From contig JADKJM010000019.1 in assembly GCA_016721005.1 (NCBI GenBank), forward strand, positions 323,747-387,746: 64,000 nucleotides of DNA. The letters run 5' to 3'. The DNA comes from Flavobacteriales bacterium (GTDB lineage: Bacteria; Bacteroidota; Bacteroidia; Flavobacteriales_F; PHOS-HE28). The position numbers were made by a program, and so were the translations under genes. Below the pieces are notes generated by a model. That model made no database searches. It saw nothing but the letters and a program-made list of their open reading frames with translations, and was not told the DNA's origin. Shown here one piece after another: positions 1-64,000 of the stretch; within the stretch, counting starts at the first letter, position 1; each line of letters begins with the position of its first letter.

Positions 1-3000
1 GAGATCATCATCGCATCGCTCGAGACCGCGCACGATCCGTTCGTGATGGTGGTGAGCGTCAACTGCACGCTACCCGAGGTGATGTCCGCACCACTCATCG
101 TGTAGGTCGCGTTTGGATCCGTGTTGTTGCTGAAGAAGCCAGAACCCGTGCTGCTCCACGTGATGCCCTGCGATCCGCCGCTGAAGTTGCCCGCGAGTTG
201 CGCGATCGGTGCATTCGCACAGAGCGCTTGGTCGGCGCCCGCGAACGCGTAGCTCGAGTTGCCGAACGTGATCACCATGGCGTCCTGCGTGCTCGGACAG
301 GTACCGGTGTTCGTCGCAGTGAGCGTGAGCACCACGGATCCGTTCGTCACATCCGCTGCGGAGAAGAAATACTGCGCGTTCAGGACATCAGCGTTCGGGC
401 TGAATGTGCCGGTGCCGGTGGATGTCCATGTACCGGAAGGTGATCCGTTCTGGATGCTACCCTGCAGGTTGGCTTGGCTCGAGAGCACGCACACGTTCTG
501 GTCCGGACCGGCGCTGGTAACAATGCCGTTCGTGAGATAGATGGTCATCGCATCGCTCACCGGATTGCAATTCGCGTTGTTCAGCGAGGTGAGCGTGAAG
601 GCGATCGATCCGTTCGCCACATCCGCGGCGCTGGCCGTGTAGGTCGTGTTCAACGAGCCCGCATTCGCGATCGTACCTGTACCGGTCGTGGTCCATTGGC
701 CCATGTTCGTGATGCCGGAGATCGTTCCGCTCAGGTTGAACTGCGTCACGGCATTGCAGAAGGTCTGATCAGCACCGGCGTTCACATACGGCGCCGGGGT
801 CAGCGTCAACAGCATCGCGTCCGTTGCGTTGTTACAGGTGTTCGGTGCGCTAAGGGTCAGCGTGAGGATGCCGATCGTGGTGTCGATCGCACTCGGCACA
901 TAGGTCGGCGTGAGCACGTTGGCGTTCGGGAAGAAGGAGCCCGTACCAGAGGTGGTCCACTGCACTTGCGTGGCGTCACCGCTCAGTGTTCCGTTGAGTT
1001 GCGTTACGCCGTTGTTCGCGCAAGCCGTCACATCAACGCCAGCGTTCACGGTGCCCGCAGGTTGGATCGCGATGAACATCGTGTCGATCGCCGCCTGGCA
1101 AACACCAGTACTCGTAGCGGTGAGTACCAAGTAGGCACCACCGGCGAGCTGGTCGTTCGCGCTCGCCTGGTACACGTTGCTCAGCGCCGTATTCGGGTTG
1201 GCGAAGGCGCCGCTACCCAAGGTGCTCCAAGTCCCGCTGCTCGACGCACCGTTCACCGACCCATTGATCACAATGTTCAGGTTGTTGTAGCAGGTCACTT
1301 GGTCCGCACCAGCACTGGCCACCGATGCAGGCGTGATCGTCAGCACCATCTGGTCCATCGCGTTGTCGCAACTGTTCACGCTCCAGGTGAAGGTGATCGT
1401 GCCTAGAGCAGGATCACCCGATGCGACCTGATACACCGCGTTGGCGTCCGCAGCATTCGGTAAGAAGCTACCAGTGCCCGTGCTGGTCCACTGGCCTTGG
1501 GTCGCATTGCCGGTGATCGTTCCGTTCATCTGGATCGTGTTCGTGGTGGAGCAGATGACTTGATCCACACCCGCGTCCGCGATCGCGTTCGGCAGAATGG
1601 TCACGGTCAGTACATCGCTCACGGCGTTGCACAGACCGTTGCTCGTCGAGGTCAACGTGAGGTCGACCGTACCGCTCAACGAATCGAGGCTGCTGGCGAT
1701 GTAGGTCGCGTTCAACGTGGATGCGGTCGGACTGAAGAGTCCAGTGCCGGTCGTACTCCATAGGCCTGTGGTCGCACCGCCTTGCACGGTTCCATTCAGC
1801 GGCACTTGCAATTGGTTCGAGCAAGTGATCACATCCGCACCCGCATTCACCACTGGTGAAGGCGTAACTGTGATCGTCACTTGGTCAGTCACAGCCAAGC
1901 AGTTGCCGTTTCCAGTGGTCGTGAGCGTGAGTTGCACGCTACCCGATCCCAGTTCGAAGTTGGATGGCGCGTATTGCGCATTCAGCGTTTGTGCGTTCGG
2001 CGTGTAAGTACCGAGGCCTCCACTCCATTGTGCACCCGTAGCCACAGTGATGGAGCCGTTGAGGTTCACCACCGGGTTGTTCATGCACACGTCCAGATCC
2101 GCTCCGGCATTCACCGTTGGAGCGGGTGTGAAGGTCACGACCATCGTATCGCGTACGGCAATGCAGTTGCCATTGCCCGTGCTCGTCAAGTAGAGGGACA
2201 GCGTGCCTGCCGCGAGTTCACCTGCGCTCGGCGTGTACACCGGGCTCAGCACGTTGCTGCTCGGCGCGAATGTTCCGCTGGCGCCTGTCCAAGTTCCACC
2301 ACTTGCGTTGGTGACGTTACCGGTGAGTTGGACCGCACTGTTGTTCGCGCAGATCTGCAGGTCGCTACCGGCGCTCACGATCGGCGCACCGGTGAAGATG
2401 ATCGTCATCTGGTCGGTCACCGCTGTGCAGTAAACCGTTCCTGTAGAAGACAAGGTCAGCGTGAGCGAACCAGCCGCGATCTCCGCTGCGGTCGGTGCGT
2501 ACTGCGTCGCCAGCATGGTGTTGCTCGGGAAGAAGGTTCCCGCACCACCGCTCCACGCGCCACCCGGCGCATTGCCGACGAAGCCGTTGAGTTGCACGTT
2601 CGAATTGTTCGCGCAGATCTGCTGATCCGGTCCGGCGTTCACCACAGGAACCGGATCCACGATCACCACCAGACTGTCGCGCACCACCGTGCAATTGCCG
2701 TTGCCCGTGGTGCTCAGGATCAGGTTGAATTGGCCCGATGCCATCTCCGCAGCCGTTGGCGCGTAGCTCGCATTCAGTGCCGCATTGCTCGGCGTGAACA
2801 GACCGGCGCCACCGCTCCATGCGCCACCGGTTGCCACGGTCACCGCACCATTCAGGTTCACTTGCGTGGTGTTCGCGCAGATGCGGATGTCCAACCCGGC
2901 ATTGGCCGTCGGCGCCGGAGTGAATTGCAATCGCACGGAGTCTGTTGTTGCGAGACAACCGCCGTTGCCGGTCGATGTGAGGAAGAGCCACGCCTGACCG

Positions 3001-6000
3001 CTCGCGATCTCCGCAGTGCTCGGTGTGTAGGATGCGTTCAATGCGCTCGAGTTCGGGCTGAAAGCGCCGGAGACGCCACTCCATGTTGCACCGGTAGCGT
3101 TCGTCACTTGACCTGCGAGTTGTGCGATCGGATTGTTCGCGCAGAGCACTTGGTTCACACCCGCTTCCACGATCGGCGCAGCCGTAATGGTCAATACCAC
3201 TTGCGAGGACACTGCATTGCACAAGCCATTCCCGGTGCTTGTGAGCGTGATCGTCGCCGCACCGGCAGCGATCTCCGCATTGCTTGGCGTATAGGTCGCG
3301 CTGAGGTTCGTGGCACTTGGCGTGAAGACTCCTGCACCGCTCCACATACCGCCGGTCGCGTTCTGCACCGATCCGGCCAATTGAGCAGAAGAATTGTTCG
3401 CGCAAGAGGTCAGCGGTGTGCCCGCGTTCACTATCGGTGATGGGTTGATGGTGATCATCACTTGGTCGGTGACCGGGTTACAAGTTCCATTGCCGACCGT
3501 TGTCAACGTGAGTGTCACTGTACCCGCGCTGATCTCCGAGGCGCTCGGCACATAGGTCGCGTTGAGCGTGCTGTTGTTCGGTGTGTAGCTGCCGTTGCCG
3601 CCGCTCCAGAGAGCACCAGTCGCAACGGTGATCGCACCATTCAACGTAACCGATGGGTTGTTCGCACAAGTGAAGAGATCCACACCGGCGTTGGCTGTCG
3701 GAGCAGGCGTGAAGGTGTAGCTCACGGCATCGCTCATCGCCGCGCAACCGTTGTTGCCCGTGGTGGTCAGGGTCAAGGTCACTTGTCCTGCGGCGAGTTC
3801 GCCAGCAGAAGGTGTGTACATAGCGTTCAGAGCGTTCGCATTCGGCGTGAATGTTCCACCAGCACCAGACCAGGTGCCGCCGTTTGCAACGGTGACAGTT
3901 CCGTTCAATTGGATGCTCGCATTGTTCGCGCAGCGCACGCCATCGCCACCAGCATTCGCGGTCGGCGATGCGGTGAAAGTGATGAGCACTTGATCGGACA
4001 CCGGAACGCAGTTGCCATTGCCGATCGTGGTCAGCGTCAGGGTCAAGGTGCCAGCGGTGATCTCTACAGCGGTGGGTGTGTAGATCGCGTTCAGCGATGC
4101 GATGCTCGGCGCAAAAGTGCCTGCACCACCGCTCCATTGGCCGCCACCGGCGCCGCTCACGGATCCACCGAGTTGGACTTGTGCGTTGTTCGAGCAGACC
4201 GCGATATCAGCGCCCGCATTCGCGCTCGGCGATGCGATGATGGTGATCACCATCTGGTCGCTCACTGCGTTGCACAAGCCATTACCTGTGGAAGTCAGGG
4301 TCAGCGTCGCAGTACCGAGGGCCACTTCAGCAGGGCTCGGATAGTAGCTCGCGTTGAGGGTGTTCGCGTTCGGCGTGTAGGTCCCGCCGCCGCCGCTCCA
4401 TACGCCACCGCTGGCGATGGTCACGGAACCGTTCAGGATCACCGTCGGATCGTTCGCGCACACCGTGCGATCGAGACCCGCGTTCACCACGGGGCTCTGC
4501 GAGAAGAAGATCACCATCTGATCGCTCACCGACAGGCAGCTACCGTTTCCGGTGCTGCTCAGTGTTAGCGTTACGGAACCGTTCGCGAGCTCCGAAGTGC
4601 TCGGCGTGTACACCGCGTTCAGTGTGTTGATGCTCGGCGAGAAGGTGCCCGTGCCGCCACTCCAGATGCCACCGCCCGCGTTGCTCACGGATCCGGCCAT
4701 TTGCACACTAGCGTTGTTGGCGCAGACCGTGCGGTCCACTCCCGCGTTCACCACCGGTGAAGGAGCAATGAAGATGACCATCTGATCGGAAACACCATTG
4801 CACAAGCCATTGCCGGTGCTGCTCAAGGTGAGCGTCACCATGCCCGCAGCAACTTCACCGAGTGTCGGTGTGTAGGTCGCGTTCAGGTTCGTGTTGCTCG
4901 GGTTGAAGGTGCCTGAACCGCCGCTCCAGATCCCGCCGGTCGCGTTGTTCACTACGCCAGCGAGCTGTGCTGTTGGTTGGTTCGCGCACACGGTGCGGTC
5001 AACTCCGGCGTTCGCGATCGGCGCAGGCGTGATGGTGATCACGATCTGATCGCTCACCGGATTGCTGTTCCCGTTGCCCACCGAGGTGAGTGTCAGCGTC
5101 ACCGTACCGGCCGCGCGTTCAGCAGCGCTTGGTGTATAGATCGCGTTCAGCGTGCTGTTGTTCGGATTGTACGTGCCCGTTCCGCCGCTCCAGATGCCGC
5201 CAGTGGCGATGGTGATCGCACCGTTCAACTGCACTGCAGGGTTGTTCGCGCAAACGGTTTGATCCGGTCCTGCATTCGCGGTCGGTGCTGCGCCAAAGAA
5301 GATCGTGATCTGATCGGTCGCTGGCGAGCAACTTGCGTTACCCGTGGTGATCAAGGTCAGCGTCACACTGCCCGCCGCGATCTCCGCAGGGGTCGGCGTG
5401 TACACTGCATTCATCGTGGTGTTATTCGGGCTGTAGGAACCCGCGCCACCGCTCCAGGTCGCACCGGTGGCGATGGAGAAGCTGCCCGCGAGCGTCGTGT
5501 TCGCGTTGTTCGAACTCACGGTCTGATCCGGACCCGCATTCGCCGTCGGCGCTTGCGTGTAGGTGATCACCATCGCATCGCTCACCGCCGCGCACGTGCC
5601 GTTGCCGGTCGTGGTCGCGGTGAGTGTTACCGATCCGTTCACGACTTCGATGGGCGAAGGTGAGTATGTGATGTTCTGTGCCGTGCTTCCTGGGCTATAC
5701 GAACCCGACCCACCGGACCATTGTACACCCGTAGCAACGGTGATCACCGCGTTCAATGTTGCGGTCGCATTGTTGCCGCAGACCGATTGATCAACACCGG
5801 CGTTCACCGTCGGTGCAGGCGTGATCGTGTAGGTCACGTTGTTCGTTACCGCATTGCACAAGCCATTGCCAGCAGAGGTCAGGGTCAGCGTCACCGTCCC
5901 GGCGGTGATCTCCGCAGCCGTCGGCGTGTAGGTCGCGTTCAGTGTGATGCTGTTCGGGCTGAAGGATCCTGCACCACCGCTCCACACGCCACCCGCAGCA

Positions 6001-9000
6001 CCGGTCACGGTACCGTTCAAGGAGATGGTCGCAGCGTTCGCGCAGACACTTCCATTCGCTCCGGCGTTCACGATCGGCGCAGGCGTATAGGTGATGATCT
6101 TGGTGGCAGTAGCGGGTGCGCAATTGCCGTTGCCCGTGGTGGTCAAGGTCAAGGTCACCTGTCCTGCGGCCAGATCACCGGCGCCGGGGTTGTAAGTCGC
6201 ATTGAGCGTATTCGCGTTCGGCGAGTACGTTCCCGTTCCACCGCTCCACACGCCGCCCGTTGCCACGATCACGCTGCCGCCGAGGGCAACTGCTGCGTTG
6301 TTCGCACAACGCGTCACGTTCGGACCAGCATTCGCAGAAGGCGGATCAGTGAAGGTCAAGAGCACTTGGTCGCTCACCGCATTGCACAAACCGTTGCCGG
6401 TGGTGGTGAGCGTGAGCGTCAAGCTTCCTGCTGCGATCTCCGCCGCCGTCGGCGTGTAGATCGCGCTCATGTTCGTCGTGCTTGGATCGAAGGTGCCCGC
6501 ACCGCCGCTCCAGATACCACCGGTAGCGATCGAGAATGCACCGGACAATCCGGTCGAAGCGTTGTTCGCGCAAAGCACACGGTCCGCACCGGCGTTCGCC
6601 GTCGGAGCAGGTGTGATGCTGTACGTCACCTGGGCGCTCACCGCATTGCAATTGCCGTTGCCCGTGGTGGTCAAGGTCAGTGTCACGGTGCCGGCGGCAC
6701 GTTCAGCCGCGCTTGGCGTGTACACCGCGTTCAGCGTGGCATTGTTCGGATTGTACGTGCCCGTTCCACCGCTCCAAGCAGCACCCGTGGCACCGGTGAT
6801 CGCACCAGCAAGCGCGATGTTCGCGTTGTTCGCGCACACCGTTCCGTTCGGTCCTGCATTCACGGTCGGCGCAGGCGTGAAGGTGATCAACTTGGTGTCC
6901 GATACTGCTGTGCAGTTCCCGTTGCCCGTGGTGGTCAGCGTCAACGTCAGTGTACCCAACGCGAGTTCCGCAGGCGTCGGCGTGTAGGTCGCGTTGAGCG
7001 TGGTGTTGTTCGGCGTGAATGATCCCGCACCACCGCTCCAGATCCCTCCAGTAGCAACTCCGACCGCACCATTCAGCGGAACGTTCGCGTTGTTGCGGCA
7101 CACGGATACATCCACACCGGCATCCACTGTCGGGCTCGGCGTGAAGCTGATCAACATCTGATCGCTCACTGCCACACAGTTGTTGTTGCCAGTTGTGGTC
7201 AACGTCAACGTCACGGAACCGTTCGAGAGCTCCGTCACCGTCGGCGTGTAGGTAGCGTTCATGTTCGTGGTGCCTGGGCTGAAAGTGCCCGCACCACCGC
7301 TCCACACACCACCGGTCGCGATCGTGAAGCCACCGTTCAAGGTGGTCGCCGAATTGTTCGCGCAACGCACTTGATCCACACCCGCGTTCACTGTCGGTGC
7401 AGGGGTGATCGAATAGGTCACGTTCGAGCTCACCGCATTGCAGTTACCGTTGCCGGCCGAGGTCAGCGTGAGCGTTACCGTTCCGGCGTTGCGTTCGGCA
7501 ACGGTCGGTTGGTAGGTCGCGTTGAGCGTGGTGTTGTTCGGCGTGAAGACACCGGCGCCACCGCTCCAGATCGCACCGCTCGCGCCACTCACCGATCCGT
7601 TCAAGGTGATCAATGAAGCGTTCGAGCAAACCGTCCCGTTCGGACCTGCGTTCACCACGGGAGCAGGAGTGAAGGTGATCGTGCGCGTGCTCGTGACGGC
7701 GTTGCAATTACCGTTGCCGGTGGTTGTCAAGGTCAGCGTCAGTGTTCCCGCTGCGAGTTCCGCAGGGGTCGGCGTATACACCGCGTTCAGCGTGGTGTTG
7801 TTCGGTGTGAAGGACCCCAGGCCACCGCTCCAGATACCGCCCGTGGCACCGGAAACCGAACCGGTCATCGTCACCTGCGGATTGTTCACGCAGATCGAGA
7901 TCGGAGCACCCGCGCTCGCAACAGGCGCTGGCGTGAAGCTGATCGTGACCTGATCGATAACAGCGATGCAGTTGTTGTTGCCGGTCGTTGTCAATGTGAG
8001 TGTGACAGAACCGGTCGCGATCTCAGCAGCCGTTGGCGTGTAGGTCGCATTCAGGTTCGTGGTGCTCGGTGCAAAAGTGCCTGCATCTCCGCTCCAAATT
8101 CCGCCCGTCGCAACGGTCACGCTGCCGGCAAGTGTTGCTACTGCATTGTTCGCGCAACGCGATTGGTTCGGACCCGCATTGGCTGTCGGAGCAGGCGTGA
8201 TCGAATAGGTAACGTTGCTCGATACCGCATTGCAATTACCATTGCCCACCGTGGTGAGCGTGAGCGTCACCGTACCCGCCGTACGTTCAGCAATGCTCGG
8301 CGTGTACACTGCGTTCAGCGTGGCGTTGTTCGGATTGTATGTGCCGGTTCCGCCGCTCCACACCGCGCCTGTTGCGCCGCTCTGTGAACCGGCCAAGGTG
8401 ATCGCGGAATTGTTCGCGCAGACGGTTCCATTCGGACCGGCGCTTACTGAAGGTGCAGGTGTGAACGAGATCACACGACTGCTCTGCACGGGGTTGCACA
8501 TGCCGTTGCCGGTGCTCGTCAGCGTCAAGGTCAAGGTGCCACCAGCGATCTCCGCTGCGGTCGGCGTGTAGGTCGCGTTGAGCGTTGTGTTGTTCGGATT
8601 GTAGGTACCCGTGCCACCGCTCCACACGCCACCGATCGCTCCGGAAACGCTGCCGTTCAAACTCACCTGTGCATTGTTCGCGCAGAGCGAAACGGGCGCA
8701 CCGGCGTTCACCACAGGTGCTGCGGTGAAGTTGATCACCATCTGATCGATCACGGCGACGCAGTTGCCGTTGCCGGTCGTCGTCAGCGTAAGCGTCACTG
8801 AACCATTCGCGATCTCAGCAGCGCTTGCTGTGTAGATCGCACTCATGTTCGTGGTGCTCGGATCGAAAGTTCCATTGCCGCCACTCCACACGCCGCCTGT
8901 CGCGACAGTGAAGGCGCCGCTCAGCGAGACCGCCGGATTGTTCGAGCAACGGGTCGCATCGGGACCCGCGTTCACCGTTGGTGTGGGCGTGATCGCATAG

Positions 9001-12000
9001 GTCACGTTCGCGCTCACCGCGTTGCAGTTCCCGTTGCCAACCGTCGTGAGCGTGAGGGTCACCGTGCCCGCCGCGCGTTCGGCAGCGGTCGGCGTGTAGA
9101 CCGCGTTCATGGTAGCGTTGTTCGGGTTGTAGCTGCCCGCGCCTCCGCTCCAGATCGCACCCGTTGCACCGGTGAAGGCACCGGCCAGCGTGATGTTCGA
9201 ATTGTTCGAGCACACGCTGCCGTTCGACCCAGCGCTCACCGTCGGTGCTGGCGTGAACGTGATCACGCGCGCACTGGAAACCGGATTGCAATTGCCGTTG
9301 CCCGTGCTCGTCAGCGTCAGTGTTACTGTGCCTGCGGCGAGATCGGAAGCGCTTGGCGTGTAGGTCGCGTTGAGCGTGGTGTTGTTCGGTGCGAAAGTGC
9401 CGGAACCGCCGGTCCATGCACCGCCCGTTGCGCCGAAGACACTGCCGTTCAAACTCACCTGAGCGTTGTTCGCGCAGAGCGAGATCGGCGCACCAGCGTT
9501 CACTGTGGGTGCATCGGTGATGCTGATCACCATCTGATCGGCTACTGCAGTGCAGGTGCCGTTGCCAGTGGTCGTCAACGTCAAGGTCACGATACCTGCG
9601 GTGATCTCCGCCGCGCTCGGTGTGTAGATCGCACCCATGTTCGTGGTGCTCGGATCGAAGGTGCCTGCACCACCGCTCCAGATACCTCCGGTAGCGATCG
9701 TGAAGGAACCGTTCAATGCAACGGTCGGATTGTTCGCGCACACCGTGCGATCGAGTCCGGCGTTGGCGGTCGGCGCAGGAGTGATCGTGAACGTCACCTG
9801 ATCATTCACCGCATTGCAATTGCCATTGCCTACCGTGGTGAGCGTGAGCGTCACCGTACCCGCTGCGCGTTCAGCAGCGCTCGGTGTGTACACCGCATTG
9901 GTGGTCGTGTTGTTCGGATTGTACGTACCCGTGCCGCCGCTCCAGATCACGCCGGTCGAAACCGTGAAGGCACCCGCCAAAGTGATCGCGGAGTTGTTCG
10001 CGCACACCGTTGCGTTCGGACCCGCATCCACCGTTGGTGCAGGTGTGAAGGTGATCACACGGCTGTCGGAAACAGCGGTGCAATTGCCGTTACCCGTGGT
10101 GGTCAACGTCAAAGTCAACGTGCCCGCAGCGAGTTCCGCGGGGGTCGGCGTGTAGGTCGCGTTAAGGTTCGTGTTGTTCGGCGTGAAGGAACCCGCGCCA
10201 CCGCTCCAGATCCCACCGGTCGCGATCGTCACCGATCCACCCATGGGCACGCTGGCGTTGTTGCGGCACAGCGTCAAGTCAGGACCTGCATTCGCCGTCG
10301 GACTTGCTGTGAAGTTCAACTGCACCTGATCCGTCACGGCGATGCACGTACCGTTACCGGTCGTGGTCAGCGTCAGCGTCACGTTGCCGTTCGCGATCTC
10401 CACGGCCGTCGGGGTGTAGGTCGCGCCCATGTTCGTGGTGCTCGGACTGTAGGAACCATTACCACCGCTCCAGACACCACCGGTCGCAACCGTGGAGGAG
10501 CCACTCAACGTGGCTACCGGGTTGTTGCTGCAAAGCGTTTGGTCCGGACCCGCATTCGTGGTCGGAGCAGGCGTGATCGTATAGGTCACACTCGACGCGA
10601 CCGCATTGCAATTGCCATTGCCCGCAGAAGTCAGGGTCAGCGTCACTGTACCGGCAGTGCGTTCAGCAGCGGTCGGTGTGTAGGTCGCATTCAGCGTGGT
10701 GTTGTTCGGGGTGTAAGTGCCACCGCCGCCGCTCCAGATCGCACCGGTCGCACCCGTAACAGATCCGTTCAAGCTGATCGTCGCGTTGTTCGTGCAAACA
10801 CTTCCATTCGGACCAGCGCTCACGATCGGCGAAGGCGTGAACGTGATCACCTTGTTGCTCATCACCGGATTGCAATTGCCATTGCCCGTGCTGGTCAAAG
10901 TCAACGTCAGTGTGCCACCCGCGATCTCCGCAGCGGTGGGCGCGTAGGTCGCAGTGAGTGTAGTGTTGTTCGGGTTGAAGGTGCCTGTGCCGCCGCTCCA
11001 AATGCCGCCGGTCGCACCGGAAACGGATCCACTCAAACTCACTTGCGCATTGTTCGCGCAGAGCGAGACCGCAACACCCGCATTCACCACGGGTGCATCG
11101 GTGATGAAGATCACCATCTGATCATTCACCGCCGTGCAGCTGCCGTTGCCGGTCGTCGTCAATGTCAACGTCGCGATACCCGCAGTGATCTCCGCCGCGC
11201 TCGGCGTGTAGACCGCCCCCATGTTCGTGGTGCTCGGATCGAAGGTGCCTGCGCCACCGCTCCAGATACCACCGGTAGCGATCGTGAAGGAACCGTTCAG
11301 TGCGACCGCTGCGTTGTTCGCGCACACCGTGCGATCGAGTCCGGCGTTGGCTGTTGGCGCAGGTGTGATCGTGAACGTCACCTGATCATTCACCGCATTG
11401 CAATTGCCATTGCCCACCGTGGTGAGCGCAAGCGTAACCGTACCCGCTGCGCGTTCTGCTGCGCTCGGCGTGTACACCGCGTTCATCGTGGTGTTGTTCG
11501 GGGTATACGTGCCCGCACCGCCGGTCCACTGGGCACCGGTTGAAACAGTGAACGCTCCGGCCAAAGTGATGGCGGAGTTGTTCGCGCACACCGATGCGTT
11601 CGGACCGGCATTCACAGTAGGAGATGGCGTGAACGTGATCAAGCGGCTATCGGCAACCGAATTGCAATTGCCGTTACCCGTGGTGGTCAATGTCAGCGTG
11701 AGCGTACCCGCAGCGAGTTCCGCCGGGGTCGGCGTGTAGGTCGCGTTGAGCGTGGTGTTGTTCGGCGTGAATGAACCGGCACCACCGCTCCAAATGCCGC
11801 CAGTTGCCACGGTCACCGATCCACCGAGTGCAATGCTTGCGTTGTTGCGACAGAGCGACAGGTCAGCACCGGCGTTGGCGGTCGGACTTGGCGCGAAGTT
11901 CAGTTGGACTTGATCGGTAACGGCGAGGCACGTGCCGTTGCCGGTCGTCGTCAAGATCAAGGTCACCGTGCCGCTCGCGATCTCCGCAGCGGTCGGCGTG

Positions 12001-15000
12001 TAGGTCGCGTTCAGGTTGGTGGTGCTCGGCGCGAACGTGCCCGCACCGCCGCTCCAGATGCCGCCCGTGGCGATCGTCACGCTTCCACCAAGTGAAGCCA
12101 CCGGGTTGTTGGTACACAGCGATTGATCCGCTCCTGCATTGGCTGTCGGAGCAGGCGTGATCGTCCAGGTCACGTTCGAGCTCACCGCATTGCAATTGCC
12201 GTTGCCTGCGGAGGTCAATGTCAGCGTTACCGTTCCAGCAGTGCGCTCGGCAGCAGTCGGCGTGTAGGTCGCATTGAGCGTGGTGTTGTTCGGGTTGTAA
12301 GTACCAGCACCACCGCTCCAAATGCCGCCGGTCGCACCGATCACGGATCCATTCAAGTTGATCGTTGCGTTGTTCGTACAAACGCTTCCGTTCGATCCAG
12401 CGCTCACGATCGGCGAAGGCGTGAACGTGATCACCTTGTTGCTCGCGACAGGATTACAGGCGCCATTGCCCGTGCTCGTCAATGTCAGCGTCAACGTGCC
12501 CGCCGCGATCTCCGCTGCGGTTGGCGTGTAGGTCGCGGTAAGTGTGGTGTTGTTCGGGTTGAAAGTGCCCGTGCCACCGCTCCAGATGCCACCGGTCGCA
12601 CCCGTAACAGATCCACTCAAACTCACTTGCGCATTGTTCGCGCAGAGCGAAACAGCAATGCCTGCATTCACAACAGGTGCCGCCGTGAAGGCGATCACCA
12701 TCTGATCAGCAACAGCGATGCAACCACCATTGCCAGTGGTCGTCATGGTCAGCGTCACCGTACCGCTGGAGATCTCACCAGCGGTCGGCGTGTACTGCGC
12801 ACCCATGTTCGTGGTGCTCGGATCGAAGGACCCTGCGCCACCGCTCCAGATGCCGCCTGTCGCTACCGTGAACGAACCGTTCAAAGTGACCACCGCGTTG
12901 TTCGCGCATACCGTGCGATCCACACCGGCGTTCGCTGTCGGTGCAGGCGAAATGGTGAAGGTCACCTGATCGCTCATCGCATTGCAATTGCCGTTGCCCA
13001 CCGTGGTGAGCGTCAGCGTTACCGTACCGGCAGTGCGCTCAGCAGCACTTGGCGTGTACACCGCATTCAGTGTAGTGTTGTTCGGAGCGTAAGTGCCCGT
13101 GCCGCCGCTCCAGGCCGCGCCTGTCGCCACGGTGATCGCGCCCGCAAGCGTGATGGCCGAGTTGTTCGCGCATACCGTCGCGTTCGGACCTGCATCAACC
13201 GTCGGAGCCGGAGTGATCGTGATCACTTTGCTGCTCGATACTGCCGTGCAATTACCGTTGCCGGTGGAAGTCAGTGTCAATGTCACCGTACCCGCCGCGA
13301 TCTCCGCAGCGCTCGGTGTGTAGGTCGCGTTCAACGTAGTCGCGTTCGGGTTGAATGAACCCGTGCCGCCGCTCCATGCGCCGCCCGTTGCACCGGTCAC
13401 ACTACCATTCAAAGCGACCTGAACGTTGTTCGCGCAAACCGGAACAGCAACTCCTGCGCTTACAACAGGCGCAGGCGTGAAGGTCAAGAGAACTTGATCG
13501 GTCACCGCTATGCAGCCACCGTTGCCGGTAGTGGTCAACGTCAGCGTCACTGATCCGCTGGAGATCTCTCCCGGGGTGGGCGTGTACTGCGCGCCCACGT
13601 TCGTGGTGCTCGGATCAAAAGACCCCGCGCCACCGCTCCACACACCACCTGTCGCAACCGTGAACGATCCGTTCAAGGTGGCCACTGCGTTGTTCGCGCA
13701 AAGTGTTTGGTCGAGCCCCGCGTTCGTTGTCGGTGCGGGTGTGATCGCGTAGGTCACGCTCGCGCTGACCGCATTGCAATTGCCATTGCCCACCGTGGTG
13801 AGCGTCAGCGTCACCGTACCTGCCGTGCGTTCCGCAGCGCTCGGCGTGTACACCGCGTTCATCGTGGTGGTGTTCGGGTTGTACGATCCCGTGCCGCCAC
13901 TCCAAACCGCACCTGTCGCGAGTGTGAAAGAACCCGCCAAGGTGATATCCGCGTTGTTCGCGCAAACACTTCCGTTCGCTCCGGCATTCACCGTAGGGGC
14001 TGCCGTGAAGCTGATGACCTTGTTGCTCGTGACGGGCAAGCAGTTGCCATTGCCTGTGCTGCTCAACGTGAGCGTTAACGTGCCCGCCGCGATCTCTGCA
14101 GCAGTTGGTGTGTAGGTCGCATTCAGCGTGGTGTTGTTCGGTGCGTATGAACCAGCACCGCCGCTCCAAGCCCCACCGGTTGCGCCGGTGACCGAACCGC
14201 TCAGCGTGACAACCGCATTATTCGCGCAGAGCGAAACCGCAGCGCCTGCATTCACGACTGGTGCTGCCGTGAAGTTGATGAGCACCTGATCGTTGACCGC
14301 AACGCAATTCCCGTTGCCTGTCGTGGTCATCGTCAAGGTCACCGAGCCGCTGGCGACCTCCGCAGCAGTGGGTGTGTATTGCGCCGACATGTTCGTCGTG
14401 CTGGGGTCGAAGGAGCCCGCACCACCGCTCCACACACCACCTGTGGCCACCGTGAACGATCCGTTCAACTGCACCACCGCGTTGTTCGCACAGCGCGTTT
14501 GGTCAGGACCTGCGTTCGCAGTGGGTGAAGGCGTGAACGTCACCAGCATGCTGTCCGCGACGGCCGCGCACACACCGTTACCGGTGGAGGTCAGCTTGAT
14601 CCACATTTGTCCGGCGGTGAGGTTTGCGGCAGTCGGCGTGTAGGTCGCGTTCAGGTTGCTGTTGCTTGGCAGAAAGGTGCCACCACCGCCAGTCCACACT
14701 CCACCAACTGCGTTCAACATGGTGCCTGCCAACTGCACCACGGAGTTGTTCCGACAAACGTTCTGGTCCGGTCCAGCGTTGGGGATCGGTTTCGGACTGA
14801 AGGTGACCACCATCGCGTCGTTGGCTGGTGTGCACGGACCTGTGGAGGTCAGGGTAAGGGTCACGCTGCCGATAGCGAGATCACCGATGCTCGGGTGGTA
14901 GGTCGCGTTCAGCGCCGTTGCACTTGGCATGAAGGTTCCGCTGCCGGTTGTTGTCCAGATACCCGTAGTGCTTCCTCCGGAAACCGTACCAGCCAAAAGC

Positions 15001-15060
15001 ACGGTGTCACCTGCACAGCGCGTTTGATCAGCGCCTGCATTCACGTTGATCTGCCCGGCG
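1..15060. repeat. Coding tandem repeat array, unit ~264 bp (88 aa), ~57 units, divergent (roughly 40-90% identity between units)
   Basis: Recurring wrong-frame peptide signatures (e.g. QLPLPVVVSVSVTVPAA…SAAVGV) at ~264-bp spacing through the whole interval, and direct minus-strand translation. Confidence 0.75.
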
Positions 15061-16439
15061 AATTCCGAGAAGAAGCCGTAGCGGCATCCGCTCGTTGCGC
15101 CGCCGTTGATGATGGCGAGCGAGAACACATCCGTGGTGTTCGAAACGATGAATGCTTGGTTCACCGGCACCTGCGTGGTGTTGTACTGGATCCGCGCGGC
15201 CATCCAAACCCCACCTGTGCCAGGTACCGTTTGGAACGCCGCACCCGGTATCGTTGCCGTACCGGGTGTTACCACGAAATTGTTCTGTGATCCGTTCCTG
15301 ACCAGGATATTCAGGAAGAAGGATTCGCTTGTACTTCGCGTGAAGCTGAGTTGCGTGCTTCCCGCGCAATTCAGCGGAGGCAGGATCGCCATGCCCTGCT
15401 CGCAACCGAAACCGGTGACATGTATGGCGTACAACGGCTTGGAGCCGGTGACCAACGTGGCGTTGTTCGCCGCGCCAGCCAGATAGTCCATGTCGTGGCG
15501 GTAGTACTGGCCAGCGAAGAGCGTGGCCACAGGAACCGGGTTACCATCGATATAGACCTGCGTGTTGTTCTGCACGGCCATCACGAAGAGAGATTCGTCG
15601 CCGGTGTTGTTCAGCGCACCCTTCACCGCCACGTACTCGGTGCCCAGAATGTTCACCGGAACGATCTGATCGAGCATCAGGTCATAGCAACCGCCCGAGG
15701 GGTTGTGGTTCGAATCGTCCTTGATCGAAACCGCGACCGGCTTGTCTGAAAGCACGACCGCTCCCGAAGGGTGCGTCAAAGGGTCGGTGTGTGTCGCCGG
15801 CACCGTGTTCGCCGTGGAGTAGGTCTGGCCCTGGTTCAGGATGATGGTCCACGGAACGAGCGCGCCATGACCATCCACCGCCACGGGCGAATAGATCATC
15901 ACCGTGGTGTTGTTCTGGGTCGCAACGATATCGAACGAAGCGAACGCGAGGTCGGCATTGTTCGGTGAGAAATTGTGATTCGCGAAAGGCGTGTGCTTGT
16001 GTAGCGGGATGTAGAATTCGGTGCCCAAGCCGTTGGCACCCTTCAGCGCCATGATGTCCGGGTTGTTCGTGTTGCTGCTCTCGTAGTAGCAAGTGATGTT
16101 GGCCGTGGATTGGATCCGAAGACCCGTGTTGCGAATGCTGTTCGTCGGGCGGGTCTCCAACTGGACCTTCAGCGCCGTCATGTTGTAGCGGACGGCCGAG
16201 TTTGCCGCCACATTGATCACGATGGGTGAGCCGCCGTTGAATCCGGCGTTCGCTGGCTGCGAGACCGTTACGGTCGCAGCCGCGTTGCCAGAAGTGACGT
16301 TGAGGTAGATCGGCTCATCCCCCGGCGTATTGTGGTAATACGTCACGTCGGGCGGAGCCATCCAGAACTCGGTTCCGGTCTGTGCGTGCAGGATCCCGGC
16401 CAGGACCACCGCAAGCACCAAGAGGAGTGCCTTTTTCAT
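1..16439 (-). CDS. Giant secreted cell-surface adhesin-like protein, partial (>5,470 codons in window). Signal peptide, ~450-aa N-terminal non-repeat domain, then ~57 tandem ~88-aa Ig-like beta-sandwich repeats (recurring NAG-x-DQ-x-x-C ... L-x-G-S ... GG-x-WSGG-x-G ... Y-T-P-[ST]-A-A-E ... G-N-G-x-C motifs). C-terminus, probably a T9SS/gliding-type sorting domain, lies beyond the window start.
   Basis: ATG at 16439..16437 (minus) followed by MKKALLLVLAVVLAGILHAQ (signal peptide). Hand translation of the minus strand gives protein-like repeats at the N-terminal end and at the window edge (…TLTTITNGSCAVSSDAMMI from 59..3) in the same phase (position mod 3 = 2). No minus-strand ORF in that phase is listed anywhere in 1..16439, which is expected only if the frame is stop-free for ~5,479 codons and runs off the edge. 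All listed ORFs in the interval are R/G/H-rich other-frame products. Confidence 0.8.
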   Translation of the reverse strand, partial: MKKALLLVLAVVLAGILHAQTGTEFWMAPPDVTYYHNTPGDEPIYLNVTSGNAAATVTVSQPANAGFNGGSPIVINVAANSAVRYNMTALKVQLETRPTNSIRNTGLRIQSTANITCYYESSNTNNPDIMALKGANGLGTEFYIPLHKHTPFANHNFSPNNADLAFASFDIVATQNNTTVMIYSPVAVDGHGALVPWTIILNQGQTYSTANTVPATHTDPLTHPSGAVVLSDKPVAVSIKDDSNHNPSGGCYDLMLDQIVPVNILGTEYVAVKGALNNTGDESLFVMAVQNNTQVYIDGNPVPVATLFAGQYYRHDMDYLAGAANNATLVTGSKPLYAIHVTGFGCEQGMAILPPLNCAGSTQLSFTRSTSESFFLNILVRNGSQNNFVVTPGTATIPGAAFQTVPGTGGVWMAARIQYNTTQVPVNQAFIVSNTTDVFSLAIINGGATSGCRYGFFSEFAGQINVNAGADQTRCAGDTVLLAGTVSGGSTTGIWTTTGSGTFMPSATALNATYHPSIGDLAIGSVTLTLTSTGPCTPANDAMVVTFSPKPIPNAGPDQNVCRNNSVVQLAGTMLNAVGGVWTGGGGTFLPSNSNLNATYTPTAANLTAGQMWIKLTSTGNGVCAAVADSMLVTFTPSPTANAGPDQTRCANNAVVQLNGSFTVATGGVWSGGAGSFDPSTTNMSAQYTPTAAEVASGSVTLTMTTTGNGNCVAVNDQVLINFTAAPVVNAGAAVSLCANNAVVTLSGSVTGATGGAWSGGAGSYAPNNTTLNATYTPTAAEIAAGTLTLTLSSTGNGNCLPVTSNKVISFTAAPTVNAGANGSVCANNADITLAGSFTLATGAVWSGGTGSYNPNTTTMNAVYTPSAAERTAGTVTLTLTTVGNGNCNAVSASVTYAITPAPTTNAGLDQTLCANNAVATLNGSFTVATGGVWSGGAGSFDPSTTNVGAQYTPTPGEISSGSVTLTLTTTGNGGCIAVTDQVLLTFTPAPVVSAGVAVPVCANNVQVALNGSVTGATGGAWSGGTGSFNPNATTLNATYTPSAAEIAAGTVTLTLTSTGNGNCTAVSSSKVITITPAPTVDAGPNATVCANNSAITLAGAITVATGAAWSGGTGTYAPNNTTLNAVYTPSAAERTAGTVTLTLTTVGNGNCNAMSDQVTFTISPAPTANAGVDRTVCANNAVVTLNGSFTVATGGIWSGGAGSFDPSTTNMGAQYTPTAGEISSGTVTLTMTTTGNGGCIAVADQMVIAFTAAPVVNAGIAVSLCANNAQVSLSGSVTGATGGIWSGGTGTFNPNNTTLTATYTPTAAEIAAGTLTLTLTSTGNGACNPVASNKVITFTPSPIVSAGSNGSVCTNNATINLNGSVIGATGGIWSGGAGTYNPNNTTLNATYTPTAAERTAGTVTLTLTSAGNGNCNAVSSNVTWTITPAPTANAGADQSLCTNNPVASLGGSVTIATGGIWSGGAGTFAPSTTNLNATYTPTAAEIASGTVTLILTTTGNGTCLAVTDQVQLNFAPSPTANAGADLSLCRNNASIALGGSVTVATGGIWSGGAGSFTPNNTTLNATYTPTPAELAAGTLTLTLTTTGNGNCNSVADSRLITFTPSPTVNAGPNASVCANNSAITLAGAFTVSTGAQWTGGAGTYTPNNTTMNAVYTPSAAERAAGTVTLALTTVGNGNCNAVNDQVTFTITPAPTANAGLDRTVCANNAAVALNGSFTIATGGIWSGGAGTFDPSTTNMGAVYTPSAAEITAGIATLTLTTTGNGSCTAVNDQMVIFITDAPVVNAGVAVSLCANNAQVSLSGSVSGATGGIWSGGTGTFNPNNTTLTATYAPTAAEIAGGTLTLTLTSTGNGNCNPVMSNKVITFTPSPIVSAGPNGSVCTNNATISLNGSVTGATGAIWSGGGGTYTPNNTTLNATYTPTAAERTAGTVTLTLTSAGNGNCNAVASSVTYTITPAPTTNAGPDQTLCSNNPVATLSGSSTVATGGVWSGGNGSYSPSTTNMGATYTPTAVEIANGNVTLTLTTTGNGTCIAVTDQVQLNFTASPTANAGPDLTLCRNNASVPMGGSVTIATGGIWSGGAGSFTPNNTNLNATYTPTPAELAAGTLTLTLTTTGNGNCTAVSDSRVITFTPAPTVDAGPNATVCANNSAITLAGAFTVSTGVIWSGGTGTYNPNNTTTNAVYTPSAAERAAGTVTLTLTTVGNGNCNAVNDQVTFTITPAPTANAGLDRTVCANNPTVALNGSFTIATGGIWSGGAGTFDPSTTNMGAIYTPSAAEITAGIVTLTLTTTGNGTCTAVADQMVISITDAPTVNAGAPISLCANNAQVSLNGSVFGATGGAWTGGSGTFAPNNTTLNATYTPSASDLAAGTVTLTLTSTGNGNCNPVSSARVITFTPAPTVSAGSNGSVCSNNSNITLAGAFTGATGAIWSGGAGSYNPNNATMNAVYTPTAAERAAGTVTLTLTTVGNGNCNAVSANVTYAITPTPTVNAGPDATRCSNNPAVSLSGAFTVATGGVWSGGNGTFDPSTTNMSAIYTASAAEIANGSVTLTLTTTGNGNCVAVIDQMVINFTAAPVVNAGAPVSLCANNAQVSLNGSVSGAIGGVWSGGTGTYNPNNTTLNATYTPTAAEIAGGTLTLTLTSTGNGMCNPVQSSRVISFTPAPSVSAGPNGTVCANNSAITLAGSQSGATGAVWSGGTGTYNPNNATLNAVYTPSIAERTAGTVTLTLTTVGNGNCNAVSSNVTYSITPAPTANAGPNQSRCANNAVATLAGSVTVATGGIWSGDAGTFAPSTTNLNATYTPTAAEIATGSVTLTLTTTGNNNCIAVIDQVTISFTPAPVASAGAPISICVNNPQVTMTGSVSGATGGIWSGGLGSFTPNNTTLNAVYTPTPAELAAGTLTLTLTTTGNGNCNAVTSTRTITFTPAPVVNAGPNGTVCSNASLITLNGSVSGASGAIWSGGAGVFTPNNTTLNATYQPTVAERNAGTVTLTLTSAGNGNCNAVSSNVTYSITPAPTVNAGVDQVRCANNSATTLNGGFTIATGGVWSGGAGTFSPGTTNMNATYTPTVTELSNGSVTLTLTTTGNNNCVAVSDQMLISFTPSPTVDAGVDVSVCRNNANVPLNGAVGVATGGIWSGGAGSFTPNNTTLNATYTPTPAELALGTLTLTLTTTGNGNCTAVSDTKLITFTPAPTVNAGPNGTVCANNANIALAGAITGATGAAWSGGTGTYNPNNATLNAVYTPSAAERAAGTVTLTLTTTGNGNCNAVSAQVTYSITPAPTANAGADRVLCANNASTGLSGAFSIATGGIWSGGAGTFDPSTTNMSAIYTPTAAEIAAGSLTLTLTTTGNGLCNAVSDQVLLTFTDPPSANAGPNVTRCANNAAVALGGSVIVATGGVWSGGTGTYSPNANTLNATYNPGAGDLAAGQVTLTLTTTGNGNCAPATATKIITYTPAPIVNAGANGSVCANAATISLNGTVTGAAGGVWSGGAGSFSPNSITLNATYTPTAAEITAGTVTLTLTSAGNGLCNAVTNNVTYTITPAPTVNAGVDQSVCGNNATATLNAVITVATGVQWSGGSGSYSPGSTAQNITYSPSPIEVVNGSVTLTATTTGNGTCAAVSDAMVITYTQAPTANAGPDQTVSSNNANTTLAGSFSIATGATWSGGAGSYSPNNTTMNAVYTPTPAEIAAGSVTLTLITTGNASCSPATDQITIFFGAAPTANAGPDQTVCANNPAVQLNGAITIATGGIWSGGTGTYNPNNSTLNAIYTPSAAERAAGTVTLTLTSVGNGNSNPVSDQIVITITPAPIANAGVDRTVCANQPTAQLAGVVNNATGGIWSGGSGTFNPSNTNLNATYTPTLGEVAAGMVTLTLSSTGNGLCNGVSDQMVIFIAPSPVVNAGVDRTVCANNASVQMAGSVSNAGGGIWSGGTGTFSPSINTLNAVYTPSTSELANGSVTLTLSSTGNGSCLSVSDQMVIFFSQSPVVNAGLDRTVCANDPTVILNGSVTIASGGVWSGGGGTYTPNANTLNASYYPSPAEVALGTATLTLTSTGNGLCNAVSDQMVITIIASPSANAGADIAVCSNNAQVQLGGSVSGAGGGQWSGGAGTFAPSIASLNAIYTPTAVEITAGTLTLTLTTIGNGNCVPVSDQVLITFTASPTANAGGDGVRCANNASIQLNGTVTVANGGTWSGAGGTFTPNANALNAMYTPSAGELAAGQVTLTLTTTGNNGCAAMSDAVSYTFTPAPTANAGVDLFTCANNPSVTLNGAITVATGALWSGGNGSYTPNNSTLNATYVPSASEISAGTVTLTLTTVGNGTCNPVTDQVMITINPSPIVNAGTPLTSCANNSSAQLAGSVQNATGGMWSGAGVFTPSATNLSATYTPSNAEIAAGAATITLTSTGNGLCNAVSSQVVLTITAAPIVEAGVNQVLCANNPIAQLAGQVTNATGATWSGVSGAFSPNSSALNASYTPSTAEIASGQAWLFLTSTGNGGCLATTDSVRLQFTPAPTANAGLDIRICANTTQVNLNGAVTVATGGAWSGGAGLFTPSNAALNASYAPTAAEMASGQFNLILSTTGNGNCTVVRDSLVVIVDPVPVVNAGPDQQICANNSNVQLNGFVGNAPGGAWSGGAGTFFPSNTMLATQYAPTAAEIAAGSLTLTLSSTGTVYCTAVTDQMTIIFTGAPIVSAGSDLQICANNSAVQLTGNVTNASGGTWTGASGTFAPSSNVLSPVYTPSAGELAAGTLSLYLTSTGNGNCIAVRDTMVVTFTPAPTVNAGADLDVCMNNPVVNLNGSITVATGAQWSGGLGTYTPNAQTLNAQYAPSNFELGSGSVQLTLTTTGNGNCLAVTDQVTITVTPSPVVNAGADVITCSNQLQVPLNGTVQGGATTGLWSTTGTGLFSPTASTLNATYIASSLDSLSGTVDLTLTSTSNGLCNAVSDVLTVTILPNAIADAGVDQVICSTTNTIQMNGTITGNATQGQWTSTGTGSFLPNAADANAVYQVASGDPALGTITFTWSVNSCDNAMDQMVLTITPASVASAGADQVTCYNNLNIVINGSVNGASSSGTWSTLGSGAFANPNTALSNVYQASANDQLAGGAYLVLTATSTGVCQAAIDTMFIAIQPAGTVNAGVDVTACANNGVTQLNGTLSGDATQVQWTTSGTGSFFPNANVLTPTYVPSAIDTTIGILTLTLSAPNTCNNATDAMLLTLTPAPYVNAGADQTFCNAVTQFNLSGTISGITNMGQWTTTGTGTIANAGSLNTTYTASAADVANGSIAFTLTSLNNANCNPVSDAMTIYLTNGIVTSAGPDQNVCVLSSQANLQGSIQNGSPSGTWTSTGTGTFSPNADVLNAQYFFSAADVTNGSVVLTLTATNTGTCPSTQDAMVITFGNSSYAFAGADQALCANAPIAQLAGNFSGGSQGITWSSTGSGFFSNNTDPNATYTMSGADITSGSVQLTLTTITNGSCAVSSDAMMI
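5800..14250. repeat. Higher-order tandem repeat: a 792-bp unit (three consecutive ~88-aa domains, A-B-C) repeated ~10-11 times with high inter-copy identity (about 85-95%)
   Basis: Near-identical translated segments recur at multiples of ~792 bp. Examples: the MQLPLPTVVSVSVTVPAARSAALGVYTA… ORFs at 9814, 11398 and 13774 (spacings 1584 and 2376 bp); DPFKLIVALFVQTLPF at ~10768 and ~12352 (1584 bp apart) with a DPFKVINEAFEQTVPF relative at ~7594; related copies near 6650 and 8230. Boundaries are approximate. Confidence 0.65.
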
Positions 16440-16642
16440 ACCAGTAGGTTCAAGTCGGTCCATGAGTAGTGGACCGGGTCCGTTCTACGCAGAACCGATC
16501 TCGGGGTTCGTTCGTCGAGAAAAGTCGGCCATTGGTCGGGCGTTCCGCCTCGGGGGCGAGTCGTCGCGCCAAGTGCGATACTGGCACACGGTCCGATCGC
16601 CACCCCCGTACTTTGGCGCAGCCCTTGCGACCGACGCGCTCC

Positions 16643-19600
16643 ATGTTCCGTCCCTTACCCCTGCTCCTGCTGGGCGCTCTTTGTGCGGCGGCGGCGTTGT
16701 TCGTGACGGAACCCGATGCAGAGCATGAGCTTGCCAAAGCGGCTGCGGATATCGGCCCCCGGGTCCTGGAAATGGATCGAGGGCTGCAGGAGTTCACCGA
16801 AAACCAGACACGATCCATCGCGAGTTCAGGGTCCGGATCATGGATGGCAGACCATGCCGAGTCCATGGAATTGGTTCAGGCCCGGACCGGAATGGAGTTG
16901 TGCGCGTTCATCGGTGACAGCTTGGTCGCTTGGTCGGGCACCTCTTCCACGGGTTGGTCCAGATCCACGGCGGCTCGCCACGAACCCCGGACTGATGGTT
17001 CGGTGTTCTTACACGCCGAACTGGTCATTGGCTTGCTTCGCGTCCGCGCCTTTCGTCCTGTCTGGGTCAGTCCGCCGGTGCAGAACCGGTATTTGATCGA
17101 AGGTTTCCATCCCGCCGTTCACGCGCCGCCAGGAGCGCGTGCTGTGTCCGGAGAGGGTGTTGGGCCGGTGATATCCAATGATCAAGGCAAGGAACTTTTC
17201 CGACTAGCGTGGAACGAGGGCGCACTGGAGATGGGAACCTGGCTGGTCTGGCGTCTGCTCCTTCTCGCTATGTCCGCGTTCTTCATCCTCGCCGCACTTT
17301 GGAGGAGCTGCTTTCGCCTGGTCGGCGATGGCCGCGTCCTGATCGGGGTCGTGCTGTTCTGTACGACCGTATTGCTCCTTCGCTGGTTGACCTTGGCCTG
17401 GGGTCACACCGCGCCTTTCGACCGATGGCCCTTGTTCGATCCCGCGATCTATGCGACATCCAAATTCTTCCCATCCTTGGGCGATCTGTTGATCAATGCC
17501 CTGCTCTTCGCATTCGTCGCTTCGTTCCTGTGGGCTTGTCGTCACCGGATCGTCAGCAATGGAGACGCGCTTTCGGTATTCCTCTTCGGAGGGGTGATCC
17601 TGGCGCTTTCCGTGTGGATCACCCGGCTTTGCATCGGCCTGATCAACGACAGCAGTATCGATCTCGACCTCTATCATGTGCAGAGCATCGATGCGTACGG
17701 TGTGATCGCCCTGTGCATCATTGCCATCCTGCTTGGCTCATGGTGCTTGGTGGCAGCCTCTCTTGTGCCGAACGCGTTGCCCGAAAAAGCCGATCGGTCG
17801 CAGTGGGTCGCGATCGCCGGTGTCCTCTTGATCTCCATTGTCTTGCATCATTGGTACGGCATCGTGGATACCATCATGTTCCTCTGGCCTGTACCGGTGA
17901 TCGTGTTACTCGCGATCGGTCACCGTCAAACGTTCACCTTCCTCATGGGCGTTGTCCTGATCGCCCTGCTCGCTGCGATCAGCACACACATCCTCACCAA
18001 ATACTCGCACGGTCGCGAACAACGCGAACGCGTGGTATTGGCGGAGCGCCTCGCAGCCAGAGAGGATCCTGTGGTGGAGCAACTCTTTCGTGAGGTGGCC
18101 CCGGAGATCAGGCGTGACCCGGCGGTCTATGCGATGCTCACTGGAACCACCGTTTGCGGTCCGGGGGAATTGGAGGCAGTGGTCCGTCAACCGTACTTCT
18201 CGGGATACTGGGAGCGGTATGATATCAGACTCTTCGGGTCGGGTCCGCAAGGCGACACGCGTTGCGCCACCGATCTCGATCCGCCGCGAAGCACGAACGA
18301 CCCGAAGGATGCATTCCCGGTTGGCGTGAGCGACATGCCTGATCTCTTCATTGATGAGTGGTCCGAAGGCGATGTCTTCTACCACGGTCGTGTGGCCATC
18401 ATGCCCAATGACAGTCTTCCTCCGGCGCAACTGTTGGTGGAACTCCAGCCTCGTTCATCGGCTCCGGGCTTCGGCTTCCCGGAACTCCTGCTCGCGGGCG
18501 ATGATGCACTTGCTCTTCGTGCGGAACGCTACGAGCAGGCACGTTACGTGAACGGATTGTTGATGTACAGCAGCGCGCGTTCCTCCCAGCCGATGCACTG
18601 GTCCGTCGCCTTGGATGAGAACGGAGAACGCTGGTATTCGGTGAACGGGTACGACTACTTGGCGAAGGCGGTCGGAAAGAACACGATCATGGTGTTGGGC
18701 ATTCCAACGCATGGCCTCGTGGACAAAGCGACCACCTTCAGTTACCTCTTCACCTTCTTCGGCCTACTTGCTCTCTTGGTACTTGGCGTCCGCTTGATCC
18801 TCACACGGTCGATCCCCTCGCTCGGCATCGGCACCAAGGTCCGCGTCGCGTTGGTGCTATTCGCCATTACCGGCCTCGTCCTCTTCGGCATCGGTTCGCA
18901 GCAATTGCTCACCCGGCAATTCGCACAGCGCACAGCCTCGGAAAGTCTTGAGAAGGCACATGCGGTTCAGCAAGAACTCGTGCGCCAACTAGGGGATGAA
19001 AAGCTCGATCGTGATACGCACGCCTCCTACCTCCAACACTTGCTCGGTCGCCTTGGTAATTCCTTTTTCACGGACATCACGATCTACACCCCGGACGGCC
19101 GCCTGTTGGCTTCCTCACGTCCACAGATGTTCTCCGTCGGGTTGCTCGGCGATCGCATGGACCCGCTCGCATTCGCACGTCTGGCCATCGAAGGAGCGAG
19201 TTCATTCGTCCATGAGGAGAACATCGGCGGCGCAACATTCCGCACAGCGTACGTTCCTCTGCTGGACCGCCATGGTGCGTTACTCGCACACATCGCACTT
19301 CCGCGCTTCGCCGACCAACACTTGCAGGAGGAGGAACGATCCGAACTGCTGGTGGCGGTGGTGAACCTGTTCGTGCTCTTGTTCGCGATCAGCATCATGC
19401 TTGCCGTCTTCATCAGCAAGTGGACCACGCGCCCGCTCGACATCCTGAAGCGTTCACTCGCGGGTGTCGCGTTGCAAGGCGCGAACGCTCCTATCCGCTA
19501 TCGCGGCAAGGATGAAGTGGGTGAACTCGTCGCGGTGTACAACCGCAAAGTGGATGAGTTGCGCGAGAGCGCGGAGAAACTCGCACGGAGTGAACGCGAA

Positions 19601-20275
19601 CATGCGTGGAAGGAGATGGCGCGCCAAGTCGCACACGAGATCAAGAATCCGCTCACGCCGATGAAGCTCGGCATCCAGCATTTCCAACAGACCTGGGATC
19701 CCGATGCGCCGGATGCGCGTGCGCGATTGGATCGCTTCAACACCAGCATGGTGGAACAGATCGATGCGCTAAGCCGTGTGGCTGGTGATTTCTCGCGCTT
19801 CGCACAATTGAGCGAAGCGAATGCAACCGTGGTGGACATGAACGAAGTCGTGCGCAGCGCGGTGGACCTGTTCGCTGGTGAGCGCGATGCCAACATCCGA
19901 TTCACTCCTGCGATGGACCCGGTCATGGTCATGGCGGACAAGGAGCACTTGCTGCGCGTGTTCAATAACCTGTTGAAGAACGCTCTTCAGTCCATTCCCG
20001 ATGGCCGGAGCGGAAAGGTCGAGGTGGTCATTCGTTCACATGAAAACGCGGCGATCGCGGAGGTGCGCGACAATGGTTCGGGCATTCCTGCGGATGTGCG
20101 AGAGAGCATCTTCGAGCCGAACTTCACCACCAAGAGCAGCGGCATGGGGCTGGGGCTAGCCATGGTGAAACGCATGGTCGAACAAGCGCACGGAACCGTT
20201 CGCTTCGATACGACCGAGGATAGTGGGACAACCTTCTCCGTGGAGCTACCTTTGGTCAAAGAGCCTGCATCATGA
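16643..20275 (+). CDS. Sensor histidine kinase, multi-pass membrane protein (1 N-terminal TM, an 8-TM block, a periplasmic-like domain, further TMs, HAMP-like linker, HisKA and HATPase_c). No receiver domain and no adjacent response regulator.
   Basis: HisKA H-box AHEIKNPLTPM; HATPase_c motifs NLLKNALQS, DNGSGIP, GMGLGLAMVKR. Many hydrophobic segments. The arginine-rich N-terminal extension of the 16469 ORF is rejected; start taken at the ATG at 16643 (MFRPLPLLLLGALCAAAALFV). Stop overlaps the next start (ATGA). Confidence 0.85.
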   Translation: MFRPLPLLLLGALCAAAALFVTEPDAEHELAKAAADIGPRVLEMDRGLQEFTENQTRSIASSGSGSWMADHAESMELVQARTGMELCAFIGDSLVAWSGTSSTGWSRSTAARHEPRTDGSVFLHAELVIGLLRVRAFRPVWVSPPVQNRYLIEGFHPAVHAPPGARAVSGEGVGPVISNDQGKELFRLAWNEGALEMGTWLVWRLLLLAMSAFFILAALWRSCFRLVGDGRVLIGVVLFCTTVLLLRWLTLAWGHTAPFDRWPLFDPAIYATSKFFPSLGDLLINALLFAFVASFLWACRHRIVSNGDALSVFLFGGVILALSVWITRLCIGLINDSSIDLDLYHVQSIDAYGVIALCIIAILLGSWCLVAASLVPNALPEKADRSQWVAIAGVLLISIVLHHWYGIVDTIMFLWPVPVIVLLAIGHRQTFTFLMGVVLIALLAAISTHILTKYSHGREQRERVVLAERLAAREDPVVEQLFREVAPEIRRDPAVYAMLTGTTVCGPGELEAVVRQPYFSGYWERYDIRLFGSGPQGDTRCATDLDPPRSTNDPKDAFPVGVSDMPDLFIDEWSEGDVFYHGRVAIMPNDSLPPAQLLVELQPRSSAPGFGFPELLLAGDDALALRAERYEQARYVNGLLMYSSARSSQPMHWSVALDENGERWYSVNGYDYLAKAVGKNTIMVLGIPTHGLVDKATTFSYLFTFFGLLALLVLGVRLILTRSIPSLGIGTKVRVALVLFAITGLVLFGIGSQQLLTRQFAQRTASESLEKAHAVQQELVRQLGDEKLDRDTHASYLQHLLGRLGNSFFTDITIYTPDGRLLASSRPQMFSVGLLGDRMDPLAFARLAIEGASSFVHEENIGGATFRTAYVPLLDRHGALLAHIALPRFADQHLQEEERSELLVAVVNLFVLLFAISIMLAVFISKWTTRPLDILKRSLAGVALQGANAPIRYRGKDEVGELVAVYNRKVDELRESAEKLARSEREHAWKEMARQVAHEIKNPLTPMKLGIQHFQQTWDPDAPDARARLDRFNTSMVEQIDALSRVAGDFSRFAQLSEANATVVDMNEVVRSAVDLFAGERDANIRFTPAMDPVMVMADKEHLLRVFNNLLKNALQSIPDGRSGKVEVVIRSHENAAIAEVRDNGSGIPADVRESIFEPNFTTKSSGMGLGLAMVKRMVEQAHGTVRFDTTEDSGTTFSVELPLVKEPAS

Positions 20276-20502
20276 CAGCATTGGAGCTGCGTTCTCAACT
20301 GAAGCAACTGATCGACGATACCGACGATCAAGGACTATTGGAATGGGTGAAGACCATCCTGTCCAATTCAAAGGAAAGCCGGGGTCAGGCGCAGGATATG
20401 CTGCGTGTGGCCAGGTTGAGTGATGAGGATATCGCAGCCGGACGGACGCACACCATGGACGAAGTGAGGCGTTGGATGGCGGAGCAGAAGCGCAACGCAT
20501 GA
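20272..20502 (+). CDS. Small antitoxin-like protein (addiction-module component, ~76 aa) paired with the downstream ParE/RelE toxin
   Basis: 76-aa ORF; its ATG overlaps the kinase stop (ATGA) and its stop overlaps the toxin ATG (ATGA). C-terminal …SDEDIAAGRTHTMDEVRRWMAE resembles the G-x-T-x-x-EV tail of antitoxins found upstream of RelE/ParE genes. Confidence 0.55.
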   Translation: MTALELRSQLKQLIDDTDDQGLLEWVKTILSNSKESRGQAQDMLRVARLSDEDIAAGRTHTMDEVRRWMAEQKRNA

Positions 20503-20798
20503 CCTTGGAGGTCACCGCGATCGCGCAACAAAGGCTATTCGCCATTTGGAAGCGCATCCGTGACGAGTCCTCGCAAGAAAGAGCTGACCGGGTGGAAGAG
20601 CGGCTGTTGCGCCGTGCCGAAGAGTTGATCGATCAACCCCTGAAAGGGCCTCCGGAGCCCTTCCTCGCTGAATTGAACGGAAGCCATCGTTACTTGCTGC
20701 TCGGGCGGTACAAGATCATCTATCGCATCGATGGCACAACGATCCACGTCACCGACTTCTTCGACACCAAACAACACCCCTCCCGCATGCGCGGATGA
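20499..20798 (+). CDS. Type II toxin-antitoxin system RelE/ParE family toxin (~99 aa)
   Basis: …LLGRYKIIYRIDGTTIHVTDFFDTKQHP matches the RelE/ParE core (Y-x-I-x-Y-R … I-x-V-x-R-I/F-x-H). Start taken at the internal ATG at 20499, which overlaps the antitoxin stop. Confidence 0.75.
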   Translation: MTLEVTAIAQQRLFAIWKRIRDESSQERADRVEERLLRRAEELIDQPLKGPPEPFLAELNGSHRYLLLGRYKIIYRIDGTTIHVTDFFDTKQHPSRMRG

Positions 20799-20816
20799 GG
20801 CGGATACTTTTGCCCA

Positions 20817-21599
20817 ATGGCTTTCAACAACCTCCTCATCGCTGATACCGATGGCCTCCGCACCATCACCATCAACCGTCCCGATCAACTGAACGCCCTG
20901 AACCGGGAAACCATCGGTGAACTCGACAGCGCTTTGACCGAAGCAGATGCTGACAAGAGCGTGCGCGTACTCATCATCACCGGCAGCGGTATGAAGGCAT
21001 TCGTTGCGGGTGCGGACATCAAGGAGTTCGCGCACTTCAGCATTCCCGAAGGCAAAGCGTTGAGCGCCGATGGCCAGAAGAAACTCTTCGATCATGTGGA
21101 ACGCATGAGCAAGCCGGTGATCGCTGCTGTGAACGGCTTCGCGCTCGGCGGCGGATTGGAACTCGCGATGAGTTGCCACTTCCGCGTGGCCAGCGACAAT
21201 GCGCGCATGGGGCTGCCCGAGGTGTCGCTCGGCGTGATCCCCGGCTACGGTGGGACACAGCGACTCGCGCGCTTGGTGGGCAAGGGCAAGGCGATGGAAA
21301 TGATCATGACCGCAGGAATGATCAAAGCCGAGGAAGCCCTGCAATGGGGGCTTGTGAATCACGTTGTACCGCAGCCGGAGCTGCTTGCCAAGTGCAACGA
21401 AGTCGCCACCGCTATCATGAAGAATTCACCCACCGCACTTGCCGCAGCGATACGCGCCGTGAACGCCGGTTACGAACCCGGCGCCGATGGCATGCAACGC
21501 GAGATAGAGGAGTTCGGCAAGTGTTTCGGTACGGCGGATTTCAAAGAGGGGACGAGCGCGTTCATGGAGAAGCGGAAGGCGGAGTTCAAAGGCGAATAG
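20817..21599 (+). CDS. Enoyl-CoA hydratase/isomerase (crotonase) family protein
   Basis: 260 aa; motifs VRVLIITGSGMKAFVAGADIKE and AAVNGFALGGGLELAMSCHFRVAS are typical crotonase-fold residues. Confidence 0.85.
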   Translation: MAFNNLLIADTDGLRTITINRPDQLNALNRETIGELDSALTEADADKSVRVLIITGSGMKAFVAGADIKEFAHFSIPEGKALSADGQKKLFDHVERMSKPVIAAVNGFALGGGLELAMSCHFRVASDNARMGLPEVSLGVIPGYGGTQRLARLVGKGKAMEMIMTAGMIKAEEALQWGLVNHVVPQPELLAKCNEVATAIMKNSPTALAAAIRAVNAGYEPGADGMQREIEEFGKCFGTADFKEGTSAFMEKRKAEFKGE

Positions 21600-21698
21600 A
21601 ACGCAGATGACGCTGAAAGAGCTGATGAACGCTGATCATGATAGAGGCCTGATGGTTCTATCTACTAGATCCATTCTTTCTGTGTTATCAGCGTTCCA

Positions 21699-23222
21699 TT
21701 GAGCGCCCTCCGCAAACTCGCCGGTCAAACAGCCATCTACGGGCTGAGCAGCATCGTTGCGCGCTTCCTCAACTTCCTGCTGGTTCCGCTGTACACTACC
21801 AAGGGCGTGTTCGATCCCGCGCAGTACGGTGCGATCACATCGCTGCTTTCATGGACCGCTTTCCTGAACGTGGTACTCACCTTCGGTATGGAGACGGGCT
21901 TCTTCCGCTACGCCAATGCACCTCATCCCCCGACCTCCTCTCCCGGGGAGAAGGGGAGCAACACCCCTCTCCTTAGGAGTGGGGTTGGGAATGCGGGTGT
22001 ATACGCCACGACGGCCTATGCATTGCTCTTCGGCAGCTTGGCGTTCATGCTCCTCGGCTCCGTGTTCTCGGGATCCATCGCCAATGGTATCGGCTTCCCG
22101 GACCTCGGCTCATCGGTGTTGATGTTGGTCATCATCATCGGCATGGATGCGATCACCACGATCCCGATGGCGCAGTTGCGTTTGCAAGAACGACCGTGGC
22201 GCTTCGCGGCGATCAACATCGTGAGCGTGTTGGTGAATATCGGCCTGAGCCTCTTCTTCCTGGCGTACTGCATGCCGAAGTACAACGCCGGGGAGAGCAA
22301 TGCACTGATCGATGCCGTGTACGACCCAACACTTGGCGTCGGCTATGTCTTCTTGATCAACTTGGTCAGCAGCGGCATCAAACTGGTGATCCTCCTGCCC
22401 TCCTGGCCGCGACCAGCGTTCTTCGATCGCAAGCTGTTGCGCACCCTCCTGATCTTCGGCGCGCCGCTGATGGTTGCTGGTCTTGCAGGCATGGTGAACG
22501 AGACCGCGGATCGCATCCTGCTCAAGTACCTCTTGCCCGCCGACATCGCCGACTCCGAGATCGGGATCTATGGTGCGTGTTACAAATTGGCGATGCTCAT
22601 CACGCTCTTCATTCAAGCCTTCCGCATGGGCGCCGAGCCTTTCTTCTTCAGCCACGCGAAGGAGAAGAACAGCAAGGAATCGTTCGCGCGGATCATGAAT
22701 GTGTTCGTGGCCGTGTGCATGAGCGCCTTCCTGGTGGTGATGCTCTTCCTCGATCAATTCAAGTGGTTCATCCGCAACCCGGAGTTCCACGCGGGCCTGA
22801 AAGTGGTGCCGATCCTGATGCTCGCCAACGTCTTCCTCGGCATCTACTACAACCAGAGCGTGTGGTACAAGCTCACCGATCGCACGCGCGCAGGAAGTGC
22901 GATCTCGCTCATCGGTGCGGGCATCACCTTGGTGCTGCTCTTCGTGCTGATCCCGCGCATGGGCTACATGGGCGCTGCGTGGACCACCTTGATCTGCTAC
23001 GCGAGCATGGCGGTGATCAGCTACACGTGGGGGCAGAAGCACTACCCGGTGCCGTACAACGTGGGGCGGGTGTTGGGGTATATGGCCATTGCGGTGTTCG
23101 CCTGGTGGGGGTGCGAGCAACTTGACCTTTCAGGCGGACTCAACTATACACTCAGGTTCGCTGTGCTGATGGTGTTCGTGGTGTTAGCTTGGAGGGGCGA
23201 GCGGCACATTGTCGCTCGCTGA
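21699..23222 (+). CDS. Polysaccharide biosynthesis protein / oligosaccharide flippase (Wzx-like, MOP superfamily), ~12 TM
   Basis: N-terminus SALRKLAGQTAIYGLSSIVARFLNFLLVPLYT is characteristic of Polysacc_synt family flippases. Hydrophobic throughout. TTG start at 21699 (no in-frame ATG nearby). Confidence 0.75.
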   Translation: MSALRKLAGQTAIYGLSSIVARFLNFLLVPLYTTKGVFDPAQYGAITSLLSWTAFLNVVLTFGMETGFFRYANAPHPPTSSPGEKGSNTPLLRSGVGNAGVYATTAYALLFGSLAFMLLGSVFSGSIANGIGFPDLGSSVLMLVIIIGMDAITTIPMAQLRLQERPWRFAAINIVSVLVNIGLSLFFLAYCMPKYNAGESNALIDAVYDPTLGVGYVFLINLVSSGIKLVILLPSWPRPAFFDRKLLRTLLIFGAPLMVAGLAGMVNETADRILLKYLLPADIADSEIGIYGACYKLAMLITLFIQAFRMGAEPFFFSHAKEKNSKESFARIMNVFVAVCMSAFLVVMLFLDQFKWFIRNPEFHAGLKVVPILMLANVFLGIYYNQSVWYKLTDRTRAGSAISLIGAGITLVLLFVLIPRMGYMGAAWTTLICYASMAVISYTWGQKHYPVPYNVGRVLGYMAIAVFAWWGCEQLDLSGGLNYTLRFAVLMVFVVLAWRGERHIVAR

Positions 23223-23242
23223 TCCGTTCCTACTTTCACGTC

Positions 23243-23887
23243 ATGCGATATGTATCCTTTGCCACGCTGTTCATCACGTTCAGTGCATTCGGACAGAACG
23301 GGTCGGTCAGCGTCACGGACGACCTTGGCGCCGTAGGGCGCATGGACCGGCCAACCAAAAGCCTGTACGAACTGCTCGGCGCCAGCCACTATTCGGCGAC
23401 GTTCAAATTTCCCGGCGGCAAGACCCATGAGGTCGTCCTGGTGATGAAATCCATTTACAAGGACAGCGTGGCCGCCGTTGATACCCTGATCAACTCAATG
23501 AGGTGGAAAACGATGATCAAGGGAGGCGCGCCCTTCGACCCGAAAGAAGAGGTCTTCTTCGTCGGCCAACGTGTAGACTCCATGCACTTCAAACTGCTCT
23601 TCCGTTTTGGAAACATGAACATGACGCAACGCACAATTGAATTGCCGTGGCCAAATAACGGCTACATGCTCGACGAAGGGATCCGATCCCGTGGCAAAGC
23701 AATGCCTGTAGAGTTCGGCACCCCGCTTCCCATGATGGTGCTCACGCAGCCCTATCCTGATCCACCGCTACCGAAAAAGGCCGTGATCCAGCGCTATTGT
23801 TTTGGGGTCGATACACCTCCAGAACAGTGGCCCGCGACCTATGGGGTGCCACACCTTTTTGTATTCGAATTGACGGTTCTGCCGTGA
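23243..23887 (+). CDS. Hypothetical secreted protein (signal peptide), lower GC than its surroundings
   Basis: ORF 23189..23887; internal ATG at 23243 gives MRYVSFATLFITFSAFGQ (signal peptide). No recognisable domain. Confidence 0.5.
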   Translation: MRYVSFATLFITFSAFGQNGSVSVTDDLGAVGRMDRPTKSLYELLGASHYSATFKFPGGKTHEVVLVMKSIYKDSVAAVDTLINSMRWKTMIKGGAPFDPKEEVFFVGQRVDSMHFKLLFRFGNMNMTQRTIELPWPNNGYMLDEGIRSRGKAMPVEFGTPLPMMVLTQPYPDPPLPKKAVIQRYCFGVDTPPEQWPATYGVPHLFVFELTVLP

Positions 23888-23896
23888 CCCTCGTGG

Positions 23897-24118
23897 TCAT
23901 TCAGTCGCCTCCAGCACCTGCTTGACGATCTTCGGATGAAGACTCTTCCCCGCATGGAATGGAAGGACTATCCGGACATTGCCCTTCATGTAAATGCGAT
24001 GGCCGCCAGCAGTGCGCACCCATGTGAAGCCCGCTTTCCGCAAGAGCTTCTCGGCCTCCTTGGCCGTCAGTACGACTTGCTTAGCCAATCGACACCGGCA
24101 TGGACGTGGTGAAGACAC
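23897..24118 (-). CDS. hicA: Type II toxin-antitoxin system HicA family toxin (start uncertain: GTG at 24118 or TTG at 24090)
   Basis: …LTAKEAEKLLRKAGFTWVRTAGGHRIYMKGNVRIVLPFHAGKSLHPKIVKQVLEA fits the HicA/YcfA consensus (GSH-x-I/F … VP-x-H-x-GK-x-L … L-K-Q-x-G). Confidence 0.7.
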   Translation of the reverse strand: MSSPRPCRCRLAKQVVLTAKEAEKLLRKAGFTWVRTAGGHRIYMKGNVRIVLPFHAGKSLHPKIVKQVLEATE

Positions 24119-24305
24119 GGCGCTTTACGATCCGCTTGATCTCCGCCGGACGAAGCGTGCTCCAATACAAGTCGATCGCTTCCTTGATGTTCTTCATCAC
24201 CTCGTCCAAGCTGTCGCCTTGGGTATGGCAGCCTTTAAGTTCCGGAACGAAGGCGAAGTAGCCGTCCTTGTCGTATTCGATAACGACTTGTAGTGTGTGG
24301 TTCAT
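24081..24305 (-). CDS. hicB: HicB family antitoxin (short UPF0150 form, 74 aa)
   Basis: MNHTLQVVIEYDKDGYFAFVPELKGCHTQGDSLDEVMKNIKEAIDLYWSTL fits the UPF0150/HicB N-domain. ATG at 24305 (residue 84 of the listed 157-aa ORF, whose upstream part is a wrong-frame artefact). 3' end overlaps hicA. Confidence 0.7.
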   Translation of the reverse strand: MNHTLQVVIEYDKDGYFAFVPELKGCHTQGDSLDEVMKNIKEAIDLYWSTLRPAEIKRIVKRRVFTTSMPVSIG

Positions 24306-24359
24306 GGCGCTCACTGTCCCAAATGTAACGGGCGGTACGACCTGATCTACTTTTGAGCC

Positions 24360-24572
24360 ATGGCAGTAAAGGTCACACGCGGCAAGAAGGACGAGGTGGT
24401 GATCACCTTGACCGGGGGCATTGAGGCCAGCGACCTGCAACGCGCACTCGATTACCTCCGGTACCTCGACCTGACCAAAGGCATGAAAGTGCCGCAGGGC
24501 GAAGTGGACAAGCTGGCTCGCGAAGCGACATCGAGCATGGCCCGCAAGCGCCACAAGCGAATGGCATCGTGA
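24360..24572 (+). CDS. Putative antitoxin (70 aa) of the PIN-domain toxin pair
   Basis: Small basic ORF whose stop overlaps the GTG start of the downstream PIN gene (GTGA). Function inferred from position only. Confidence 0.45.
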   Translation: MAVKVTRGKKDEVVITLTGGIEASDLQRALDYLRYLDLTKGMKVPQGEVDKLAREATSSMARKRHKRMAS

Positions 24573-25012
24573 GGCTTGTTGTCGATGCCAACATTGTGTT
24601 CAGCAGCATACTGCGTTCCGATGGCATGGTCGGCGATGTCTTCTTCAATTCGCGCCCCCCACTCGTACTCTTTGCCCCGGAGATGCTCCGCGAAGAAGTC
24701 GCCGAGCACCGCGCCAAGTTGGTCAAGCTTAGTAAGCGGCCATCGGAGGTGGTTCTGGAGTTGGAGCGTTTAACGCTATCGCGGGTCACCTTCCTGAACG
24801 AGGGTTTGATCTCCGCGGTGAGTTGGGCCAAGGCCCGCGAAGTGATGATCGATCTTGATCCGGATGATGTGGTCTATGTGGCGCTGGCGTTCCACTTGGA
24901 CCTACCGCTTTGGACAGGCGACAAGCGTCTTTCGAAAGGGCTCGGTTTCAAAGGATCCAAGCAGACCATTACGACAGCCGAAGTGTTCAAGGCACTGGTG
25001 GAACCGAAATGA
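24569..25012 (+). CDS. PIN domain protein (VapC-like ribonuclease toxin)
   Basis: [15 protein letters not shown]… (N-terminal acidic D), …[22 protein letters not shown] (C-terminal PIN acidic residues). GTG start at 24569. Confidence 0.7.
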
Positions 25013-25464
25013 CCCAGATCGAAAGCATGCAACTCGTCCGCATCGTCAACAAGGGCAAACACCCCCTGCCCCACTACGCCACGGAGCATAGCGCAGGTAT
25101 GGATCTCCGCGCCAACCTCGACGCGTCCATCACCCTCGCTCCCGGCGAACGCCAATTGATCCCCACCGGCCTATTCCTCGAACTCCCCGAAGGCACCGAG
25201 GCCCAAGTGCGTCCGCGCAGTGGGCTGGCCTTCAAGCACGGCGTCACGGTCCTCAACGCGCCGGGCACCATCGATGCCGACTACCGCGGAGAAGTGGGCG
25301 TGCTGCTGATCAACCACGGGCAGGAACCCTTCGAGGTGAAGGATGGCGAACGCATTGCTCAATTGGTCATCGCGCGCTACGTGCGGGTCACCCTTGAGGA
25401 AGTTGTTGACCTCGCCTCGTCGGAACGTGGTGCTGGCGGCTTCGGGCACACTGGAACAAATTGA
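25009..25464 (+). CDS. dut: dUTP diphosphatase (dUTPase)
   Basis: [18 protein letters not shown]…[35 protein letters not shown]…GERIAQLV are dUTPase motifs I-V. The ATG at 25009 overlaps the PIN gene stop (ATGA); an alternative ATG lies at 25027. Confidence 0.85.
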
Positions 25465-25573
25465 AGACCTTCGCGACCGACTCACCGCAGAGGCGCAGGG
25501 GCGCTGAGCAACGCAAAGAGAGAACCCTGCGCCCTCCGCAGCTCTGCGCCTCTGCGGTGAAGACCAGAACCGA

Positions 25574-26581
25574 ATGAAGATCATCGTCCCGATGGCGGGC
25601 ATGGGCAAGCGGATGCGTCCGCACACCCACACCACCGCCAAGCCCTTGTTGCCCATTGCGGGCAAGCCCATCGTGCAACGCCTCGTGGAGGATCTGGCCG
25701 CGGTGGCCGGTGAAGCCGTGGAAGAAGTCGCCTACGTGGTGAATCCGGCCTTCGGCGTGAAGGTGGAGAACGAGTTGCTGGAGATCGCGAAGCGTGTCGG
25801 TGCCAAGGGGTCCATTCACTACCAGGAAGTGGCGCTCGGCACTGCGCACGCCATCCTCTGCGCCGAAAGCGCATTGAGCGGCCGCGTGATCGTGGCCTTT
25901 GCTGACACGCTCTTCCGCGCCGACCTGAAGCTGGACACCGACTGCGATGGTGTGATCTGGGTGAACAAGGTGGAGGATCCGAAGCCCTTCGGCGTGGTGA
26001 AACTGGACGATAAGGGCATCATCACGGAGTTCGTGGAGAAGCCGCAGACCTTCGTGAGCGACCTCGCCATCATCGGCATCTACTACTTCGCCGATGGCGA
26101 GCGGCTGCGCACCGAGATGCAGTTCCTCATCGACAACAAGATCATGGACAAGGGCGAGTACCAGCTCACCAACGCCATGGAGAACATGAAGCAGAAAGGC
26201 GCGCGTTTCAAGGCCGGTGCGGTGGACGTGTGGATGGACTGCGGCAACAAGAACGCGATGGTGGACACCAACACCAAAGTGCTCGGCTTCCTGAAGGATG
26301 ACAAAGGCCTCGTGAGCAGCAAGCTGAAGACCGTGAACAGCGTGATCATCCCACCGTGCTTCATCGGTGATGAGGTGGTGCTCACGAACAGCATCGTTGG
26401 CCCGAACGTTTCCATTGAGAAAGGCGCAACGATCACGGGCAGCGTGGTGCGGAATTCGATCCTGCGCGGTGGCGTGCGTGTACAGGATGCCGTGATCGAC
26501 AATAGCATGGTGGGCGAACGCGCCGTTGTGACCGGCCGTGCCATGGACCTTAGCTTGAGCGACGATAGCACGGCTGGCTGA
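25574..26581 (+). CDS. Sugar-phosphate nucleotidyltransferase (NTP_transferase N-domain plus left-handed beta-helix C-domain)
   Basis: MKIIVPMAGMGKRMRP…KPLLPIAGKPIV matches the G-x-G-x-R nucleotidyltransferase signature. C-terminal hexapeptide-like repeats. Confidence 0.8.
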   Translation: MKIIVPMAGMGKRMRPHTHTTAKPLLPIAGKPIVQRLVEDLAAVAGEAVEEVAYVVNPAFGVKVENELLEIAKRVGAKGSIHYQEVALGTAHAILCAESALSGRVIVAFADTLFRADLKLDTDCDGVIWVNKVEDPKPFGVVKLDDKGIITEFVEKPQTFVSDLAIIGIYYFADGERLRTEMQFLIDNKIMDKGEYQLTNAMENMKQKGARFKAGAVDVWMDCGNKNAMVDTNTKVLGFLKDDKGLVSSKLKTVNSVIIPPCFIGDEVVLTNSIVGPNVSIEKGATITGSVVRNSILRGGVRVQDAVIDNSMVGERAVVTGRAMDLSLSDDSTAG

Positions 26582-26593
26582 ACCAGCGAACCA

Positions 26594-28372
26594 ATGAAGC
26601 GCACGACCCCACTTCTTTCCGCCCTTGCCATCACATTGGCGATGACCGCTTGCTCCGGCGCGAAGCATGGCATGGAGGGAACCGTTCCTGCGGAGCCGGG
26701 ATCACGTCCGGGATCGGAGCAGACCAGTGATCGTCGCGCGGAAATGATGCGCCTCTTCATGGAGGCGACCCAAGCGCGGCTAACGGGCCGGCCGACGGAA
26801 GCGCTCCAGAAATATCAGCGCTGTTTGAAGCTCGAACCCAGCAATGGCGCCGTGCTCTTCGAACTGGCGAAGCTGTACCACGTCGGCCAGAACCCATCCC
26901 AAGCGGTGGAGTACGCCAGACAAGCGGTTGCTTCGGACAAGGCCAACATCTGGTACCGCTTCCTGCTCGCCGACCTCTATCGTGAAAGCAACCGCCCTGG
27001 CGATGCGGTGGATGTGTACAAGGGGGTCCTGCAGCAATGGCCCGACCGCTTTGAGGTCTATCTGGACCTGGCCGCAGCCTACGCCTTCGCCGGAAAGCCG
27101 GATGAATCCGTGAAGGTGTACGGTGATGTGGAGAAGCGCTTCGGGTTGGGTGAAGAGCTCATCGCACACGCGTTCAACACATACATGGGCGCGCGGAATT
27201 GGACGGCCGCTGAACAACTGCTGCAGCGTGCGTTGAAGAACGAACCGGACGATCCGGAATACGCGGGCATGCTCGCAGAGGTCTACGATGATCAAGGCCT
27301 GCAAGAAAAAGCGCTGGAACAATACCAACGCGCGTTGGCCCTCGACCCGAGCAACAGCTTGTTGCGGATCAGCCTCGCTGAACACTACTACACCAATGGT
27401 CGGATGGAGGATGCCTACCGGGAACTCGGCGAGGCCTTCCTGGATCCGGGTCTCGATGTCGATGCCAAGATGCAGGTGTTGATCGGCTTCTTCGAGATGA
27501 CCGAGAACGAGGGGGAGAAACCAGATGATCGACCCGAACTCATCCGGCGGTCCTATGCCTTGATCGATGCGCTGGAACAGGCACATCCCGAAAGTGGAAA
27601 ACCGTTCACCATTCGCGGTGATTTCCTGCTGCGTGATGGCAAGATCGCCGAAGCTCGGGATGCGTTCAAGAAAGCGCTCACCTTGGAGAAGGACCGCTAC
27701 CCGATCCACCAACAGGTCCTTCAACTCGACCTTCAGTTGGGTGATCATGAAGGTCTGGTCCGTGATGCGGATGCTGCGGCCGAACTTTTCCCGACCTCCC
27801 CCGAGCCGTACTTGTTCAAGGGTATCGGCCTATCGCAACTCGAACGGTATGATGAAGCGATCGAGGCGCTGGTGATCGGGCGTGATCTCGTGGTGGATAA
27901 CCCTCCACTGACCGCGCAGTTCTGGAGCAGCCTCGGTGAAGCATACAACTCCGCGAAGCAATTCGACAAGAGCGACAAGGCCTATGACAAGGCGTTGGCC
28001 TTGATCCCGGACGATGCCACCACCCTGAACAATTACGCGTACTACCTGAGCGTGCGCGGAGAGCAATTGGAGAAGGCCGAACGCATGAGCAAGCGTTCGA
28101 ACGAATTGGCGCCGGGCCAACCCAGTTACCAGGACACCTATGCGTGGGTGCTGTTCAGATCCAGGAAGTTCGCCGAAGCGCGCACATGGATGGAAAAGGC
28201 CATTGCCGGTTCGCCGGACCCGGATGGTGAATTGCTGGAGCATCACGCCGATATCCTTTTTGAACTCGGCGAAACAGCTGCTGCTCTTGAGCAATGGAAA
28301 TTGGCGAAAGCGCGTGGCGGTGCAAGTGATCTGATCGACCGGAAGATCAACGAAGCCCGGCGCGTGGAATGA
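26594..28372 (+). CDS. Tetratricopeptide-repeat lipoprotein
   Basis: Lipoprotein signal (…LAMTACSG) then many TPR-like A/Y/L-periodic helices (…AAAYAFAGKPDESVKVYGDV…). Confidence 0.75.
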   Translation: MKRTTPLLSALAITLAMTACSGAKHGMEGTVPAEPGSRPGSEQTSDRRAEMMRLFMEATQARLTGRPTEALQKYQRCLKLEPSNGAVLFELAKLYHVGQNPSQAVEYARQAVASDKANIWYRFLLADLYRESNRPGDAVDVYKGVLQQWPDRFEVYLDLAAAYAFAGKPDESVKVYGDVEKRFGLGEELIAHAFNTYMGARNWTAAEQLLQRALKNEPDDPEYAGMLAEVYDDQGLQEKALEQYQRALALDPSNSLLRISLAEHYYTNGRMEDAYRELGEAFLDPGLDVDAKMQVLIGFFEMTENEGEKPDDRPELIRRSYALIDALEQAHPESGKPFTIRGDFLLRDGKIAEARDAFKKALTLEKDRYPIHQQVLQLDLQLGDHEGLVRDADAAAELFPTSPEPYLFKGIGLSQLERYDEAIEALVIGRDLVVDNPPLTAQFWSSLGEAYNSAKQFDKSDKAYDKALALIPDDATTLNNYAYYLSVRGEQLEKAERMSKRSNELAPGQPSYQDTYAWVLFRSRKFAEARTWMEKAIAGSPDPDGELLEHHADILFELGETAAALEQWKLAKARGGASDLIDRKINEARRVE

Positions 28373-29253
28373 AGGGACCGGCGGCACTGATCATCCTGGT
28401 GCTTCTGTTCGCCTCCTGCAAGAGCGGCCGACGACTCCCCCTGATCCATCGGGACCTGCCCGCACGATCCGGGGATCGGATCATCGAACGCATGCTGGTC
28501 GCGGACACGATCCACCCGCGTTACTACACCGCCAAGGCGAATGTGGACATCGACATGGGCGGATCAAGTAGAGGATTCAAGGCACAGGTGAAAAGCGTTC
28601 GCGACAGCGCCGCCTGGATCAGCATCGTGCCGGCGCTCGGGATCGAAGTAGCGCGTATCGTGGTCACCCCGGACAGCGTGAAAATGCTGGACAAACTACA
28701 CGACCAGTATTTCCTCGGCGACTCCGCCCGAACGAAAAAGAAGTTCGGTCTGCAACCGGACCTGACCTTGCTCCAACAAGCGTTGCTGGGCACGGCGATC
28801 GGTCTTGATCCACAGGAGAGATACCGCAGTGATCGCGAGGACGGACAGTATGTGCTCACCAGCAAAGAGCGTCGAAAATTCATTCGCGCAGCGGAGGACA
28901 TCAGCCCAGGGGATACACTGGCTCATGATCGGGACATGGGCGAACGACGGTTGGAGCGCACGCTGCGCAAGGCCGAGGAGCGCGAAGCGATCGTGTTCCG
29001 GTACTGGGTGGAGCCGGAATCGTTCCGGGTCACGCGTGTGCAAATTGTCGACCTCGTACGCGACCAGACCGCGGATGTGCGTTATGAAGAGCGTGGGGGC
29101 ATCGAACAAGCCTACCTCCCCATCCGTATCCGGATCACCCTGAGCGAACCCGGCCGGTTGGCAAGTGGTCTGCTGGAGATCTCCCGTATCGACCTCGACG
29201 GACCTTTGCAGTTGAACTTCAAGATCCCGGAGAAGTATGAACCGATGCCATAG
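28369..29253 (+). CDS. DUF4292-like (LolB-fold) lipoprotein
   Basis: Lipoprotein signal MKGPAALIILVLLFASCKS. Position between a TPR protein and an M23 peptidase is the conserved Bacteroidota arrangement. ATG overlaps the upstream stop (ATGA). Confidence 0.55.
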   Translation: MKGPAALIILVLLFASCKSGRRLPLIHRDLPARSGDRIIERMLVADTIHPRYYTAKANVDIDMGGSSRGFKAQVKSVRDSAAWISIVPALGIEVARIVVTPDSVKMLDKLHDQYFLGDSARTKKKFGLQPDLTLLQQALLGTAIGLDPQERYRSDREDGQYVLTSKERRKFIRAAEDISPGDTLAHDRDMGERRLERTLRKAEEREAIVFRYWVEPESFRVTRVQIVDLVRDQTADVRYEERGGIEQAYLPIRIRITLSEPGRLASGLLEISRIDLDGPLQLNFKIPEKYEPMP

Positions 29254-30505
29254 AAGCCACGTTGTTCGTGGCTCGTTGTTCGGGCAGCGCTGGTGTAAGC
29301 GGGTCGCGCTGGTCCTATCCCTGCTCCTGTTCCTTATCACCGCGAACGGCCAGAGTCGTTCCAATCTGGAGAAGAAGCGAGAAGCGCTGGACAAGCAGAT
29401 CCGCACCACCACGACCTTGATCGAACAAGCGCGGAAGGAGCAGCGCGTGACGCAGGAGCAACTCCGGTTGCTGGAAAGCCAGATCGAAGCGCGTGCGCAA
29501 TTGATCCGCGCCATGGACAATGAAGTGCGCCAAGTGGATGATCGGATCACGGAGGATGAAGCCGCGATCGCATCGCTGAAGGATGACCTCGCCGAACTGC
29601 GGAAGGAGTATGCGCACATGGTGCAGTTCGCCTATCGCAACCGGAGCGGCTACGACCAACTCAGCTACCTCTTCGCATCGAACGGTTTCCAGCAGGCTTT
29701 CCGGCGTAGCCGCTACTTGAACCAGCTCGGCGCACAACGACTGCGGCAGGTACACCTCATCACCGGAACGCAGACCTCGCTAGCCGCCCGTGTTGAAGAA
29801 TTGCAACAACAGCGTAAGGCGAAGGCAAGCCTGTTGAGCGATCAAGTGCAGGAGAAACGCCGACTGGACACGGATCGCACCGGGCAACAGAAAGCTTTGA
29901 ACAGTTTGCGCAGCGAGGAAGGGCGTTTGAAGGAAACCCAACGCAAGCAGGAGAAACAGCGCCGCGAGCTGGACGCGGCCATTCGCAAAGCGATCGAGGA
30001 TGCGGTGAAGGTCAAGCCCTCGGCATCAGGTGCCGCAAAGCCCGGAAAGCTGGACATCAGCCTCACCCCGGAAGCGCGGGAACTCAACACCGACTTCGAG
30101 AAGAACAAAGGCAAACTGCCTTGGCCCGTGGAGAAGGGGGTGATCACCGGACGCTTCGGCAAGCAACCACACCCGGTGCTGAAGGGGATCATGATCGACA
30201 ACAATGGCATCGACATCACCACCGAGAAAGGCGCGAGCGTGCGCGCCTTGTTCCGGGGCGAGGTGAGCGGCGTGATCGTGCTGCCCGGCGCCGGCAAGGC
30301 GGTGATCGTGAGCCATGGGGTGTACCGTACCGTGTACAGCAACCTGCGCGATGTGAACGTGACCAAGGGGCAGAAACTGGATACCAAGCAGACCATCGGC
30401 ACCGTGAACACCGACGAGAATGGATCGGTGGCGCACATCGAGGTCTGGAAGATCACAAGCGACGGCCTGGTGAACGTGGACCCGTCCGGCTGGATCTTTC
30501 ATTAG
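29237..30505 (+). CDS. Peptidase M23 family murein endopeptidase with long N-terminal coiled coil (EnvC-like)
   Basis: Coiled-coil heptads (…LEKKREALDKQIRTTTTLIEQARKEQRV…) then M23/LytM core (…GIDITTEKGASVRALFRGEVSGVIVLPGAGKAVIVSHGVYRTVYSNL…). Confidence 0.8.
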   Translation: MNRCHRSHVVRGSLFGQRWCKRVALVLSLLLFLITANGQSRSNLEKKREALDKQIRTTTTLIEQARKEQRVTQEQLRLLESQIEARAQLIRAMDNEVRQVDDRITEDEAAIASLKDDLAELRKEYAHMVQFAYRNRSGYDQLSYLFASNGFQQAFRRSRYLNQLGAQRLRQVHLITGTQTSLAARVEELQQQRKAKASLLSDQVQEKRRLDTDRTGQQKALNSLRSEEGRLKETQRKQEKQRRELDAAIRKAIEDAVKVKPSASGAAKPGKLDISLTPEARELNTDFEKNKGKLPWPVEKGVITGRFGKQPHPVLKGIMIDNNGIDITTEKGASVRALFRGEVSGVIVLPGAGKAVIVSHGVYRTVYSNLRDVNVTKGQKLDTKQTIGTVNTDENGSVAHIEVWKITSDGLVNVDPSGWIFH

Positions 30506-30558
30506 TTCCTCGTGCTGTCCGGTTCTCTGCTCCTACCTTTCAACCTGATCAGACGCCC

Positions 30559-30789
30559 GTGAACACATTCCCGCTATCCATCCTGCTTGGGGTTATTGGC
30601 CCGTGGCAATTGGTCCTTTTTGTTGTTTTTCCTCTCGGCTTGGTCGGTCTTTGTGCGCTAGGCTTCGCGAGGTTTTCCAAGACCAAGCAGGCTCGCTGGG
30701 CGGTACTTGGCGCGATTTCCGGCGTACTATTTCTGCTGATGGTCATCGCTGCGTTCATGATCGTCAACGAAATGTCCGGGCGTCAATAG
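30559..30789 (+). CDS. TatA-like small membrane protein paralog (76 aa). N-terminal 20 aa nearly identical to TatA, then two extra hydrophobic segments instead of the amphipathic helix; GTG start.
   Basis: [21 protein letters not shown] versus Tat[21 protein letters not shown] (18/20 identical residues, DNA diverged synonymously). The frame is open from upstream, so the start is uncertain; GTG at 30559 aligns with the TatA initiator. Confidence 0.5.
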
Positions 30790-30917
30790 TCCGCTTGCCT
30801 TCTGTGGTGTCGTGGATCACGCCTCGCGGGTCTTCCGTTGAGCAAGTGACCTTGGTTGATCCGGGCCTTCGGTTAACAAGGCGCTACATTTGGCCCCGGA
30901 ACCAAGTCCATTCCCCA

Positions 30918-31112
30918 ATGAGCACTTTTCCCCTTTCAATCCTTCTCGGCATAGTCGGCCCTTGGCAGATCGTTCTGGTCGTGGTGGTGCTGCTGCTGCT
31001 TTTCGGCGGCAAGAAGATCCCCGAACTCATGCGCGGTCTTGGGCAGGGCCTGAACGAGTTCAAGAAGGCCAAGGACGGCGACCCGAACGAGAAGAAGGAC
31101 GAGAGCAAGTAG
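30918..31112 (+). CDS. tatA: Twin-arginine translocase subunit TatA/E
   Basis: 64 aa: TM helix, then [26 protein letters not shown] (TatA hinge and amphipathic helix consensus F-G-x-K-K-L/I-P … F-K-K-A), then an acidic tail. Confidence 0.85.
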
Positions 31113-31156
31113 CCTCTCTCACCGCGCGGCTCCATTGCGCGGCAGCCCGATAGCCC

Positions 31157-32557
31157 GTGAGCACGACCAGTAGTAGCACCGTCCCGGAAGCTCCGCCTCG
31201 CAGCGGCAGCGTAACGGCAGCGGTCAGTACAGCCCTTGAGAACGCGGAAACGAACAAGGACCTGAACGCCTTCCTTGAAGTATTCACGGAGAGCGCTTTG
31301 GAACACGCAACACGTGTGGATGAGCGCCGCCAAGCCGGTAACGCCGGTCCACTCTCAGGTGTGGTGCTGAGCATCAAGGACAACATCTGTTATAAGGACC
31401 ACCGCGTAGGCGCGGGCTCGAAGATCCTCGAGGGCTTCACTTCGCTGTACAGCGCCACAGTAGTGGAGCGACTCCTCGCGGCAGATGCCGTGATCCTGGG
31501 TCGCACCAATTGCGACGAGTTCGCGATGGGCAGCAGCAACGAGAACAGCGCCTACGGCAACGTCCTGAATCCGGTGGACCGCACGAAGGTCCCCGGCGGA
31601 AGCAGTGGTGGGGCGGCAGCTAGCGTGGCGGCAGGTATCGTGCATGTCGCGCTCGGTTCGGATACCGGTGGAAGTATTCGTCAACCAGCGTCGTTCACGG
31701 GGACCGTCGGGTTCAAGCCCACCTATGGCCGGGTGAGTCGCTATGGTCTCATCGCCTTTGCCAGCAGCTTTGATCAGATCGGTCCGTTCGCGCGCAACGT
31801 GGAGGATGTCGCCGCGACGTACACTGCGATCGCTGGCCACGATCCGAAGGATGGGACCACGAGCAAACGACCAGTTGTACCCATTTCACTGGATCATCCG
31901 GGCAAACTGCGTATCGGCTATTTCCGCGAAGGCCTTGAGCGCGCAGGCATGGACCCGGAGATCGTGGCGCACATGCAGGCGCAGATCGATCGCTTGAAGA
32001 AGGATGGCCACACGGTGGAGCCGATCGATGTGCCTTTGATCGATCACCAAGTGCCGACGTATTACATCCTCGCCACCGCAGAGGCCAGCAGCAACCTCGC
32101 ACGTTTCGATGGCATCCACTTCGGTCACCGCAGTAAAGCCGCGAAGGGGGTGGAAGAGACCTACCGCTTGAGTCGCACGGAAGGCTTCGGCCCCGAAGTG
32201 AAACGCAGGATCCTGCTCGGGACCTTCGTGCTCAGCGCCGGTTACTACGATGCTTACTACGGTCAGGCACAGCGCGTGCGACGCATCATCCGCAACCACA
32301 CGCTGGCCGCTTTTGAGAAGTATGACCTGCTCATGGGACCCACCTGTCCGACCACGGCCTTCGCGCACGGCGCCATCACCGATCCGGTGGCCATGTACCT
32401 ACAGGATATCTTTACGGTGCAAGCGAACCTCGCAGGCGTACCCGCGATCAGTTTGCCCACTGGAACGCATAGCAACGGCTTGCCATTCGGGATGCATGTG
32501 ATGGCGAAGCCTTTCGATGAGGGTCGGTTGCTCGCTGCAGCAAAGACCCTTTTCTAG
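31157..32557 (+). CDS. gatA: Asp-tRNA(Asn)/Glu-tRNA(Gln) amidotransferase subunit A
   Basis: Amidase signature GGSSGGAAASVAAGIVHVALGSDTGGSIRQPA; length 466 aa. Confidence 0.85.
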   Translation: MSTTSSSTVPEAPPRSGSVTAAVSTALENAETNKDLNAFLEVFTESALEHATRVDERRQAGNAGPLSGVVLSIKDNICYKDHRVGAGSKILEGFTSLYSATVVERLLAADAVILGRTNCDEFAMGSSNENSAYGNVLNPVDRTKVPGGSSGGAAASVAAGIVHVALGSDTGGSIRQPASFTGTVGFKPTYGRVSRYGLIAFASSFDQIGPFARNVEDVAATYTAIAGHDPKDGTTSKRPVVPISLDHPGKLRIGYFREGLERAGMDPEIVAHMQAQIDRLKKDGHTVEPIDVPLIDHQVPTYYILATAEASSNLARFDGIHFGHRSKAAKGVEETYRLSRTEGFGPEVKRRILLGTFVLSAGYYDAYYGQAQRVRRIIRNHTLAAFEKYDLLMGPTCPTTAFAHGAITDPVAMYLQDIFTVQANLAGVPAISLPTGTHSNGLPFGMHVMAKPFDEGRLLAAAKTLF

Positions 32558-32634
32558 CGTACACATTCAGGTGTGAACAGCGCGCCCGCATACCACGGGG
32601 CTCCTTCTTGCGTAATACGGGTAACTTCGTCGCC

Positions 32635-34101
32635 ATGCGTTCCGCCGTCCTGTTCCTGTTTCTTGTCGGGCCTTTCCTTCGGGCCAACGCCCAGCCGGAG
32701 AGCGCTCCTGCGACACTTGCTGCGGACGATCCGGTGGTGGTCCGCTTGGATGAACTGGCTTCGCTCGCGTGGATCAAGAATTCCACCTTCACTACGGACA
32801 CCGCGTTCCACAACAAGTACGGGTTCGCTGCGGCCGATGTCCCCTACTGGCCGCCCTCCGAGGTCAGCCACCGGCTCGCTGTGCTGGACGGAGCTACACC
32901 GTTCGACCTGGTGTACAACCCGATCGTACAGTCGTACATCGACCTCTACGTGGTGCGCAAACGCGAAATGAGTTCGCGGATGCTCGGGCTCGCCGAACTC
33001 TACTTCCCCACCTTCGAGGAATACCTCGATCGTTACGGGATCCCGCTGGAGATGAAATACCTGGCCGTGGTGGAGAGCGCGTTGAATCCCGCCGCGCGTT
33101 CACGCGCCGGTGCGGTCGGCTTGTGGCAGTTCATGCTGCCTACCGGCAAGATGTATGGATTGAAGGCGGACAGCTATGTGGACGAGCGGCACGACGTGTA
33201 CAAGAGCACCGAAGCCGCGTGCCGTTACCTGAAGTACCTGCACTCGCTCTATGGCAATTGGGAGTTGGCGCTCGCTGCGTACAACTGTGGACCCGGCAAT
33301 GTGAACAAGGCCATCCGGCGCAGTGGTGGCGTGAAGGACTATTGGAAGATCTACGATCACTTGCCGCGGGAGACGCGAGGTTACGTGCCCGCGTTCATTG
33401 CGGTGAACTACCTCTTCTCGCATCACGCCGACCACAACATCTACCCCGTTGCGCCGGTGTATTGCGCGTACGAAGTGGATACCGTTCGTGTCTGCTATCC
33501 GTTGGACCTCGCGGCCGTGGCCGTGCTTACCGGTGGATCAGCGCAAGAACTGCGCGACCTCAACCCGACATTCAAGCTCGGCGTGGTGCCTGATGTGAAC
33601 GACCCTGTGACCATCTACCTCCCGAAGGATGCGGCCGGGATCTACGTGAACAACGAAGAGACCATGCGGTACAGTTACCAGGCAGCGCAGCCCCAAGCGA
33701 CCACGGAGACGCCGCAGAAGCCGCAAGCGGAGGTCGGGACGGAGGTCACAGAACAGAAGCACATTGTTCGTTCCGGAGAATCATTGGGCAGCATCGCAAG
33801 CAAGTACGGCACATCGGTGAGCGCATTGCGCAGCATGAACGGATTGCGCGGCGATATGATCCGTCCGGGACAGAAGCTCATTGTGAAGCGGCGCACAACA
33901 AAAGCGGTGGAGCACACCGCAACAGCGGAGCCCGACTCGAATAGCAAAGTGCTTTACCACGTGGTACAACCCGGCGATACGCTGTGGAGCATCGCGCAGC
34001 GCTATCAGGGTGTAAGTGTTGAAGACCTCCGTCGGTTGAACACCGACCTTGACGGGTTGAAGCCGGGCACGCGCATCAAGGTGCGCGCGCCGCAGGGATA
34101 G
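32635..34101 (+). CDS. Membrane-bound lytic murein transglycosylase (MltD-like: SLT domain plus two C-terminal LysM domains)
   Basis: SLT catalytic region …EMKYLAVVESALNPAARSRAGAVGLWQFMLPTG…YNCGPGNV. Two LysM repeats (HIVRSGESLGSIASKYGTSVSALRSMNGL…; YHVVQPGDTLWSIAQRYQGVSVEDLRRLN). ATG at 32635 gives a signal peptide. Confidence 0.85.
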   Translation: MRSAVLFLFLVGPFLRANAQPESAPATLAADDPVVVRLDELASLAWIKNSTFTTDTAFHNKYGFAAADVPYWPPSEVSHRLAVLDGATPFDLVYNPIVQSYIDLYVVRKREMSSRMLGLAELYFPTFEEYLDRYGIPLEMKYLAVVESALNPAARSRAGAVGLWQFMLPTGKMYGLKADSYVDERHDVYKSTEAACRYLKYLHSLYGNWELALAAYNCGPGNVNKAIRRSGGVKDYWKIYDHLPRETRGYVPAFIAVNYLFSHHADHNIYPVAPVYCAYEVDTVRVCYPLDLAAVAVLTGGSAQELRDLNPTFKLGVVPDVNDPVTIYLPKDAAGIYVNNEETMRYSYQAAQPQATTETPQKPQAEVGTEVTEQKHIVRSGESLGSIASKYGTSVSALRSMNGLRGDMIRPGQKLIVKRRTTKAVEHTATAEPDSNSKVLYHVVQPGDTLWSIAQRYQGVSVEDLRRLNTDLDGLKPGTRIKVRAPQG

Positions 34102-34254
34102 CTCTCGGTCTTCTCCATCACACAGCCCTCTCCATCCGTTGCGTACTTGTTGCGGTGCGTGCATTCCACCGCGTCCGCTCACATCGCTGATCGTCAAGCA
34201 ATAGCCGGTGCGGTCCTGCCGTTTTATCCACAGGTCGGCGCCGTGTGTTGAAAA

Positions 34255-34554
34255 GTGTCCATCGCATCGTGCAGGACGTTCATCTACTTTTCGGTGCCCC
34301 TACTACACATGGACTTCGCACACATCCGGCAGTATGCCCACCAACATTGCCGCTTCAAGCTGCGCAATGGAAAGGAGATCTATGGCGTGGTATGGGAAGT
34401 GGAGACCACTGATGCGAATGGTGACGGCGCCAACAAGCGACTCTACTTCGCCAGCGTTCGCGACTACGAGCGCTTACAACACAGCGCCACACCCGTGCAT
34501 GTGATGCCCATGCAACCCGAGGAGATCGTGGGCGTGGAGAGTTTGGCGAGTTAG
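34255..34554 (+). CDS. Small hypothetical protein (real start may be the ATG at 34309)
   Basis: 99-aa ORF with protein-like composition, no recognisable domain. Confidence 0.35.
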   Translation: MSIASCRTFIYFSVPLLHMDFAHIRQYAHQHCRFKLRNGKEIYGVVWEVETTDANGDGANKRLYFASVRDYERLQHSATPVHVMPMQPEEIVGVESLAS

Positions 34555-34565
34555 ACCAGAACACC

Positions 34566-35546
34566 ATGCGCCATGCGATCGGCTTTCTGCTCGTGTGTGC
34601 AAGCAGCGCTCTTCTCCCGTTCTTCACTTCAGCGCAGAACCTAGTGCCCAACGGTGGGTTTGAGGAATACACTGTCGATTGCACATTCGGGATCGGATTC
34701 TATGGATTGGCGGATTGGCGCTACTTGAACTGCGGAAATTCTCCAGGGCTTGCGCGCGCGTGCAACAATAACACTGGCAATGGTGGTGGTGTTCCTCAGA
34801 GTGGGTTAGGGTATCAGTATGCACATGAAGGGGATGGGTTCATTATGACAGAACCGTACTTCTCGAATGCGCAAAGCGGCCTCCCGGATGCCAATCCACA
34901 GACATACGCCAACGTGGACCTCGTACAGTCCTTGACCGCCGGGCAACGCTATTGTTTGCGGTTGTGGATGAACATGGCTGACTCATCCTGCTATCGTACT
35001 GACACCTTCCATGCCTATGTCGGTTACGGCATTCCCACCCTGTGCAATTATGCGGATACCGCATGGGACACCTATGCCACGGCCACGTGGGACATCAGCA
35101 TTGTGGATACCGCCGAATGGACCTTGCTTGAAAGCGAGTTCATCGCCAATGGTGGGGAGACCAACCTTACACTCGGTGCTTTCCAGTTCGATGCCGAGAT
35201 CAACAGCGTATTCCTTGCTGATCATAGCAGCTTGTTCGGTGCGCTTGTCGCGGCATACTACATAGATGATGTGGAACTCTGGGCCTGCCAAGTGGGTGTG
35301 GAGGAAGTGAACAGCAACAACGCGCTTGCGCTTTTCCCGGACCCCGCTGACCAATGGGTCACCATGTCCTATTCGGGGGTCGATGTGGTGGGTGCCGCTC
35401 TATCCAACACGGTTGGACAGGATGTGACCCCGAAGAGTTGGGGCGCCACCACCTTATACCATTTGGAACTAAGAGATCGCCCAAAGGTGCCGTGCGATGT
35501 TGAAGTAGTCGAAGTTGCAGATGGACTTTACCTCAGTGGGGCTTAG
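34566..35546 (+). pseudogene. Secreted T9SS cargo protein gene interrupted inside its C-terminal sorting domain by an IS630-like element. Native ORF ends at 35456; the in-window reading continues into IS sequence.
   Basis: Signal peptide MRHAIGFLLVCASSALLPFFTSAQ. C-terminal …LALFPDPADQWVTMSYSG…VGQDVTPKSWGATT is the N-terminal half of a type-A Por_Secre_tail. The matching end of the domain lies at 36599..36715 beyond the IS. Confidence 0.65.
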
Positions 35547-36598
35547 TGAGTGGACCTGCTTGGAGTCGCTGAGTTGAGCGGGGGTTTCGAAGGTCATGTT
35601 GGGAGGCGCGTTGAAGCGCCACCAGCTTGGAGTTGGGGTGCGATGGGGGAGGAACAATGGGCGCCGTTGAGCGGCCAACTGAGGTGCTTGGTTTTGTGGA
35701 AAGCACCGTTGTCCACGGATCTTGAGCTCTTCGGGTCGATGCGTTGCAATGAGGAAGATCGGAAGGTGTAGCCAGAACAACAGGGTAGTTCCAATTGGAA
35801 ATTATCGCCCGATATAGGCGAGTACGCGCCGAAGACATAGGTGTATTGGAAGACCTGTTGGAAAGCACATACCGGCTTGACCCCCTTTGGCCGATCCCTT
35901 ACCAGCACGGGTGAAAAGGCCGAAGCGGCTCTCATCACAATACAGGTTCACACTGGAGCAGCCCGGCGGAGGGCGGGTGGTCAACTCGAACAGAGTTGCT
36001 CGAAGTTTTTTAAAAGCCGTGATGGCCTCCGGGATCCTTCTTCACATGTGACTTGCGGGCGACCTTACACTGGGCTCCATAGTTGCGCTTGACGAACTTG
36101 TTCATCGTGGAGTAGTTGACCTCTTCATTGAACCGCTTGTTGAACCACGCCAACAATTCAGTGAAGCCCCGCAGACCGTTGCCCGGTTCACGCAACTTCA
36201 AACGCAAGGCCTCACGCTGATCAGGTTTGATCACGCTGGGCCGGTTCCCTTTCCAGTTGTGCGAAAGCAACCCGGCCAGCCCTCCTTGGATATATGCGTT
36301 GCGCCATTTCATGGCGCTGCCCGCATCCACGCCCAGCGCCTTGGCAACAGCATGCTTGGAGATACCTTCCTGTTCATGCTCTTTGTAGAGGATCAATACT
36401 CGGACCCGACTACGCATGGTCTCGGTATTGACGCGCCTGAGCTCCCGGCGCAACGTCACCATGTCCTCTTTGATATCGAACCTTTGGGATTGGCCATCTG
36501 CCCTGTGTTTTTCGCCACAGATCGAACCACCGATCAAACGATCAAGAGCTTCAGGAAAATGATATCAACATTGGAGGACAATCATATTCCAAATGGTA
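35457..36598 (-). mobile_element. IS630/Tc1-mariner-family insertion sequence, 1,142 bp, with a degraded transposase gene
   Basis: Perfect 12-bp terminal inverted repeats TACCATTTGGAA (35457..35468) and TTCCAAATGGTA (36587..36598), flanked by direct TTA (35454..35456 and 36599..36601; TA-containing target duplication). Internal minus-strand IS630 orfA-like N-terminus plus frameshifted DDE_3-like fragments. Confidence 0.75.
35594..36537 (-). pseudogene. IS630-family transposase, frameshifted/degraded
   Basis: ORF 36010..36537 (-) carries the HTH/orfA part (…RSRVRVLILYKEHEQEGISKHAVAKALGV…WRNAYIQGGLAGL…SHVKKDP). Downstream DDE_3-like pieces lie in other frames: 35802..35984 (…NLYCDESRFGLFTRAGKG…) and 35594..35938 (…YTYVFGAYSPISGDNFQLELP…VDNGAFHKTKH…). 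Confidence 0.65.
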
Positions 36599-36715
36599 TT
36601 ACTCCCGGACAGGCAAGCCTTGGATGTATCCAGCTTGCCCGCCGGTGCTTATCTCCTGAGCGTTCGCACCAAGGATGGTAACCTGTTGTCGCGCCGCTTG
36701 GTGATCCAGCACTAG
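36599..36715 (+). other. Displaced 3' fragment encoding the last 38 aa of the T9SS C-terminal sorting domain of gene 34566
   Basis: LLPDRQALDVSSLPAGAYLLSVRTKDGNLLSRRLVIQH* is the canonical end of a Por_Secre_tail domain. It is in frame with 34566..35456 once the IS and one TTA copy are removed. Confidence 0.7.
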
Positions 36716-36724
36716 GCCGGAACT

Positions 36725-38923
36725 TCAATTCCTCTTCACCATACCCGCCTGGTCCAGGAAGAACGCGTGGATCAGCGCTACTTCCTTCAACGCTTCGAAA
36801 CGACCGGATGCGCCTCCATGTCCGGCCTCCATGTTCGTGAAGAGCAGGATCGGCGCATCGGCCTTCTGGTGTTCGCGTAAGCGTTGCACCCACTTCGCGG
36901 GTTCCCAGTATTGCACTTGGCTGTCGTGCAGTCCGGTGGTCACGAGCAGCGCCGGATAGTTCGCATCCTTCACATTATCGTACGGTGAATAGGAGAGCAT
37001 GCGGTCGTAGGCCTCCTTCTCCTTGGGGTCGCCCCACTCATCGAATTCGCCGGTGGTGAGCGGGATGCTCTCATCGAGCATGGTCGTCACCACGTCCACA
37101 AAGGGTACTTCGGCGCACGCTGCTTTCCAGCGATCGGGTCGCATGTTCACCACGGCACCTATGAGCAAACCGCCCGCACTTCCGCCCAAGCAGAACATAC
37201 GCTTGGGGTCAGCGTACTTCGCCTTCTCCAAGTGATCCGCGCAATCGATGAAATCGGTGAACGTGTTCACCTTGTGTTCCATCTTCCCGTTCTCGTACCA
37301 TGCGCGACCTAGCTCTTCGCCGCCGCGGATGTGCGCAATGGCGTAGACGAATCCGCGATCAAGCAAACTCAAGCGCGAGCTGCTGAAGGTCGGCTCGATG
37401 CTGTATCCGTAGCTGCCGTATCCATACAACAGGAGCGGAGCCGTGCCGTCGAGCTTGGTGCCCTTCCGGTACACGATGCTCACCGGAACCTTCGCGCCAT
37501 CGCGCGCGGTGACCCAGATGCGCTCGCTCATGTAGTCCTCGCGCTTGAAGGTGCCGATCACTTCCTGTTGCTTCAGCAGGACATCGGTGGCTGTGTTCAG
37601 GTCGTGCTCGAACACACTGCCGGGAGTAGTAAGTGAGGTATATCCGTAACGCAGCTTGTCACTGTCCCACTCCGGATTGATCCCGGTATTGGCCACGTAC
37701 GCCGGGTCGTTGAATTGGATCTCGTGTTCCTTACCATCGCTCAACCGACGGATGCGCAAGTGCGTGAGTCCTTCACGCCGTTCGGTGATCACCAAGTGAT
37801 CCTTGAAGATGTCCACATCCTCCAGTAGGACATCCGCGCGGTGCGGGATCACTTCCTTCCACTTCGATTTGTCGCTCGTGGCATTCTCCGCGCATTCCAT
37901 CAAGCGGAAGTTCTGCGCGTTCCAATTGGTGAGGATGTACCACTTGCCCGGGTTACCCGGCACATGCATGGCGGTGTGTTCGTGTTCTTCTTCCCGTGGA
38001 AGGAAGACCTTGAACTCTCCCATCGGTTGGTCCACGGGCAACGTCAAGTGCTCGCTGCTCAATGTGCTCTCGGTGGTGATCATCACGAAGCGATCCGAAC
38101 GACTGCGGAATACTTCGCAGCTGTACGTCGCGTCCTTCTCCTCGAAGACCACCACATCGGCATCGGCGTTCGTTCCGAGCACGTGCCGATAGATGCGGTA
38201 GCTGCGGAGGGTGTCGTCCTTGCGTGTGTAGAAGACGGTCTTGTTATCCGCCCACGCGCAACCACCGCCGGTGTTGGTGATCACATCCGGAAGGTCGTTG
38301 CCGGTTGCCAGATCGCGGAAGCGCAGCTCGTACTGCCGACGGCTGACCTCATCCACGCTGTATCCCACCAGCCCGTTGTTCGGACTGATCTCGAAATCGC
38401 CGAGGTCGAAGTAGCTGTGCCCCTCGGCCATCTTGTTCTCGTTCAATAGCTCCACCCAAGCGGCATCGTCCTCCGCCGGCGCCGCCGACGATGTGGACTT
38501 CGCGCGCATGTGTACCGCGTACTCCTTGCCCTCTTCGAATCGCTGTTGGTACCAGTAGCCGTTCTCGCGGTACGGTACACTGAGGTCGGTCTCCTTGATC
38601 CGCGCCTTCATCTCCGCGAAGAGGTCCTCACGCAGTTGCTTGATCGGTGCGAGCACAGCATCGGTGTATGCGTTCTCGGCATTCAAGTGCGCCACCACTT
38701 CGGCGGTGTTTGCGTCGGGCGGGTCGGCATTGCGTTGCTCTTCCGTCAACCGCATCCAGTAATACTCGTCCACGCGGGTGTGCCCGTGTGTGGTGATCTC
38801 GTGTGGTCTTTTCACCGCTACAGGAGGGGCGATCAGGTCGGTGGTGTTCATGTGCTGGGTGGTGTCCGTGCAAGCCGGCAACAGTATAGCTGGTAGGACG
38901 AGCAAGCTGATGGTGCGGCGCAT
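36725..38923 (-). CDS. S9A family serine peptidase (oligopeptidase B / prolyl oligopeptidase-like)
   Basis: 732 aa; N-terminal beta-propeller region then alpha/beta hydrolase domain with GGSAGGLL (nucleophile-elbow GxSxG). Signal/lipoprotein-like N-terminus. Confidence 0.8.
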   Translation of the reverse strand: MRRTISLLVLPAILLPACTDTTQHMNTTDLIAPPVAVKRPHEITTHGHTRVDEYYWMRLTEEQRNADPPDANTAEVVAHLNAENAYTDAVLAPIKQLREDLFAEMKARIKETDLSVPYRENGYWYQQRFEEGKEYAVHMRAKSTSSAAPAEDDAAWVELLNENKMAEGHSYFDLGDFEISPNNGLVGYSVDEVSRRQYELRFRDLATGNDLPDVITNTGGGCAWADNKTVFYTRKDDTLRSYRIYRHVLGTNADADVVVFEEKDATYSCEVFRSRSDRFVMITTESTLSSEHLTLPVDQPMGEFKVFLPREEEHEHTAMHVPGNPGKWYILTNWNAQNFRLMECAENATSDKSKWKEVIPHRADVLLEDVDIFKDHLVITERREGLTHLRIRRLSDGKEHEIQFNDPAYVANTGINPEWDSDKLRYGYTSLTTPGSVFEHDLNTATDVLLKQQEVIGTFKREDYMSERIWVTARDGAKVPVSIVYRKGTKLDGTAPLLLYGYGSYGYSIEPTFSSSRLSLLDRGFVYAIAHIRGGEELGRAWYENGKMEHKVNTFTDFIDCADHLEKAKYADPKRMFCLGGSAGGLLIGAVVNMRPDRWKAACAEVPFVDVVTTMLDESIPLTTGEFDEWGDPKEKEAYDRMLSYSPYDNVKDANYPALLVTTGLHDSQVQYWEPAKWVQRLREHQKADAPILLFTNMEAGHGGASGRFEALKEVALIHAFFLDQAGMVKRN

Positions 38924-38968
38924 GGAGGTGGAAAGGTGGCCGAAAGTACAGTGCGCGACCGCTGCCTT

Positions 38969-39682
38969 TCAGGACAAGGTGGCGTGCAGAACGGCCGGTG
39001 ACCGTAGCTCGCCAAGACCATCCACGTGGAGCCTGAAATAGAGCAAGAGATGATCGAGCAGGTCCCGGCGCTGGGCGGCAGGAAGAACCACTTCCTCCAG
39101 TGCGCCCAGTTCGATATCAAGCAATCGGATCAGCACGTTGCTGAGTGGTGGAGCAAGGGTGTGTCCGTGTGGAACACCTGCCGGAACGAAACATCCGGCC
39201 ATCAGGTCGAAATGATCCGCGCCGGGTGAAGGATGCTCCGGAAAGAAGCCCAGATGCCCGGAGAGCTGCAAGAGGAAGATCAGCGGATATCCCTGCAACA
39301 CATCACTGGCATCAATGGTCTCCAGCGCTTCGCGGACGAAGGCATCGAGCGACGGGTCCGCCGCCTCCGCCCGGAGAACGCGGTACAACACTTCCTGTGT
39401 GAAGAGGATCAGCGAGCCACGGATCGGGTCGCGATGCACATTCAAGTAGGGCTTCTCCACGCGGACCTCGCGCGCGGTATGCATGTCCGCGTCGGGTCGT
39501 TCATCCGCGACCAGTTCGATCCGGTTCAGTGGTTGAAGCGCCGCCATGGATCCGCCGTTCTTCGCACCGGTCCGCACCATGTAGGATCGCGCCCCCGCGT
39601 GTGTGGTCCAGGTCTTCACCACCACGCTGCGATCGCCGTAGCGAATGGTCTTCAGGACAATGGCGTGTGCGGTCTGCAACAT
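38969..39682 (-). CDS. recO: DNA repair protein RecO
   Basis: 237 aa; N-terminal OB-fold region MLQTAHAIVLKTIRYGDRSVVVKTWT… and overall RecO-like organisation. Confidence 0.7.
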   Translation of the reverse strand: MLQTAHAIVLKTIRYGDRSVVVKTWTTHAGARSYMVRTGAKNGGSMAALQPLNRIELVADERPDADMHTAREVRVEKPYLNVHRDPIRGSLILFTQEVLYRVLRAEAADPSLDAFVREALETIDASDVLQGYPLIFLLQLSGHLGFFPEHPSPGADHFDLMAGCFVPAGVPHGHTLAPPLSNVLIRLLDIELGALEEVVLPAAQRRDLLDHLLLYFRLHVDGLGELRSPAVLHATLS

Positions 39683-39711
39683 CTCGATCGCGTTCTACGC
39701 TCGAAGCCCGA

Positions 39712-42066
39712 TCAACGAACCACGAGCAGCTTCGTGTTGCACTTGTACAAGCCTTCGCGGTCACTGGAGAACACCATGTACACGCCCGTGGCCACGCGGT
39801 TGCCGCTCATGTCGTTCCCGTTCCAGATGGCTTGGCCACCCAACGAGGTGGTGCGATAGACCAGGTTTCCGCTCACGTCGGTGATCTTCACTTCGGAGTC
39901 GCGCACAAGACCCGTGATCGAAATGGGGCCGGTGTATGTTTCGCGAACCGGATTCGGGAAGATGGATGCGCAATTCGCATCATCCGCGCTTTCCACCGCA
40001 TCCGATCGGTAGCCGATGATCCCACGGTCCGTGCCGAAGAAGACCTCGCCGGTGATATCGTTGATCGCGATCGAGGTGATCGTGTTGCTGGGCAATGGAC
40101 TGTTCGTCTCGGTGAAGTGGTGGATCTGCGTGCGTCCATCGGCACTCACCAGGAAGGCGCCTCCGGTCTGGGTGCCGATCCATTTCCGGTTCGCTCCATC
40201 CACGGTGATCGCACTGACGAATTCGGTCTCGAGCAGGATCTGCACGTTGCCGCTCTGTTCGATAAGGATCTGTTGCGCGTCGTAGTTGCCTTCATTACTG
40301 AAGATGGCTGCCGGGTCGTAGAAAACAGCGATGCCCTTGCTCGTTCCCACCCAGATCTGGCCGTCCTTGTCCTCGGCGATGCTCAGGACATCCGGTGATG
40401 GAAGTCCACCTGTTCCGGGTGTGTTGTTGACCGCTTTGTACTGGTCGTCGCCAGTGTCGGAGATCGTGCCATTATCATTGAAGACCAACAGCGCATTGCC
40501 TCGCGGACGGATGATCCATTTGTACCCGTTGCTCGCCGCAAGGATCTCCGCGAGGAGAAGGTTACCGTTGAGCACCGAGCCGGGTGTGAAACTGTACCAT
40601 GTGCCGTTCCGCGTGCGAACGGAAATGGGCGCAGCGGCCCAAGCATTGGTCATCCATAGGTTCCCTCCTTGGTCATAGCTCAAGCCGCCCACGTTCACCT
40701 TGCCCGATCCATCATTGGTGACCACTCCGAGCGAACTGTTCCCTACTGTGTAGTTGGCAACGGGTACACGATCGCGGAACTCCAACAATGCATCATCCCA
40801 GCTTCCAGCAAAGGCGTGGTTCGGGTCGTCCGGATCCACGGCCACGCAGATGAAATCGTTCATGGCACCTGCAAAAGCATTCCCGCCGGCCATGGTCGGA
40901 TCATTGTCCGGTTTCGTGGTCCGCCATTCCTCGTCGACGAAATGATGCACGCCGTCCTTGAGAAAGGTATTGCCCCAATTCCCGGAAGGGCTTCCAGCAG
41001 CAACATACACAGCGCCTCCGCGTGAATCCATGCGGTATACACTTGCGTTCAGCGGTCCATTGGGTCTCACGGTCGTGCCCAGTTCTCCCCCATCGGCGCG
41101 CGCAAGCCCAGCGAACCGGTCAGCGACCCATAGGTAGCCATTGGAAGAGCGGATCGAACGCGCAGGAATGGCCGGGACCGATCCATATGCCGTGGTCTGG
41201 CTGATGAATTGTTCGTTCGGGCCGAAGGTCCCGATGTCGTATTCGTGGGAGAAGACAATGAACTGTCCATCCGCCGAAACACGCATGTCGTGGTTCCTTC
41301 GCCCTTGGATCTGCGAGAACCGTTGCCACGTGTTATCGGGTCGAAGGACAAGCACGGTGTCGGTGTCATCACTGGTCTTCCGGAAGTTGATGAAGGGGTG
41401 CCCTTGGAAGGTCTGGGCCAGATCGAACGGACCATTGGCCATGCCATCGCCCATGTCCGTCCGCTTACGCCAGCTGGTGAAGGCGGTCAGGTTGGGGGAA
41501 TTCCGTCCTGCGGTGTAGAGCCCGGTGCTCGTGGCCGCATAGATGGAGTCCGCACTGAAGGTGATCGCATTCACTTGCAACTGTCCACCATTGGGGCCGA
41601 TGAACCAGGTCTCCTTCACCTCGCGGCGCGCCAGATCCACCACCACAATACCAAAGCCACAGCCGAGGTAGGCCGTGGTTCCTTCCTGGTGCACCGAATA
41701 GATGGCCTTGTCGCCAAGGATCGAGCTGCGCTTGATGTCGCCCATGTTGAAACTACGCTCGCCTTCCACGAGATCCAAGTTCCCATTGCCGTAATACACG
41801 ATCAGCGTATGCAGTTCCTGGTTCCACGCCAACCCGCGGATGTCCACATCGTTCAGCGCATTCGTCTTGTTGATCCGGTCGATCTCGCCGGTTGATGGAT
41901 CGAAGCGGAACAGGCCGTTGGCCGTGGCACAATAAGCCTTTCCATCACCTTCCACCACGTCGATCATCCGCAGGTACGGGAAGTGATCCCGCCAGGCGCC
42001 GATGGGTGTCTGGCTAAAACCGGCCAGGGAGAGCGTCACGAAAAGGACGGAGAGATAACGATGCAT
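39712..42066 (-). CDS. PorZ-like T9SS protein: two-component-regulator-propeller (Reg_prop) repeats plus a type-A T9SS C-terminal sorting domain
   Basis: Signal peptide (…LSVLFVTLSLAGFSQ); many Reg_prop-like repeats (…AYCATANGLFRFDPSTGE…, …SIYAATSTGLYTAG…, …IWVGTSKGIAVFYDP…). C-terminal …SIFPNPVRETYTGPISITGL…TGVYMVFSSDREGLYKCNTKLLVVR is a Por_Secre_tail. ATG at 42066 (the ORF-track start is an upstream GTG). Confidence 0.6.
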   Translation of the reverse strand: MHRYLSVLFVTLSLAGFSQTPIGAWRDHFPYLRMIDVVEGDGKAYCATANGLFRFDPSTGEIDRINKTNALNDVDIRGLAWNQELHTLIVYYGNGNLDLVEGERSFNMGDIKRSSILGDKAIYSVHQEGTTAYLGCGFGIVVVDLARREVKETWFIGPNGGQLQVNAITFSADSIYAATSTGLYTAGRNSPNLTAFTSWRKRTDMGDGMANGPFDLAQTFQGHPFINFRKTSDDTDTVLVLRPDNTWQRFSQIQGRRNHDMRVSADGQFIVFSHEYDIGTFGPNEQFISQTTAYGSVPAIPARSIRSSNGYLWVADRFAGLARADGGELGTTVRPNGPLNASVYRMDSRGGAVYVAAGSPSGNWGNTFLKDGVHHFVDEEWRTTKPDNDPTMAGGNAFAGAMNDFICVAVDPDDPNHAFAGSWDDALLEFRDRVPVANYTVGNSSLGVVTNDGSGKVNVGGLSYDQGGNLWMTNAWAAAPISVRTRNGTWYSFTPGSVLNGNLLLAEILAASNGYKWIIRPRGNALLVFNDNGTISDTGDDQYKAVNNTPGTGGLPSPDVLSIAEDKDGQIWVGTSKGIAVFYDPAAIFSNEGNYDAQQILIEQSGNVQILLETEFVSAITVDGANRKWIGTQTGGAFLVSADGRTQIHHFTETNSPLPSNTITSIAINDITGEVFFGTDRGIIGYRSDAVESADDANCASIFPNPVRETYTGPISITGLVRDSEVKITDVSGNLVYRTTSLGGQAIWNGNDMSGNRVATGVYMVFSSDREGLYKCNTKLLVVR

Positions 42067-42146
42067 CACGTTCGGTTCAAGGGTTCGGGCACGCGTTCAA
42101 CGCCAAATCGGGCCGATCCGTATGGGCCAAGGTAGATCCGGGAAGG

Positions 42147-42171
42147 AAAAAGCCCCTGCATATGCAGAGGC
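42147..42171 (-). terminator. Intrinsic terminator downstream of tRNA-Cys
   Basis: Minus-strand RNA AAAGCCUCUGCAUAUGCAGGGGCUUUUUCC: 9-bp stem including one G-U pair, short loop, U5 tract. Confidence 0.6.
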
Positions 42172-42177
42172 TTTCCG

Positions 42178-42248
42178 AGGTCGCGTGCGGATTCGAACCG
42201 CAGTAGCAGCTTTTGCAGAGCTGTGCCTAGCCACTCGGCCACGCGACC
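42178..42248 (-). tRNA. tRNA-Cys (anticodon GCA), 71 nt, CCA not encoded
   Basis: Reverse complement GGTCGCGTGGCCGAGTGGCTAGGCACAGCTCTGCAAAAGCTGCTACTGCGGTTCGAATCCGCACGCGACCT folds by hand into a cloverleaf: 7-bp acceptor stem, anticodon stem CAGCT/AGCTG with loop CTGCAAA, T-arm TGCGG-TTCGAAT-CCGCA, discriminator U. Confidence 0.85.
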
Positions 42249-42312
42249 TTGTAAGAACGGCGGCGAAGATAGGTGGCCGGGTCCGTCCGCCTGCCTTGCT
42301 TGGTCCTGATCG

Positions 42313-42663
42313 TCATCCCTCCACGGTGTAGGTCACTTCGGCCACATCACCCTGTACCGGTGGGCGCTCCTTCACCACGCGCACCCGCCAGTTCAACGGT
42401 TGCGACCATTGCTCCTTCAGGGCTGTATGGATCCTTCGGGCCACATGTTCGATCAGCTTGCTGCGGATGGCCATCTGCTCCTTCACGATGGAGGTGATGC
42501 GTCCGTAGTCCACGGTATCGGTGAGGTCGTCCGAGTTCTCCGCACGGACCAGATCGCCGGAGACGGTGATGTCGATACGATAGTGCCCCCCGATCCGCGC
42601 TTCCTCCTCCAAGCATCCGTGATAGGCGAACACCCGGATGTCCTTCACCTCGATCAAGCCCAT
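42313..42663 (-). CDS. folB: Dihydroneopterin aldolase
   Basis: MGLIEVKDIRVFAYHGCLEEEARIGGHYRIDITV…DYGRITSIV fits FolB (K-x-x-x-F-x-x-x-H-G … E-x-x-x-G-Q motifs). Alternative ATG at 42672. Overlaps the gltX 3' end. Confidence 0.8.
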   Translation of the reverse strand: MGLIEVKDIRVFAYHGCLEEEARIGGHYRIDITVSGDLVRAENSDDLTDTVDYGRITSIVKEQMAIRSKLIEHVARRIHTALKEQWSQPLNWRVRVVKERPPVQGDVAEVTYTVEG

Positions 42664-44189
42664 GTGCGGCATAGTTCAAGTCCTGCTTTCAGGCGGGCAA
42701 TGACTTCTTCCTTGCCCAACAATGCGCTGACATCGAACATGCCCGGACCCTGCATCCTCCCGGCTACGAAGAGGCGATACAAAGGCATCAGCTGCCCGAC
42801 CTTCATTCCGTGCGCTTGCAGGACTTCCCGGAACGCGGCCTCGATCGATGCTGCTGTGATAGCCGGAAGCCCTTCGAGCTTGGTGATGAAATCCTCCAAG
42901 CCATCCGCAGCTTCAGGTTTCCACCGCTTCTTCAATTCCTCATTTGCTTCCGCGTTCCCGTTCAGCGGGGAACCTGAGGTAAAGAGATAGGCGCCTTCGA
43001 GCATGTCCTCCACGAAGGTGGCCCGTTCCTTCAACAAGTTCGCTGCGGTGGTCGCGCGGTCGGTTGTCGTATCGATCCCTTTGCTCTTCAACGCGGCCTG
43101 AAGTTGTTGCCCTAGTTCCGCATCCGGGCGGGCGCGCAGGTATTGCTGGTTGAACCAGTTGGTCTTTTCCGGATCGAACCGCGCACCGCCTTTGTGTACC
43201 CGCTGTAGGTCGAAGAGTTCCGTCATGCGCTCCATGCTCATCAACTCCTCATCGCCACCGGGATTCCATCCGAGCAACGCAAGCATGTTGATGAAGGCTT
43301 CCGGGTAATAGCCCTTCTCCCGATAACCACTGCTCTTCTCCCCGGAGGTCGGGTCGATCCAATCCAACGGGAACACCGGAAAACCCAGTCGATCGCCATC
43401 GCGCTTGCTCAATTTCCCGTTCCCGTCCGGCTTCAGGATCAATGGCAGGTGTGCGAAAGCCGGGCGCTCCCAGCCAAAGGCTTCGTAGATCAGTACATGC
43501 AGTGGGGCGCTCGGCAACCACTCTTCTCCGCGTATCACATGCGTGATGTGCATGAGGTGATCATCCACGATGTTCGCCAAGTGGTAGGTCGGCATGCCAT
43601 CGCTCTTGAACAACACCTTGTCATCAATGTTCGCGCTGTGAACAACCACCCATCCGCGGATCAGGTCCTCGAAGCGGATCTCCTGTTGGCGAGGCACCTT
43701 CAGTCGGATCACGTGTTCATCACCCCGCGCCAACCGTTCCTTCACTTCGTCCGCGCTAAGTGTGAGCGAGTTCTTCATGTGCTCACGCGTAACTGCTGTG
43801 TACGCCGCCGCAGCTACTCCTGCGGCTTTCAACCGCTCGCGCATGGCGTCGAGTTCCTCCGGGGTGTCGAATGCGTAGTAGGCCTTGTCTGCTGCGATCA
43901 ATTGATCCGCGTACTGCCTGTAGAGTTCCTTGCGGTCGCTTTGCCGATACGGTCCGTCCGGTCCGCTCTTCCACGGACTTTCATCCGGATCAAGGCCGCA
44001 CCACTCCAGCGCAGCCTTGATGTACTCCTCCGCGCCCGGCACGAAGCGCGTACGATCGGTGTCCTCGATCCGAAGCAGGAAGGTTCCTCGGTGTTTGCGC
44101 GCGAACAGGTAGTTGTACAGGGCTGTGCGCACGCCACCCATGTGCAGGGGTCCTGTGGGACTTGGCGCGAAACGGACTCTTACCGACAT
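42654..44189 (-). CDS. gltX: Glutamate--tRNA ligase
   Basis: HIGH motif region RFAPSPTGPLHMGGVRTALYNYLFA; class-I GluRS organisation; 511 aa. Confidence 0.9.
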   Translation of the reverse strand: MSVRVRFAPSPTGPLHMGGVRTALYNYLFARKHRGTFLLRIEDTDRTRFVPGAEEYIKAALEWCGLDPDESPWKSGPDGPYRQSDRKELYRQYADQLIAADKAYYAFDTPEELDAMRERLKAAGVAAAAYTAVTREHMKNSLTLSADEVKERLARGDEHVIRLKVPRQQEIRFEDLIRGWVVVHSANIDDKVLFKSDGMPTYHLANIVDDHLMHITHVIRGEEWLPSAPLHVLIYEAFGWERPAFAHLPLILKPDGNGKLSKRDGDRLGFPVFPLDWIDPTSGEKSSGYREKGYYPEAFINMLALLGWNPGGDEELMSMERMTELFDLQRVHKGGARFDPEKTNWFNQQYLRARPDAELGQQLQAALKSKGIDTTTDRATTAANLLKERATFVEDMLEGAYLFTSGSPLNGNAEANEELKKRWKPEAADGLEDFITKLEGLPAITAASIEAAFREVLQAHGMKVGQLMPLYRLFVAGRMQGPGMFDVSALLGKEEVIARLKAGLELCRTWA

Positions 44190-44272
44190 GGTCGAACGTG
44201 TGCTGGGTAGACAGCGGACAACGGTCTGCTGGTTGAATGGAATGCGAAGTTATCCGGCGATATGCGCGGGAT

Positions 44273-44599
44273 TCACACCTGTACCCCCTTCAGCAGGAGT
44301 CGCTGCCAAGCGGTGTGTTTGCGGAGATAGCCCTTGATCGTTGGGTGCGTCGGGATCAGCTTCAGGCTGTTCTCCTCCACCCAATTCAAGGTCTTCTCCA
44401 TCATCACATCGGCTACGCCCAAGGATTGGATGGGCCGCGGTACATCAAGGGTGCCTAGGAATATCCGATCGCCATCGCGGTCGTATTCGAGACGCGCCCG
44501 GTGCCCATTGACACGCAGAACGAACTGGCGTGAATCAGGTTCGTCCTCCAAGTGGATGGTCGAAAAGTCGAGGGTCTCGGTCGGGATCGTCTTTGCCAT
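44273..44599 (-). CDS. Small GNAT-family N-acetyltransferase (YjdJ-like)
   Basis: 108 aa; …FVLRVNGHRARLEYDRDGDRIFLGTLDVPRPIQSLGVADVMMEKTLNWVEENSLKLIPTHPTI matches short Acetyltransf_CG-type GNAT proteins. Confidence 0.6.
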   Translation of the reverse strand: MAKTIPTETLDFSTIHLEDEPDSRQFVLRVNGHRARLEYDRDGDRIFLGTLDVPRPIQSLGVADVMMEKTLNWVEENSLKLIPTHPTIKGYLRKHTAWQRLLLKGVQV

Positions 44600-44702
44600 G
44601 TCGGCACAAAATTAACATCCCCTACCCGGTATGGCGCATTCCTGCTCAGGATGGGCTTTAGGCGGGGTGAGAAATGGGCTGTGCCGATAGTACTTTGGAC
44701 GC

Positions 44703-46262
44703 ATGTACAGAACACTACTTCTGCCACTGGCTTTGGTGTTTCATGTCGTTCTACGCGCTCAATGCGGCGCCTGTGCCATCGGCGACACCTGCACGGTCGA
44801 TCCACCCTTACCGACTGTTTGCCCGGCGATCACACCGGAGGGAACCGTAGGTGTACCCTATGAAGTGGATGTGACCTTCTGGATCCCCCCATCCTTTCCG
44901 GAGCCGACCACGAATTTGAATGTGGTCGTCAGCCAGATCGTGCTCAACAGCTTGGAGAATGTGCCTCTCGGGCTGACCTATCAAGCCAGCAGCCCCGACC
45001 TGACGTACTACCCCCAGATCAACCCCTTTGGTTGTGTGCGCGTTTGTGGAACCCCGATGGTCGCCGGTTCGGATACGATCTTCATCCATGCCACAGCGAC
45101 TGCGACGGTTGGTGGAGTAGGCACTACCCAGGATTATGATCTACCGATCCCGATCCTCATCCACCCAGCGGCACTGGACACCGCTCCGGACTTCAGCATT
45201 TCCGCGACCACTGGTTGTCCACCGCTCACGGTGTCCTTCGACCCTTTGATCAACGCGCCAGGGTTGACGAGCAGTTACAATTGGAACTTCGGCAACGGCA
45301 ACACCTTCGTCGGAGCAACGCCACCCGACCAGACCTATACCGGCGTCGGCGACCACATCGTCAGCCTTCAGACCACGGTAACTGTTCCGGTGCTTACACA
45401 ACTCACTGTTTCCAACATCAACAATAACTGGTGCGGCGACCTCGACGAGCCGAATATTCCGATCGTGGGATGTGTTGGACAACCCGATCTGTACTTCACG
45501 ATCACCGACGCTCAATATGGACTGAGCAGAAGTGTCACCGTGAACAATACGCAAAGCCACACCTGGAACAACCTGTCCATCCCGCTCACGTTCCCTCCAT
45601 TCACCCTGCGCGTGTATGACCAGGACGCCGTGAGCGCTGATGATCTGCTGGGCACGTTCCAATTCACAAACTCCGGGAACTTCTCCTTCAACCAAGGCGG
45701 TACCGCTGGTCAGGGTGTTGTTCAAATACAGACCGTACAGGTCTTCAACTACTCGGATACCATCACCGTGCTCCCCGCGCCGAACACCACGATCACCTTC
45801 AACGGAAGCGTACTGTGTGCTTTTGACCAGGGTCTTGTCGGGTACGAGTGGTCCCTTAACAGTGTGGTGCTGCCTGACGAACAAGGACCCTGCGTGCTTG
45901 CGTCCAACGGCCAATGGTCGGTCACGGGAACGAATTCCTTCGGGTGTACATCCACCTCGAATTACCAGGTCATCGGGATGGGATTGAGCGAATACGGAGC
46001 AGGATCAGGACTCGATCTGTTCCCGGTTCCGAACAGCGGACGATTCACCGTGCGTTTGCGTGATCGAACATCGAATGCACGCATCCTGTTGCGGGTCTTC
46101 GACGCCGTTGGCGCGTTGGTATATGAAGAGCGCGTGAATGGCGCTATTCCGGAAGGTGGGTCGGTTGTCGATCTCTCTGGTGTCGCCGCCGGATCCTACA
46201 CGCTGCGCGTGGATGACGGAACTCGTGCGCTGACCAAAGCGTTCGTGGTCCGCCCGCACTAG
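44703..46262 (+). CDS. T9SS type-A cargo protein: signal peptide, Cys-rich N-terminal module, PKD domain, C2-like beta-sandwich motif, Por_Secre_tail CTD (paralog of 47364..49136)
   Basis: PKD signature …SATTGCPPLTVSFDP…YNWNFGNGNT…PPDQTYTGVGDHIVSLQTTV. CTD …LDLFPVPNSGRFTVRL…LLRVFDAVGALVYEERV…VDLSGVAAGSYTLRVDDGTRALTKAFVV. Confidence 0.75.
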   Translation: MYRTLLLPLALVFHVVLRAQCGACAIGDTCTVDPPLPTVCPAITPEGTVGVPYEVDVTFWIPPSFPEPTTNLNVVVSQIVLNSLENVPLGLTYQASSPDLTYYPQINPFGCVRVCGTPMVAGSDTIFIHATATATVGGVGTTQDYDLPIPILIHPAALDTAPDFSISATTGCPPLTVSFDPLINAPGLTSSYNWNFGNGNTFVGATPPDQTYTGVGDHIVSLQTTVTVPVLTQLTVSNINNNWCGDLDEPNIPIVGCVGQPDLYFTITDAQYGLSRSVTVNNTQSHTWNNLSIPLTFPPFTLRVYDQDAVSADDLLGTFQFTNSGNFSFNQGGTAGQGVVQIQTVQVFNYSDTITVLPAPNTTITFNGSVLCAFDQGLVGYEWSLNSVVLPDEQGPCVLASNGQWSVTGTNSFGCTSTSNYQVIGMGLSEYGAGSGLDLFPVPNSGRFTVRLRDRTSNARILLRVFDAVGALVYEERVNGAIPEGGSVVDLSGVAAGSYTLRVDDGTRALTKAFVVRPH

Positions 46263-46321
46263 AAAACCCGCTGCGGTCCACTCGGCTAATTTCGCCGACC
46301 TCACGGCTGACCCGTGGTTCG

Positions 46322-47329
46322 ATGTCCTCCCCGCGCGTAACCGTCCTGACCACCTTGTACAACAAGGGGCCCTTCGTGGAGCAGGCGGTGCGCAGCATCC
46401 TGGACGGATCATTCGGCGACTTCGAGCTTCTCATCGTGGATGATGCGAGTACCGATGATGGGCTCGAGCGGACTCGTCGTTTCACGGACCCGCGCATACG
46501 GATACTGACGAGTGCCGAGAATACCGGACGTGCAGCGGCGGCCAACCGCGGATATGATGCGGCACGCGGGGAATACGTCGCAGTGCTCGACGCCGACGAC
46601 GTCGCGCATCCCGAACGCTTGGCGGAACAGATCACCTTTCTCGAAGCGCATCCGGACGTCGGTGTTTGCGGGAGCTATGCACAAACTTTCGGGGTTCGTG
46701 ATCATGTGGCCACATGGCCGACCACGGATGAAGAGGCGCGCGGACTGTTGCTCTTTCAGGACCCGCTGCTGTACGGCTCCTCCATGATCCGCAGGAGTGT
46801 TCTGGAGGAGAACGGGATCAGGTGCCTCTCCGATTGGCGCACGCCCGGCATGGATTATCTCTTTCTGATCGCCATCGCCAAACACACGCGCACCGCGACC
46901 ATACCGGAACCCTTGATGAGCTATCGGTTGGGTGATCAGAATTTTCGTCATGGCCACGACCTCATTGAAGTCCGCGCAAAGATCTACCGGGAGGTTTTCC
47001 GTTTCTATAACATCCCGGCGAGCGAGGAGGAGATCGCGCTTCAGTTGCTCTTCCACCGCCTCTACCGCGAACTTCCGGACGCACGGACGATCCGATCACT
47101 CTTCCGCTGGGCGGCGAAGCTCAAGACCTTCAACAAGGAGCACCGGCTTTTCACAAGCGCTGTGTTCGAAGCACGCCTGCAACAAGAGTTGGGGCGCTGG
47201 TACTATGTGCTCGCAGACCATGTACTATGGCCTTCACTCACGCACCTTTGGCTGATGGGTGGATGGCCCGGTGGTCGTTTGGCCTACTTGGTGAGATCAC
47301 GCCTGAGCCGTCTGTTCCGTAAGCCGTAG
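46322..47329 (+). CDS. Glycosyltransferase family 2
   Basis: VTVLTTLYNKGPFVEQAVRSILDGSFGDFELLIVDDASTDDG…VAVLDADDVAHPERL are GT2 (GT-A fold) DxD-type motifs. Confidence 0.85.
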   Translation: MSSPRVTVLTTLYNKGPFVEQAVRSILDGSFGDFELLIVDDASTDDGLERTRRFTDPRIRILTSAENTGRAAAANRGYDAARGEYVAVLDADDVAHPERLAEQITFLEAHPDVGVCGSYAQTFGVRDHVATWPTTDEEARGLLLFQDPLLYGSSMIRRSVLEENGIRCLSDWRTPGMDYLFLIAIAKHTRTATIPEPLMSYRLGDQNFRHGHDLIEVRAKIYREVFRFYNIPASEEEIALQLLFHRLYRELPDARTIRSLFRWAAKLKTFNKEHRLFTSAVFEARLQQELGRWYYVLADHVLWPSLTHLWLMGGWPGGRLAYLVRSRLSRLFRKP

Positions 47330-47363
47330 TCGACCTACCTTGCCTTCCAACCCAAGCTCGCCC

Positions 47364-49136
47364 ATGACACCATTCCTACGCGCACTCGTGCTCGCCCTTA
47401 CGGCTGCCCTTCTCGCTGATCCCTCCATGGCACAATGTGATGGCTGTGTGCCCGATCTGAGTTGCACATCAAGTCCGGCCTTCCCTACGCTGTGTCCTGC
47501 AACTGCGCCGGACGCAATAGCGGGCGAATACTACCAGGTGGACTTCACCTTCTGGATGCCCGCGACGTTCGCGGATCCCGGGTCAGGCTTTACCGTGGAC
47601 CTGTTGCAACTCACGATCACCGGTGTCTCGGGTCTTCCGTTCGGGCTGGCTTTCACCGCTAGTGAACCGAGCGGCGTGTATTATCCACCGGACAATGAGT
47701 ACGGCTGTGCACGGGTGTGCGGGACCCCGATCGGCCCCGGCATCTACACGGTGGACATCGCGGTCCTTGCGCACGTGAGTGCCAGCGGGATCGAGCTCGA
47801 TGTGCCGCAGACGCTTTCTACTGTGATCACTGTGTTGCCCGGAAGCGGCGGCAATACCAGCTTTTCCTACACGCCGACGGCTGGTTGCGGAAGTGTGACC
47901 ACTTCTTTTCAAGCCTTGATCGACGCCAGCCCTGCTCCGATGAGCTACGCTTGGGATCTCGGCAACGGCGTCACCAGTACATCGCCCAACCCACCTGCGC
48001 AGACCTACAATGGAGCGGGTAGCTATGAGGTGTTCCTCCAGACCACGATCGGTGGTTATGTATTGAACGCTGTGAATGTCACCGGCACCAATACCAACTG
48101 GTGCGGTGATGTCGAAGAGCCCAGCTTGCCCATCATCGGGTGTACGGGGTCGCCGGATCTGTATTTCGTTCTTACAAATAGTGGCGGCGGCGCATACACA
48201 TCGAGCACGGTGGATAACACCACCACGGCTAGCTGGTCGGAACTGGGTATCCTGTTGAACAGCCCTCCGTACTCGCTCTCGATCTACGACGAGGATGTGG
48301 TCAGTGGCGATGACCTGCTCGGCACCTACAACATCCCCGCGAATGGCGCGGGGACCTACTTCATCAATGTGGCTGGCGGCACCACCGGCAGCCTTGTGAT
48401 CACCAACGAACCGCAGCAGGTATTCCTGGACAGCGCGTTGGTCACGGTGTTCTCCGTGCCGGATGTGTCGTTGATCGAGAACGCGACGACCGGGGAACTG
48501 TGTGCCCAGGGCGAAGGCCTCGTAGGTTACGCGTGGCTGTTCAATGGGGTGGTGGTTCCCGATGTCACCTCCGAGTGTTACATGCCGACCGGACCCGGTT
48601 TGTGGCAGGTCGTCGGTACGAACGGGTTCGGTTGCACCGACTCCAGCAATGTCGTCGTGGTCTGCCCGGTATTCGAGATCGTTCGGAACGGGAACGTGCT
48701 CTTCGTTCCAAGCAGTTACCTCGCGTATGCCTGGACCTTTAATGGCTCGCCCCTCAGCGGCAATGATCCGTTCATCTTCCTACAGGGTGATGGCACATAC
48801 ACCGTTACGGTTGATGCCGGCAATGGCTGCATCATTGTTTCCTCCTTCGTGTGGAGCACCGTTGGAATTGAAGAGGCGGACTCCGCTGTTCCTCGTATGG
48901 AACTCTTTCCGAATCCGAACGATGGTGCCTTCACGATCGTGGCAGAGGGTGTCGGTTCATCAGGCGCTTACATCGAACTGATGGATATGACCGGCCGCGT
49001 GATCTGGCAAACGCGATCGAATTCGAACGGGGGTCTGGTCCGTGTGAATGCGACCGTGCATGCTGTGGCCGGAGCCTATACGGTCAGGCTCCATGATGGT
49101 GATCATATTCGTACCACACGGTGTATCATCCGATGA
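47364..49136 (+). CDS. T9SS type-A cargo protein, paralog of 44703..46262 with the same architecture (Cys-rich N-module, PKD, C2-like motif, extra beta-domains, CTD)
   Basis: Shared blocks AQCxxC…CPAxxP…YxVDxTFWxP…GCxRVCGTP and NWCGD[LV][DE]EP[NS][IL]PI[VI]GCxGxPDLYF…[VI]YD[QE]D[AV]VS[AG]DDLLGT. CTD …MELFPNPNDGAFTIVAEG…IELMDMTGRVIWQT…VAGAYTVRLHDGDHIRTTRCII. Start at the ATG at 47364 (the ORF-track start is an upstream TTG). Confidence 0.75.
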   Translation: MTPFLRALVLALTAALLADPSMAQCDGCVPDLSCTSSPAFPTLCPATAPDAIAGEYYQVDFTFWMPATFADPGSGFTVDLLQLTITGVSGLPFGLAFTASEPSGVYYPPDNEYGCARVCGTPIGPGIYTVDIAVLAHVSASGIELDVPQTLSTVITVLPGSGGNTSFSYTPTAGCGSVTTSFQALIDASPAPMSYAWDLGNGVTSTSPNPPAQTYNGAGSYEVFLQTTIGGYVLNAVNVTGTNTNWCGDVEEPSLPIIGCTGSPDLYFVLTNSGGGAYTSSTVDNTTTASWSELGILLNSPPYSLSIYDEDVVSGDDLLGTYNIPANGAGTYFINVAGGTTGSLVITNEPQQVFLDSALVTVFSVPDVSLIENATTGELCAQGEGLVGYAWLFNGVVVPDVTSECYMPTGPGLWQVVGTNGFGCTDSSNVVVVCPVFEIVRNGNVLFVPSSYLAYAWTFNGSPLSGNDPFIFLQGDGTYTVTVDAGNGCIIVSSFVWSTVGIEEADSAVPRMELFPNPNDGAFTIVAEGVGSSGAYIELMDMTGRVIWQTRSNSNGGLVRVNATVHAVAGAYTVRLHDGDHIRTTRCIIR

Positions 49137-49242
49137 TCTGAACCGCGCGAGAGCCCGCGTGTACCGGCTGTCGCCCCTACCCCCTTCCGTAGCTTTGTTC
49201 CGCAACAAGGCTCCGGCGTGAGCGTTGTAACGCAGGCGCATC

Positions 49243-52200
49243 ATGCATAGCGATTACGATTACCTGCTGGCCAAGCTCGACACCTTCATCCGGAAGTACT
49301 ACAAGGACAGATTGATCCGGGGTGCGCTCTACAGCGTGGGTTTGGTGGTGGTGGTTTTCCTGCTCGCCGCGTCCTTGGAAGCCGTTGGGCATTTCGGGGT
49401 TTCAGCGCGCACCGCGCTCTTCTGGGTCTCCGTCGCCGCTATGGGAGTCATCATCGGTCGCTTCGTGATCCTTCCGGTGATCAAGCTCATGCGCTTGGGC
49501 GCGATCATTTCGCACACAGAAGCGGCCCGCATCGTTGGTGAACATTTCGGCGACGTGCGCGACAAGCTCTTGAACACGCTTCAACTGCGCTCCCAAGGTG
49601 TTGCTCAAGGCGGCAGTCGTGCGTTGATCGAGGCTGCGGTGGCCCAGCGCAGCAAGGAGCTTGGGCCGGTCCCGTTCACCAATGCCATCGATCTTCGGAG
49701 GAATACCAAGTACCTGCGTTACGCACTGCCTCCGCTAGCGGTTCTCGCAATCCTATTGTTCGCCGCCCCGTCATTCATTACCGGCTCCGCCAAGCGCCTG
49801 ATCGAACATGGAAAGGAGTTCATCCCAGAGGCGCCGTTCCGCTTCGTGATCCTCAATGACACGCTTGAGGTGGCCGAGGACCAGGACTTCGAATTGGTGG
49901 TTGAACTCACTGGTGACGCCATTCCGCAGCAGGTCGATCTGGAGGTCGATGGTCAGCATATACCACTCGTGAAGCAGAGCACTGTTCGATTCCTGCACCG
50001 CTTCCGCAATGTTCGGAAGGATGTTGATTTCCGTGTTTCGGCGGAAGGATTCCATTCTGTGGGATACACGTTGAAGGCCGTTCCACATCCGCTATTGCTC
50101 GGCGTTGACCTCACTCTATCCTATCCGCCCTACCTCGGCATGCCGGAGGAGAGTGTCAGGAACTCAGGAGATCTGACCATTCCTGCTGGGACCAGGATCA
50201 CGTGGAATATCGGAGCCCGTAGTGCGGACCGGATGCAGCTGGCTTTCGACGACACCTCTTACTCCACCCCACCTTCCGCAGGCTCCGACGATGCACCTGT
50301 TTTCCGATTCTCCAGACGCCTGTTACAAAGTCGGACATACCAACTCACTCCTTCCTTCGGTGGTCGAACCGCGGCCGAGGCTGTGCGCCACCGACTGGAG
50401 GTCATACCGGATCTTTATCCGAGCATACAGGTTGCCTCGCGTACCGACAGCTCCGCACTCAAGCGCCTCTTCTTCAATGGGGAGGTCAGTGATGACCATG
50501 GGGTTCGTCGGCTGTTGTTCCATTACCGCTTCGTCCAAGGCGGGGATAGTGTTCCCGTTGATCGGCGCAGTGGAGTGATGGAACTCCGCATTGACCCGCG
50601 CAGCACGCGACAGGAGTTCTTTCATGGCTGGGACCTGTATGACCTCACCATCATGCCCGGGGATCGGATCGAGCATTGGTTCGAGGTGTGGGATAACGAC
50701 GGCGTGAATGGCAGCAAGAGCACCCGCACCGCTGCGCAAGTCTTTGCGGCACCCACGACCAGGGAACTGATGGAGAAGCGCGATGCCAGCAGCGAAGCCA
50801 TTCAAGGGACACTTCGAGAGAATATCCGGGAGGCCCAGGACCTTCAGCGCGAATTGGACAAGCTCCGGCGTGAACTCCTCGAGAAGAAGGAGTCCGACTG
50901 GAAGGACAAACAGAAATTGCAGGAGGTCCTGGAACGGCAAAAGCAATTGCAGGAGCGGATCGAGCACAATTCCGAACAGCTACGCCAAAGCCAGCAGGAA
51001 CAGCGGGAGTTCAGTCCGATGGATGAGCGACTAATGGAGAAACAACAGCGGATCCAAGAGCTCTTCGAGAACGTTCTGAGCGAGGAGATGAAGGAGTTGT
51101 ACCGCAAGGTCGAGGAGATGCTTCAGCAGGTCGACAAGGAGAAACTTCAGGACCAGCTCCGGGAGATGAAGCTCGGCCAGGAGGACATGGAGAAGGAGAT
51201 GGATCGTGCCTTGGAACTCTTCAAACGGATGGAGGTGGAGCAGAAGGCCGAGGATCTTGCCGAACAATTGCGCGAGATGGCGGGGCGGCAGGAGGAATTA
51301 TCCGAGAAGAGCAAAGAGGGAAGGGAGGAAAGCGAAGCTCTCAAGCAACAACAAGATGAGCTGAACAAGGAATTCGAGGCCTTGCGTGAGCAGATGGATG
51401 AGTTGCAGAAGAAGAACGAGGCCTTGGAGGAACCCATGAACATTCCGGATACCGACGTCCAGGAGCAGGGGATCCAGGAGGACCAGAAGCAGAGTAGTGA
51501 TCAGTTAGGCAAGGGCCAGAAGCAGAAGGCGGGTGGTGCACAGAAAAGCGCCGCCGAGAAAATGGAACAGCTCGCCTTTCAGATGGAAAGCGCTATGGGT
51601 GGCGGGGAGCAGGAGCAACAAGAAGAGGACATGGACGCATTGCGCCAGCTCTTGGAGAACATCGTACAGCTCAGCTTCGATCAAGAGGCCCTGATGAATG
51701 ACCTCGCTGGTACAAGTGTTCGCGATCCGCGATTCACGGAGCACAGCCGTACGCAGCGCGAGCTTCGCGATGATGCGAAAGTGATCGAGGATTCCCTGTT
51801 CGCCTTGAGCAAGCGCGTTCCTCAACTGCAGAGCATCGTGAACCGGGAGATGAACGCGGTGAACGACAACATGGACGAGGCGCGTAGAATGCTTGGTGAA
51901 GCCCGTGCCAATGAGCGATTCAAGCCCATGGCGACGGATAAGCAACAACACGCCATGACCTCACTGAACAATCTGGCGCTGCTGCTGGATGAGGCCCTAC
52001 AGCAAATGATGCAACAGATGATGGCCCAGAGCAAGCCCGGCAGTGGGAGTTGCAAAAAGCCCGGGGGCACGGGCAGTGGCCAGGGGAAGAAGCCCAGTAT
52101 GTCGAAAATGAAAGCCCAACAAGAAGCGCTGCAGAAACAATTGGAGCAGATGCGCAAAGCCATGCAGGAGGGAAAGGCGAAGGGCGAGAAGCCGGGTCAG

Positions 52201-52659
52201 CAGAACCCGGGTAGTATGGGAATGCCGGGCATGAGCCAGCAATTGGTACAGCTCGCTGCTCAGCAAGCCGCGATCAGGAAGGAGATGCAGCGCATGGGAC
52301 AGGAGATGAACAAGGATGGAAGCGGCGCTGGCAATGAGTTGAATCGGCTTGCGCAACAGATGGAACAGCAGGAGCGCGACATCGTCAACCGCAACATCAC
52401 TCCGGAGACCATGCATCGCCAACAGGACATCATGACAAGGCTCCTGGAGCATGAGAAGGCCGAGCGGGAGCGCGAGCTCGATCAAAAGCGGACGAGCAAC
52501 GAGGGCCGCGAACAACCACCTACCGATCCGGCAAGAGTATTCGAGCAACAACGACGCAAAGCCCGCGAAGCAGAATTGCTTCGCACCCTTCCTCCGGGGC
52601 TGAAGCCGTACTACCGGGATCGCGTGAACGCCTATTTCGGTACTTTTGACCGACCCTGA
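49243..52659 (+). CDS. Large membrane-anchored coiled-coil protein (1138 aa) resembling Bacteroidota DUF4175-type proteins: N-terminal TM hairpin, beta-rich middle region, ~500-aa Glu/Gln/Lys-rich coiled coil, conserved C-terminal region
   Basis: Two N-terminal TM helices (…GALYSVGLVVVVFLLAASL… and …ALFWVSVAAMGVIIGRFVIL…). Long low-complexity E/Q/K/R/L heptad region 50780..52500. The DUF4175 family assignment is from memory of similar ~1100-aa Bacteroidota proteins next to an RsbW-like gene. Confidence 0.6.
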   Translation: MHSDYDYLLAKLDTFIRKYYKDRLIRGALYSVGLVVVVFLLAASLEAVGHFGVSARTALFWVSVAAMGVIIGRFVILPVIKLMRLGAIISHTEAARIVGEHFGDVRDKLLNTLQLRSQGVAQGGSRALIEAAVAQRSKELGPVPFTNAIDLRRNTKYLRYALPPLAVLAILLFAAPSFITGSAKRLIEHGKEFIPEAPFRFVILNDTLEVAEDQDFELVVELTGDAIPQQVDLEVDGQHIPLVKQSTVRFLHRFRNVRKDVDFRVSAEGFHSVGYTLKAVPHPLLLGVDLTLSYPPYLGMPEESVRNSGDLTIPAGTRITWNIGARSADRMQLAFDDTSYSTPPSAGSDDAPVFRFSRRLLQSRTYQLTPSFGGRTAAEAVRHRLEVIPDLYPSIQVASRTDSSALKRLFFNGEVSDDHGVRRLLFHYRFVQGGDSVPVDRRSGVMELRIDPRSTRQEFFHGWDLYDLTIMPGDRIEHWFEVWDNDGVNGSKSTRTAAQVFAAPTTRELMEKRDASSEAIQGTLRENIREAQDLQRELDKLRRELLEKKESDWKDKQKLQEVLERQKQLQERIEHNSEQLRQSQQEQREFSPMDERLMEKQQRIQELFENVLSEEMKELYRKVEEMLQQVDKEKLQDQLREMKLGQEDMEKEMDRALELFKRMEVEQKAEDLAEQLREMAGRQEELSEKSKEGREESEALKQQQDELNKEFEALREQMDELQKKNEALEEPMNIPDTDVQEQGIQEDQKQSSDQLGKGQKQKAGGAQKSAAEKMEQLAFQMESAMGGGEQEQQEEDMDALRQLLENIVQLSFDQEALMNDLAGTSVRDPRFTEHSRTQRELRDDAKVIEDSLFALSKRVPQLQSIVNREMNAVNDNMDEARRMLGEARANERFKPMATDKQQHAMTSLNNLALLLDEALQQMMQQMMAQSKPGSGSCKKPGGTGSGQGKKPSMSKMKAQQEALQKQLEQMRKAMQEGKAKGEKPGQQNPGSMGMPGMSQQLVQLAAQQAAIRKEMQRMGQEMNKDGSGAGNELNRLAQQMEQQERDIVNRNITPETMHRQQDIMTRLLEHEKAERERELDQKRTSNEGREQPPTDPARVFEQQRRKAREAELLRTLPPGLKPYYRDRVNAYFGTFDRP

Positions 52660-52664
52660 AGATC

Positions 52665-53099
52665 ATGGCTGCTATTGAAGAGCTGGCGTTCACCGAGCGG
52701 ATCGACTTCCCCGCGAAAGCAGAGAACATCGCATTGGCGGAAAAGCTGATCGATGAAGCCTGTTCGCGTTATGGCGTTCACGAGAGCCTCTATGGCAACA
52801 TTCTTATCGCCCTCACCGAGGCAGTGAATAACGCGATCCACCATGGCAACGCGCTTGATCCAACAAAAACAGTCACCCTTGGTTATGAGGTGAAGGATGA
52901 TCGGATCGTGTTCATGGTCCAGGACCAAGGCGCTGGATTTGACTTCAACCACCTCCCCGACCCTACGGACCCGCAGAACCTGGAAAAGCCGCATGGTCGT
53001 GGGGTTTTCCTGATGCGGGCGCTGGCGGACTCCATTGAGTTCCGCGACAATGGCGCAACGGTGGCCCTTGCTTTTAGCAGGCAGCCCGTCACGGATTGA
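52665..53099 (+). CDS. Anti-sigma regulatory factor-like ATP-binding protein (RsbW/SpoIIAB-type HATPase serine-protein kinase)
   Basis: 144 aa; …NILIALTEAVNNAIHHGN (N-box), …VQDQGAGFDF (G1-box), …HGRGVFLMRALADSIEF (G2-box region). Confidence 0.7.
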   Translation: MAAIEELAFTERIDFPAKAENIALAEKLIDEACSRYGVHESLYGNILIALTEAVNNAIHHGNALDPTKTVTLGYEVKDDRIVFMVQDQGAGFDFNHLPDPTDPQNLEKPHGRGVFLMRALADSIEFRDNGATVALAFSRQPVTD

Positions 53100-53101
53100 C
53101 C

Positions 53102-53521
53102 ATGTCCGTCATATCGTTCAGCGCTCACCGTGTGCCGAACATATTTCGGGATCGGGAACGGCTGCGCAAATGGATCCACTGTATCGCAAAGGACCACGGC
53201 ATCGGTGTCGGTGAACTGAATTTCGTCCTCCTCGGAGAGAGCGAAATGCTTGAGTACAATCGCCGTTACCTTCAACACGACGACCATACGGATGTGATCG
53301 CATTCGACGGACAAACCGGAACCGGGGTAAGTGGGGATGTGCTGATCAGCTCACCTCGTATTCGCGAGAATGCAGCCACTTTCGGCACTCCTGTCCAACA
53401 AGAACTACGACGTGTGATGGTCCACGCGCTCCTTCATCTTCTAGGGCACAGCGACAAGAGCCGAGCAAAGAAGCTCGCGATGCAGATCTTGGAGGATAAA
53501 TACTTGGAACGGTACCGCTAG
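53102..53521 (+). CDS. ybeY: rRNA maturation RNase YbeY
   Basis: Metal-binding motif HALLHLLGHSD (H-x-x-x-H-x-x-x-x-x-H). ~140 aa. Start at the ATG at 53102 (the ORF-track start is an upstream TTG). Confidence 0.85.
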   Translation: MSVISFSAHRVPNIFRDRERLRKWIHCIAKDHGIGVGELNFVLLGESEMLEYNRRYLQHDDHTDVIAFDGQTGTGVSGDVLISSPRIRENAATFGTPVQQELRRVMVHALLHLLGHSDKSRAKKLAMQILEDKYLERYR

Positions 53522-53560
53522 GATATTGGCACGCCCTAGTGAGCGACGACCAATACCTGA

Positions 53561-53944
53561 TCACTTACCGCCCGTACGCTCCTTGACCAAGCTAAGCGCA
53601 CCCGTGCGAACGGTTTCCGCCTTTGCCTTGATCTCAGCCCACTGCTCTTCATTCGCCGTATTGACCGTGGTCAACATGCCTTCAAGTTGGCTCAGGCTTT
53701 TTTGCATCCGGGCGCGCATGGCGTCTTGTTCCGGTGTTGCCTTGGTCGCATCCGGTCCGATCTCACGGTTCAAATGAGCGATGTCCTGGCTCAGGATGCC
53801 GTAGGCCTCCTTCAACTGAGCACTAGTTGCCCGAATTTCATCTTGGACGGAAACCTGCTCGGCAGCGGAACTTGCGTCCTGGGCAGAGGCGGAAGTCGAG
53901 ATGGCCATCAGGCCAATGCAGGAAGCGAGAAAAAGGTTCTTCAT
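53561..53944 (-). CDS. Hypothetical secreted protein (signal peptide, helical/coiled-coil)
   Basis: MKNLFLASCIGLMAISTSASAQ signal peptide. Normal composition, unlike the overlapping R-rich plus-strand ORFs. Confidence 0.55.
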   Translation of the reverse strand: MKNLFLASCIGLMAISTSASAQDASSAAEQVSVQDEIRATSAQLKEAYGILSQDIAHLNREIGPDATKATPEQDAMRARMQKSLSQLEGMLTTVNTANEEQWAEIKAKAETVRTGALSLVKERTGGK

Positions 53945-54131
53945 GGGTTGGGGATTCTTCGGTCTGTTTCTATGATCGGAGCAATAAAGATGAGGCTTTG
54001 GTCCTTATCGGCCAAACCAAGAGCCTCTTCTTCGACGGCCCGGCCAAGCGTTTGGTTGCTTCGGAAATCGTTGTGAAAATTGCCTCGCGACCTGCGTACC
54101 AATACCTTTCCCCCATCAAACCCATCAAACC

Positions 54132-54623
54132 ATGCGTACAATGAAACTCCTGCTTGGGCTCATCTTAGCTCTCACAGTTGCCAATACCGGTTTCGCTCAG
54201 GACAAGAAGACAAGCAAGGAGAAGGCTGCTCTTCAGAAAATGTACACGGACTTTCTCGCCGAGGAGGGCTACAAGCCGGAGATCGATAGCGACGGGGATG
54301 TCCAGTTCAAGAGCGAGGGAAAAACCTACTTCATCAATGTGGTCGAGGATGACCCCACGTACTTCCGAGTGGTTCTAGCGAACATCTGGCCGATCGAAAG
54401 CGAAGAGGAGCGCGCCCAGTGCCTGGTCGCAGTGGACTATTCCAATGCTAAGGCGAAGGTGACCAAGAGTTACCTCGTTAAGGACAACATCTGGGTTGGC
54501 ATAGAATTGTTCCTTCCAAAGGCCGAGGATTTCGACGATGTATTTCGCAGGAGCATGAGTGCACTTAGCAATGGCGTTACTCACTTCGTCACCAAGATGC
54601 GGGAACTTCAGGGTAAGGATTGA
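54132..54623 (+). CDS. Hypothetical secreted protein, possibly YbjN-like
   Basis: Signal peptide MRTMKLLLGLILALTVANTGFAQ. 163 aa. The YbjN-like assignment is tentative and from memory. Confidence 0.5.
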   Translation: MRTMKLLLGLILALTVANTGFAQDKKTSKEKAALQKMYTDFLAEEGYKPEIDSDGDVQFKSEGKTYFINVVEDDPTYFRVVLANIWPIESEEERAQCLVAVDYSNAKAKVTKSYLVKDNIWVGIELFLPKAEDFDDVFRRSMSALSNGVTHFVTKMRELQGKD

Positions 54624-54640
54624 TCCCTTGATCGGATCAC

Positions 54641-54683
54641 GAAAGACAAGACCCTTGGCCGATCGCCAGGGGTCTTGTCTTTC
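54641..54683 (+). terminator. Perfect 14-bp-stem hairpin 18 nt after the stop of gene 54132..54623, without a U-tract (possible terminator or regulatory stem-loop upstream of mnmG)
   Basis: GAAAGACAAGACCC (54641..54654), 15-nt loop, GGGTCTTGTCTTTC (54670..54683). Confidence 0.35.
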
Positions 54684-54797
54684 GCAGGTATACAACCGCC
54701 AAGGGGCTCCACCTTCCCTTTGCTATCTTTCGCCCTTGGTTCATGATTCGCATCTCGTTGGCCCTCAGCCAGATGCGTAAATATCCACCCCCATTCC

Positions 54798-56762
54798 TTG
54801 AGTCAGCCGGATATCTACGACGTTGTTGTTGTCGGTGGAGGACATGCGGGCTGTGAAGCTGCCGCTGCTGCCGCGAATCTCGGCAGTCGTGTTCTACTTG
54901 TGACCATGAACATGGGCGCTATCGGTCAAATGAGTTGTAACCCCGCAATGGGCGGTATCGCGAAGGGCCAGATCGTGCGGGAGATCGATGCACTGGGCGG
55001 GCATAGTGGTGTGGTGAGCGACCGGAGCATGATCCAGTTTCGTATGCTCAACCGTAGCAAGGGTCCGGCCATGTGGAGTCCTCGGACCCAGAATGACCGT
55101 GCTCGATTCGCGGAGGAATGGCGACTCACGCTGGAGCGCACGCCAAATGTCCACTTCTGGCAGGACAGCGTCGTTGAGTTGGTCACGGAGTCCTCTTCCA
55201 GCGGCGCCTCTTCTGGCGAAACCGCACACCCGAGGGTCGTGGGTGTGCGTACCGCCTTGGGGTCCACTATCCGGTGTCGCTCTGTGGTTCTAACGAGCGG
55301 GACATTCATGAATGGGGTCATGCATATCGGCGACCGCAAGATGGGCGGTGGACGAGCGGGGGAGAAGGCCAGTCACGGGATCACGGAGCAATTGGTTCGG
55401 CTAGGATTCGAGTCTGGCCGGATGAAGACCGGCACCCCTCCCCGCGTTGATGGCAGAAGCATTGATTACTCTGTTCTCGAGGAACAACCTGGCGACAGCG
55501 CTCCTGGAAAATTCAGTTTCCTGCCTAGCTCTGTTCCACCAGCAACCCAATTGAGTTGTTGGATCACGTACACGAACACCGCGGTTCACGACGTGCTCCG
55601 TTCCGGCTTCGATCGGAGCCCGATGTACAACGGGGCCATTGCTGGAACGGGTCCTCGTTATTGTCCCAGCATCGAAGACAAGATCACCCGATTCGAAGAT
55701 CGTGATCATCATCAGATCTTCGTAGAGCCAGAGGGTTGGCAAACTGTTGAGACCTATATAAACGGATTCAGCACAAGCCTTCCCGAGGATGTACAGGTCA
55801 AGGCACTTCGGTTGATCCCGGGCTTCGGGGATGTAAGGATCTTTCGTCCGGGATACGCCGTTGAGTACGACTACTTCCCCCCTACCCAGCTCAAACACTC
55901 TTTAGAGACCAAGTTGGTTGACGGGCTCTTCTTTGCCGGACAGATTAACGGAACGACCGGATATGAGGAAGCGGCATGTCAGGGCTTGATGGCTGGCATC
56001 AACGCACACCAGGTGATTGGAGGTAAAGAACCATTTGTTCTTGGTCGGGACGAGGCCTATATAGGGGTTTTGATCGACGACCTTATTACGAAAGGTACCG
56101 AAGAGCCCTATCGCATGTTCACTAGTCGGGCTGAGTTCCGCTTGATGCTTCGACAGGACAACGCCGACCTCCGGTTGACTCCAAAAGGCTTTCAGTTAGG
56201 GTTGGCCGACGAACACCGCATGAGGCGGGTAGAGTCAAAGCAGCGATGGCTCGGTAATCTCACAACGCATATGCGATCCACCAGTGTCTCTTCCGAGGCC
56301 GCGAACGAGATCCTTGTTCCGCGTGGAACAACGGCAGTGAATCAAAAGGTGCGGTTGTACGACCTATTACTACGACCACAGATCTCATTCTCGGACCTAG
56401 TGGTGTTTGCTCATACTGACGACCCTGATATTTCAAATCCTGCGCTGCCGCAGCTCGGAGGTCACGCAATTCATGGCATGAATGTCGACCCCTTCCTTCG
56501 GCAAGAAACGATTGAGCAACTCGAGATCGGCGCTAAGTACGGCGGGTATTTGGAAAAGGAAAGGGAGGCTGCTGAAAGGGTCGTGCGCCTCGAAAACCTA
56601 CTGATCGACCCTGACCTCGAGTACAGGAAATTAGGAGCATTGTCGATGGAGGCGCGCCAAAAATTGGATGTGGTCAGACCAACAACGCTAGGTCAAGCGT
56701 CTCGAATTAGCGGCGTTTCCCCGTCCGATATCAGTGTTCTGCTTGTCTATTTGAGTCGCTGA
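54798..56762 (+). CDS. mnmG: tRNA uridine-5-carboxymethylaminomethyl(34) synthesis enzyme MnmG (GidA)
   Basis: FAD-binding N-terminus DIYDVVVVGGGHAGCEAAAAAANLG…; conserved …CNPAMGGIAKGQIVREIDALGG…; 654 aa. TTG start at 54798 (no in-frame ATG). Confidence 0.9.
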   Translation: MSQPDIYDVVVVGGGHAGCEAAAAAANLGSRVLLVTMNMGAIGQMSCNPAMGGIAKGQIVREIDALGGHSGVVSDRSMIQFRMLNRSKGPAMWSPRTQNDRARFAEEWRLTLERTPNVHFWQDSVVELVTESSSSGASSGETAHPRVVGVRTALGSTIRCRSVVLTSGTFMNGVMHIGDRKMGGGRAGEKASHGITEQLVRLGFESGRMKTGTPPRVDGRSIDYSVLEEQPGDSAPGKFSFLPSSVPPATQLSCWITYTNTAVHDVLRSGFDRSPMYNGAIAGTGPRYCPSIEDKITRFEDRDHHQIFVEPEGWQTVETYINGFSTSLPEDVQVKALRLIPGFGDVRIFRPGYAVEYDYFPPTQLKHSLETKLVDGLFFAGQINGTTGYEEAACQGLMAGINAHQVIGGKEPFVLGRDEAYIGVLIDDLITKGTEEPYRMFTSRAEFRLMLRQDNADLRLTPKGFQLGLADEHRMRRVESKQRWLGNLTTHMRSTSVSSEAANEILVPRGTTAVNQKVRLYDLLLRPQISFSDLVVFAHTDDPDISNPALPQLGGHAIHGMNVDPFLRQETIEQLEIGAKYGGYLEKEREAAERVVRLENLLIDPDLEYRKLGALSMEARQKLDVVRPTTLGQASRISGVSPSDISVLLVYLSR

Positions 56763-56815
56763 GGCGGTCTCGGTATTGTTGCCTTCTTTTCCTCTTAACA
56801 ATCAATCTTTACGAA

Positions 56816-57736
56816 ATGCTCCACGTGGAACACCGCGATTTCGAGTCGCTCACTTCGTGTCCGATCTGCAAAGCCGAAGACTTGGTGCAAGTCTCAAGTA
56901 TTCGGGATTTCAGCCATAGCCTTGAGACGTTTTTACTTGCTGATTGCGCAACTTGCGGTTGCCGTCTGACAAATCCTCGTCCCAAACAGAGCTTCATCCA
57001 TCGCTATTACTCCGGCCCGTCCTATATTAGCCATACAAATTCCCGTGCCTCCATTGCAGACCGCGTGTATCAGGTCGCTCGCCTGTGGACCCTTCGACGC
57101 AAATACCGTCTCATTCAACGCTTTCACAAAGGGGGGCATGTTCTGGATCTGGGGTGTGGAACTGGTGAGTTCTTAGGCTACTTGAAGAAGCGCGGATACC
57201 TAGTCGATGGGATTGAGATCAATTCGCGTGCTCGGGAATCTGCGCTCACCAACTATGGCGTTCGACCTCACTCGAACCTGGATGAATTGAACGCTGGTGT
57301 CGAGTTCCAAGTAATCACCCTGTGGCACGTTCTGGAACACCTGCCTGATCCGGGGTTGGTCCTGAAGCGCATCTTCGCTTTACTCAAAAGGGATGGGGTC
57401 GTGATCATCGCGGTACCCGACCGCGAAAGTTGGGATGCGCATCATTACGGTGAACATTGGGCTGCGTGGGACGTTCCCAGACACCTATATCACTTCCGAA
57501 GACAAGACATGGTTCGGCTCTTGGAGGAACACGGCTTCGTCCTACTAAGGACCAAGCCGATGTGGTTGGACGCTTTCTACGTGGCCATGCTTAGTGAAGG
57601 CTACGCGGGTGGGCGGCAACCGTGGATATGGGCACTGGGCTTCTTCAATGGATTTCGATCCAATCTGGCAGCCCTCATGTGCAAGGCGCCGACATCAAGC
57701 ATGCTATACATCGCGCAAAAGGGGAAGTCCTCATAG
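56816..57736 (+). CDS. Class I SAM-dependent methyltransferase with N-terminal Cys4 zinc-ribbon
   Basis: CPICKA…CATCGC zinc ribbon; …VLDLGCGTGEFLGYL (motif I); …GVVIIAVPD (post-I/II). Confidence 0.75.
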   Translation: MLHVEHRDFESLTSCPICKAEDLVQVSSIRDFSHSLETFLLADCATCGCRLTNPRPKQSFIHRYYSGPSYISHTNSRASIADRVYQVARLWTLRRKYRLIQRFHKGGHVLDLGCGTGEFLGYLKKRGYLVDGIEINSRARESALTNYGVRPHSNLDELNAGVEFQVITLWHVLEHLPDPGLVLKRIFALLKRDGVVIIAVPDRESWDAHHYGEHWAAWDVPRHLYHFRRQDMVRLLEEHGFVLLRTKPMWLDAFYVAMLSEGYAGGRQPWIWALGFFNGFRSNLAALMCKAPTSSMLYIAQKGKSS

Positions 57737-58004
57737 CGCCCATTTTTGGACCCATCCGCGCCTTTACCCTCATTGCGGAACCCGCTGCTCTCTCGAATGA
57801 GTTCGGCGCTCCCGGGACGATTCTGTGACGCTTCTTTAGCTTTGTTATACTAGGCTCACTTTCAACGTGTTATAAACTGACTTGCCGCCCAAACTGGCTC
57901 AATGCCTCATAATTCTTGATATAACCATTGGTGTGATCCCCTGCGCACAGCCCGCCGATGGCTCAGATTACCTTCGGCGTCTAAACCCGCCTTAACCTAA
58001 GAAA

Positions 58005-59567
58005 ATGTCCAGCATTGCCACACGTCCTACCACTCTCCAAGGTGCCATGTTGAAGCCACTCCGCATCGAACCCAACTCCAGCGGCGTTTCGACCGGGTCG
58101 GTGAGCCTTCGCGGAGAGGGTGTTCCGCTGGAAAGCATAAGCCCCGTGAATGGCATGCCGATCGGCAGCGTTCGAAGCGCGACAAGAGCTGAGTACGATG
58201 CCGCTGTGACAACTGCCGTTAATGCCTTCCAAGTTTGGCGCTCTTGGCCCGCCCCTAAACGCGGTGATGTGGTGAGACAATTCGGAGAAGAACTCCGAAT
58301 ACATAAAGTCCATCTGGGGCGGCTGGTTAGCTATGAGATGGGCAAAAGCCTACAGGAGGGTTTAGGAGAGGTTCAAGAAATGATCGACATCTGCGATTTC
58401 GCGGTTGGTCTATCACGACAACTCCACGGCCTGACCATGCACAGCGAGCGGCCGGACCACCGCATGTACGAGCAGTGGCACCCCTTGGGGGTCGTTGGTA
58501 TCATCACCGCCTTCAATTTTCCCGTCGCCGTTTGGGCTTGGAACACAGCATTGGCCTGGGTCTGCGGGAACACTTGCGTTTGGAAACCGAGTGAGAAGAC
58601 GCCCCTATGCAGCATCGCCTGCCAGAAGATCATCGCCGAGGTGTTCGCTCGGAACGGTGTCCCGGAGGGTGTTAGTGTGGTCATCAATGGAGGTCGCGAA
58701 GTAGGCGAGTGGTTGAGCAGCGATGAGCGTATTCCGCTGATTAGTGCAACGGGCAGCACGCGCATGGGTAAAGCAGTAGGAGCTGTTGTTGGTCAGCGCT
58801 TGGGTCGTTCACTCTTGGAGCTAGGGGGGAATAATGCGATCATCATCAGTGATAAGGCGGACCTGGATATGGCCTTGATCGGATGCGTCTTCGGCGCGGT
58901 AGGCACCGCCGGGCAGCGCTGCACATCGACCCGACGTTTGATCATACACAAGTCGGTGTATGACGACTTCAAGGCAAAGCTTGTTTCCGCCTACGGCCAA
59001 TTGCGCATCGGCGACCCCTTGGATCCAAAAAATCACGTGGGTCCACTTATCGATCACACAGCGGTAAAGGCCTTCCAGCATGCGCTCGAGGCGGGCAAGG
59101 AACAAGGGGGGCGATTACTTGTCGGCGGTGATGTTCTGACCGGCAAAAACTTCGAGAGCGGATGTTACGTGTCCCCGGCCATCGTGGAGGCTACCCCGGG
59201 AATGGCCATCGTCAAGGAGGAGACTTTCGCCCCGATCCTTTATCTTCTTCGATACAACGGAGATATCGCGGAGGCGATCGCCATTCAGAATAATGTGAGG
59301 CAAGGCCTTAGCAGTTCCATCATGACCAATGATCTCCGTGAAGCCGAACGCTTCTTGGGTCCTACGGGAAGTGATTGCGGTATCGCGAATGTGAACATCG
59401 GCACCAGCGGTGCGGAGATCGGAGGTGCATTCGGCGGCGAAAAGGAAACCGGGGGTGGCCGGGAGAGCGGGAGTGACGCATGGAAGGCCTACATGCGGAG
59501 ACAAACAACCACGATCAACCACGGAACAAATCTTCCGCTGGCCCAAGGGATCAAATTCGACCTATAG
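58005..59567 (+). CDS. Aldehyde dehydrogenase family protein (ALDH7/antiquitin-like, possibly piperideine-6-carboxylate dehydrogenase)
   Basis: 520 aa; …VWKPSEKTPL…, catalytic-Cys region …GTAGQRCTSTRRLIIHKSVYD…, …ELGGNNAII… (E-L-G-G-x motif). Confidence 0.8.
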   Translation: MSSIATRPTTLQGAMLKPLRIEPNSSGVSTGSVSLRGEGVPLESISPVNGMPIGSVRSATRAEYDAAVTTAVNAFQVWRSWPAPKRGDVVRQFGEELRIHKVHLGRLVSYEMGKSLQEGLGEVQEMIDICDFAVGLSRQLHGLTMHSERPDHRMYEQWHPLGVVGIITAFNFPVAVWAWNTALAWVCGNTCVWKPSEKTPLCSIACQKIIAEVFARNGVPEGVSVVINGGREVGEWLSSDERIPLISATGSTRMGKAVGAVVGQRLGRSLLELGGNNAIIISDKADLDMALIGCVFGAVGTAGQRCTSTRRLIIHKSVYDDFKAKLVSAYGQLRIGDPLDPKNHVGPLIDHTAVKAFQHALEAGKEQGGRLLVGGDVLTGKNFESGCYVSPAIVEATPGMAIVKEETFAPILYLLRYNGDIAEAIAIQNNVRQGLSSSIMTNDLREAERFLGPTGSDCGIANVNIGTSGAEIGGAFGGEKETGGGRESGSDAWKAYMRRQTTTINHGTNLPLAQGIKFDL

Positions 59568-59713
59568 ACACCGGGACTTCCTGTTGCTGGGTTCGCCCTG
59601 TGTAGAGGAGTCTGGTTCCGCGCTGGCCTCACAAGAGTCCGCGATGTGACCTATTCTGTCTGGTGCTGTGGCGTTGTCGCTTAAGTGGTCCGGCTATATT
59701 CGCCCGCCCTCGA

Positions 59714-60964
59714 ATGCGATCCTACATTCTGCCTGTATTGGTCCTACTTGCTTCTGTCACAGGTTGCAGCACTACCGATCGACCAACACCGCGTATTGGT
59801 GAGTGGCGAATGGAGCTCGACCTTGGGGGCAAAGTCCTTCCCTTCTCGTTCTCGCTGGATCGGGCGTCGGACTCGTTGTGGGTCGTGATCATTCATAACG
59901 GTGCGGAGCAGATCGCCGTGAGCGATGTGGTCATCGTTGACGACTCCATCTCGATCCGTATGCCCCTTTTCGATTCCGAGTTCATCGGGAAGTTCGCCAA
60001 TGACTCACTTATCAATGGGCGATGGTACAATCACCTGAAGGGACCCGACTACAGCCTTCCTTTCCGTGCCCTTGCCGGAGCTGCCCCTAGGTTTCCAATA
60101 GGGTCGTCAACGGGGTTTGTCAGCGGATCGTGGGAAACGCACTTCAGCCATGGAACTCCGGACGCGTACAATGCCATTGGCGTGTTCAATGCGGATACAA
60201 AGGGAGGGCTGACCGGGACGTTCCTGACCGAAACAGGAGACTATAGATACTTGGAGGGTGGCCTGCACAATGATTCGTTGCGCCTTTCATGTTTTGACGG
60301 TTCACACGCGTTCCTTTTCGAGGCAGCGTTGAATGGTGACTCGCTCATCGGTCGGTTCTGGAGCGGGTCACATTGGCAAGAACCATGGGTTGCGACCCGC
60401 AACGAAGAATACAAACTGCGGGATCCCGATTCACTGACCACGTTGCGCGAGGGATATGACATGATCGACTTCCGCTTTCCGGACACGGAGGGGAAGCTGG
60501 TATCCCGTAGGGACGAGCAATTTCGTGGACGCGTGTTGATGGTCCAGGTCATGGGAAGCTGGTGCCCCAATTGCGTGGACGAGACCCGACTTTTGCAAGA
60601 GGTCTACACCAAGTATCACGACCGCGGGCTGGAGATCATTTCGATCGCATTCGAAAAGCAGACTGACCAGGAGCGTGCGATCGAGGGTTTACAGCGATTC
60701 AAGACCGCACTTGATGTTCATTACCCGGTTCTGTACGGGGGGCTTGCTTCCAAGGAGGTGGCCAGTGCTAAACTGCCGTTCCTCGAACACCTTATGAGCT
60801 ATCCCACGTGCGTCTTCATTGATCGCGCCGGTAGGGTGCGGCGCATACGAACGGGCTTCTATGGACCCGGAACAGGGCAACACTACGAACACTACAAGCG
60901 CAATCTGATCGCCTTCCTGGAAGAGATGCTCAATGAGCATCCGGGGGCTGTGGCTCAGAAGTGA
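59714..60964 (+). CDS. TlpA-family thiol-disulfide oxidoreductase (thioredoxin-fold redoxin) lipoprotein with N-terminal beta domain
   Basis: Lipoprotein-like signal MRSYILPVLVLLASVTGCS; thioredoxin CxxC motif …MGSWCPNCVDE…. Confidence 0.75.
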   Translation: MRSYILPVLVLLASVTGCSTTDRPTPRIGEWRMELDLGGKVLPFSFSLDRASDSLWVVIIHNGAEQIAVSDVVIVDDSISIRMPLFDSEFIGKFANDSLINGRWYNHLKGPDYSLPFRALAGAAPRFPIGSSTGFVSGSWETHFSHGTPDAYNAIGVFNADTKGGLTGTFLTETGDYRYLEGGLHNDSLRLSCFDGSHAFLFEAALNGDSLIGRFWSGSHWQEPWVATRNEEYKLRDPDSLTTLREGYDMIDFRFPDTEGKLVSRRDEQFRGRVLMVQVMGSWCPNCVDETRLLQEVYTKYHDRGLEIISIAFEKQTDQERAIEGLQRFKTALDVHYPVLYGGLASKEVASAKLPFLEHLMSYPTCVFIDRAGRVRRIRTGFYGPGTGQHYEHYKRNLIAFLEEMLNEHPGAVAQK

Positions 60965-60969
60965 CCCGC

Positions 60970-62475
60970 CTATTTGATCGACTTGTCCACCACGATCCGC
61001 GACTCACGATTGGCGAGCCTCCATGCCGTGTGGAACACAAGGAGCGCGCGCTGGCGCAATAGGTCGAATCGGATCTTGTCCACATCGTCACCTGGCTGGT
61101 GGTAATCCTCGTGTACACCACTGAAGTAGAAGATGCACGGCACCCCTTTTCGCGCAAAGTTGTAGTGGTCACTGCGGTAGTAGAACCGGTTGGGGTCATC
61201 CTCCGCGTTGAACGTATAGTCCAACTGGAGGCCAACACTCCGGTTCGCGGTCTCATTCACTTCGTGCAATTCGCTGCTGAGCCGATCACTGCCAATGATG
61301 TACACATACGGCGCGCCTGTGCTATGTGCGCTGTCCACCCGCCCGATCATATCGATATTCAAGTCCGCTACCGTACTGGACAGCGGAAACACGGGGTGAT
61401 CGCTGTAATAGCGGGAGCCCAGCAGTCCTTTCTCCTCACCACTGACTGGCATGATGAGCACGCTTCGGCGCGGTCCTTGGCCGGCGGCCTTGGCCTTCGC
61501 AAACGCTTCCGCGATCTCCAATAGTGCGACCGTTCCGCTGCCATCATCATCCGCTCCGTTGTACACCACTCCATTCTCCACACCAATGTGATCGTAGTGC
61601 GCGGTGATGACCACCAACTCGTCCTTCTTGTCCGAACCCTCGATATAGGCCAATACATTCTCCGCGACAACGCGCTCTTCCTGCGGTCGCGAGCGCATCT
61701 CGAACGTCACCTTCATGATGTATCCCGGCTTCTTCTTCGCGATCCTTCTAACCCCCTTGCTTCCGATCAAGGAGTTCATCACCTGATCACTCACAAGGAC
61801 CAATTGTCCTGCGGGACCCGACTTCTTTGTAGTGTTCTGATCCGCCAATCGCATTCGTGAGCCGCCATGCACGAAGGCCTCGAAGTCGGCGAGTTCAGGA
61901 GTGCTGACCAGGATCAGGTTCGCGCCCCTCTTCCGAAGCTCCTCAACCCGGGTCCTGAGCTTACTGATCGCCTCTTCACCACGACCGATCGATCCGCCAT
62001 CCATCAGGATCGTTCGCCCCGTGATCGCGACTTTCCCAGATACCACCGACCCATCTCCCACATAGGTCATCTCGCTCACATTCAGATCCGAAGTGAGCGT
62101 GGTGTTGAAGTACACCAGGCCTTTCAACAAGCCATACACGTCATTGCCTGAGGCCAGCTCCAGCCCGCCGGCTTTCTCCTCGATCACCTCGTAGGGTTGG
62201 AAATAACCTTCTGTGATCCCCTTCGCTTCGCCATCCGGAACCGGTGGTATCCCCATTTCCTTGAATTGTTCTTTCAGGTAGGCGGCCGCCATTTTCTGGC
62301 CCTCCTTTCCAGTTTCCCTTCCAAGGAAAGTGTCACTGGCAAGCACTTTCAGGTGGGCCTCCAGTTCACTGGTTGTAATGGTGTTCGCGTACTGCACCGC
62401 GATCGTATCCACTTGCCCGGATACACCTGCCACGCTCAGTAGGAGCACAGCGAGGAATGAACCTCGTTCTAACAT
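60970..62475 (-). CDS. M28 family metallopeptidase (aminopeptidase with PA domain)
   Basis: Signal peptide. Zn-ligand motifs …ITAHYDHIG…, …GADDDGSGTVALLEIA…, …MPVSGEEKGLLGSRYY…, …DHYNF…HQPGDD. Confidence 0.8.
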   Translation of the reverse strand: MLERGSFLAVLLLSVAGVSGQVDTIAVQYANTITTSELEAHLKVLASDTFLGRETGKEGQKMAAAYLKEQFKEMGIPPVPDGEAKGITEGYFQPYEVIEEKAGGLELASGNDVYGLLKGLVYFNTTLTSDLNVSEMTYVGDGSVVSGKVAITGRTILMDGGSIGRGEEAISKLRTRVEELRKRGANLILVSTPELADFEAFVHGGSRMRLADQNTTKKSGPAGQLVLVSDQVMNSLIGSKGVRRIAKKKPGYIMKVTFEMRSRPQEERVVAENVLAYIEGSDKKDELVVITAHYDHIGVENGVVYNGADDDGSGTVALLEIAEAFAKAKAAGQGPRRSVLIMPVSGEEKGLLGSRYYSDHPVFPLSSTVADLNIDMIGRVDSAHSTGAPYVYIIGSDRLSSELHEVNETANRSVGLQLDYTFNAEDDPNRFYYRSDHYNFARKGVPCIFYFSGVHEDYHQPGDDVDKIRFDLLRQRALLVFHTAWRLANRESRIVVDKSIK

Positions 62476-62479
62476 GATA

Positions 62480-62920
62480 TCAGTTGGTGGTTTCGATCTT
62501 CTCTACCCGGCGCTGGTGTCGCCCACCCTCAAAGGTGGCAGCAAGGAATGCATCAAGGATCTTCCTAGCCTCGTCTTCCTTGATGAACCGCGCCGGCAAT
62601 GCCAACACGTTCGCGTTATTGTGCTCCCTTGCCAAGGAAGCGATATCCGGTCGCCATGCAAGCGCGGACCGAATGCCCACGTGCTTGTTGGCCGCCATAT
62701 TCACACCATTACCGCTACCACAAACCACCACTCCCAAGGTCGCCTCTCCACCAAGCACGGCCTGGGCCACTGCGTGCGCATGGTCCGGGTAGTCTACACT
62801 GGTCGGGTCATTGGTTCCTTCATCCAGGACCTTGAACCCCTTGTCTACCAAGTGCTTCTTCAGCACCTCCTTCAATTCAAATCCCGCGTGGTCGCTACCG
62901 ATCGCAATGGTCTCCGCCAT
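62480..62920 (-). CDS. rpiB: Ribose-5-phosphate isomerase B
   Basis: MAETIAIGSDHAGFELKE…GVVVCGSGNGV… (RpiB/LacAB family). Start at the ATG at 62920 (the ORF-track start is an upstream GTG). Confidence 0.85.
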   Translation of the reverse strand: MAETIAIGSDHAGFELKEVLKKHLVDKGFKVLDEGTNDPTSVDYPDHAHAVAQAVLGGEATLGVVVCGSGNGVNMAANKHVGIRSALAWRPDIASLAREHNNANVLALPARFIKEDEARKILDAFLAATFEGGRHQRRVEKIETTN

Positions 62921-62939
62921 GAGGCGAAGATACCTCACC

Positions 62940-63348
62940 GCTTGGGCACGATCCTATCAACGATCCACCTGTTCGATCCCTTCTTTCTCTGTGGATAATG
63001 AAGCACAACATTCCACCGCTGTTGATAACCCCATCCGCCATGATCGATCCGTCCGGAAAAACAAATCTTGTTATGTCCTTGATGTCGACAAGGATCCAAC
63101 CATCCAGGTCTTCGATCCATTGCTTGTATTATCAACATCCATCAGCCGACCCACTATTCAACGATCGTTCATTTCCCGGACGAAGTCCCGCCTCCCTAAG
63201 TAGGATCACTGCCTCGTTCCTGGATCGATCGTTGCTTGGGTGTGGACTAACTTTGATAACCCGATCGTGCAAGTCGATCCGCAACCGATCATGAACGGTT
63301 TCAACCGACCATTGTATTACTACATCAATATCTATTAAGGTTTAAGTA
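62940..63348. promoter_or_regulatory. AT-rich divergent intergenic region with clustered DnaA-box-like 9-mers and 14 GATC sites; candidate oriC or a dense regulatory region
   Basis: Perfect DnaA box TTATCCACA (complement, 62990..62998). One-mismatch boxes TTATCAACA at 63020..63028 (complement) and 63129..63137. 14 GATC occurrences in ~345 bp, mostly as (A/T)CGATCC. AT-rich tract 63311..63348. Confidence 0.4.
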
Positions 63349-64000
63349 ATGAAGAGGTTGGTGATGATCTGTGTGGTGCTGTTGTGTGTGGTTCGGCTTA
63401 CTGTTGCACAAGGGCAAGAGGACGGCTACACGAAGTACTACCACGCCAACGGTCTGGTGAGCAGTGAAGGAACACTGGTGGACGGAAAGCCGGAGGGTTG
63501 GTGGAAGACCTACTACGAGTCCGGGATCCTGAGATCGGAAGGCGGTCGGAAGCAGTTCCAATTGGACAGTCTCTGGAGGTTCTATTCCGCGAACGGAAAG
63601 CTACAGAGCGAGACCTACTACCGAGCGGATAGGAAGGAGGGAATGGCCAGAAGATTCGACACGACCGGAACCGTGCTGAGTGAAGAGAATTACGTGGCCG
63701 ATCTGCGCGAAGGTGTCGCGCACTATTTCCAGGAGAATGGTTCGCTGTACCAGGAGATCCCCTTCAAAGCGGGCAAGGAGGAGGGCTTGGGATACGAGTA
63801 TTCGCCGGATGGCCGGATCGTCTCGATCCTTCACTACGGCGCAGGGATGCTGCGCAAGCGGGAGGATATCAACCGGACCGATGTGATGGGTTTGAGACAA
63901 GGCACATGGAAGGAATTCCACCCCAACGGCAAGGTGCGGCTTGAGGGGAATTACGTGGATGACCGGAAGCAAGGGATCTTCAAGGAGTACGATGCGCTCG
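63349..64000 (+). CDS. MORN-repeat variant protein (YwqK-family-like), partial, continues past window end
   Basis: Signal peptide MKRLVMICVVLLCVVRLTVAQG, then repeated G-x-x-x-G-x-W-K/E-x-Y-Y/F-x-N-G-x-L motifs (DGKPEGWWKTYYESGILRSEG; REGVAHYFQENGSLYQE…). Not in the ORF track because it runs off the edge. Confidence 0.7.
   Translation, partial: MKRLVMICVVLLCVVRLTVAQGQEDGYTKYYHANGLVSSEGTLVDGKPEGWWKTYYESGILRSEGGRKQFQLDSLWRFYSANGKLQSETYYRADRKEGMARRFDTTGTVLSEENYVADLREGVAHYFQENGSLYQEIPFKAGKEEGLGYEYSPDGRIVSILHYGAGMLRKREDINRTDVMGLRQGTWKEFHPNGKVRLEGNYVDDRKQGIFKEYDAL

What the first reader, a model, noticed from the sequence alone, without database searches (positions are those of the whole stretch)
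44703..49136. Paralogous T9SS cargo proteins with a novel Cys-rich N-module and a eukaryote-like C2-type motif, flanking a GT2 glycosyltransferase
Genes 44703..46262 and 47364..49136 share the same multi-domain plan: signal peptide; a conserved six-Cys N-terminal module (AQCxxC…CPAxxP…YxVDxTFWxP…GCxRVCGTP); a PKD domain; a strongly conserved block NWCGD[LV][DE]EP[NS][IL]PI[VI]GCxGxPDLYF…PP[FY][ST]L[RS][VI]YD[QE]D[AV]VS[AG]DDLLGT; and a T9SS CTD. The conserved block follows the motif logic of C2 (Ca2+/lipid-binding) beta-sandwich domains (SDPYVK … V-x-D-x-D-x-x-s-x-D-D-x-I-G), which are rare in bacteria. A GT2 glycosyltransferase sits between the paralogs, and the DUF4175-like protein, RsbW-like kinase and ybeY follow on the same strand with short gaps (44703..53521). 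This is possibly one envelope-remodelling operon of unknown function.
Basis: partly seen in the sequence, partly recalled or inferred. Interest (0 to 1): 0.55.

Follow-up and report, generated by a model that had tools for sequence, protein, structure and literature searches.

The report
Bacterial secreted proteins carrying C2 domains
Two neighbouring genes of an uncultured wastewater Flavobacteriales bacterium encode secreted surface proteins that contain a genuine C2 domain, the calcium-dependent membrane-binding module best known from eukaryotic synaptotagmin and perforin; but they are not part of one large operon with their neighbours.

Summary
Genes 44703..46262 (519 aa) and 47364..49136 (590 aa) are paralogs (41% identity, E=3e-101) with the same plan: signal peptide, six-Cys N-module, PKD domain, conserved block, small Ig-like module(s), T9SS type-A tail.

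The "novel" N-module is an Ig-like sandwich with no close solved relative, so it is not a new fold.

The operon idea is not supported. Gene A and the GT2 gene occur only in the closest clade (11/70 and 10/70 loci). Gene B–DUF4175 adjacency decays with divergence (12/13 to 0/6). Genes A, B and DUF4175 each have their own conserved Bacteroidota promoter-like box, of different types.

Most likely these are Ca2+-loaded cell-surface adhesin-like proteins. Lipid binding is inferred, not shown. I rate this a new, unannotated bacterial member of a known domain family, of moderate interest.

The parts
44691..44698 (+). Promoter-like -7 box TACTTTGG (TAnnTTGR) ending 4 nt before the gene A ATG; predicts a leaderless gene A mRNA
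   Evidence: coordinates. 9/11 gene A orthologs have the same box within 15 nt of the ATG, against 0.3% background. Box placement at -12..-5 is taken from PMC9723704.
44703..46262 (+). Gene A, 519 aa: T9SS cargo paralog (signal peptide, Ig-like N-module, PKD, C2, one Ig-like module, CTD)
44703..44759 (+). Gene A signal peptide (aa 1-19); predicted cleavage exposes Gln20 (Bacteroidetes Q-rule)
   Evidence: Sequence. Gln conserved in 171/173 relatives. Q-rule from PMC5837995.
44760..45188 (+). Gene A six-Cys N-module (aa 20-162): Ig-like beta-sandwich
   Evidence: Member of alignment A3. Model of the gene B copy: pLDDT 89.7. Only generic Ig-like fold matches.
45189..45377 (+). Gene A PKD domain (aa 163-225)
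   Evidence: Pfam PKD_4 E=5e-5, 23.7 bits, below the 27-bit cut-off. Aligns to the gene B PKD domain.
45378..45740 (+). Gene A C2 domain (aa 226-346); acidic cluster D246, D262, D306, D308, D314
   Evidence: hmmsearch with the family profile: E=1.7e-52.
45741..45998 (+). Gene A single small Cys-containing Ig-like module (aa 347-432)
   Evidence: Weak Cadherin_5 and K319L-PKD hits only. Aligns to gene B module 1.
45999..46259 (+). Gene A linker plus T9SS type-A C-terminal domain (Pfam match aa 439-516)
   Evidence: PF18962 27.3 bits against a 27-bit cut-off. TIGR04183 22.2 bits against a 23-bit cut-off.
46322..47329 (+). GT2 glycosyltransferase, 335 aa. A clade-specific insert between the paralogs; no evidence ties it to them functionally.
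   Evidence: PF00535 E=1e-29. Only generic sub-threshold NCBIfam hits. Present directly upstream of gene B in 10/70 loci, all with gene B >=60% identical.
47336..47343 (+). Promoter-like box TACCTTGC (SM5-type TAnnTTGY) in the 34-nt GT2-gene B gap, 20 nt before the gene B ATG
   Evidence: 19/77 gene B orthologs (10/15 in the closest clade) have TAnnTTGY ending 8-32 nt before the ATG, against 0.4% background. SM5 motif from PMC9723704.
47364..49136 (+). Gene B, 590 aa: T9SS cargo paralog (signal peptide, Ig-like N-module, PKD, C2, two Ig-like modules, CTD)
47364..47432 (+). Gene B signal peptide (aa 1-23); predicted cleavage exposes Gln24
47433..47861 (+). Gene B six-Cys N-module (aa 24-166): Ig-like beta-sandwich with no close solved relative
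47862..48047 (+). Gene B PKD domain (aa 167-228)
   Evidence: PF00801 31 bits (cut-off 23.5) and PF18911 30.7 bits (cut-off 27)
48048..48419 (+). Gene B C2 domain (aa 229-352). Type-II strand order. Long loop 1 (NWCGDVEEP...GC) carrying the conserved Cys pair C247/C260. Acidic cluster D249, D265, D309, D311, D317 plus S314.
48420..48878 (+). Gene B two small Cys-containing Ig-like modules (aa 353-505); gene A has one
   Evidence: Internal repeat seen in BLASTP. Weak PKD and BiPBP_C hits.
48879..49133 (+). Gene B linker plus T9SS type-A C-terminal domain (Pfam match aa 514-589)
   Evidence: PF18962 32 bits (cut-off 27). TIGR04183 46.6 bits (cut-off 23).
49190..49197 (+). sigma-A-type -7 box TAGCTTTG in the gene B-DUF4175 gap; marks a separate transcription start for the DUF4175 / RsbW-like / ybeY unit
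   Evidence: TAnnTTTG present in 28/38 orthologous gaps, almost always 48-57 nt before the start, against 1.3% for random segments. 29/45 by the second count. Consensus from PMC9723704.

Best explanation
Genes A and B encode two paralogous, modular cell-surface proteins of an uncultured Flavobacteriales bacterium. [quoted passage not shown]

Each protein has the same plan: a Sec signal peptide whose cleavage exposes an invariant Gln; a Cys-rich Ig-like N-domain; a PKD domain; a true C2 domain; one (A) or two (B) small Ig-like modules; and a type-A T9SS C-terminal domain.

The C2 domain has the circularly permuted type-II strand order (as in PLC-delta, cPLA2 and perforin). It keeps four of the five canonical Ca2+-ligand aspartates and the loop-3 serine. 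Its loop 1 is unusually long, carries an invariant W-C-G-D-x-E-E motif and a conserved Cys pair that probably forms a disulfide.

Shown here: paralogy, domain identities, C2 homology and fold, conservation of the acidic cluster, and the family's distribution.

Inferred pathway: Sec export; Gln cyclisation; disulfide formation in the periplasm; T9SS translocation; removal of the CTD by the PorU sortase with anchoring to anionic LPS.

Inferred function: at extracellular Ca2+ levels the C2 tip is constitutively Ca2+-loaded, as in perforin. It then binds an anionic surface, most likely phospholipid membranes or anionic polymers of other cells or of the floc matrix. The proteins would therefore act as Ca2+-dependent adhesins.

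The genes are not part of one operon with GT2, DUF4175, the RsbW-like gene and ybeY. Genes A, B and DUF4175 each carry their own conserved promoter-like box.
For: Paralogy: E=3e-101.

Export and surface location: T9SS CTD and PKD domains found by Pfam and NCBIfam. PorZ is encoded 2.6 kb upstream. Gln follows the signal peptide in 171/173 relatives (Q-rule, PMC5837995).

C2 homology by sequence: the family profile hits only C2 domains in the PDB, e.g. myoferlin 4e-12, otoferlin 6e-9, synaptotagmin-1 1.4e-6, plant CAR 2e-6, perforin 4e-4. 49/72 members hit Pfam C2 individually. The exhaustive hmmsearch of 1.84e9 proteins retrieves canonical multi-C2 proteins, including ones from Anaeramoeba and Pyxidicula. 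Six sampled multi-C2 hits score E=4e-78 to 3e-148 against Pfam C2.

Ca2+ site: the HMM alignment to synaptotagmin-1 places D265, D309, D311 and D317 on D178, D230, D232 and D238, and S314 on S235 (Syt1 numbering from my knowledge). D265, D311 and D317 are present in 186/186 relatives, D309 in 184/186 and D249 in 180/186.

Adhesin-like context: family variants swap in SprB repeats, fn3, Big_9, cadherin-like and Ig_7 modules while keeping PKD-C2 and the CTD. The N-module's best structural matches include the SraP and SrpA adhesins, pilins and dystroglycan. The gene B box is of the SM5 type, which in F. psychrophilum drives the SprB adhesin operon and porU.

Separate transcription.
Against: No experiment or model coordinates were available, so Ca2+ coordination geometry and exposure of loop hydrophobic residues could not be checked.

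The first canonical Asp (Syt1 D172) aligns to an invariant Gly (G259). A full 2-3 Ca2+ site would need D249, E251 or E252 from the extended loop to substitute.

Every member scores below Pfam's C2 gathering threshold on its own (best 20.8 bits against 22).

C2 domains can be Ca2+-independent or can bind proteins instead of lipids. The syNOS bacterial C2 regulates an enzyme rather than targeting membranes.

The ligand is unknown and no neighbouring gene hints at it.

The gene A CTD and PKD scores are borderline.

The promoter boxes are sequence motifs. No transcription start site was measured, and read-through transcription is not excluded.
Confidence: 0.6

Rival explanations
1. The C2 domain is real but is not a lipid or membrane binder. 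It could serve as a Ca2+-stiffened structural spacer in a stalk of Ig-like domains. Alternatively it could bind a protein or glycan ligand, as many non-canonical C2 domains do.
For: The domain sits mid-chain between PKD and Ig-like modules, like Ca2+-rigidified repeats in other bacterial adhesins (my knowledge). The first canonical Asp is replaced by Gly. The only structurally characterised bacterial C2 found here (syNOS) is a regulatory domain, not a membrane-targeting one. Extracellular Ca2+ is not a signal, so Ca2+ may be purely structural.
Against: Four of five canonical ligand positions and Ser314 are invariant across relatives down to about 25% identity, where the rest of the domain drifts. 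Loop 1 keeps an invariant Trp and a hydrophobic [LIV]-P-[LIF]-[IVL] stretch, as in membrane-inserting C2 loops. The best structural matches are Ca2+/lipid-binding C2s: perforin type, E-Syt and cPLA2. The same C2 subtype also sits at the extreme N-terminus of another secreted protein (P0240), which is not a spacer position.
Confidence: 0.27
2. One reading: genes A, GT2, B, DUF4175, RsbW-like and ybeY form one co-transcribed envelope-remodelling operon, with the glycosyltransferase acting with or on the two cargo proteins.
For: All six genes lie on the same strand with short gaps or overlap (59, 34, 106 and 5 nt, then a 4-nt overlap). No terminator-like hairpin lies in the gaps. A-GT2-B is kept in about 10 related MAGs, and gene B-DUF4175 adjacency in 32/67 loci. 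GT2 itself lacks a canonical box, so it could be co-transcribed with gene A.
Against: GT2 and gene A are found only where gene B is >=60% identical (10/70 and 11/70 loci). One locus has A-B without GT2, and one has GT2-B without A. DUF4175 adjacency falls from 12/13 to 11/19, 9/29 and 0/6 with divergence, together with the unrelated upstream PorZ-folB-gltX block. That is the pattern of decaying general synteny. Conserved promoter-like boxes of different types precede A, B and DUF4175 at fixed distances, against background rates of 0.2-3.5%. YbeY is an rRNA-maturation RNase equivalog. In about 30 loci gene B has unrelated neighbours.
Confidence: 0.07
3. The C2 domain was acquired from a protist by horizontal transfer. 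The proteins would then act as eukaryote-mimicking factors aimed at eukaryotic host or grazer membranes, not as general adhesins.
For: Outside Bacteroidota, the best matches of the family profile are multi-C2 proteins of Amoebozoa and Metamonada and similar metagenomic proteins. Single repeats score up to 46 bits and share DPYF, W and yD.D..S.DDllG. C2 domains are described as 'typically not found in prokaryotes'. The host bacteria live in activated sludge, which is rich in protists (source names of the MAGs; ecology from my knowledge).
Against: No phylogeny was made, so the direction of transfer is untested. The family is broad and old within Bacteroidota: Flavobacteriales, Chitinophagales and Bacteroidia labels, down to 25-37% identity, with several architectures. 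It also has its own derived features, the long Cys-bearing loop 1 and the G259 replacement. Composition around the two genes (0.572-0.601 G+C) is close to that of neighbouring parts of the window.
Confidence: 0.12
4. The conserved block is not a C2 domain but a continuation of the PKD/Ig fold, or another beta-sandwich such as a carbohydrate-binding module. On this reading the motif resemblance is coincidental.
For: Each single-sequence Pfam C2 hit is below the gathering threshold. Three of 72 members also weakly hit the PPC domain.
Confidence: 0.02

Closest known systems
Perforin-type C2 domains (mouse perforin C2, PDB 4y1s; fish perforin-like C2, PDB 3w56)
   Different: Sequence identity is only 16-23%. 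Here loop 1 is about 24 residues long and carries a conserved Cys pair and a W-C-G-D-x-E-E motif. The first canonical Asp is Gly. The domain is embedded in a bacterial Ig/PKD/T9SS-CTD protein with no pore-forming MACPF domain.
Synaptotagmin-1 C2A and ferlin / E-Syt C2 domains (Pfam PF00168)
   Same: These are the strongest sequence-profile matches. Loop 3 aligns without gaps: YDEDVVSGDDLLG against YDFDRFSKHDIIG, including Ser235. The DPY motif of the strand after loop 1 is kept as PDLY.
   Different: Those are cytoplasmic eukaryotic Ca2+ sensors with type-I topology (synaptotagmin). The bacterial domain has one strand before loop 1 and three after loop 3, which is type-II order. It is extracellular, probably disulfide-bonded, and scores below the Pfam threshold.
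syNOS C2 domain (Synechococcus nitric oxide synthase, PDB 9q05; PMC12922734)
   Different: syNOS C2 lacks the canonical Asp ligands, is cytoplasmic, and regulates enzyme domain dynamics. The family here keeps the Asp cluster and is secreted.
SprB-type and other modular T9SS surface adhesins of Bacteroidota
   Same: Shared features are the signal peptide with the Q-rule, strings of Ig-like, PKD and cadherin-like modules, and a C-terminal T9SS sorting domain. Family variants even contain SprB repeats. The gene B promoter box is of the SM5 type that drives sprB in F. psychrophilum.
   Different: These proteins are much smaller (520-590 aa). They carry a type-A rather than a type-B (CHU_C) tail. 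I found no report of a T9SS cargo with a C2 domain.
He_PIG / dystroglycan-type cadherin-like Ig domains (PF05345; SraP CDHL modules, PDB 4m02) — comparison for the N-module
   Different: The window's own copies do not hit He_PIG. Foldseek TM is <=0.47. A roughly 20-residue N-terminal extension holds four of the six conserved Cys.

Membership tests
C2 domain superfamily (Pfam PF00168 / clan C2) | Eight-stranded antiparallel beta-sandwich with the C2 fold | tested here: met
C2 domain superfamily (Pfam PF00168 / clan C2) | Statistically significant sequence similarity to established C2 domains | tested here: met
   Profile of 72 members against PDB sequences: only C2 proteins, E down to 4e-12. 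Against 1.84e9 proteins: canonical multi-C2 proteins, E down to 6e-92. Caveat: single sequences stay below Pfam's 22-bit cut-off (best 20.8 bits; 49/72 hit at E<=1).
C2 domain superfamily (Pfam PF00168 / clan C2) | Ca2+-binding acidic cluster in loops 1 and 3 (five Asp in synaptotagmin-type domains) | tested here: inconclusive
   Four of five positions are conserved (D265, D309, D311, D317; 184-186 of 186), plus Ser314. The first position is an invariant Gly. D249, E251 and E252 in the extended loop 1 are candidate substitutes.
C2 domain superfamily (Pfam PF00168 / clan C2) | Ca2+-dependent phospholipid or membrane binding | not testable with these tools
   Needs ITC and liposome or cell-binding assays with the oxidised recombinant domain.
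T9SS type-A cargo | C-terminal Por_Secre_tail (TIGR04183 / PF18962) domain | tested here: met
   Gene B: PF18962 32 bits (cut-off 27) and TIGR04183 46.6 bits (cut-off 23). Gene A is borderline: PF18962 27.3 against 27, TIGR04183 22.2 against 23.
T9SS type-A cargo | N-terminal Sec signal peptide, and T9SS machinery in the same genome | tested here: met
   Hydrophobic N-termini ending A|Q in both proteins, with Gln conserved in 171/173 relatives. PorZ is encoded at 39712..42069 (PF21544 E=4e-32). No signal-peptide predictor was available; the cleavage site is inferred from the Q-rule (PMC5837995).
T9SS type-A cargo | T9SS-dependent secretion and CTD removal | not testable with these tools
   Needs proteomics of wild type against a T9SS mutant. 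The organism is uncultured.
PKD domain (PF00801 / PF18911) | Score above the Pfam gathering threshold | tested here: met
   Gene B: 31.0 bits (cut-off 23.5) and 30.7 bits (cut-off 27). Gene A is below threshold (23.7 against 27; 14.3 against 23.5) but is homologous by alignment to gene B.
He_PIG / dystroglycan-type cadherin-like Ig domain (PF05345) for the N-module | Significant match to the family model | tested here: not met
Single operon A-GT2-B-DUF4175-RsbW-ybeY | Gene order conserved across diverged genomes beyond general synteny | tested here: not met
   GT2 in 10/70 loci and gene A in 11/70, only in the closest clade. DUF4175 adjacency 12/13, 11/19, 9/29, 0/6 with falling identity.
Single operon A-GT2-B-DUF4175-RsbW-ybeY | No internal promoters; one transcript | tested here: not met
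   Conserved position-specific boxes: gene A 9/11 (TAnnTTGR), gene B 19/77 (TAnnTTGY; 10/15 in the closest clade), DUF4175 29/45 (TAnnTTTG), against 0.2-0.6% background. These are motifs only; transcripts were not measured.

The most novel reading that the evidence does not exclude
The 'NWCGD-type' C2 would be a Bacteroidota-wide extracellular Ca2+-dependent membrane-binding module. Uncultured Flavobacteriales would display it on their surface through T9SS to latch onto the membranes of other cells (protists, or prey or partner bacteria), as a bacterial counterpart of perforin or synaptotagmin targeting. Its relation to protist multi-C2 proteins would then record either an inter-domain transfer or a prokaryotic lineage close to the root of the eukaryotic C2 superfamily.
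Probability: 0.15. Interest if true: 0.7.

Novelty: new member of a known kind. Interest (0 to 1): 0.45.

Why it matters
C2 domains are a hallmark of eukaryotic Ca2+-regulated membrane traffic and are described as typically absent from prokaryotes (PMC12922734).

This work finds a large family that no database annotates as C2. It comprises more than 250 clusters at 90% identity and several architectures in Flavobacteriales and other Bacteroidota. It keeps the canonical acidic cluster and is secreted by T9SS. Three things follow:

- It gives a concrete functional handle (Ca2+-dependent surface binding) for abundant "hypothetical / PKD domain" surface proteins of wastewater and aquatic Flavobacteriales.
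- It offers a tractable, probably disulfide-stabilised bacterial C2 for biophysics.
- It adds a prokaryotic clade that should be included when the origin of the C2 superfamily is analysed.

It also corrects an operon prediction. The comparative promoter-box analysis gives testable transcription start sites, including a predicted leaderless mRNA for gene A.

Tried and rejected
1. The search for related loci with the C2-only alignment A2 failed because no stretch was conserved enough. The full-length alignment A1 worked.
2. The AFDB Foldseek library was not installed. Structural neighbours among predicted bacterial proteins could therefore not be surveyed.
4. The sigma-70 promoter and intrinsic-terminator scan gave counts equal to shuffled expectation and nothing in the gaps. 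It is uninformative for Bacteroidota, so I replaced it with TAnnTTTG / TAnnTTGY box analysis.
5. The strict TAnnTTTG motif is not enriched window-wide (10 found, 9.9 expected). Only the position-specific comparative test is meaningful.
6. Literature searches for bacterial or T9SS C2 domains found no relevant report except syNOS.
7. Model coordinates are not exposed by the tools. I could not measure the acidic-cluster geometry, the disulfide pairing or the exposure of Trp246.
8. I considered a functional link between GT2 and the cargo (for example glycosylation) and rejected it for lack of conservation.
9. The origin of contig L081 (five consecutive C2-repeat ORFs) was left unresolved.

Full report
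**1. Observation**

The mechanical ORF of gene B begins at TTG 47340. A database protein identical over all 590 aa supports the ATG at 47364.

BLASTP of A against B gives 41% identity over 412 residues, E=3e-101. A second, weaker alignment shows that gene B carries one extra copy of a ~70-aa module before the C-terminal domain.

Pfam finds the T9SS sorting domain and a PKD domain in both proteins. It finds nothing in the first ~165 residues.

The neighbours are as described:
- GT2 (46322..47329)
- a DUF4175 protein (49243..52659)
- an RsbW-like HATPase_c_2 protein (52665..53099)
- YbeY (53096..53521)

**2. The family**

Gene B has more than 200 relatives and gene A about 55 of its own type. 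Those that carry a name are labelled as uncultured Flavobacteriales MAGs. They are annotated only as "T9SS type A sorting domain-containing", "PKD domain-containing" or "hypothetical". None carries a precomputed C2 annotation.

Eighty loci from GTDB species genomes are all MAGs. Many come from activated sludge. L001 is 95% identical to the window. A few distant relatives (32-37% identity) are labelled Chitinophagales or Bacteroidia.

In a 186-sequence alignment:
- The six N-module Cys are present in essentially every sequence that covers them.
- Gln follows the signal peptide in 171/173 sequences. This is the Bacteroidetes Q-rule for signal peptidase I substrates (PMC5837995).

**3. The conserved block is a C2 domain**

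I cut gene B residues 229-352 and the matching segments of 71 relatives into alignment A2. Four independent tests agree.

- *Profile against PDB sequences.* All of the top 40 matches, and most of the 60 listed, are C2 domains. Weak desmoglein matches appear only at E>=0.07. The best hits are myoferlin 4.4e-12, otoferlin 6.4e-9, synaptotagmin-1 1.4e-6, Arabidopsis CAR proteins 2e-6, dysferlin, a Trichomonas C2 and perforin C2.
- *Single members against Pfam.* 49 of 72 members hit PF00168 on their own. No other family is hit by more than five.
- *Exhaustive hmmsearch of 1.84 billion representatives.* 1128 proteins reach E<=1e-3. Apart from the family itself, the best are giant multi-C2 proteins. 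Two of these are from Anaeramoeba ignava ("C2 domain-containing protein") and the amoebozoan Pyxidicula operculata. Six sampled multi-C2 hits score E=4e-78 to 3e-148 against Pfam C2.

It is not met.

**4. Anatomy of the C2 domain**

The model has one long strand before loop 1 and three strands after loop 3. By the established definition of C2 topologies (my knowledge), this is the type-II order of PLC-delta, cPLA2 and perforin, not the type-I order of synaptotagmin.

The HMMER alignment to synaptotagmin-1 is ungapped through loop 3: YDEDVVSGDDLLG against YDFDRFSKHDIIG. Using Syt1 numbering from my knowledge, the correspondences and their conservation in 186 relatives are:

| Gene B residue | Syt1 equivalent | Present in relatives |
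|---|---|---|
| D265 (in PDLYF) | D178 (in DPYV) | 186/186 |
| D309 | D230 | 184/186 (the other two have Glu) |
| D311 | D232 | 186/186 |
| S314 | S235 | 179/186 |
| D317 | D238 | 186/186 |

The fifth canonical ligand (Syt1 D172) aligns with an invariant Gly, G259.

Loop 1 is about 24 residues long and carries several conserved features:
- a near-invariant W246-C247-G248-D249-x-E/D251-E252-P253 motif;
- a second Cys, C260, present in 160/186; another 21 sequences use an alternative three-Cys pattern, EEPxCNCGTPxIGTCPD;
- a hydrophobic [LIV]-P-[LIF]-[IVL] stretch.

I infer a disulfide-stapled loop 1 that could supply the missing acidic ligand. Model coordinates are not exposed, so this could not be checked.

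The closest non-family C2 repeats (P0187, P0188, P0199) share the core motifs. Their loop 1 is five residues shorter and has no Cys bridge.

**5. Other modules**

*N-module.* Gene B residues 24-166 fold confidently (pLDDT 89.7) into an all-beta domain. Their profile has no hit among PDB sequences. Fold searches give only generic Ig-like matches:
- Foldseek: TM<=0.47, to accessory domains of GH123 enzymes, pilins, and the SrpA and SraP adhesins.

Three of 45 homologs weakly hit He_PIG. The N-module is therefore an Ig-like sandwich, probably disulfide-stapled and distantly reminiscent of He_PIG / cadherin-like domains. It is an uncatalogued sequence family, not a new fold.

*Segments between C2 and the CTD.* These are small Cys-containing Ig-like modules, one in gene A and two in gene B, with only faint PKD, Cadherin_5 and BiPBP_C similarity.

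*Variant architectures.* Family variants keep PKD-C2 and the CTD but insert SprB repeats, fn3, Big_9, cadherin-like or Ig_7 modules. The same Cys-bearing C2 subtype sits directly behind the signal peptide of P0240, a 1012-aa marine Bacteroidota protein. The C2 is thus a shuffled extracellular module.

**6. Genomic context and transcription**

I mapped the window's genes onto the 80 loci.

| Gene B identity to the window | DUF4175 directly downstream (assessable loci) |
|---|---|
| >=60% | 12/13 |
| 50-60% | 11/19 |
| 40-50% | 9/29 |
| <40% | 0/6 |
| all | 32/67 |

- GT2 lies directly upstream of gene B in 10/70 assessable loci. A gene A-type paralog lies upstream in 11/70. All of these have gene B >=60% identical.
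- L002 has A-B without GT2. L065 has GT2-B without A. Five loci carry a different gene B-like paralog without GT2.
- The divergently oriented PorZ-folB-gltX-acetyltransferase block is retained to a similar extent. This points to general local synteny, not a functional unit.
- Elsewhere gene B has unrelated neighbours.

The generic sigma-70 and terminator scan was uninformative. I therefore used the Bacteroidota -7 box. In F. psychrophilum the sigma-A consensus is TAnnTTTG at -12..-5. A distinct validated motif, SM5 (TAnnTTGY), drives the remFG-sprCDBF adhesin operon, porU and LPS genes (PMC9723704).

| Gene | Box in the window | Box type | Orthologs with the same box at the same place | Background |
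|---|---|---|---|---|
| DUF4175 | TAGCTTTG, 49190-49197 | sigma-A, TAnnTTTG | 28/38 gaps; 29/45 by a second count | 1.3% |
| Gene B | TACCTTGC, 47336-47343, inside the 34-nt GT2-B gap | SM5, TAnnTTGY | 19/77; 10/15 in the closest clade | 0.4% |
| Gene A | TACTTTGG, 44691-44698 | TAnnTTGR | 9/11 | 0.3% |
| GT2 | none of the three canonical forms | – | 0/11 | – |

In the DUF4175 gaps the box almost always lies 48-57 nt before the start codon.

The gene A box ends 4 nt before the ATG. With the -12..-5 placement, the start site falls on the A of the ATG, so a leaderless mRNA is predicted.

GT2 may be co-transcribed with gene A. These are motifs, not measured start sites, and read-through is not excluded. 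Taken together with the synteny, they do not support a single A-to-ybeY envelope-remodelling operon. YbeY is a housekeeping rRNA-maturation RNase (TIGR00043, 83 bits).

**7. Mechanism**

*Shown:* domain identities, C2 homology and fold, the conserved acidic cluster, and the secretion signals.

*Inferred from established knowledge of Sec/SPI, the Q-rule and type-A T9SS cargo:*
- export by the Sec pathway;
- cyclisation of the N-terminal Gln;
- disulfide formation in the periplasm;
- T9SS translocation;
- CTD cleavage by PorU and attachment to anionic LPS, which leaves the protein on the cell surface.

*Inferred function:* at extracellular Ca2+ levels the C2 tip is permanently Ca2+-loaded, as in perforin. 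It binds an anionic surface, either membrane phospholipid or an anionic polymer, so the proteins would act as Ca2+-dependent adhesins.

My confidence in each step is:
- about 0.93 that the block is a true C2 homolog;
- about 0.7 that it binds Ca2+;
- about 0.4 that the ligand is a lipid membrane.

The main rival is a structural or protein/glycan-binding C2.

**8. Comparison and novelty**

The closest knowns are perforin-type C2 domains by structure, and synaptotagmin, ferlin and E-Syt C2 domains by sequence. syNOS is the one structurally characterised bacterial C2 found here. It lacks the canonical Asp residues and regulates an enzyme. The syNOS paper calls C2 domains "typically not found in prokaryotes".

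I found no report of a C2 domain in T9SS cargo.

The finding is a new, sizeable and unannotated bacterial member of a known domain family. It has a distinctive Cys-bearing long loop 1 and a novel architecture. It is not a new kind of system.

Whether the domain came from protists or represents an old bacterial lineage is open, because no phylogeny was made.

**9. Verdict**

| Item | Verdict |
|---|---|
| Observation | confirmed |
| C2 interpretation | supported |
| "Novel N-module" | only in the sequence-family sense |
| Operon interpretation | not supported |
| Interest | 0.45 |

Noticed in passing
window 39712..42069 (-): The T9SS component PorZ (PF21544 E=4e-32, with its own CTD) is encoded 2.6 kb upstream of gene A. 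The PorZ-folB-gltX-acetyltransferase block stays next to gene B in many MAGs.
   Followed up: partly
window 44691..44705: The gene A promoter-like box TACTTTGG ends 4 nt before the ATG. With the -12..-5 placement of the Bacteroidota -7 box, the transcription start falls on the A of the ATG, so a leaderless mRNA is predicted. 9/11 orthologs look the same.
   Followed up: partly
window 47336..47343: The gene B box TACCTTGC is of the SM5 type (TAnnTTGY). In F. psychrophilum this type drives the SprB gliding-adhesin operon, porU and LPS genes. The downstream DUF4175 gene has a sigma-A-type TAGCTTTG box, which suggests different regulation.
   Followed up: partly
window 44760..44762 and 47433..47435 (Gln20 of A, Gln24 of B): An invariant Gln follows the predicted signal-peptide cleavage site (171/173 relatives). 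This fits the Bacteroidetes Q-rule (pyroglutamate N-terminus).
   Followed up: partly
C2 loop 1, gene B aa 247-260 (window 48102..48143); relatives P0056, P0073, P0093 and others: About 21 of 186 family members replace the C247...C260 pair by a three-Cys pattern, EEPxCNCGTPxIGTCPD. This implies an alternative disulfide arrangement in the same loop.
   Followed up: no
L082 6001..9039 (protein P0340 / P0240): A 1012-aa marine Bacteroidota protein (Tara and ENA samples) carries the same NWCGD-type C2 directly after its signal peptide. The remaining ~880 residues have no Pfam match. A neighbouring gene carries a CHU_C (type-B T9SS) tail.
   Followed up: partly
L081 1..8819 (protein P0187): A metagenomic contig on which five consecutive same-strand ORFs all consist of C2 repeats (P0187 has 14). 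It is probably one giant multi-C2 gene. Whether it is from a protist or a bacterium is unresolved. These repeats are the closest non-family relatives of the bacterial C2.
   Followed up: partly
window 52641..53099: A TACTTTTG box lies 17 nt before the RsbW-like start, inside the 3' end of the DUF4175 gene. The RsbW-like gene and ybeY overlap by 4 nt (53096..53099), which suggests translational coupling of an anti-sigma-type kinase with a housekeeping RNase.
   Followed up: no
window 49243..52659: The DUF4175 protein (1138 aa) has N-terminal hydrophobic segments and a very long Glu/Lys/Gln-rich, coiled-coil-like central region. It has no NCBIfam match. It is followed by the RsbW-like gene and ybeY in nearly every locus that contains it.
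   Followed up: no
L016 8987..9805 and L022 9052..9873: In MAGs where gene B is not next to DUF4175, it is preceded by an ORF whose sequence looks MurQ-like (my reading of the translation; not scanned). This shows that gene B has moved between contexts.
   Followed up: no

Follow-up and report, generated by a model that had tools for sequence, protein, structure and literature searches.

A probable chromosomal replication origin upstream of rpiB in an uncultured, GC-rich Flavobacteriales-like member of the Bacteroidota

The region between a divergent rpiB gene and a MORN-repeat gene in a 64,000-nucleotide stretch of DNA (hereafter the window) carries DnaA boxes and a dense set of GATC sites, and raises the question of whether it is an origin of replication or a regulatory region. 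The gap is non-coding and 428 bp long (62921-63348), its bounds being set by the likely rpiB start, the ATG at 62920. It is very probably the chromosomal oriC, in an uncultured member of the Bacteroidota that is GC-rich and Flavobacteriales-like. An origin was also the leading reading of the initial annotation, and it is the best supported one, on the grounds of a conserved non-coding element occurring once per locus, a module of DnaA boxes, trio-like repeat and A/T tract, and an origin-type GC3 skew in relatives. The features of the locus are compiled in Table 1.

The assignment of rpiB and a MORN_2 gene as neighbors was confirmed with Pfam and NCBIfam (rpiB equivalog score 163.7, cut-off 138.65). 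In the near-twin contig Ga0138256_10001218 (L081), which is 94% identical to the window, the MORN protein is 510 aa long, and genes for a PAS histidine kinase and a LytTR response regulator come next. The position of the gap between housekeeping genes that both point away from it was counted in favor of an origin. The mnmG gene noted at about 6 kb distance is real (Pfam and NCBIfam) and its synteny is kept in the clade, which is graded as weak evidence for oriC. Against an origin, about 16 kb of genes to the left of the M28 peptidase gene (44.7-61 kb) point towards the gap, an orientation kept in the clade, and would therefore be head-on to replication. No dnaA was found within 64 kb, and neither dnaA nor dnaN within 69 kb, which was also counted against. 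Absence of a nearby dnaA is usual among Flavobacteriales; the oriC predicted for Elizabethkingia, for example, lies at 0.74 Mb and its dnaA at 2.61 Mb (PMC8994065). The predicted origin of Elizabethkingia meningoseptica is intergenic, about 400-650 bp long and far from dnaA, with about three boxes of no more than one mismatch and AT-rich tracts (PMC8994065). Predicted Flavobacteriales origins of the Ori-Finder/DoriC type resemble the gap in intergenic size, box number, AT-rich tracts and distance from dnaA (PMC8994065 names no flanking genes).

Table 1. Features of the rpiB-MORN locus (window coordinates)
Position	Strand	Feature	Remarks
54798-56762		mnmG	
60970-62475		M28 peptidase gene	beyond rpiB
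62480..62920	-	rpiB (ribose-5-phosphate isomerase B)	left neighbor; Pfam LacAB_rpiB 1.6e-56
62925..62932	-	TAtcTTCG, likely rpiB -7 promoter element	GGTATCTTTG in relatives
62949..62979		degenerate copy of the clade's 27-bp palindrome GGATCCAAC-GATC-c-GATC-GTTGGATCC	
62990..62998	-	perfect DnaA box TTATCCACA, forward letters TGTGGATAA	box kept here throughout the clade as TTAT(C/G)(C/A)AC(A/G)
63020..63028	-	DnaA box TTATCAACA, 1 mismatch, forward letters TGTTGATAA	
63042..63050		GATCGATCC, double GATC	aligned with GGATCGATCAAG, kept in several relatives
63083..63122		weak-site cluster: TGTCGACAA (2 mismatches), GGATCCAAC, TTCGATCCATTG; GATC 63093, 63114	approximately aligned with the relatives' GATCGTTCGATC block
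63129..63137	+	DnaA box TTATCAACA, 1 mismatch	
63157..63171		head-to-head palindromic box pair TTCAAC-GATC-GTTCA	one common GATC (63163)
63222..63233		GATC-fused box unit GGATCGATCGTT (AGCAACGATC on - strand)	aligned with TTATGAACGATCC block; from the ATNAACGATC scan
63240..63262	+	block GTGTGGACTAACTTTGATAACCC, most conserved	near-invariant columns; GGTTATCAAAAGTAGCGCAC in relatives
63241-63249		2-mismatch DnaA box TGTGGACTA (TTATCAAAG on other strand)	within the 63240..63262 block
63248-63255	+	TAACTTTG, candidate promoter element	fits Bacteroidetes -7 motif; directed towards MORN
63289..63310	+	tandem degenerate DnaA boxes TCATGAACG, GTTTCAACC, then 4-bp spacer GACC	adjoins trio-like run
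63311..63348	+	A/T-rich tract, putative DNA-unwinding element	72% A+T
63349..64000	+	MORN-repeat gene (Pfam MORN_2)	right neighbor, starts with ATG at 63349, exits window end
62950, 62962, 62975, 63042, 63046, 63093, 63114, 63163, 63204, 63223, 63227, 63263, 63276, 63287		GATC sites (n = 14)	

The description of the region as GC-poor was borne out: its GC content of 0.47 is the lowest among all gaps of the window, which itself has 54-62% GC. The same holds for the AT-rich tract by the MORN start, with 72% A+T over the last 40 bp ahead of the ATG. The count of 14 GATC sites is also correct, and their density (32.7 per kb) is the highest of all gaps and makes this the densest stretch of the window. 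The expectation of about one site given in the initial annotation follows only from base composition (about 1.6). With 11.4 sites per kb, 1.33 times the Markov expectation, this genome is very rich in GATC, and a fair expectation for the gap is 3.4-4.9, the lower value being derived from other intergenic DNA (8.0 per kb) and the higher from the density of the whole window. The 14 sites are still significant against both (Poisson P = 1.4e-5 and 5e-4, respectively). That they lie mostly in (A/T)CGATCC was overstated; 7 of the 14 are in this motif or its complement. Across the gaps of the clade the GATC excess is 2-3.5 fold and several sites are kept in position. No enrichment was seen in the flanking genes, where GATC density is at the ordinary level of the window.

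It is highly improbable that the region reflects chance or composition, or that it holds a small gene missed by annotation or a structured RNA, for instance a 5' leader of MORN. The genome-wide abundance of GATC makes the raw count less extreme than first thought, but the enrichment survives the correct backgrounds given above. Stop-free stretches of up to 123 codons occur in the gap. Conserved units are found in both orientations, as expected for protein-binding DNA. A small gene was rejected, as the stop-free stretches differ in frame and place between loci and form no conserved ORF; tblastn with a 98-aa ORF matched only the 94%-identical twin. No Rfam family was matched (best match at E = 0.88 and 15 bits, with a threshold of 44 bits), and RNAalifold, run on 14 sequences over the 110 nt preceding MORN, predicted 0 pairs.

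The perfect DnaA box and the two boxes with one mismatch listed initially are all present. Allowing two mismatches, the gap contains five boxes (one perfect, two with one mismatch and two with two mismatches), with 0.83 expected. At no more than one mismatch there are three in the gap and 18 in the whole window, for which shuffling gives 7.7, and boxes of the TTATNNAC type number three against 0.04 expected. The gap thus shows the cluster of DnaA boxes in non-coding DNA that is looked for in an oriC, and the box positions are kept among 16 aligned sequences. A further perfect DnaA box is located at 34224 in the window.

Most GATCs of the gap are parts of units like TTATCAAC-GATC, frequently palindromic (AACGATCGTT), and the GATC enrichment is explained structurally, because GATC belongs to the repeated box unit. 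The GATC-fused motif is 33-fold enriched in the gap, with five ATNAACGATC units (0.13 expected) and four occurrences of AACGATC/GATCGTT (0.11 expected at the frequency outside the gap in the 64 kb). Over 22 related loci the latter averages 3.4 per gap, compared with 0.10 per 470 bp across 292 kb of flanking sequence; these flanks contain one small cluster, and the 64-kb window contains no other. In the clade, two arrangements dominate: GATC-N4-GATC, seen 25 times, and palindromic ACGATCGT, seen 15 times. The sole GATC kept in all 16 aligned sequences is that at 63163, in the block (T/C)ATGAACGATCGTTGATAA. The degenerate palindrome near rpiB comprises three GATCs (62950, 62962, 62975) plus CTATCAACG and GATCCACC, and may serve as low-affinity DnaA sites or as an rpiB operator. 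The array is specific to the GC-rich clade of the window, in which nearly all weak DnaA sites either end in a GATC or have one in common with another site. It is absent from AT-rich relatives, and in 95 non-clade loci taken together the 600-bp stretches upstream of rpiB have only six AACGATC. The Ori-Finder/DoriC origins of Flavobacteriales differ from the gap in this respect. As a probable oriC the gap is of an ordinary kind; its unusual feature is that most weak DnaA sites are fused to GATC.

Read inward from MORN, the gap opens with an A/T tract, then a trio-like repeat, and a short GC spacer separates the latter from tandem DnaA boxes; together these form a putative DnaA-box/DnaA-trio unwinding module. 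The trio-like run is ATT-GTA-TTA-CTA (63311-63322), the complement of which reads 3'-NAN-5' four times. Homologous to the tract are the block TTTAAAAGA...GATGATATAGTA in the clade and, in AT-rich relatives, the (TAT/TAA)n-TAG runs. The A/T-rich element expected beside the boxes of an oriC is thus found, a homologous tract is kept in all relatives, and the tract would serve in unwinding. No GATC occurs within 63291-63348, the last site being at 63287. In relatives, the aligned counterpart of the tandem boxes and spacer is TCATCAACA-CGATCAACA-GCC; in L091, L093 and L095 it is TGTGGATGA or TGTGGACAA.

This arrangement resembles the origin unwinding module (BUS) of the Bacillus subtilis type, reportedly described by Richardson in 2016 and Pelliciari in 2021 as tandem DnaA boxes, a GC spacer, DnaA-trios and an AT-rich tract. 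The two are alike in part order and orientation, in the distal position of the better tandem box, in a GC spacer of 2-4 bp, and in a trinucleotide run with a middle A, 3'-GAT-5' nearest the boxes, that is followed by the A/T tract. Unlike the B. subtilis BUS, the candidate origin of the window is away from dnaA, the trio run has 4 units, and the module boxes of this lineage have drifted to 4 mismatches each. We know of no DnaD/DnaB-type loader context for Bacteroidota. The published BUS rules specify a better box with no more than 2 mismatches, a spacer of no more than 16 bp and at least 3 NAN trios (PMC8287927). With its 4-bp spacer and 4 NAN trios the window falls within the latter two limits, but since each of its tandem boxes has 4 mismatches to TTATCCACA, only relatives conform to the strict rule, e.g. 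L091, L093, L095, L053 and L152. The modules of the AT-rich relatives L053 (Crocinitomix; TAT-TAT-TAT-TAT-TAG, GGC, TGTTCATT, TGTTGATAA) and L152 (TAA x4-TAG, GC, TGTTCATAG, GTTGTATAA) were graded as textbook examples. A profile of the module gave 25 matches in about 3 Mb of related loci, all of them 403-503 bp upstream of rpiB and in a single orientation.

The gene order LytTR regulator, PAS kinase, MORN, gap, rpiB, M28 peptidase is kept in about 22 metagenomic or MAG relatives, the flanking proteins of which are 45-70% identical (M28 peptidase 49-64%). Despite this divergence, the gap can be aligned in successive blocks to those of 15 distant relatives, and boxes and GATCs are positionally kept. 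An nhmmer profile of the gap produced E values of 1e-100 to 1e-22, with one match per locus, each just upstream of rpiB, and it also finds loci left out of its building, e.g. L002 ('Flavobacteriales bacterium' MAG). The element is absent elsewhere in about 3 Mb of related loci and in the 64-kb window. A search of genome contigs with RpiB yielded relatives that were at most 64% identical among the matches listed, and these served as distant comparators and controls.

The polarity of GC3 skew (skew at third codon positions), calculated as co-oriented minus counter-oriented genes, has the origin-type sign at non-clade loci with the module (+0.076±0.016, 13 of 13 positive). It is +0.036±0.012 in the clade of the window (12 of 14 positive) and +0.012±0.008 at control rpiB loci without the module (26 of 48 positive); the loci are not fully independent, because orthologous genes are reused across them. 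For the window itself, an origin at 63 kb should give the + strand a negative replication term in the GC3 skew, but the value over 63 kb is +0.010±0.009; the twin L081, which has the opposite skew sign, is among the two loci of the clade that are not positive. GC skew within the window, or pooled in the clade without the adjacent genes, gave no usable signal.

A skew switch that is not detectable in the window's own genome would fit a regulatory DnaA-box cluster, either a datA- or DARS-like titration or reactivation site or a DnaA-controlled rpiB/MORN promoter, with the true oriC elsewhere. The head-on orientation of the left-hand genes and the weakness, in this lineage, of the boxes by the A/T tract would fit as well. 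Secondary box clusters do occur in bacterial genomes, and the perfect box at 34224 may be taken in the same sense. Such a cluster is nevertheless quite unlikely. Titration and reactivation sites need no adjoining trio/AT-tract module of fixed orientation, yet this module is conserved better than any other part of the gap and occurs nowhere else in about 3 Mb of related loci. Moreover, the GC3-skew polarity of the relatives has the origin sign at exactly this gap.

Promoters of the Bacteroidota differ from the type recognized by sigma-70 scanners, and the Bacteroidetes -7 consensus is TAnnTTTG. By their match to this motif, TAACTTTG may be a promoter element of MORN and 62925..62932 one of rpiB; the latter is a near-invariant block immediately ahead of the rpiB ATG in the alignment of 16 sequences. 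Such motifs are no argument against oriC, because promoters and an origin can share one gap. They would also suit a divergent promoter/operator hub, in which the GATCGTT/AACGATC palindromes and the 27-bp palindrome near rpiB are operators of a dimeric transcription factor and the DnaA-like boxes are incidental. The factor could be the LytTR regulator encoded two genes past MORN, controlling rpiB-M28 and/or MORN-kinase-regulator. In nearly all relatives this regulator keeps its synteny with the gap, and at 85-94% identity it is unusually well conserved next to its neighbors (45-70%); palindromes, too, are typical of operators. In addition, GATCGTTCGATC is loosely like the AlgR-type LytTR site CCGTTCGTC.

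AT-rich relatives, however, keep the regulator (62-78% identical) and the DnaA-box/trio architecture without the GATC array, and the GATC motif is therefore not the conserved site of the regulator. LytTR operators are pairs of direct repeats of about 9 bp, about 12-13 bp apart, with a 21-22 bp period. Same-orientation spacings of the motif show no 21-22 bp peak, the arrangement being palindromic or GATC-N4-GATC instead, and a LytTR operator was rejected on this count and on the absence of the motif from the AT-rich relatives. The initial suggestion of CGATCC operators for a generic regulator also failed, as the GATC-containing motif does not recur at other promoters in the 64 kb or in the flanks of the 22 loci. 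At least 10 sites over 430 bp, together with the box/trio/AT module and the origin-type skew of the relatives, exceed the needs of a promoter, and the hub is considered unlikely.

If the gap is oriC, DnaA would first take the strong boxes, namely the perfect one (62990) and the two TTATCAACA copies (63020 and 63129). With higher DnaA-ATP the array of weaker boxes, mostly TTAT(C/G)AAC-GATC and frequently in head-to-head pairs with one common GATC, would be filled too. From the tandem boxes (63289-63306) DnaA would spread across the short GC spacer onto the trio-like run and open the A/T tract right before the MORN start. Bidirectional forks would then be co-oriented with rpiB-M28 one way and MORN-kinase-regulator the other way. 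This provides a sequence-level origin model for a poorly studied, mostly uncultured group of Bacteroidota and would extend the proposed ancestral unwinding system of boxes and trios to this order. The landmark is the gap just upstream of rpiB, often facing a LytTR regulator or MORN gene. Because dnaA is no guide in Flavobacteriales MAGs, it could anchor origin calls, peak-to-trough growth-rate estimates and genome start points there.

Like E. coli oriC, the gap is compact (about 250-430 bp), away from dnaA and close to gidA/mnmG, and combines strong boxes and many weak sites with a several-fold GATC excess, some GATCs overlapping weak DnaA sites. Unlike E. coli, which has GATC-initiated 13-mers, the window has an A/T tract without GATC, and its GATCs are fused to the box end (TTATCAAC-GATC) and frequently common to two inverted boxes. 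To our knowledge, SeqA is restricted to gamma-proteobacteria, and no Dam/SeqA-like system is known in Bacteroidota. Neither dam nor seqA is among the genes of the 64-kb window. Flanking genes are GATC-enriched in Dam+ gamma-proteobacteria (PMC4786541), unlike those of the window. Among the marks of a Dam/SeqA-type origin the GATC excess was found, and GATC-initiated repeats in the unwinding element and GATC-enriched flanks were not.

The GATC-fused weak boxes raise the question of methylation-timed initiation outside the gamma-proteobacteria. It is possible, though doubtful, that the clade independently evolved adenine-methylation control of origin re-firing or, in a second version, that the linked, approximately 90%-conserved LytTR regulator is an origin-associated cell-cycle regulator. 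Hemimethylated TTATCAAC-GATC would block DnaA rebinding, directly or via a non-SeqA binder, and if true, this control would be convergent with that by Dam/SeqA in E. coli. No link of rpiB, GATC or Dam to Bacteroidota origins was found in the literature searched. As regards the second version, the Cori of Caulobacter is bound by the response regulator CtrA. The regulator at the present locus has a LytTR output domain, not one of the OmpR type, and the gap yielded no binding motif for it; the sole likeness to Cori is the close linkage, throughout the order, of a very conserved response-regulator gene to the origin region.

The 428 bp non-coding gap between the divergent genes rpiB and MORN (62921-63348) is very probably an origin of replication. 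The oriC reading of the initial annotation is supported by conservation of the gap as an element present once per locus and, in relatives, by an unwinding module at its MORN end (tandem DnaA boxes, GC spacer, DnaA-trio-like run and A/T tract) and origin-type GC3 polarity. Evidence that weakens it is as follows: the window's own lineage lacks the GC3-skew signal, its module boxes are degenerate, and a conserved 16-kb gene block is oriented towards the gap. That no dnaA lies close by is not counted against an origin, because dnaA and the predicted oriC are 1.9 Mb apart in Elizabethkingia, another member of Flavobacteriales (PMC8994065). The genes for T9SS PorZ, gltX, recO, dUTPase and gatA nearby indicate an ordinary Bacteroidota chromosome. 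Features are listed in the table.

Features of the gap, its neighbors and other parts of the window
Feature	Position	Strand	Remarks
rpiB	likely ATG 62918-62920; longer GTG start 62938	-	Pfam, NCBIfam
MORN-repeat gene (MORN_2)	ATG 63349	+	Pfam, NCBIfam
M28 peptidase	downstream of rpiB		Pfam, NCBIfam
mnmG	54798-56762		Pfam, NCBIfam
Perfect DnaA box	62990-62998		
Two TTATCAACA DnaA boxes	63020-63028; 63129-63137		
A/T-rich tract	63321-63360		72% A+T; adjoins MORN start
Degenerate GATC palindrome	62949-62979		
TAACTTTG	63248-63255	+	conserved; fits TAnnTTTG
TAtcTTCG	62925-62932	-	conserved; fits TAnnTTTG
Second perfect DnaA box (TTATCCACA)	34224-34232		in 464-bp intergenic gap 34102-34565
Gene 3' of second perfect box	34566-35546		no Pfam match
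HicB-like ORF	24081-24554	-	weak antitoxin domain (Pfam E = 2.4e-7)
Long ORF	3-16463	-	>5486 codons; runs off left end

The perfect DnaA box, the two TTATCAACA boxes, the 14 GATC sites and the A/T-rich tract by MORN are all present as first described. DnaA boxes with at most 2 mismatches number 5 in the gap (0.83 expected), and among all gaps of the window it ranks first in GATC density and last in GC. The earlier expectation of about one GATC was too low: GATC is the commonest 4-bp palindrome of the genome (728 sites in the whole window, 11.4 per kb, 1.33x the Markov expectation), so that 4.9 (whole window) or 3.4 (other intergenic DNA) are expected in 428 bp. The cluster nevertheless stands (P = 5e-4 and 1.4e-5, respectively). 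Only 7 of the 14 sites lie in (A/T)CGATCC, which had been said to hold most of them. CTAG occurs in the whole window at 0.50x the Markov expectation. GATC is nearly absent from several Bacteroides comparison loci (0.0-0.1 per kb) and its usage thus varies widely across the phylum.

Searching metagenome contigs with the M28 peptidase yielded one near-twin (L081; 94% DNA identity over 50972-64000, running 4.9 kb past the window end) and about 20 more distant relatives with M28 identities of only 49-64%. All share the order LytTR response regulator, PAS histidine kinase, MORN, gap, rpiB, M28, followed on the opposite strand by AhpC-like, aldehyde dehydrogenase, methyltransferase and mnmG genes. 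The LytTR-domain regulator (251 aa, L081:223-978, + strand in window orientation, about 4.4-5.2 kb past the window's right end) is 85-94% identical across this GC-rich clade, versus 45-70% for neighboring proteins; in four distant Bacteroidota loci (L028, L109, L142, L153) it lies directly opposite rpiB across an origin-like gap. In the 600 bp upstream of rpiB, the relatives have a GC content 7-10 points below that of the locus, GATC at 2-3.5x local density (e.g. 14 vs 3.9, 16 vs 5.6) and usually 1-3 boxes with at most 1 mismatch (0.1-0.3 expected). In a MAFFT alignment of 16 gaps, variable stretches alternate with near-invariant blocks; the derived nhmmer profile matches once per locus, each time abutting rpiB (E 1e-100 to 1e-22), including loci outside its training set such as L002, a GTDB MAG ('Flavobacteriales bacterium'). 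The gap is therefore non-coding DNA conserved as an element.

Going towards MORN, the consensus of the 16 gaps comprises GGTGCGC-TACTTTTG-ATAACCC, with a weak box and a TAnnTTTG motif inside it, a short variable stretch, tandem DnaA boxes (TCATCAACA-CGATCAACA; degenerate in the window's lineage, with 4 mismatches each), the spacer GCC, the trio-like run TAT-CTT-ATA-TCA-TCA and the A/T tract TTTAAAAGA before the MORN ATG. The rpiB-side blocks are, in order, TTATGAAC-GATC-C, the palindrome TTATCAAC-GATC-GTTGATAA with the sole GATC found in 16/16 sequences, GATCGTTCGATC, GATCGATCAAG and a strong box of conserved position, TTAT(C/G)(C/A)AC(A/G), which is the window's perfect box. About 40-70 bp upstream of rpiB, clade gaps L082-L111 carry a near-perfect 27-bp palindrome with four GATC, GGATCCAAC-GATC-c-GATC-GTTGGATCC, conserved across most relatives, the window's copy being degenerate; GGTATCTTTG directly precedes the rpiB ATG. 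The Bacteroidetes -7 promoter consensus is TAnnTTTG, and the GGTATCTTTG and TACTTTTG blocks, which fit it, are putative promoters. In the window, transcription from TAACTTTG would pass the tandem boxes and then the A/T tract before entering MORN, and TAtcTTCG lies a few bases from the rpiB ATG, which points to a leader that is very short or missing.

The repeated unit of the 16 gaps is AACGATC/GATCGTT (k-mer counts: 59 copies vs 3.4 expected). In the clade gaps the commonest GATC spacing is GATC-N4-GATC (25 cases). The flank of GATC reads GT(T/G)(G/C)A(T/A)(A/T)(A/C), which is the DnaA box TGTGGATAA if the C of GATC takes the place of its first T; the GATC cluster is thus not separate from the boxes and forms part of a clade-specific spelling of weaker ones. 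The initial annotation had offered as an alternative that a CGATCC array serves as operator sites for an unknown regulator. CGATCC (7 in the gap vs 0.68 expected at its density in the remaining window) and AACGATC (4 vs 0.11) are indeed concentrated here, but a generic regulator motif would recur elsewhere. Across 22 clade loci AACGATC/GATCGTT averages 3.4 per gap vs 0.10 per 470 bp of flank, and this alternative fails. The 292 kb of clade flanks hold one further small cluster only: three copies in 450 bp of L002, some 8.3 kb upstream of its rpiB. Operators of the nearby LytTR regulator were also rejected: the GATC sites are palindromic or GATC-N4-GATC, not 21-22 bp direct repeats, and the motif is absent from the AT-rich relatives in which the regulator is kept. 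A small gene in the gap was discarded, as stop-free stretches shift frame and place between loci and the window's 98-aa ORF has a tblastn match in the twin contig alone. Neither a known RNA family (best Rfam E 0.88, 15 bits vs a 44-bit threshold) nor a structured leader (no RNAalifold pairs over the MORN-proximal 110 nt) was found. An E. coli-like spill-over of GATC excess into flanking genes was not seen; such spill-over is reported to be specific to Dam+ gamma-proteobacteria (PMC4786541).

While an oriC would in itself be ordinary, it is unusual for weak DnaA boxes to be systematically fused to GATC, here in a phylum in which no SeqA system is known. No account of either GATC-fused weak DnaA boxes in Bacteroidota or an rpiB-linked origin locus turned up in the searchable literature.

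A genome scan with RpiB recovered AT-rich Flavobacteriales and other Bacteroidia (identity at most 64% among the matches listed). Several of the matches listed show a cluster of DnaA boxes directly upstream of rpiB and a textbook unwinding module at the gap's far end. The module reads TAT-TAT-TAT-TAT-TAG, GGC, TGTTCATT, TGTTGATAA in Crocinitomix catalasitica (L053) and TAA x4-TAG, GC, TGTTCATAG, GTTGTATAA in L152. The order and orientation of its parts are as in B. subtilis incC and on the R1/13-mer side of E. coli oriC. Both examples also agree with the published basal unwinding system, in which a box with at most 2 mismatches has a weaker partner in tandem, the spacer measures at most 16 bp and there are at least three NAN trios, with 3'-GAT-5' closest to the box (PMC8287927). 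A profile of the ~60-bp module block gave 25 matches in about 3 Mb of loci scanned on both strands, all in a single orientation and at a distance of 403-503 bp upstream from the start of rpiB, whether the lineage is AT-rich or GC-rich. The AT-rich origins use ordinary boxes (TTATTCACA, TGTTAATAA and similar) and show no GATC excess, and 95 non-clade loci among the matches listed have only 6 AACGATC in all within 600 bp upstream of rpiB. Since the module is common to both lineages and the GATC fusion is absent from the AT-rich one, the putative origin locus is old and the fusion arose later, within the GC-rich clade.

Plain GC skew in the window tracks gene orientation, and GC3 skew was therefore compared between genes transcribed away from and towards the gap, with the transcription term removed (positive for an origin). 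The replication term was +0.076+/-0.016 in non-clade loci with the module (13/13 positive), +0.036+/-0.012 in the window's clade (12/14; exceptions the twin L081 and L102), +0.012+/-0.008 in rpiB loci without the module (26/48) and +0.010+/-0.009, lacking an origin signal, in the window alone (63 kb; + strand), the loci being not fully independent because orthologous genes recur among them. An earlier split by box count ranked the sets identically. A purely gene-specific effect is disfavored by strong skew differences at identical gene order (L002 about +0.09, L090 about +0.12, L081 -0.05). The coding strands of M28, rpiB and MORN (60970-64000), which diverge from the gap, are strongly G-rich (GC skew +0.16 to +0.24), and most remaining window genes are near zero; the sign switch at the gap is local and does not reach further left. 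The second perfect DnaA box, the sole other in the window, could mark a DnaA-regulated promoter or have arisen by chance.
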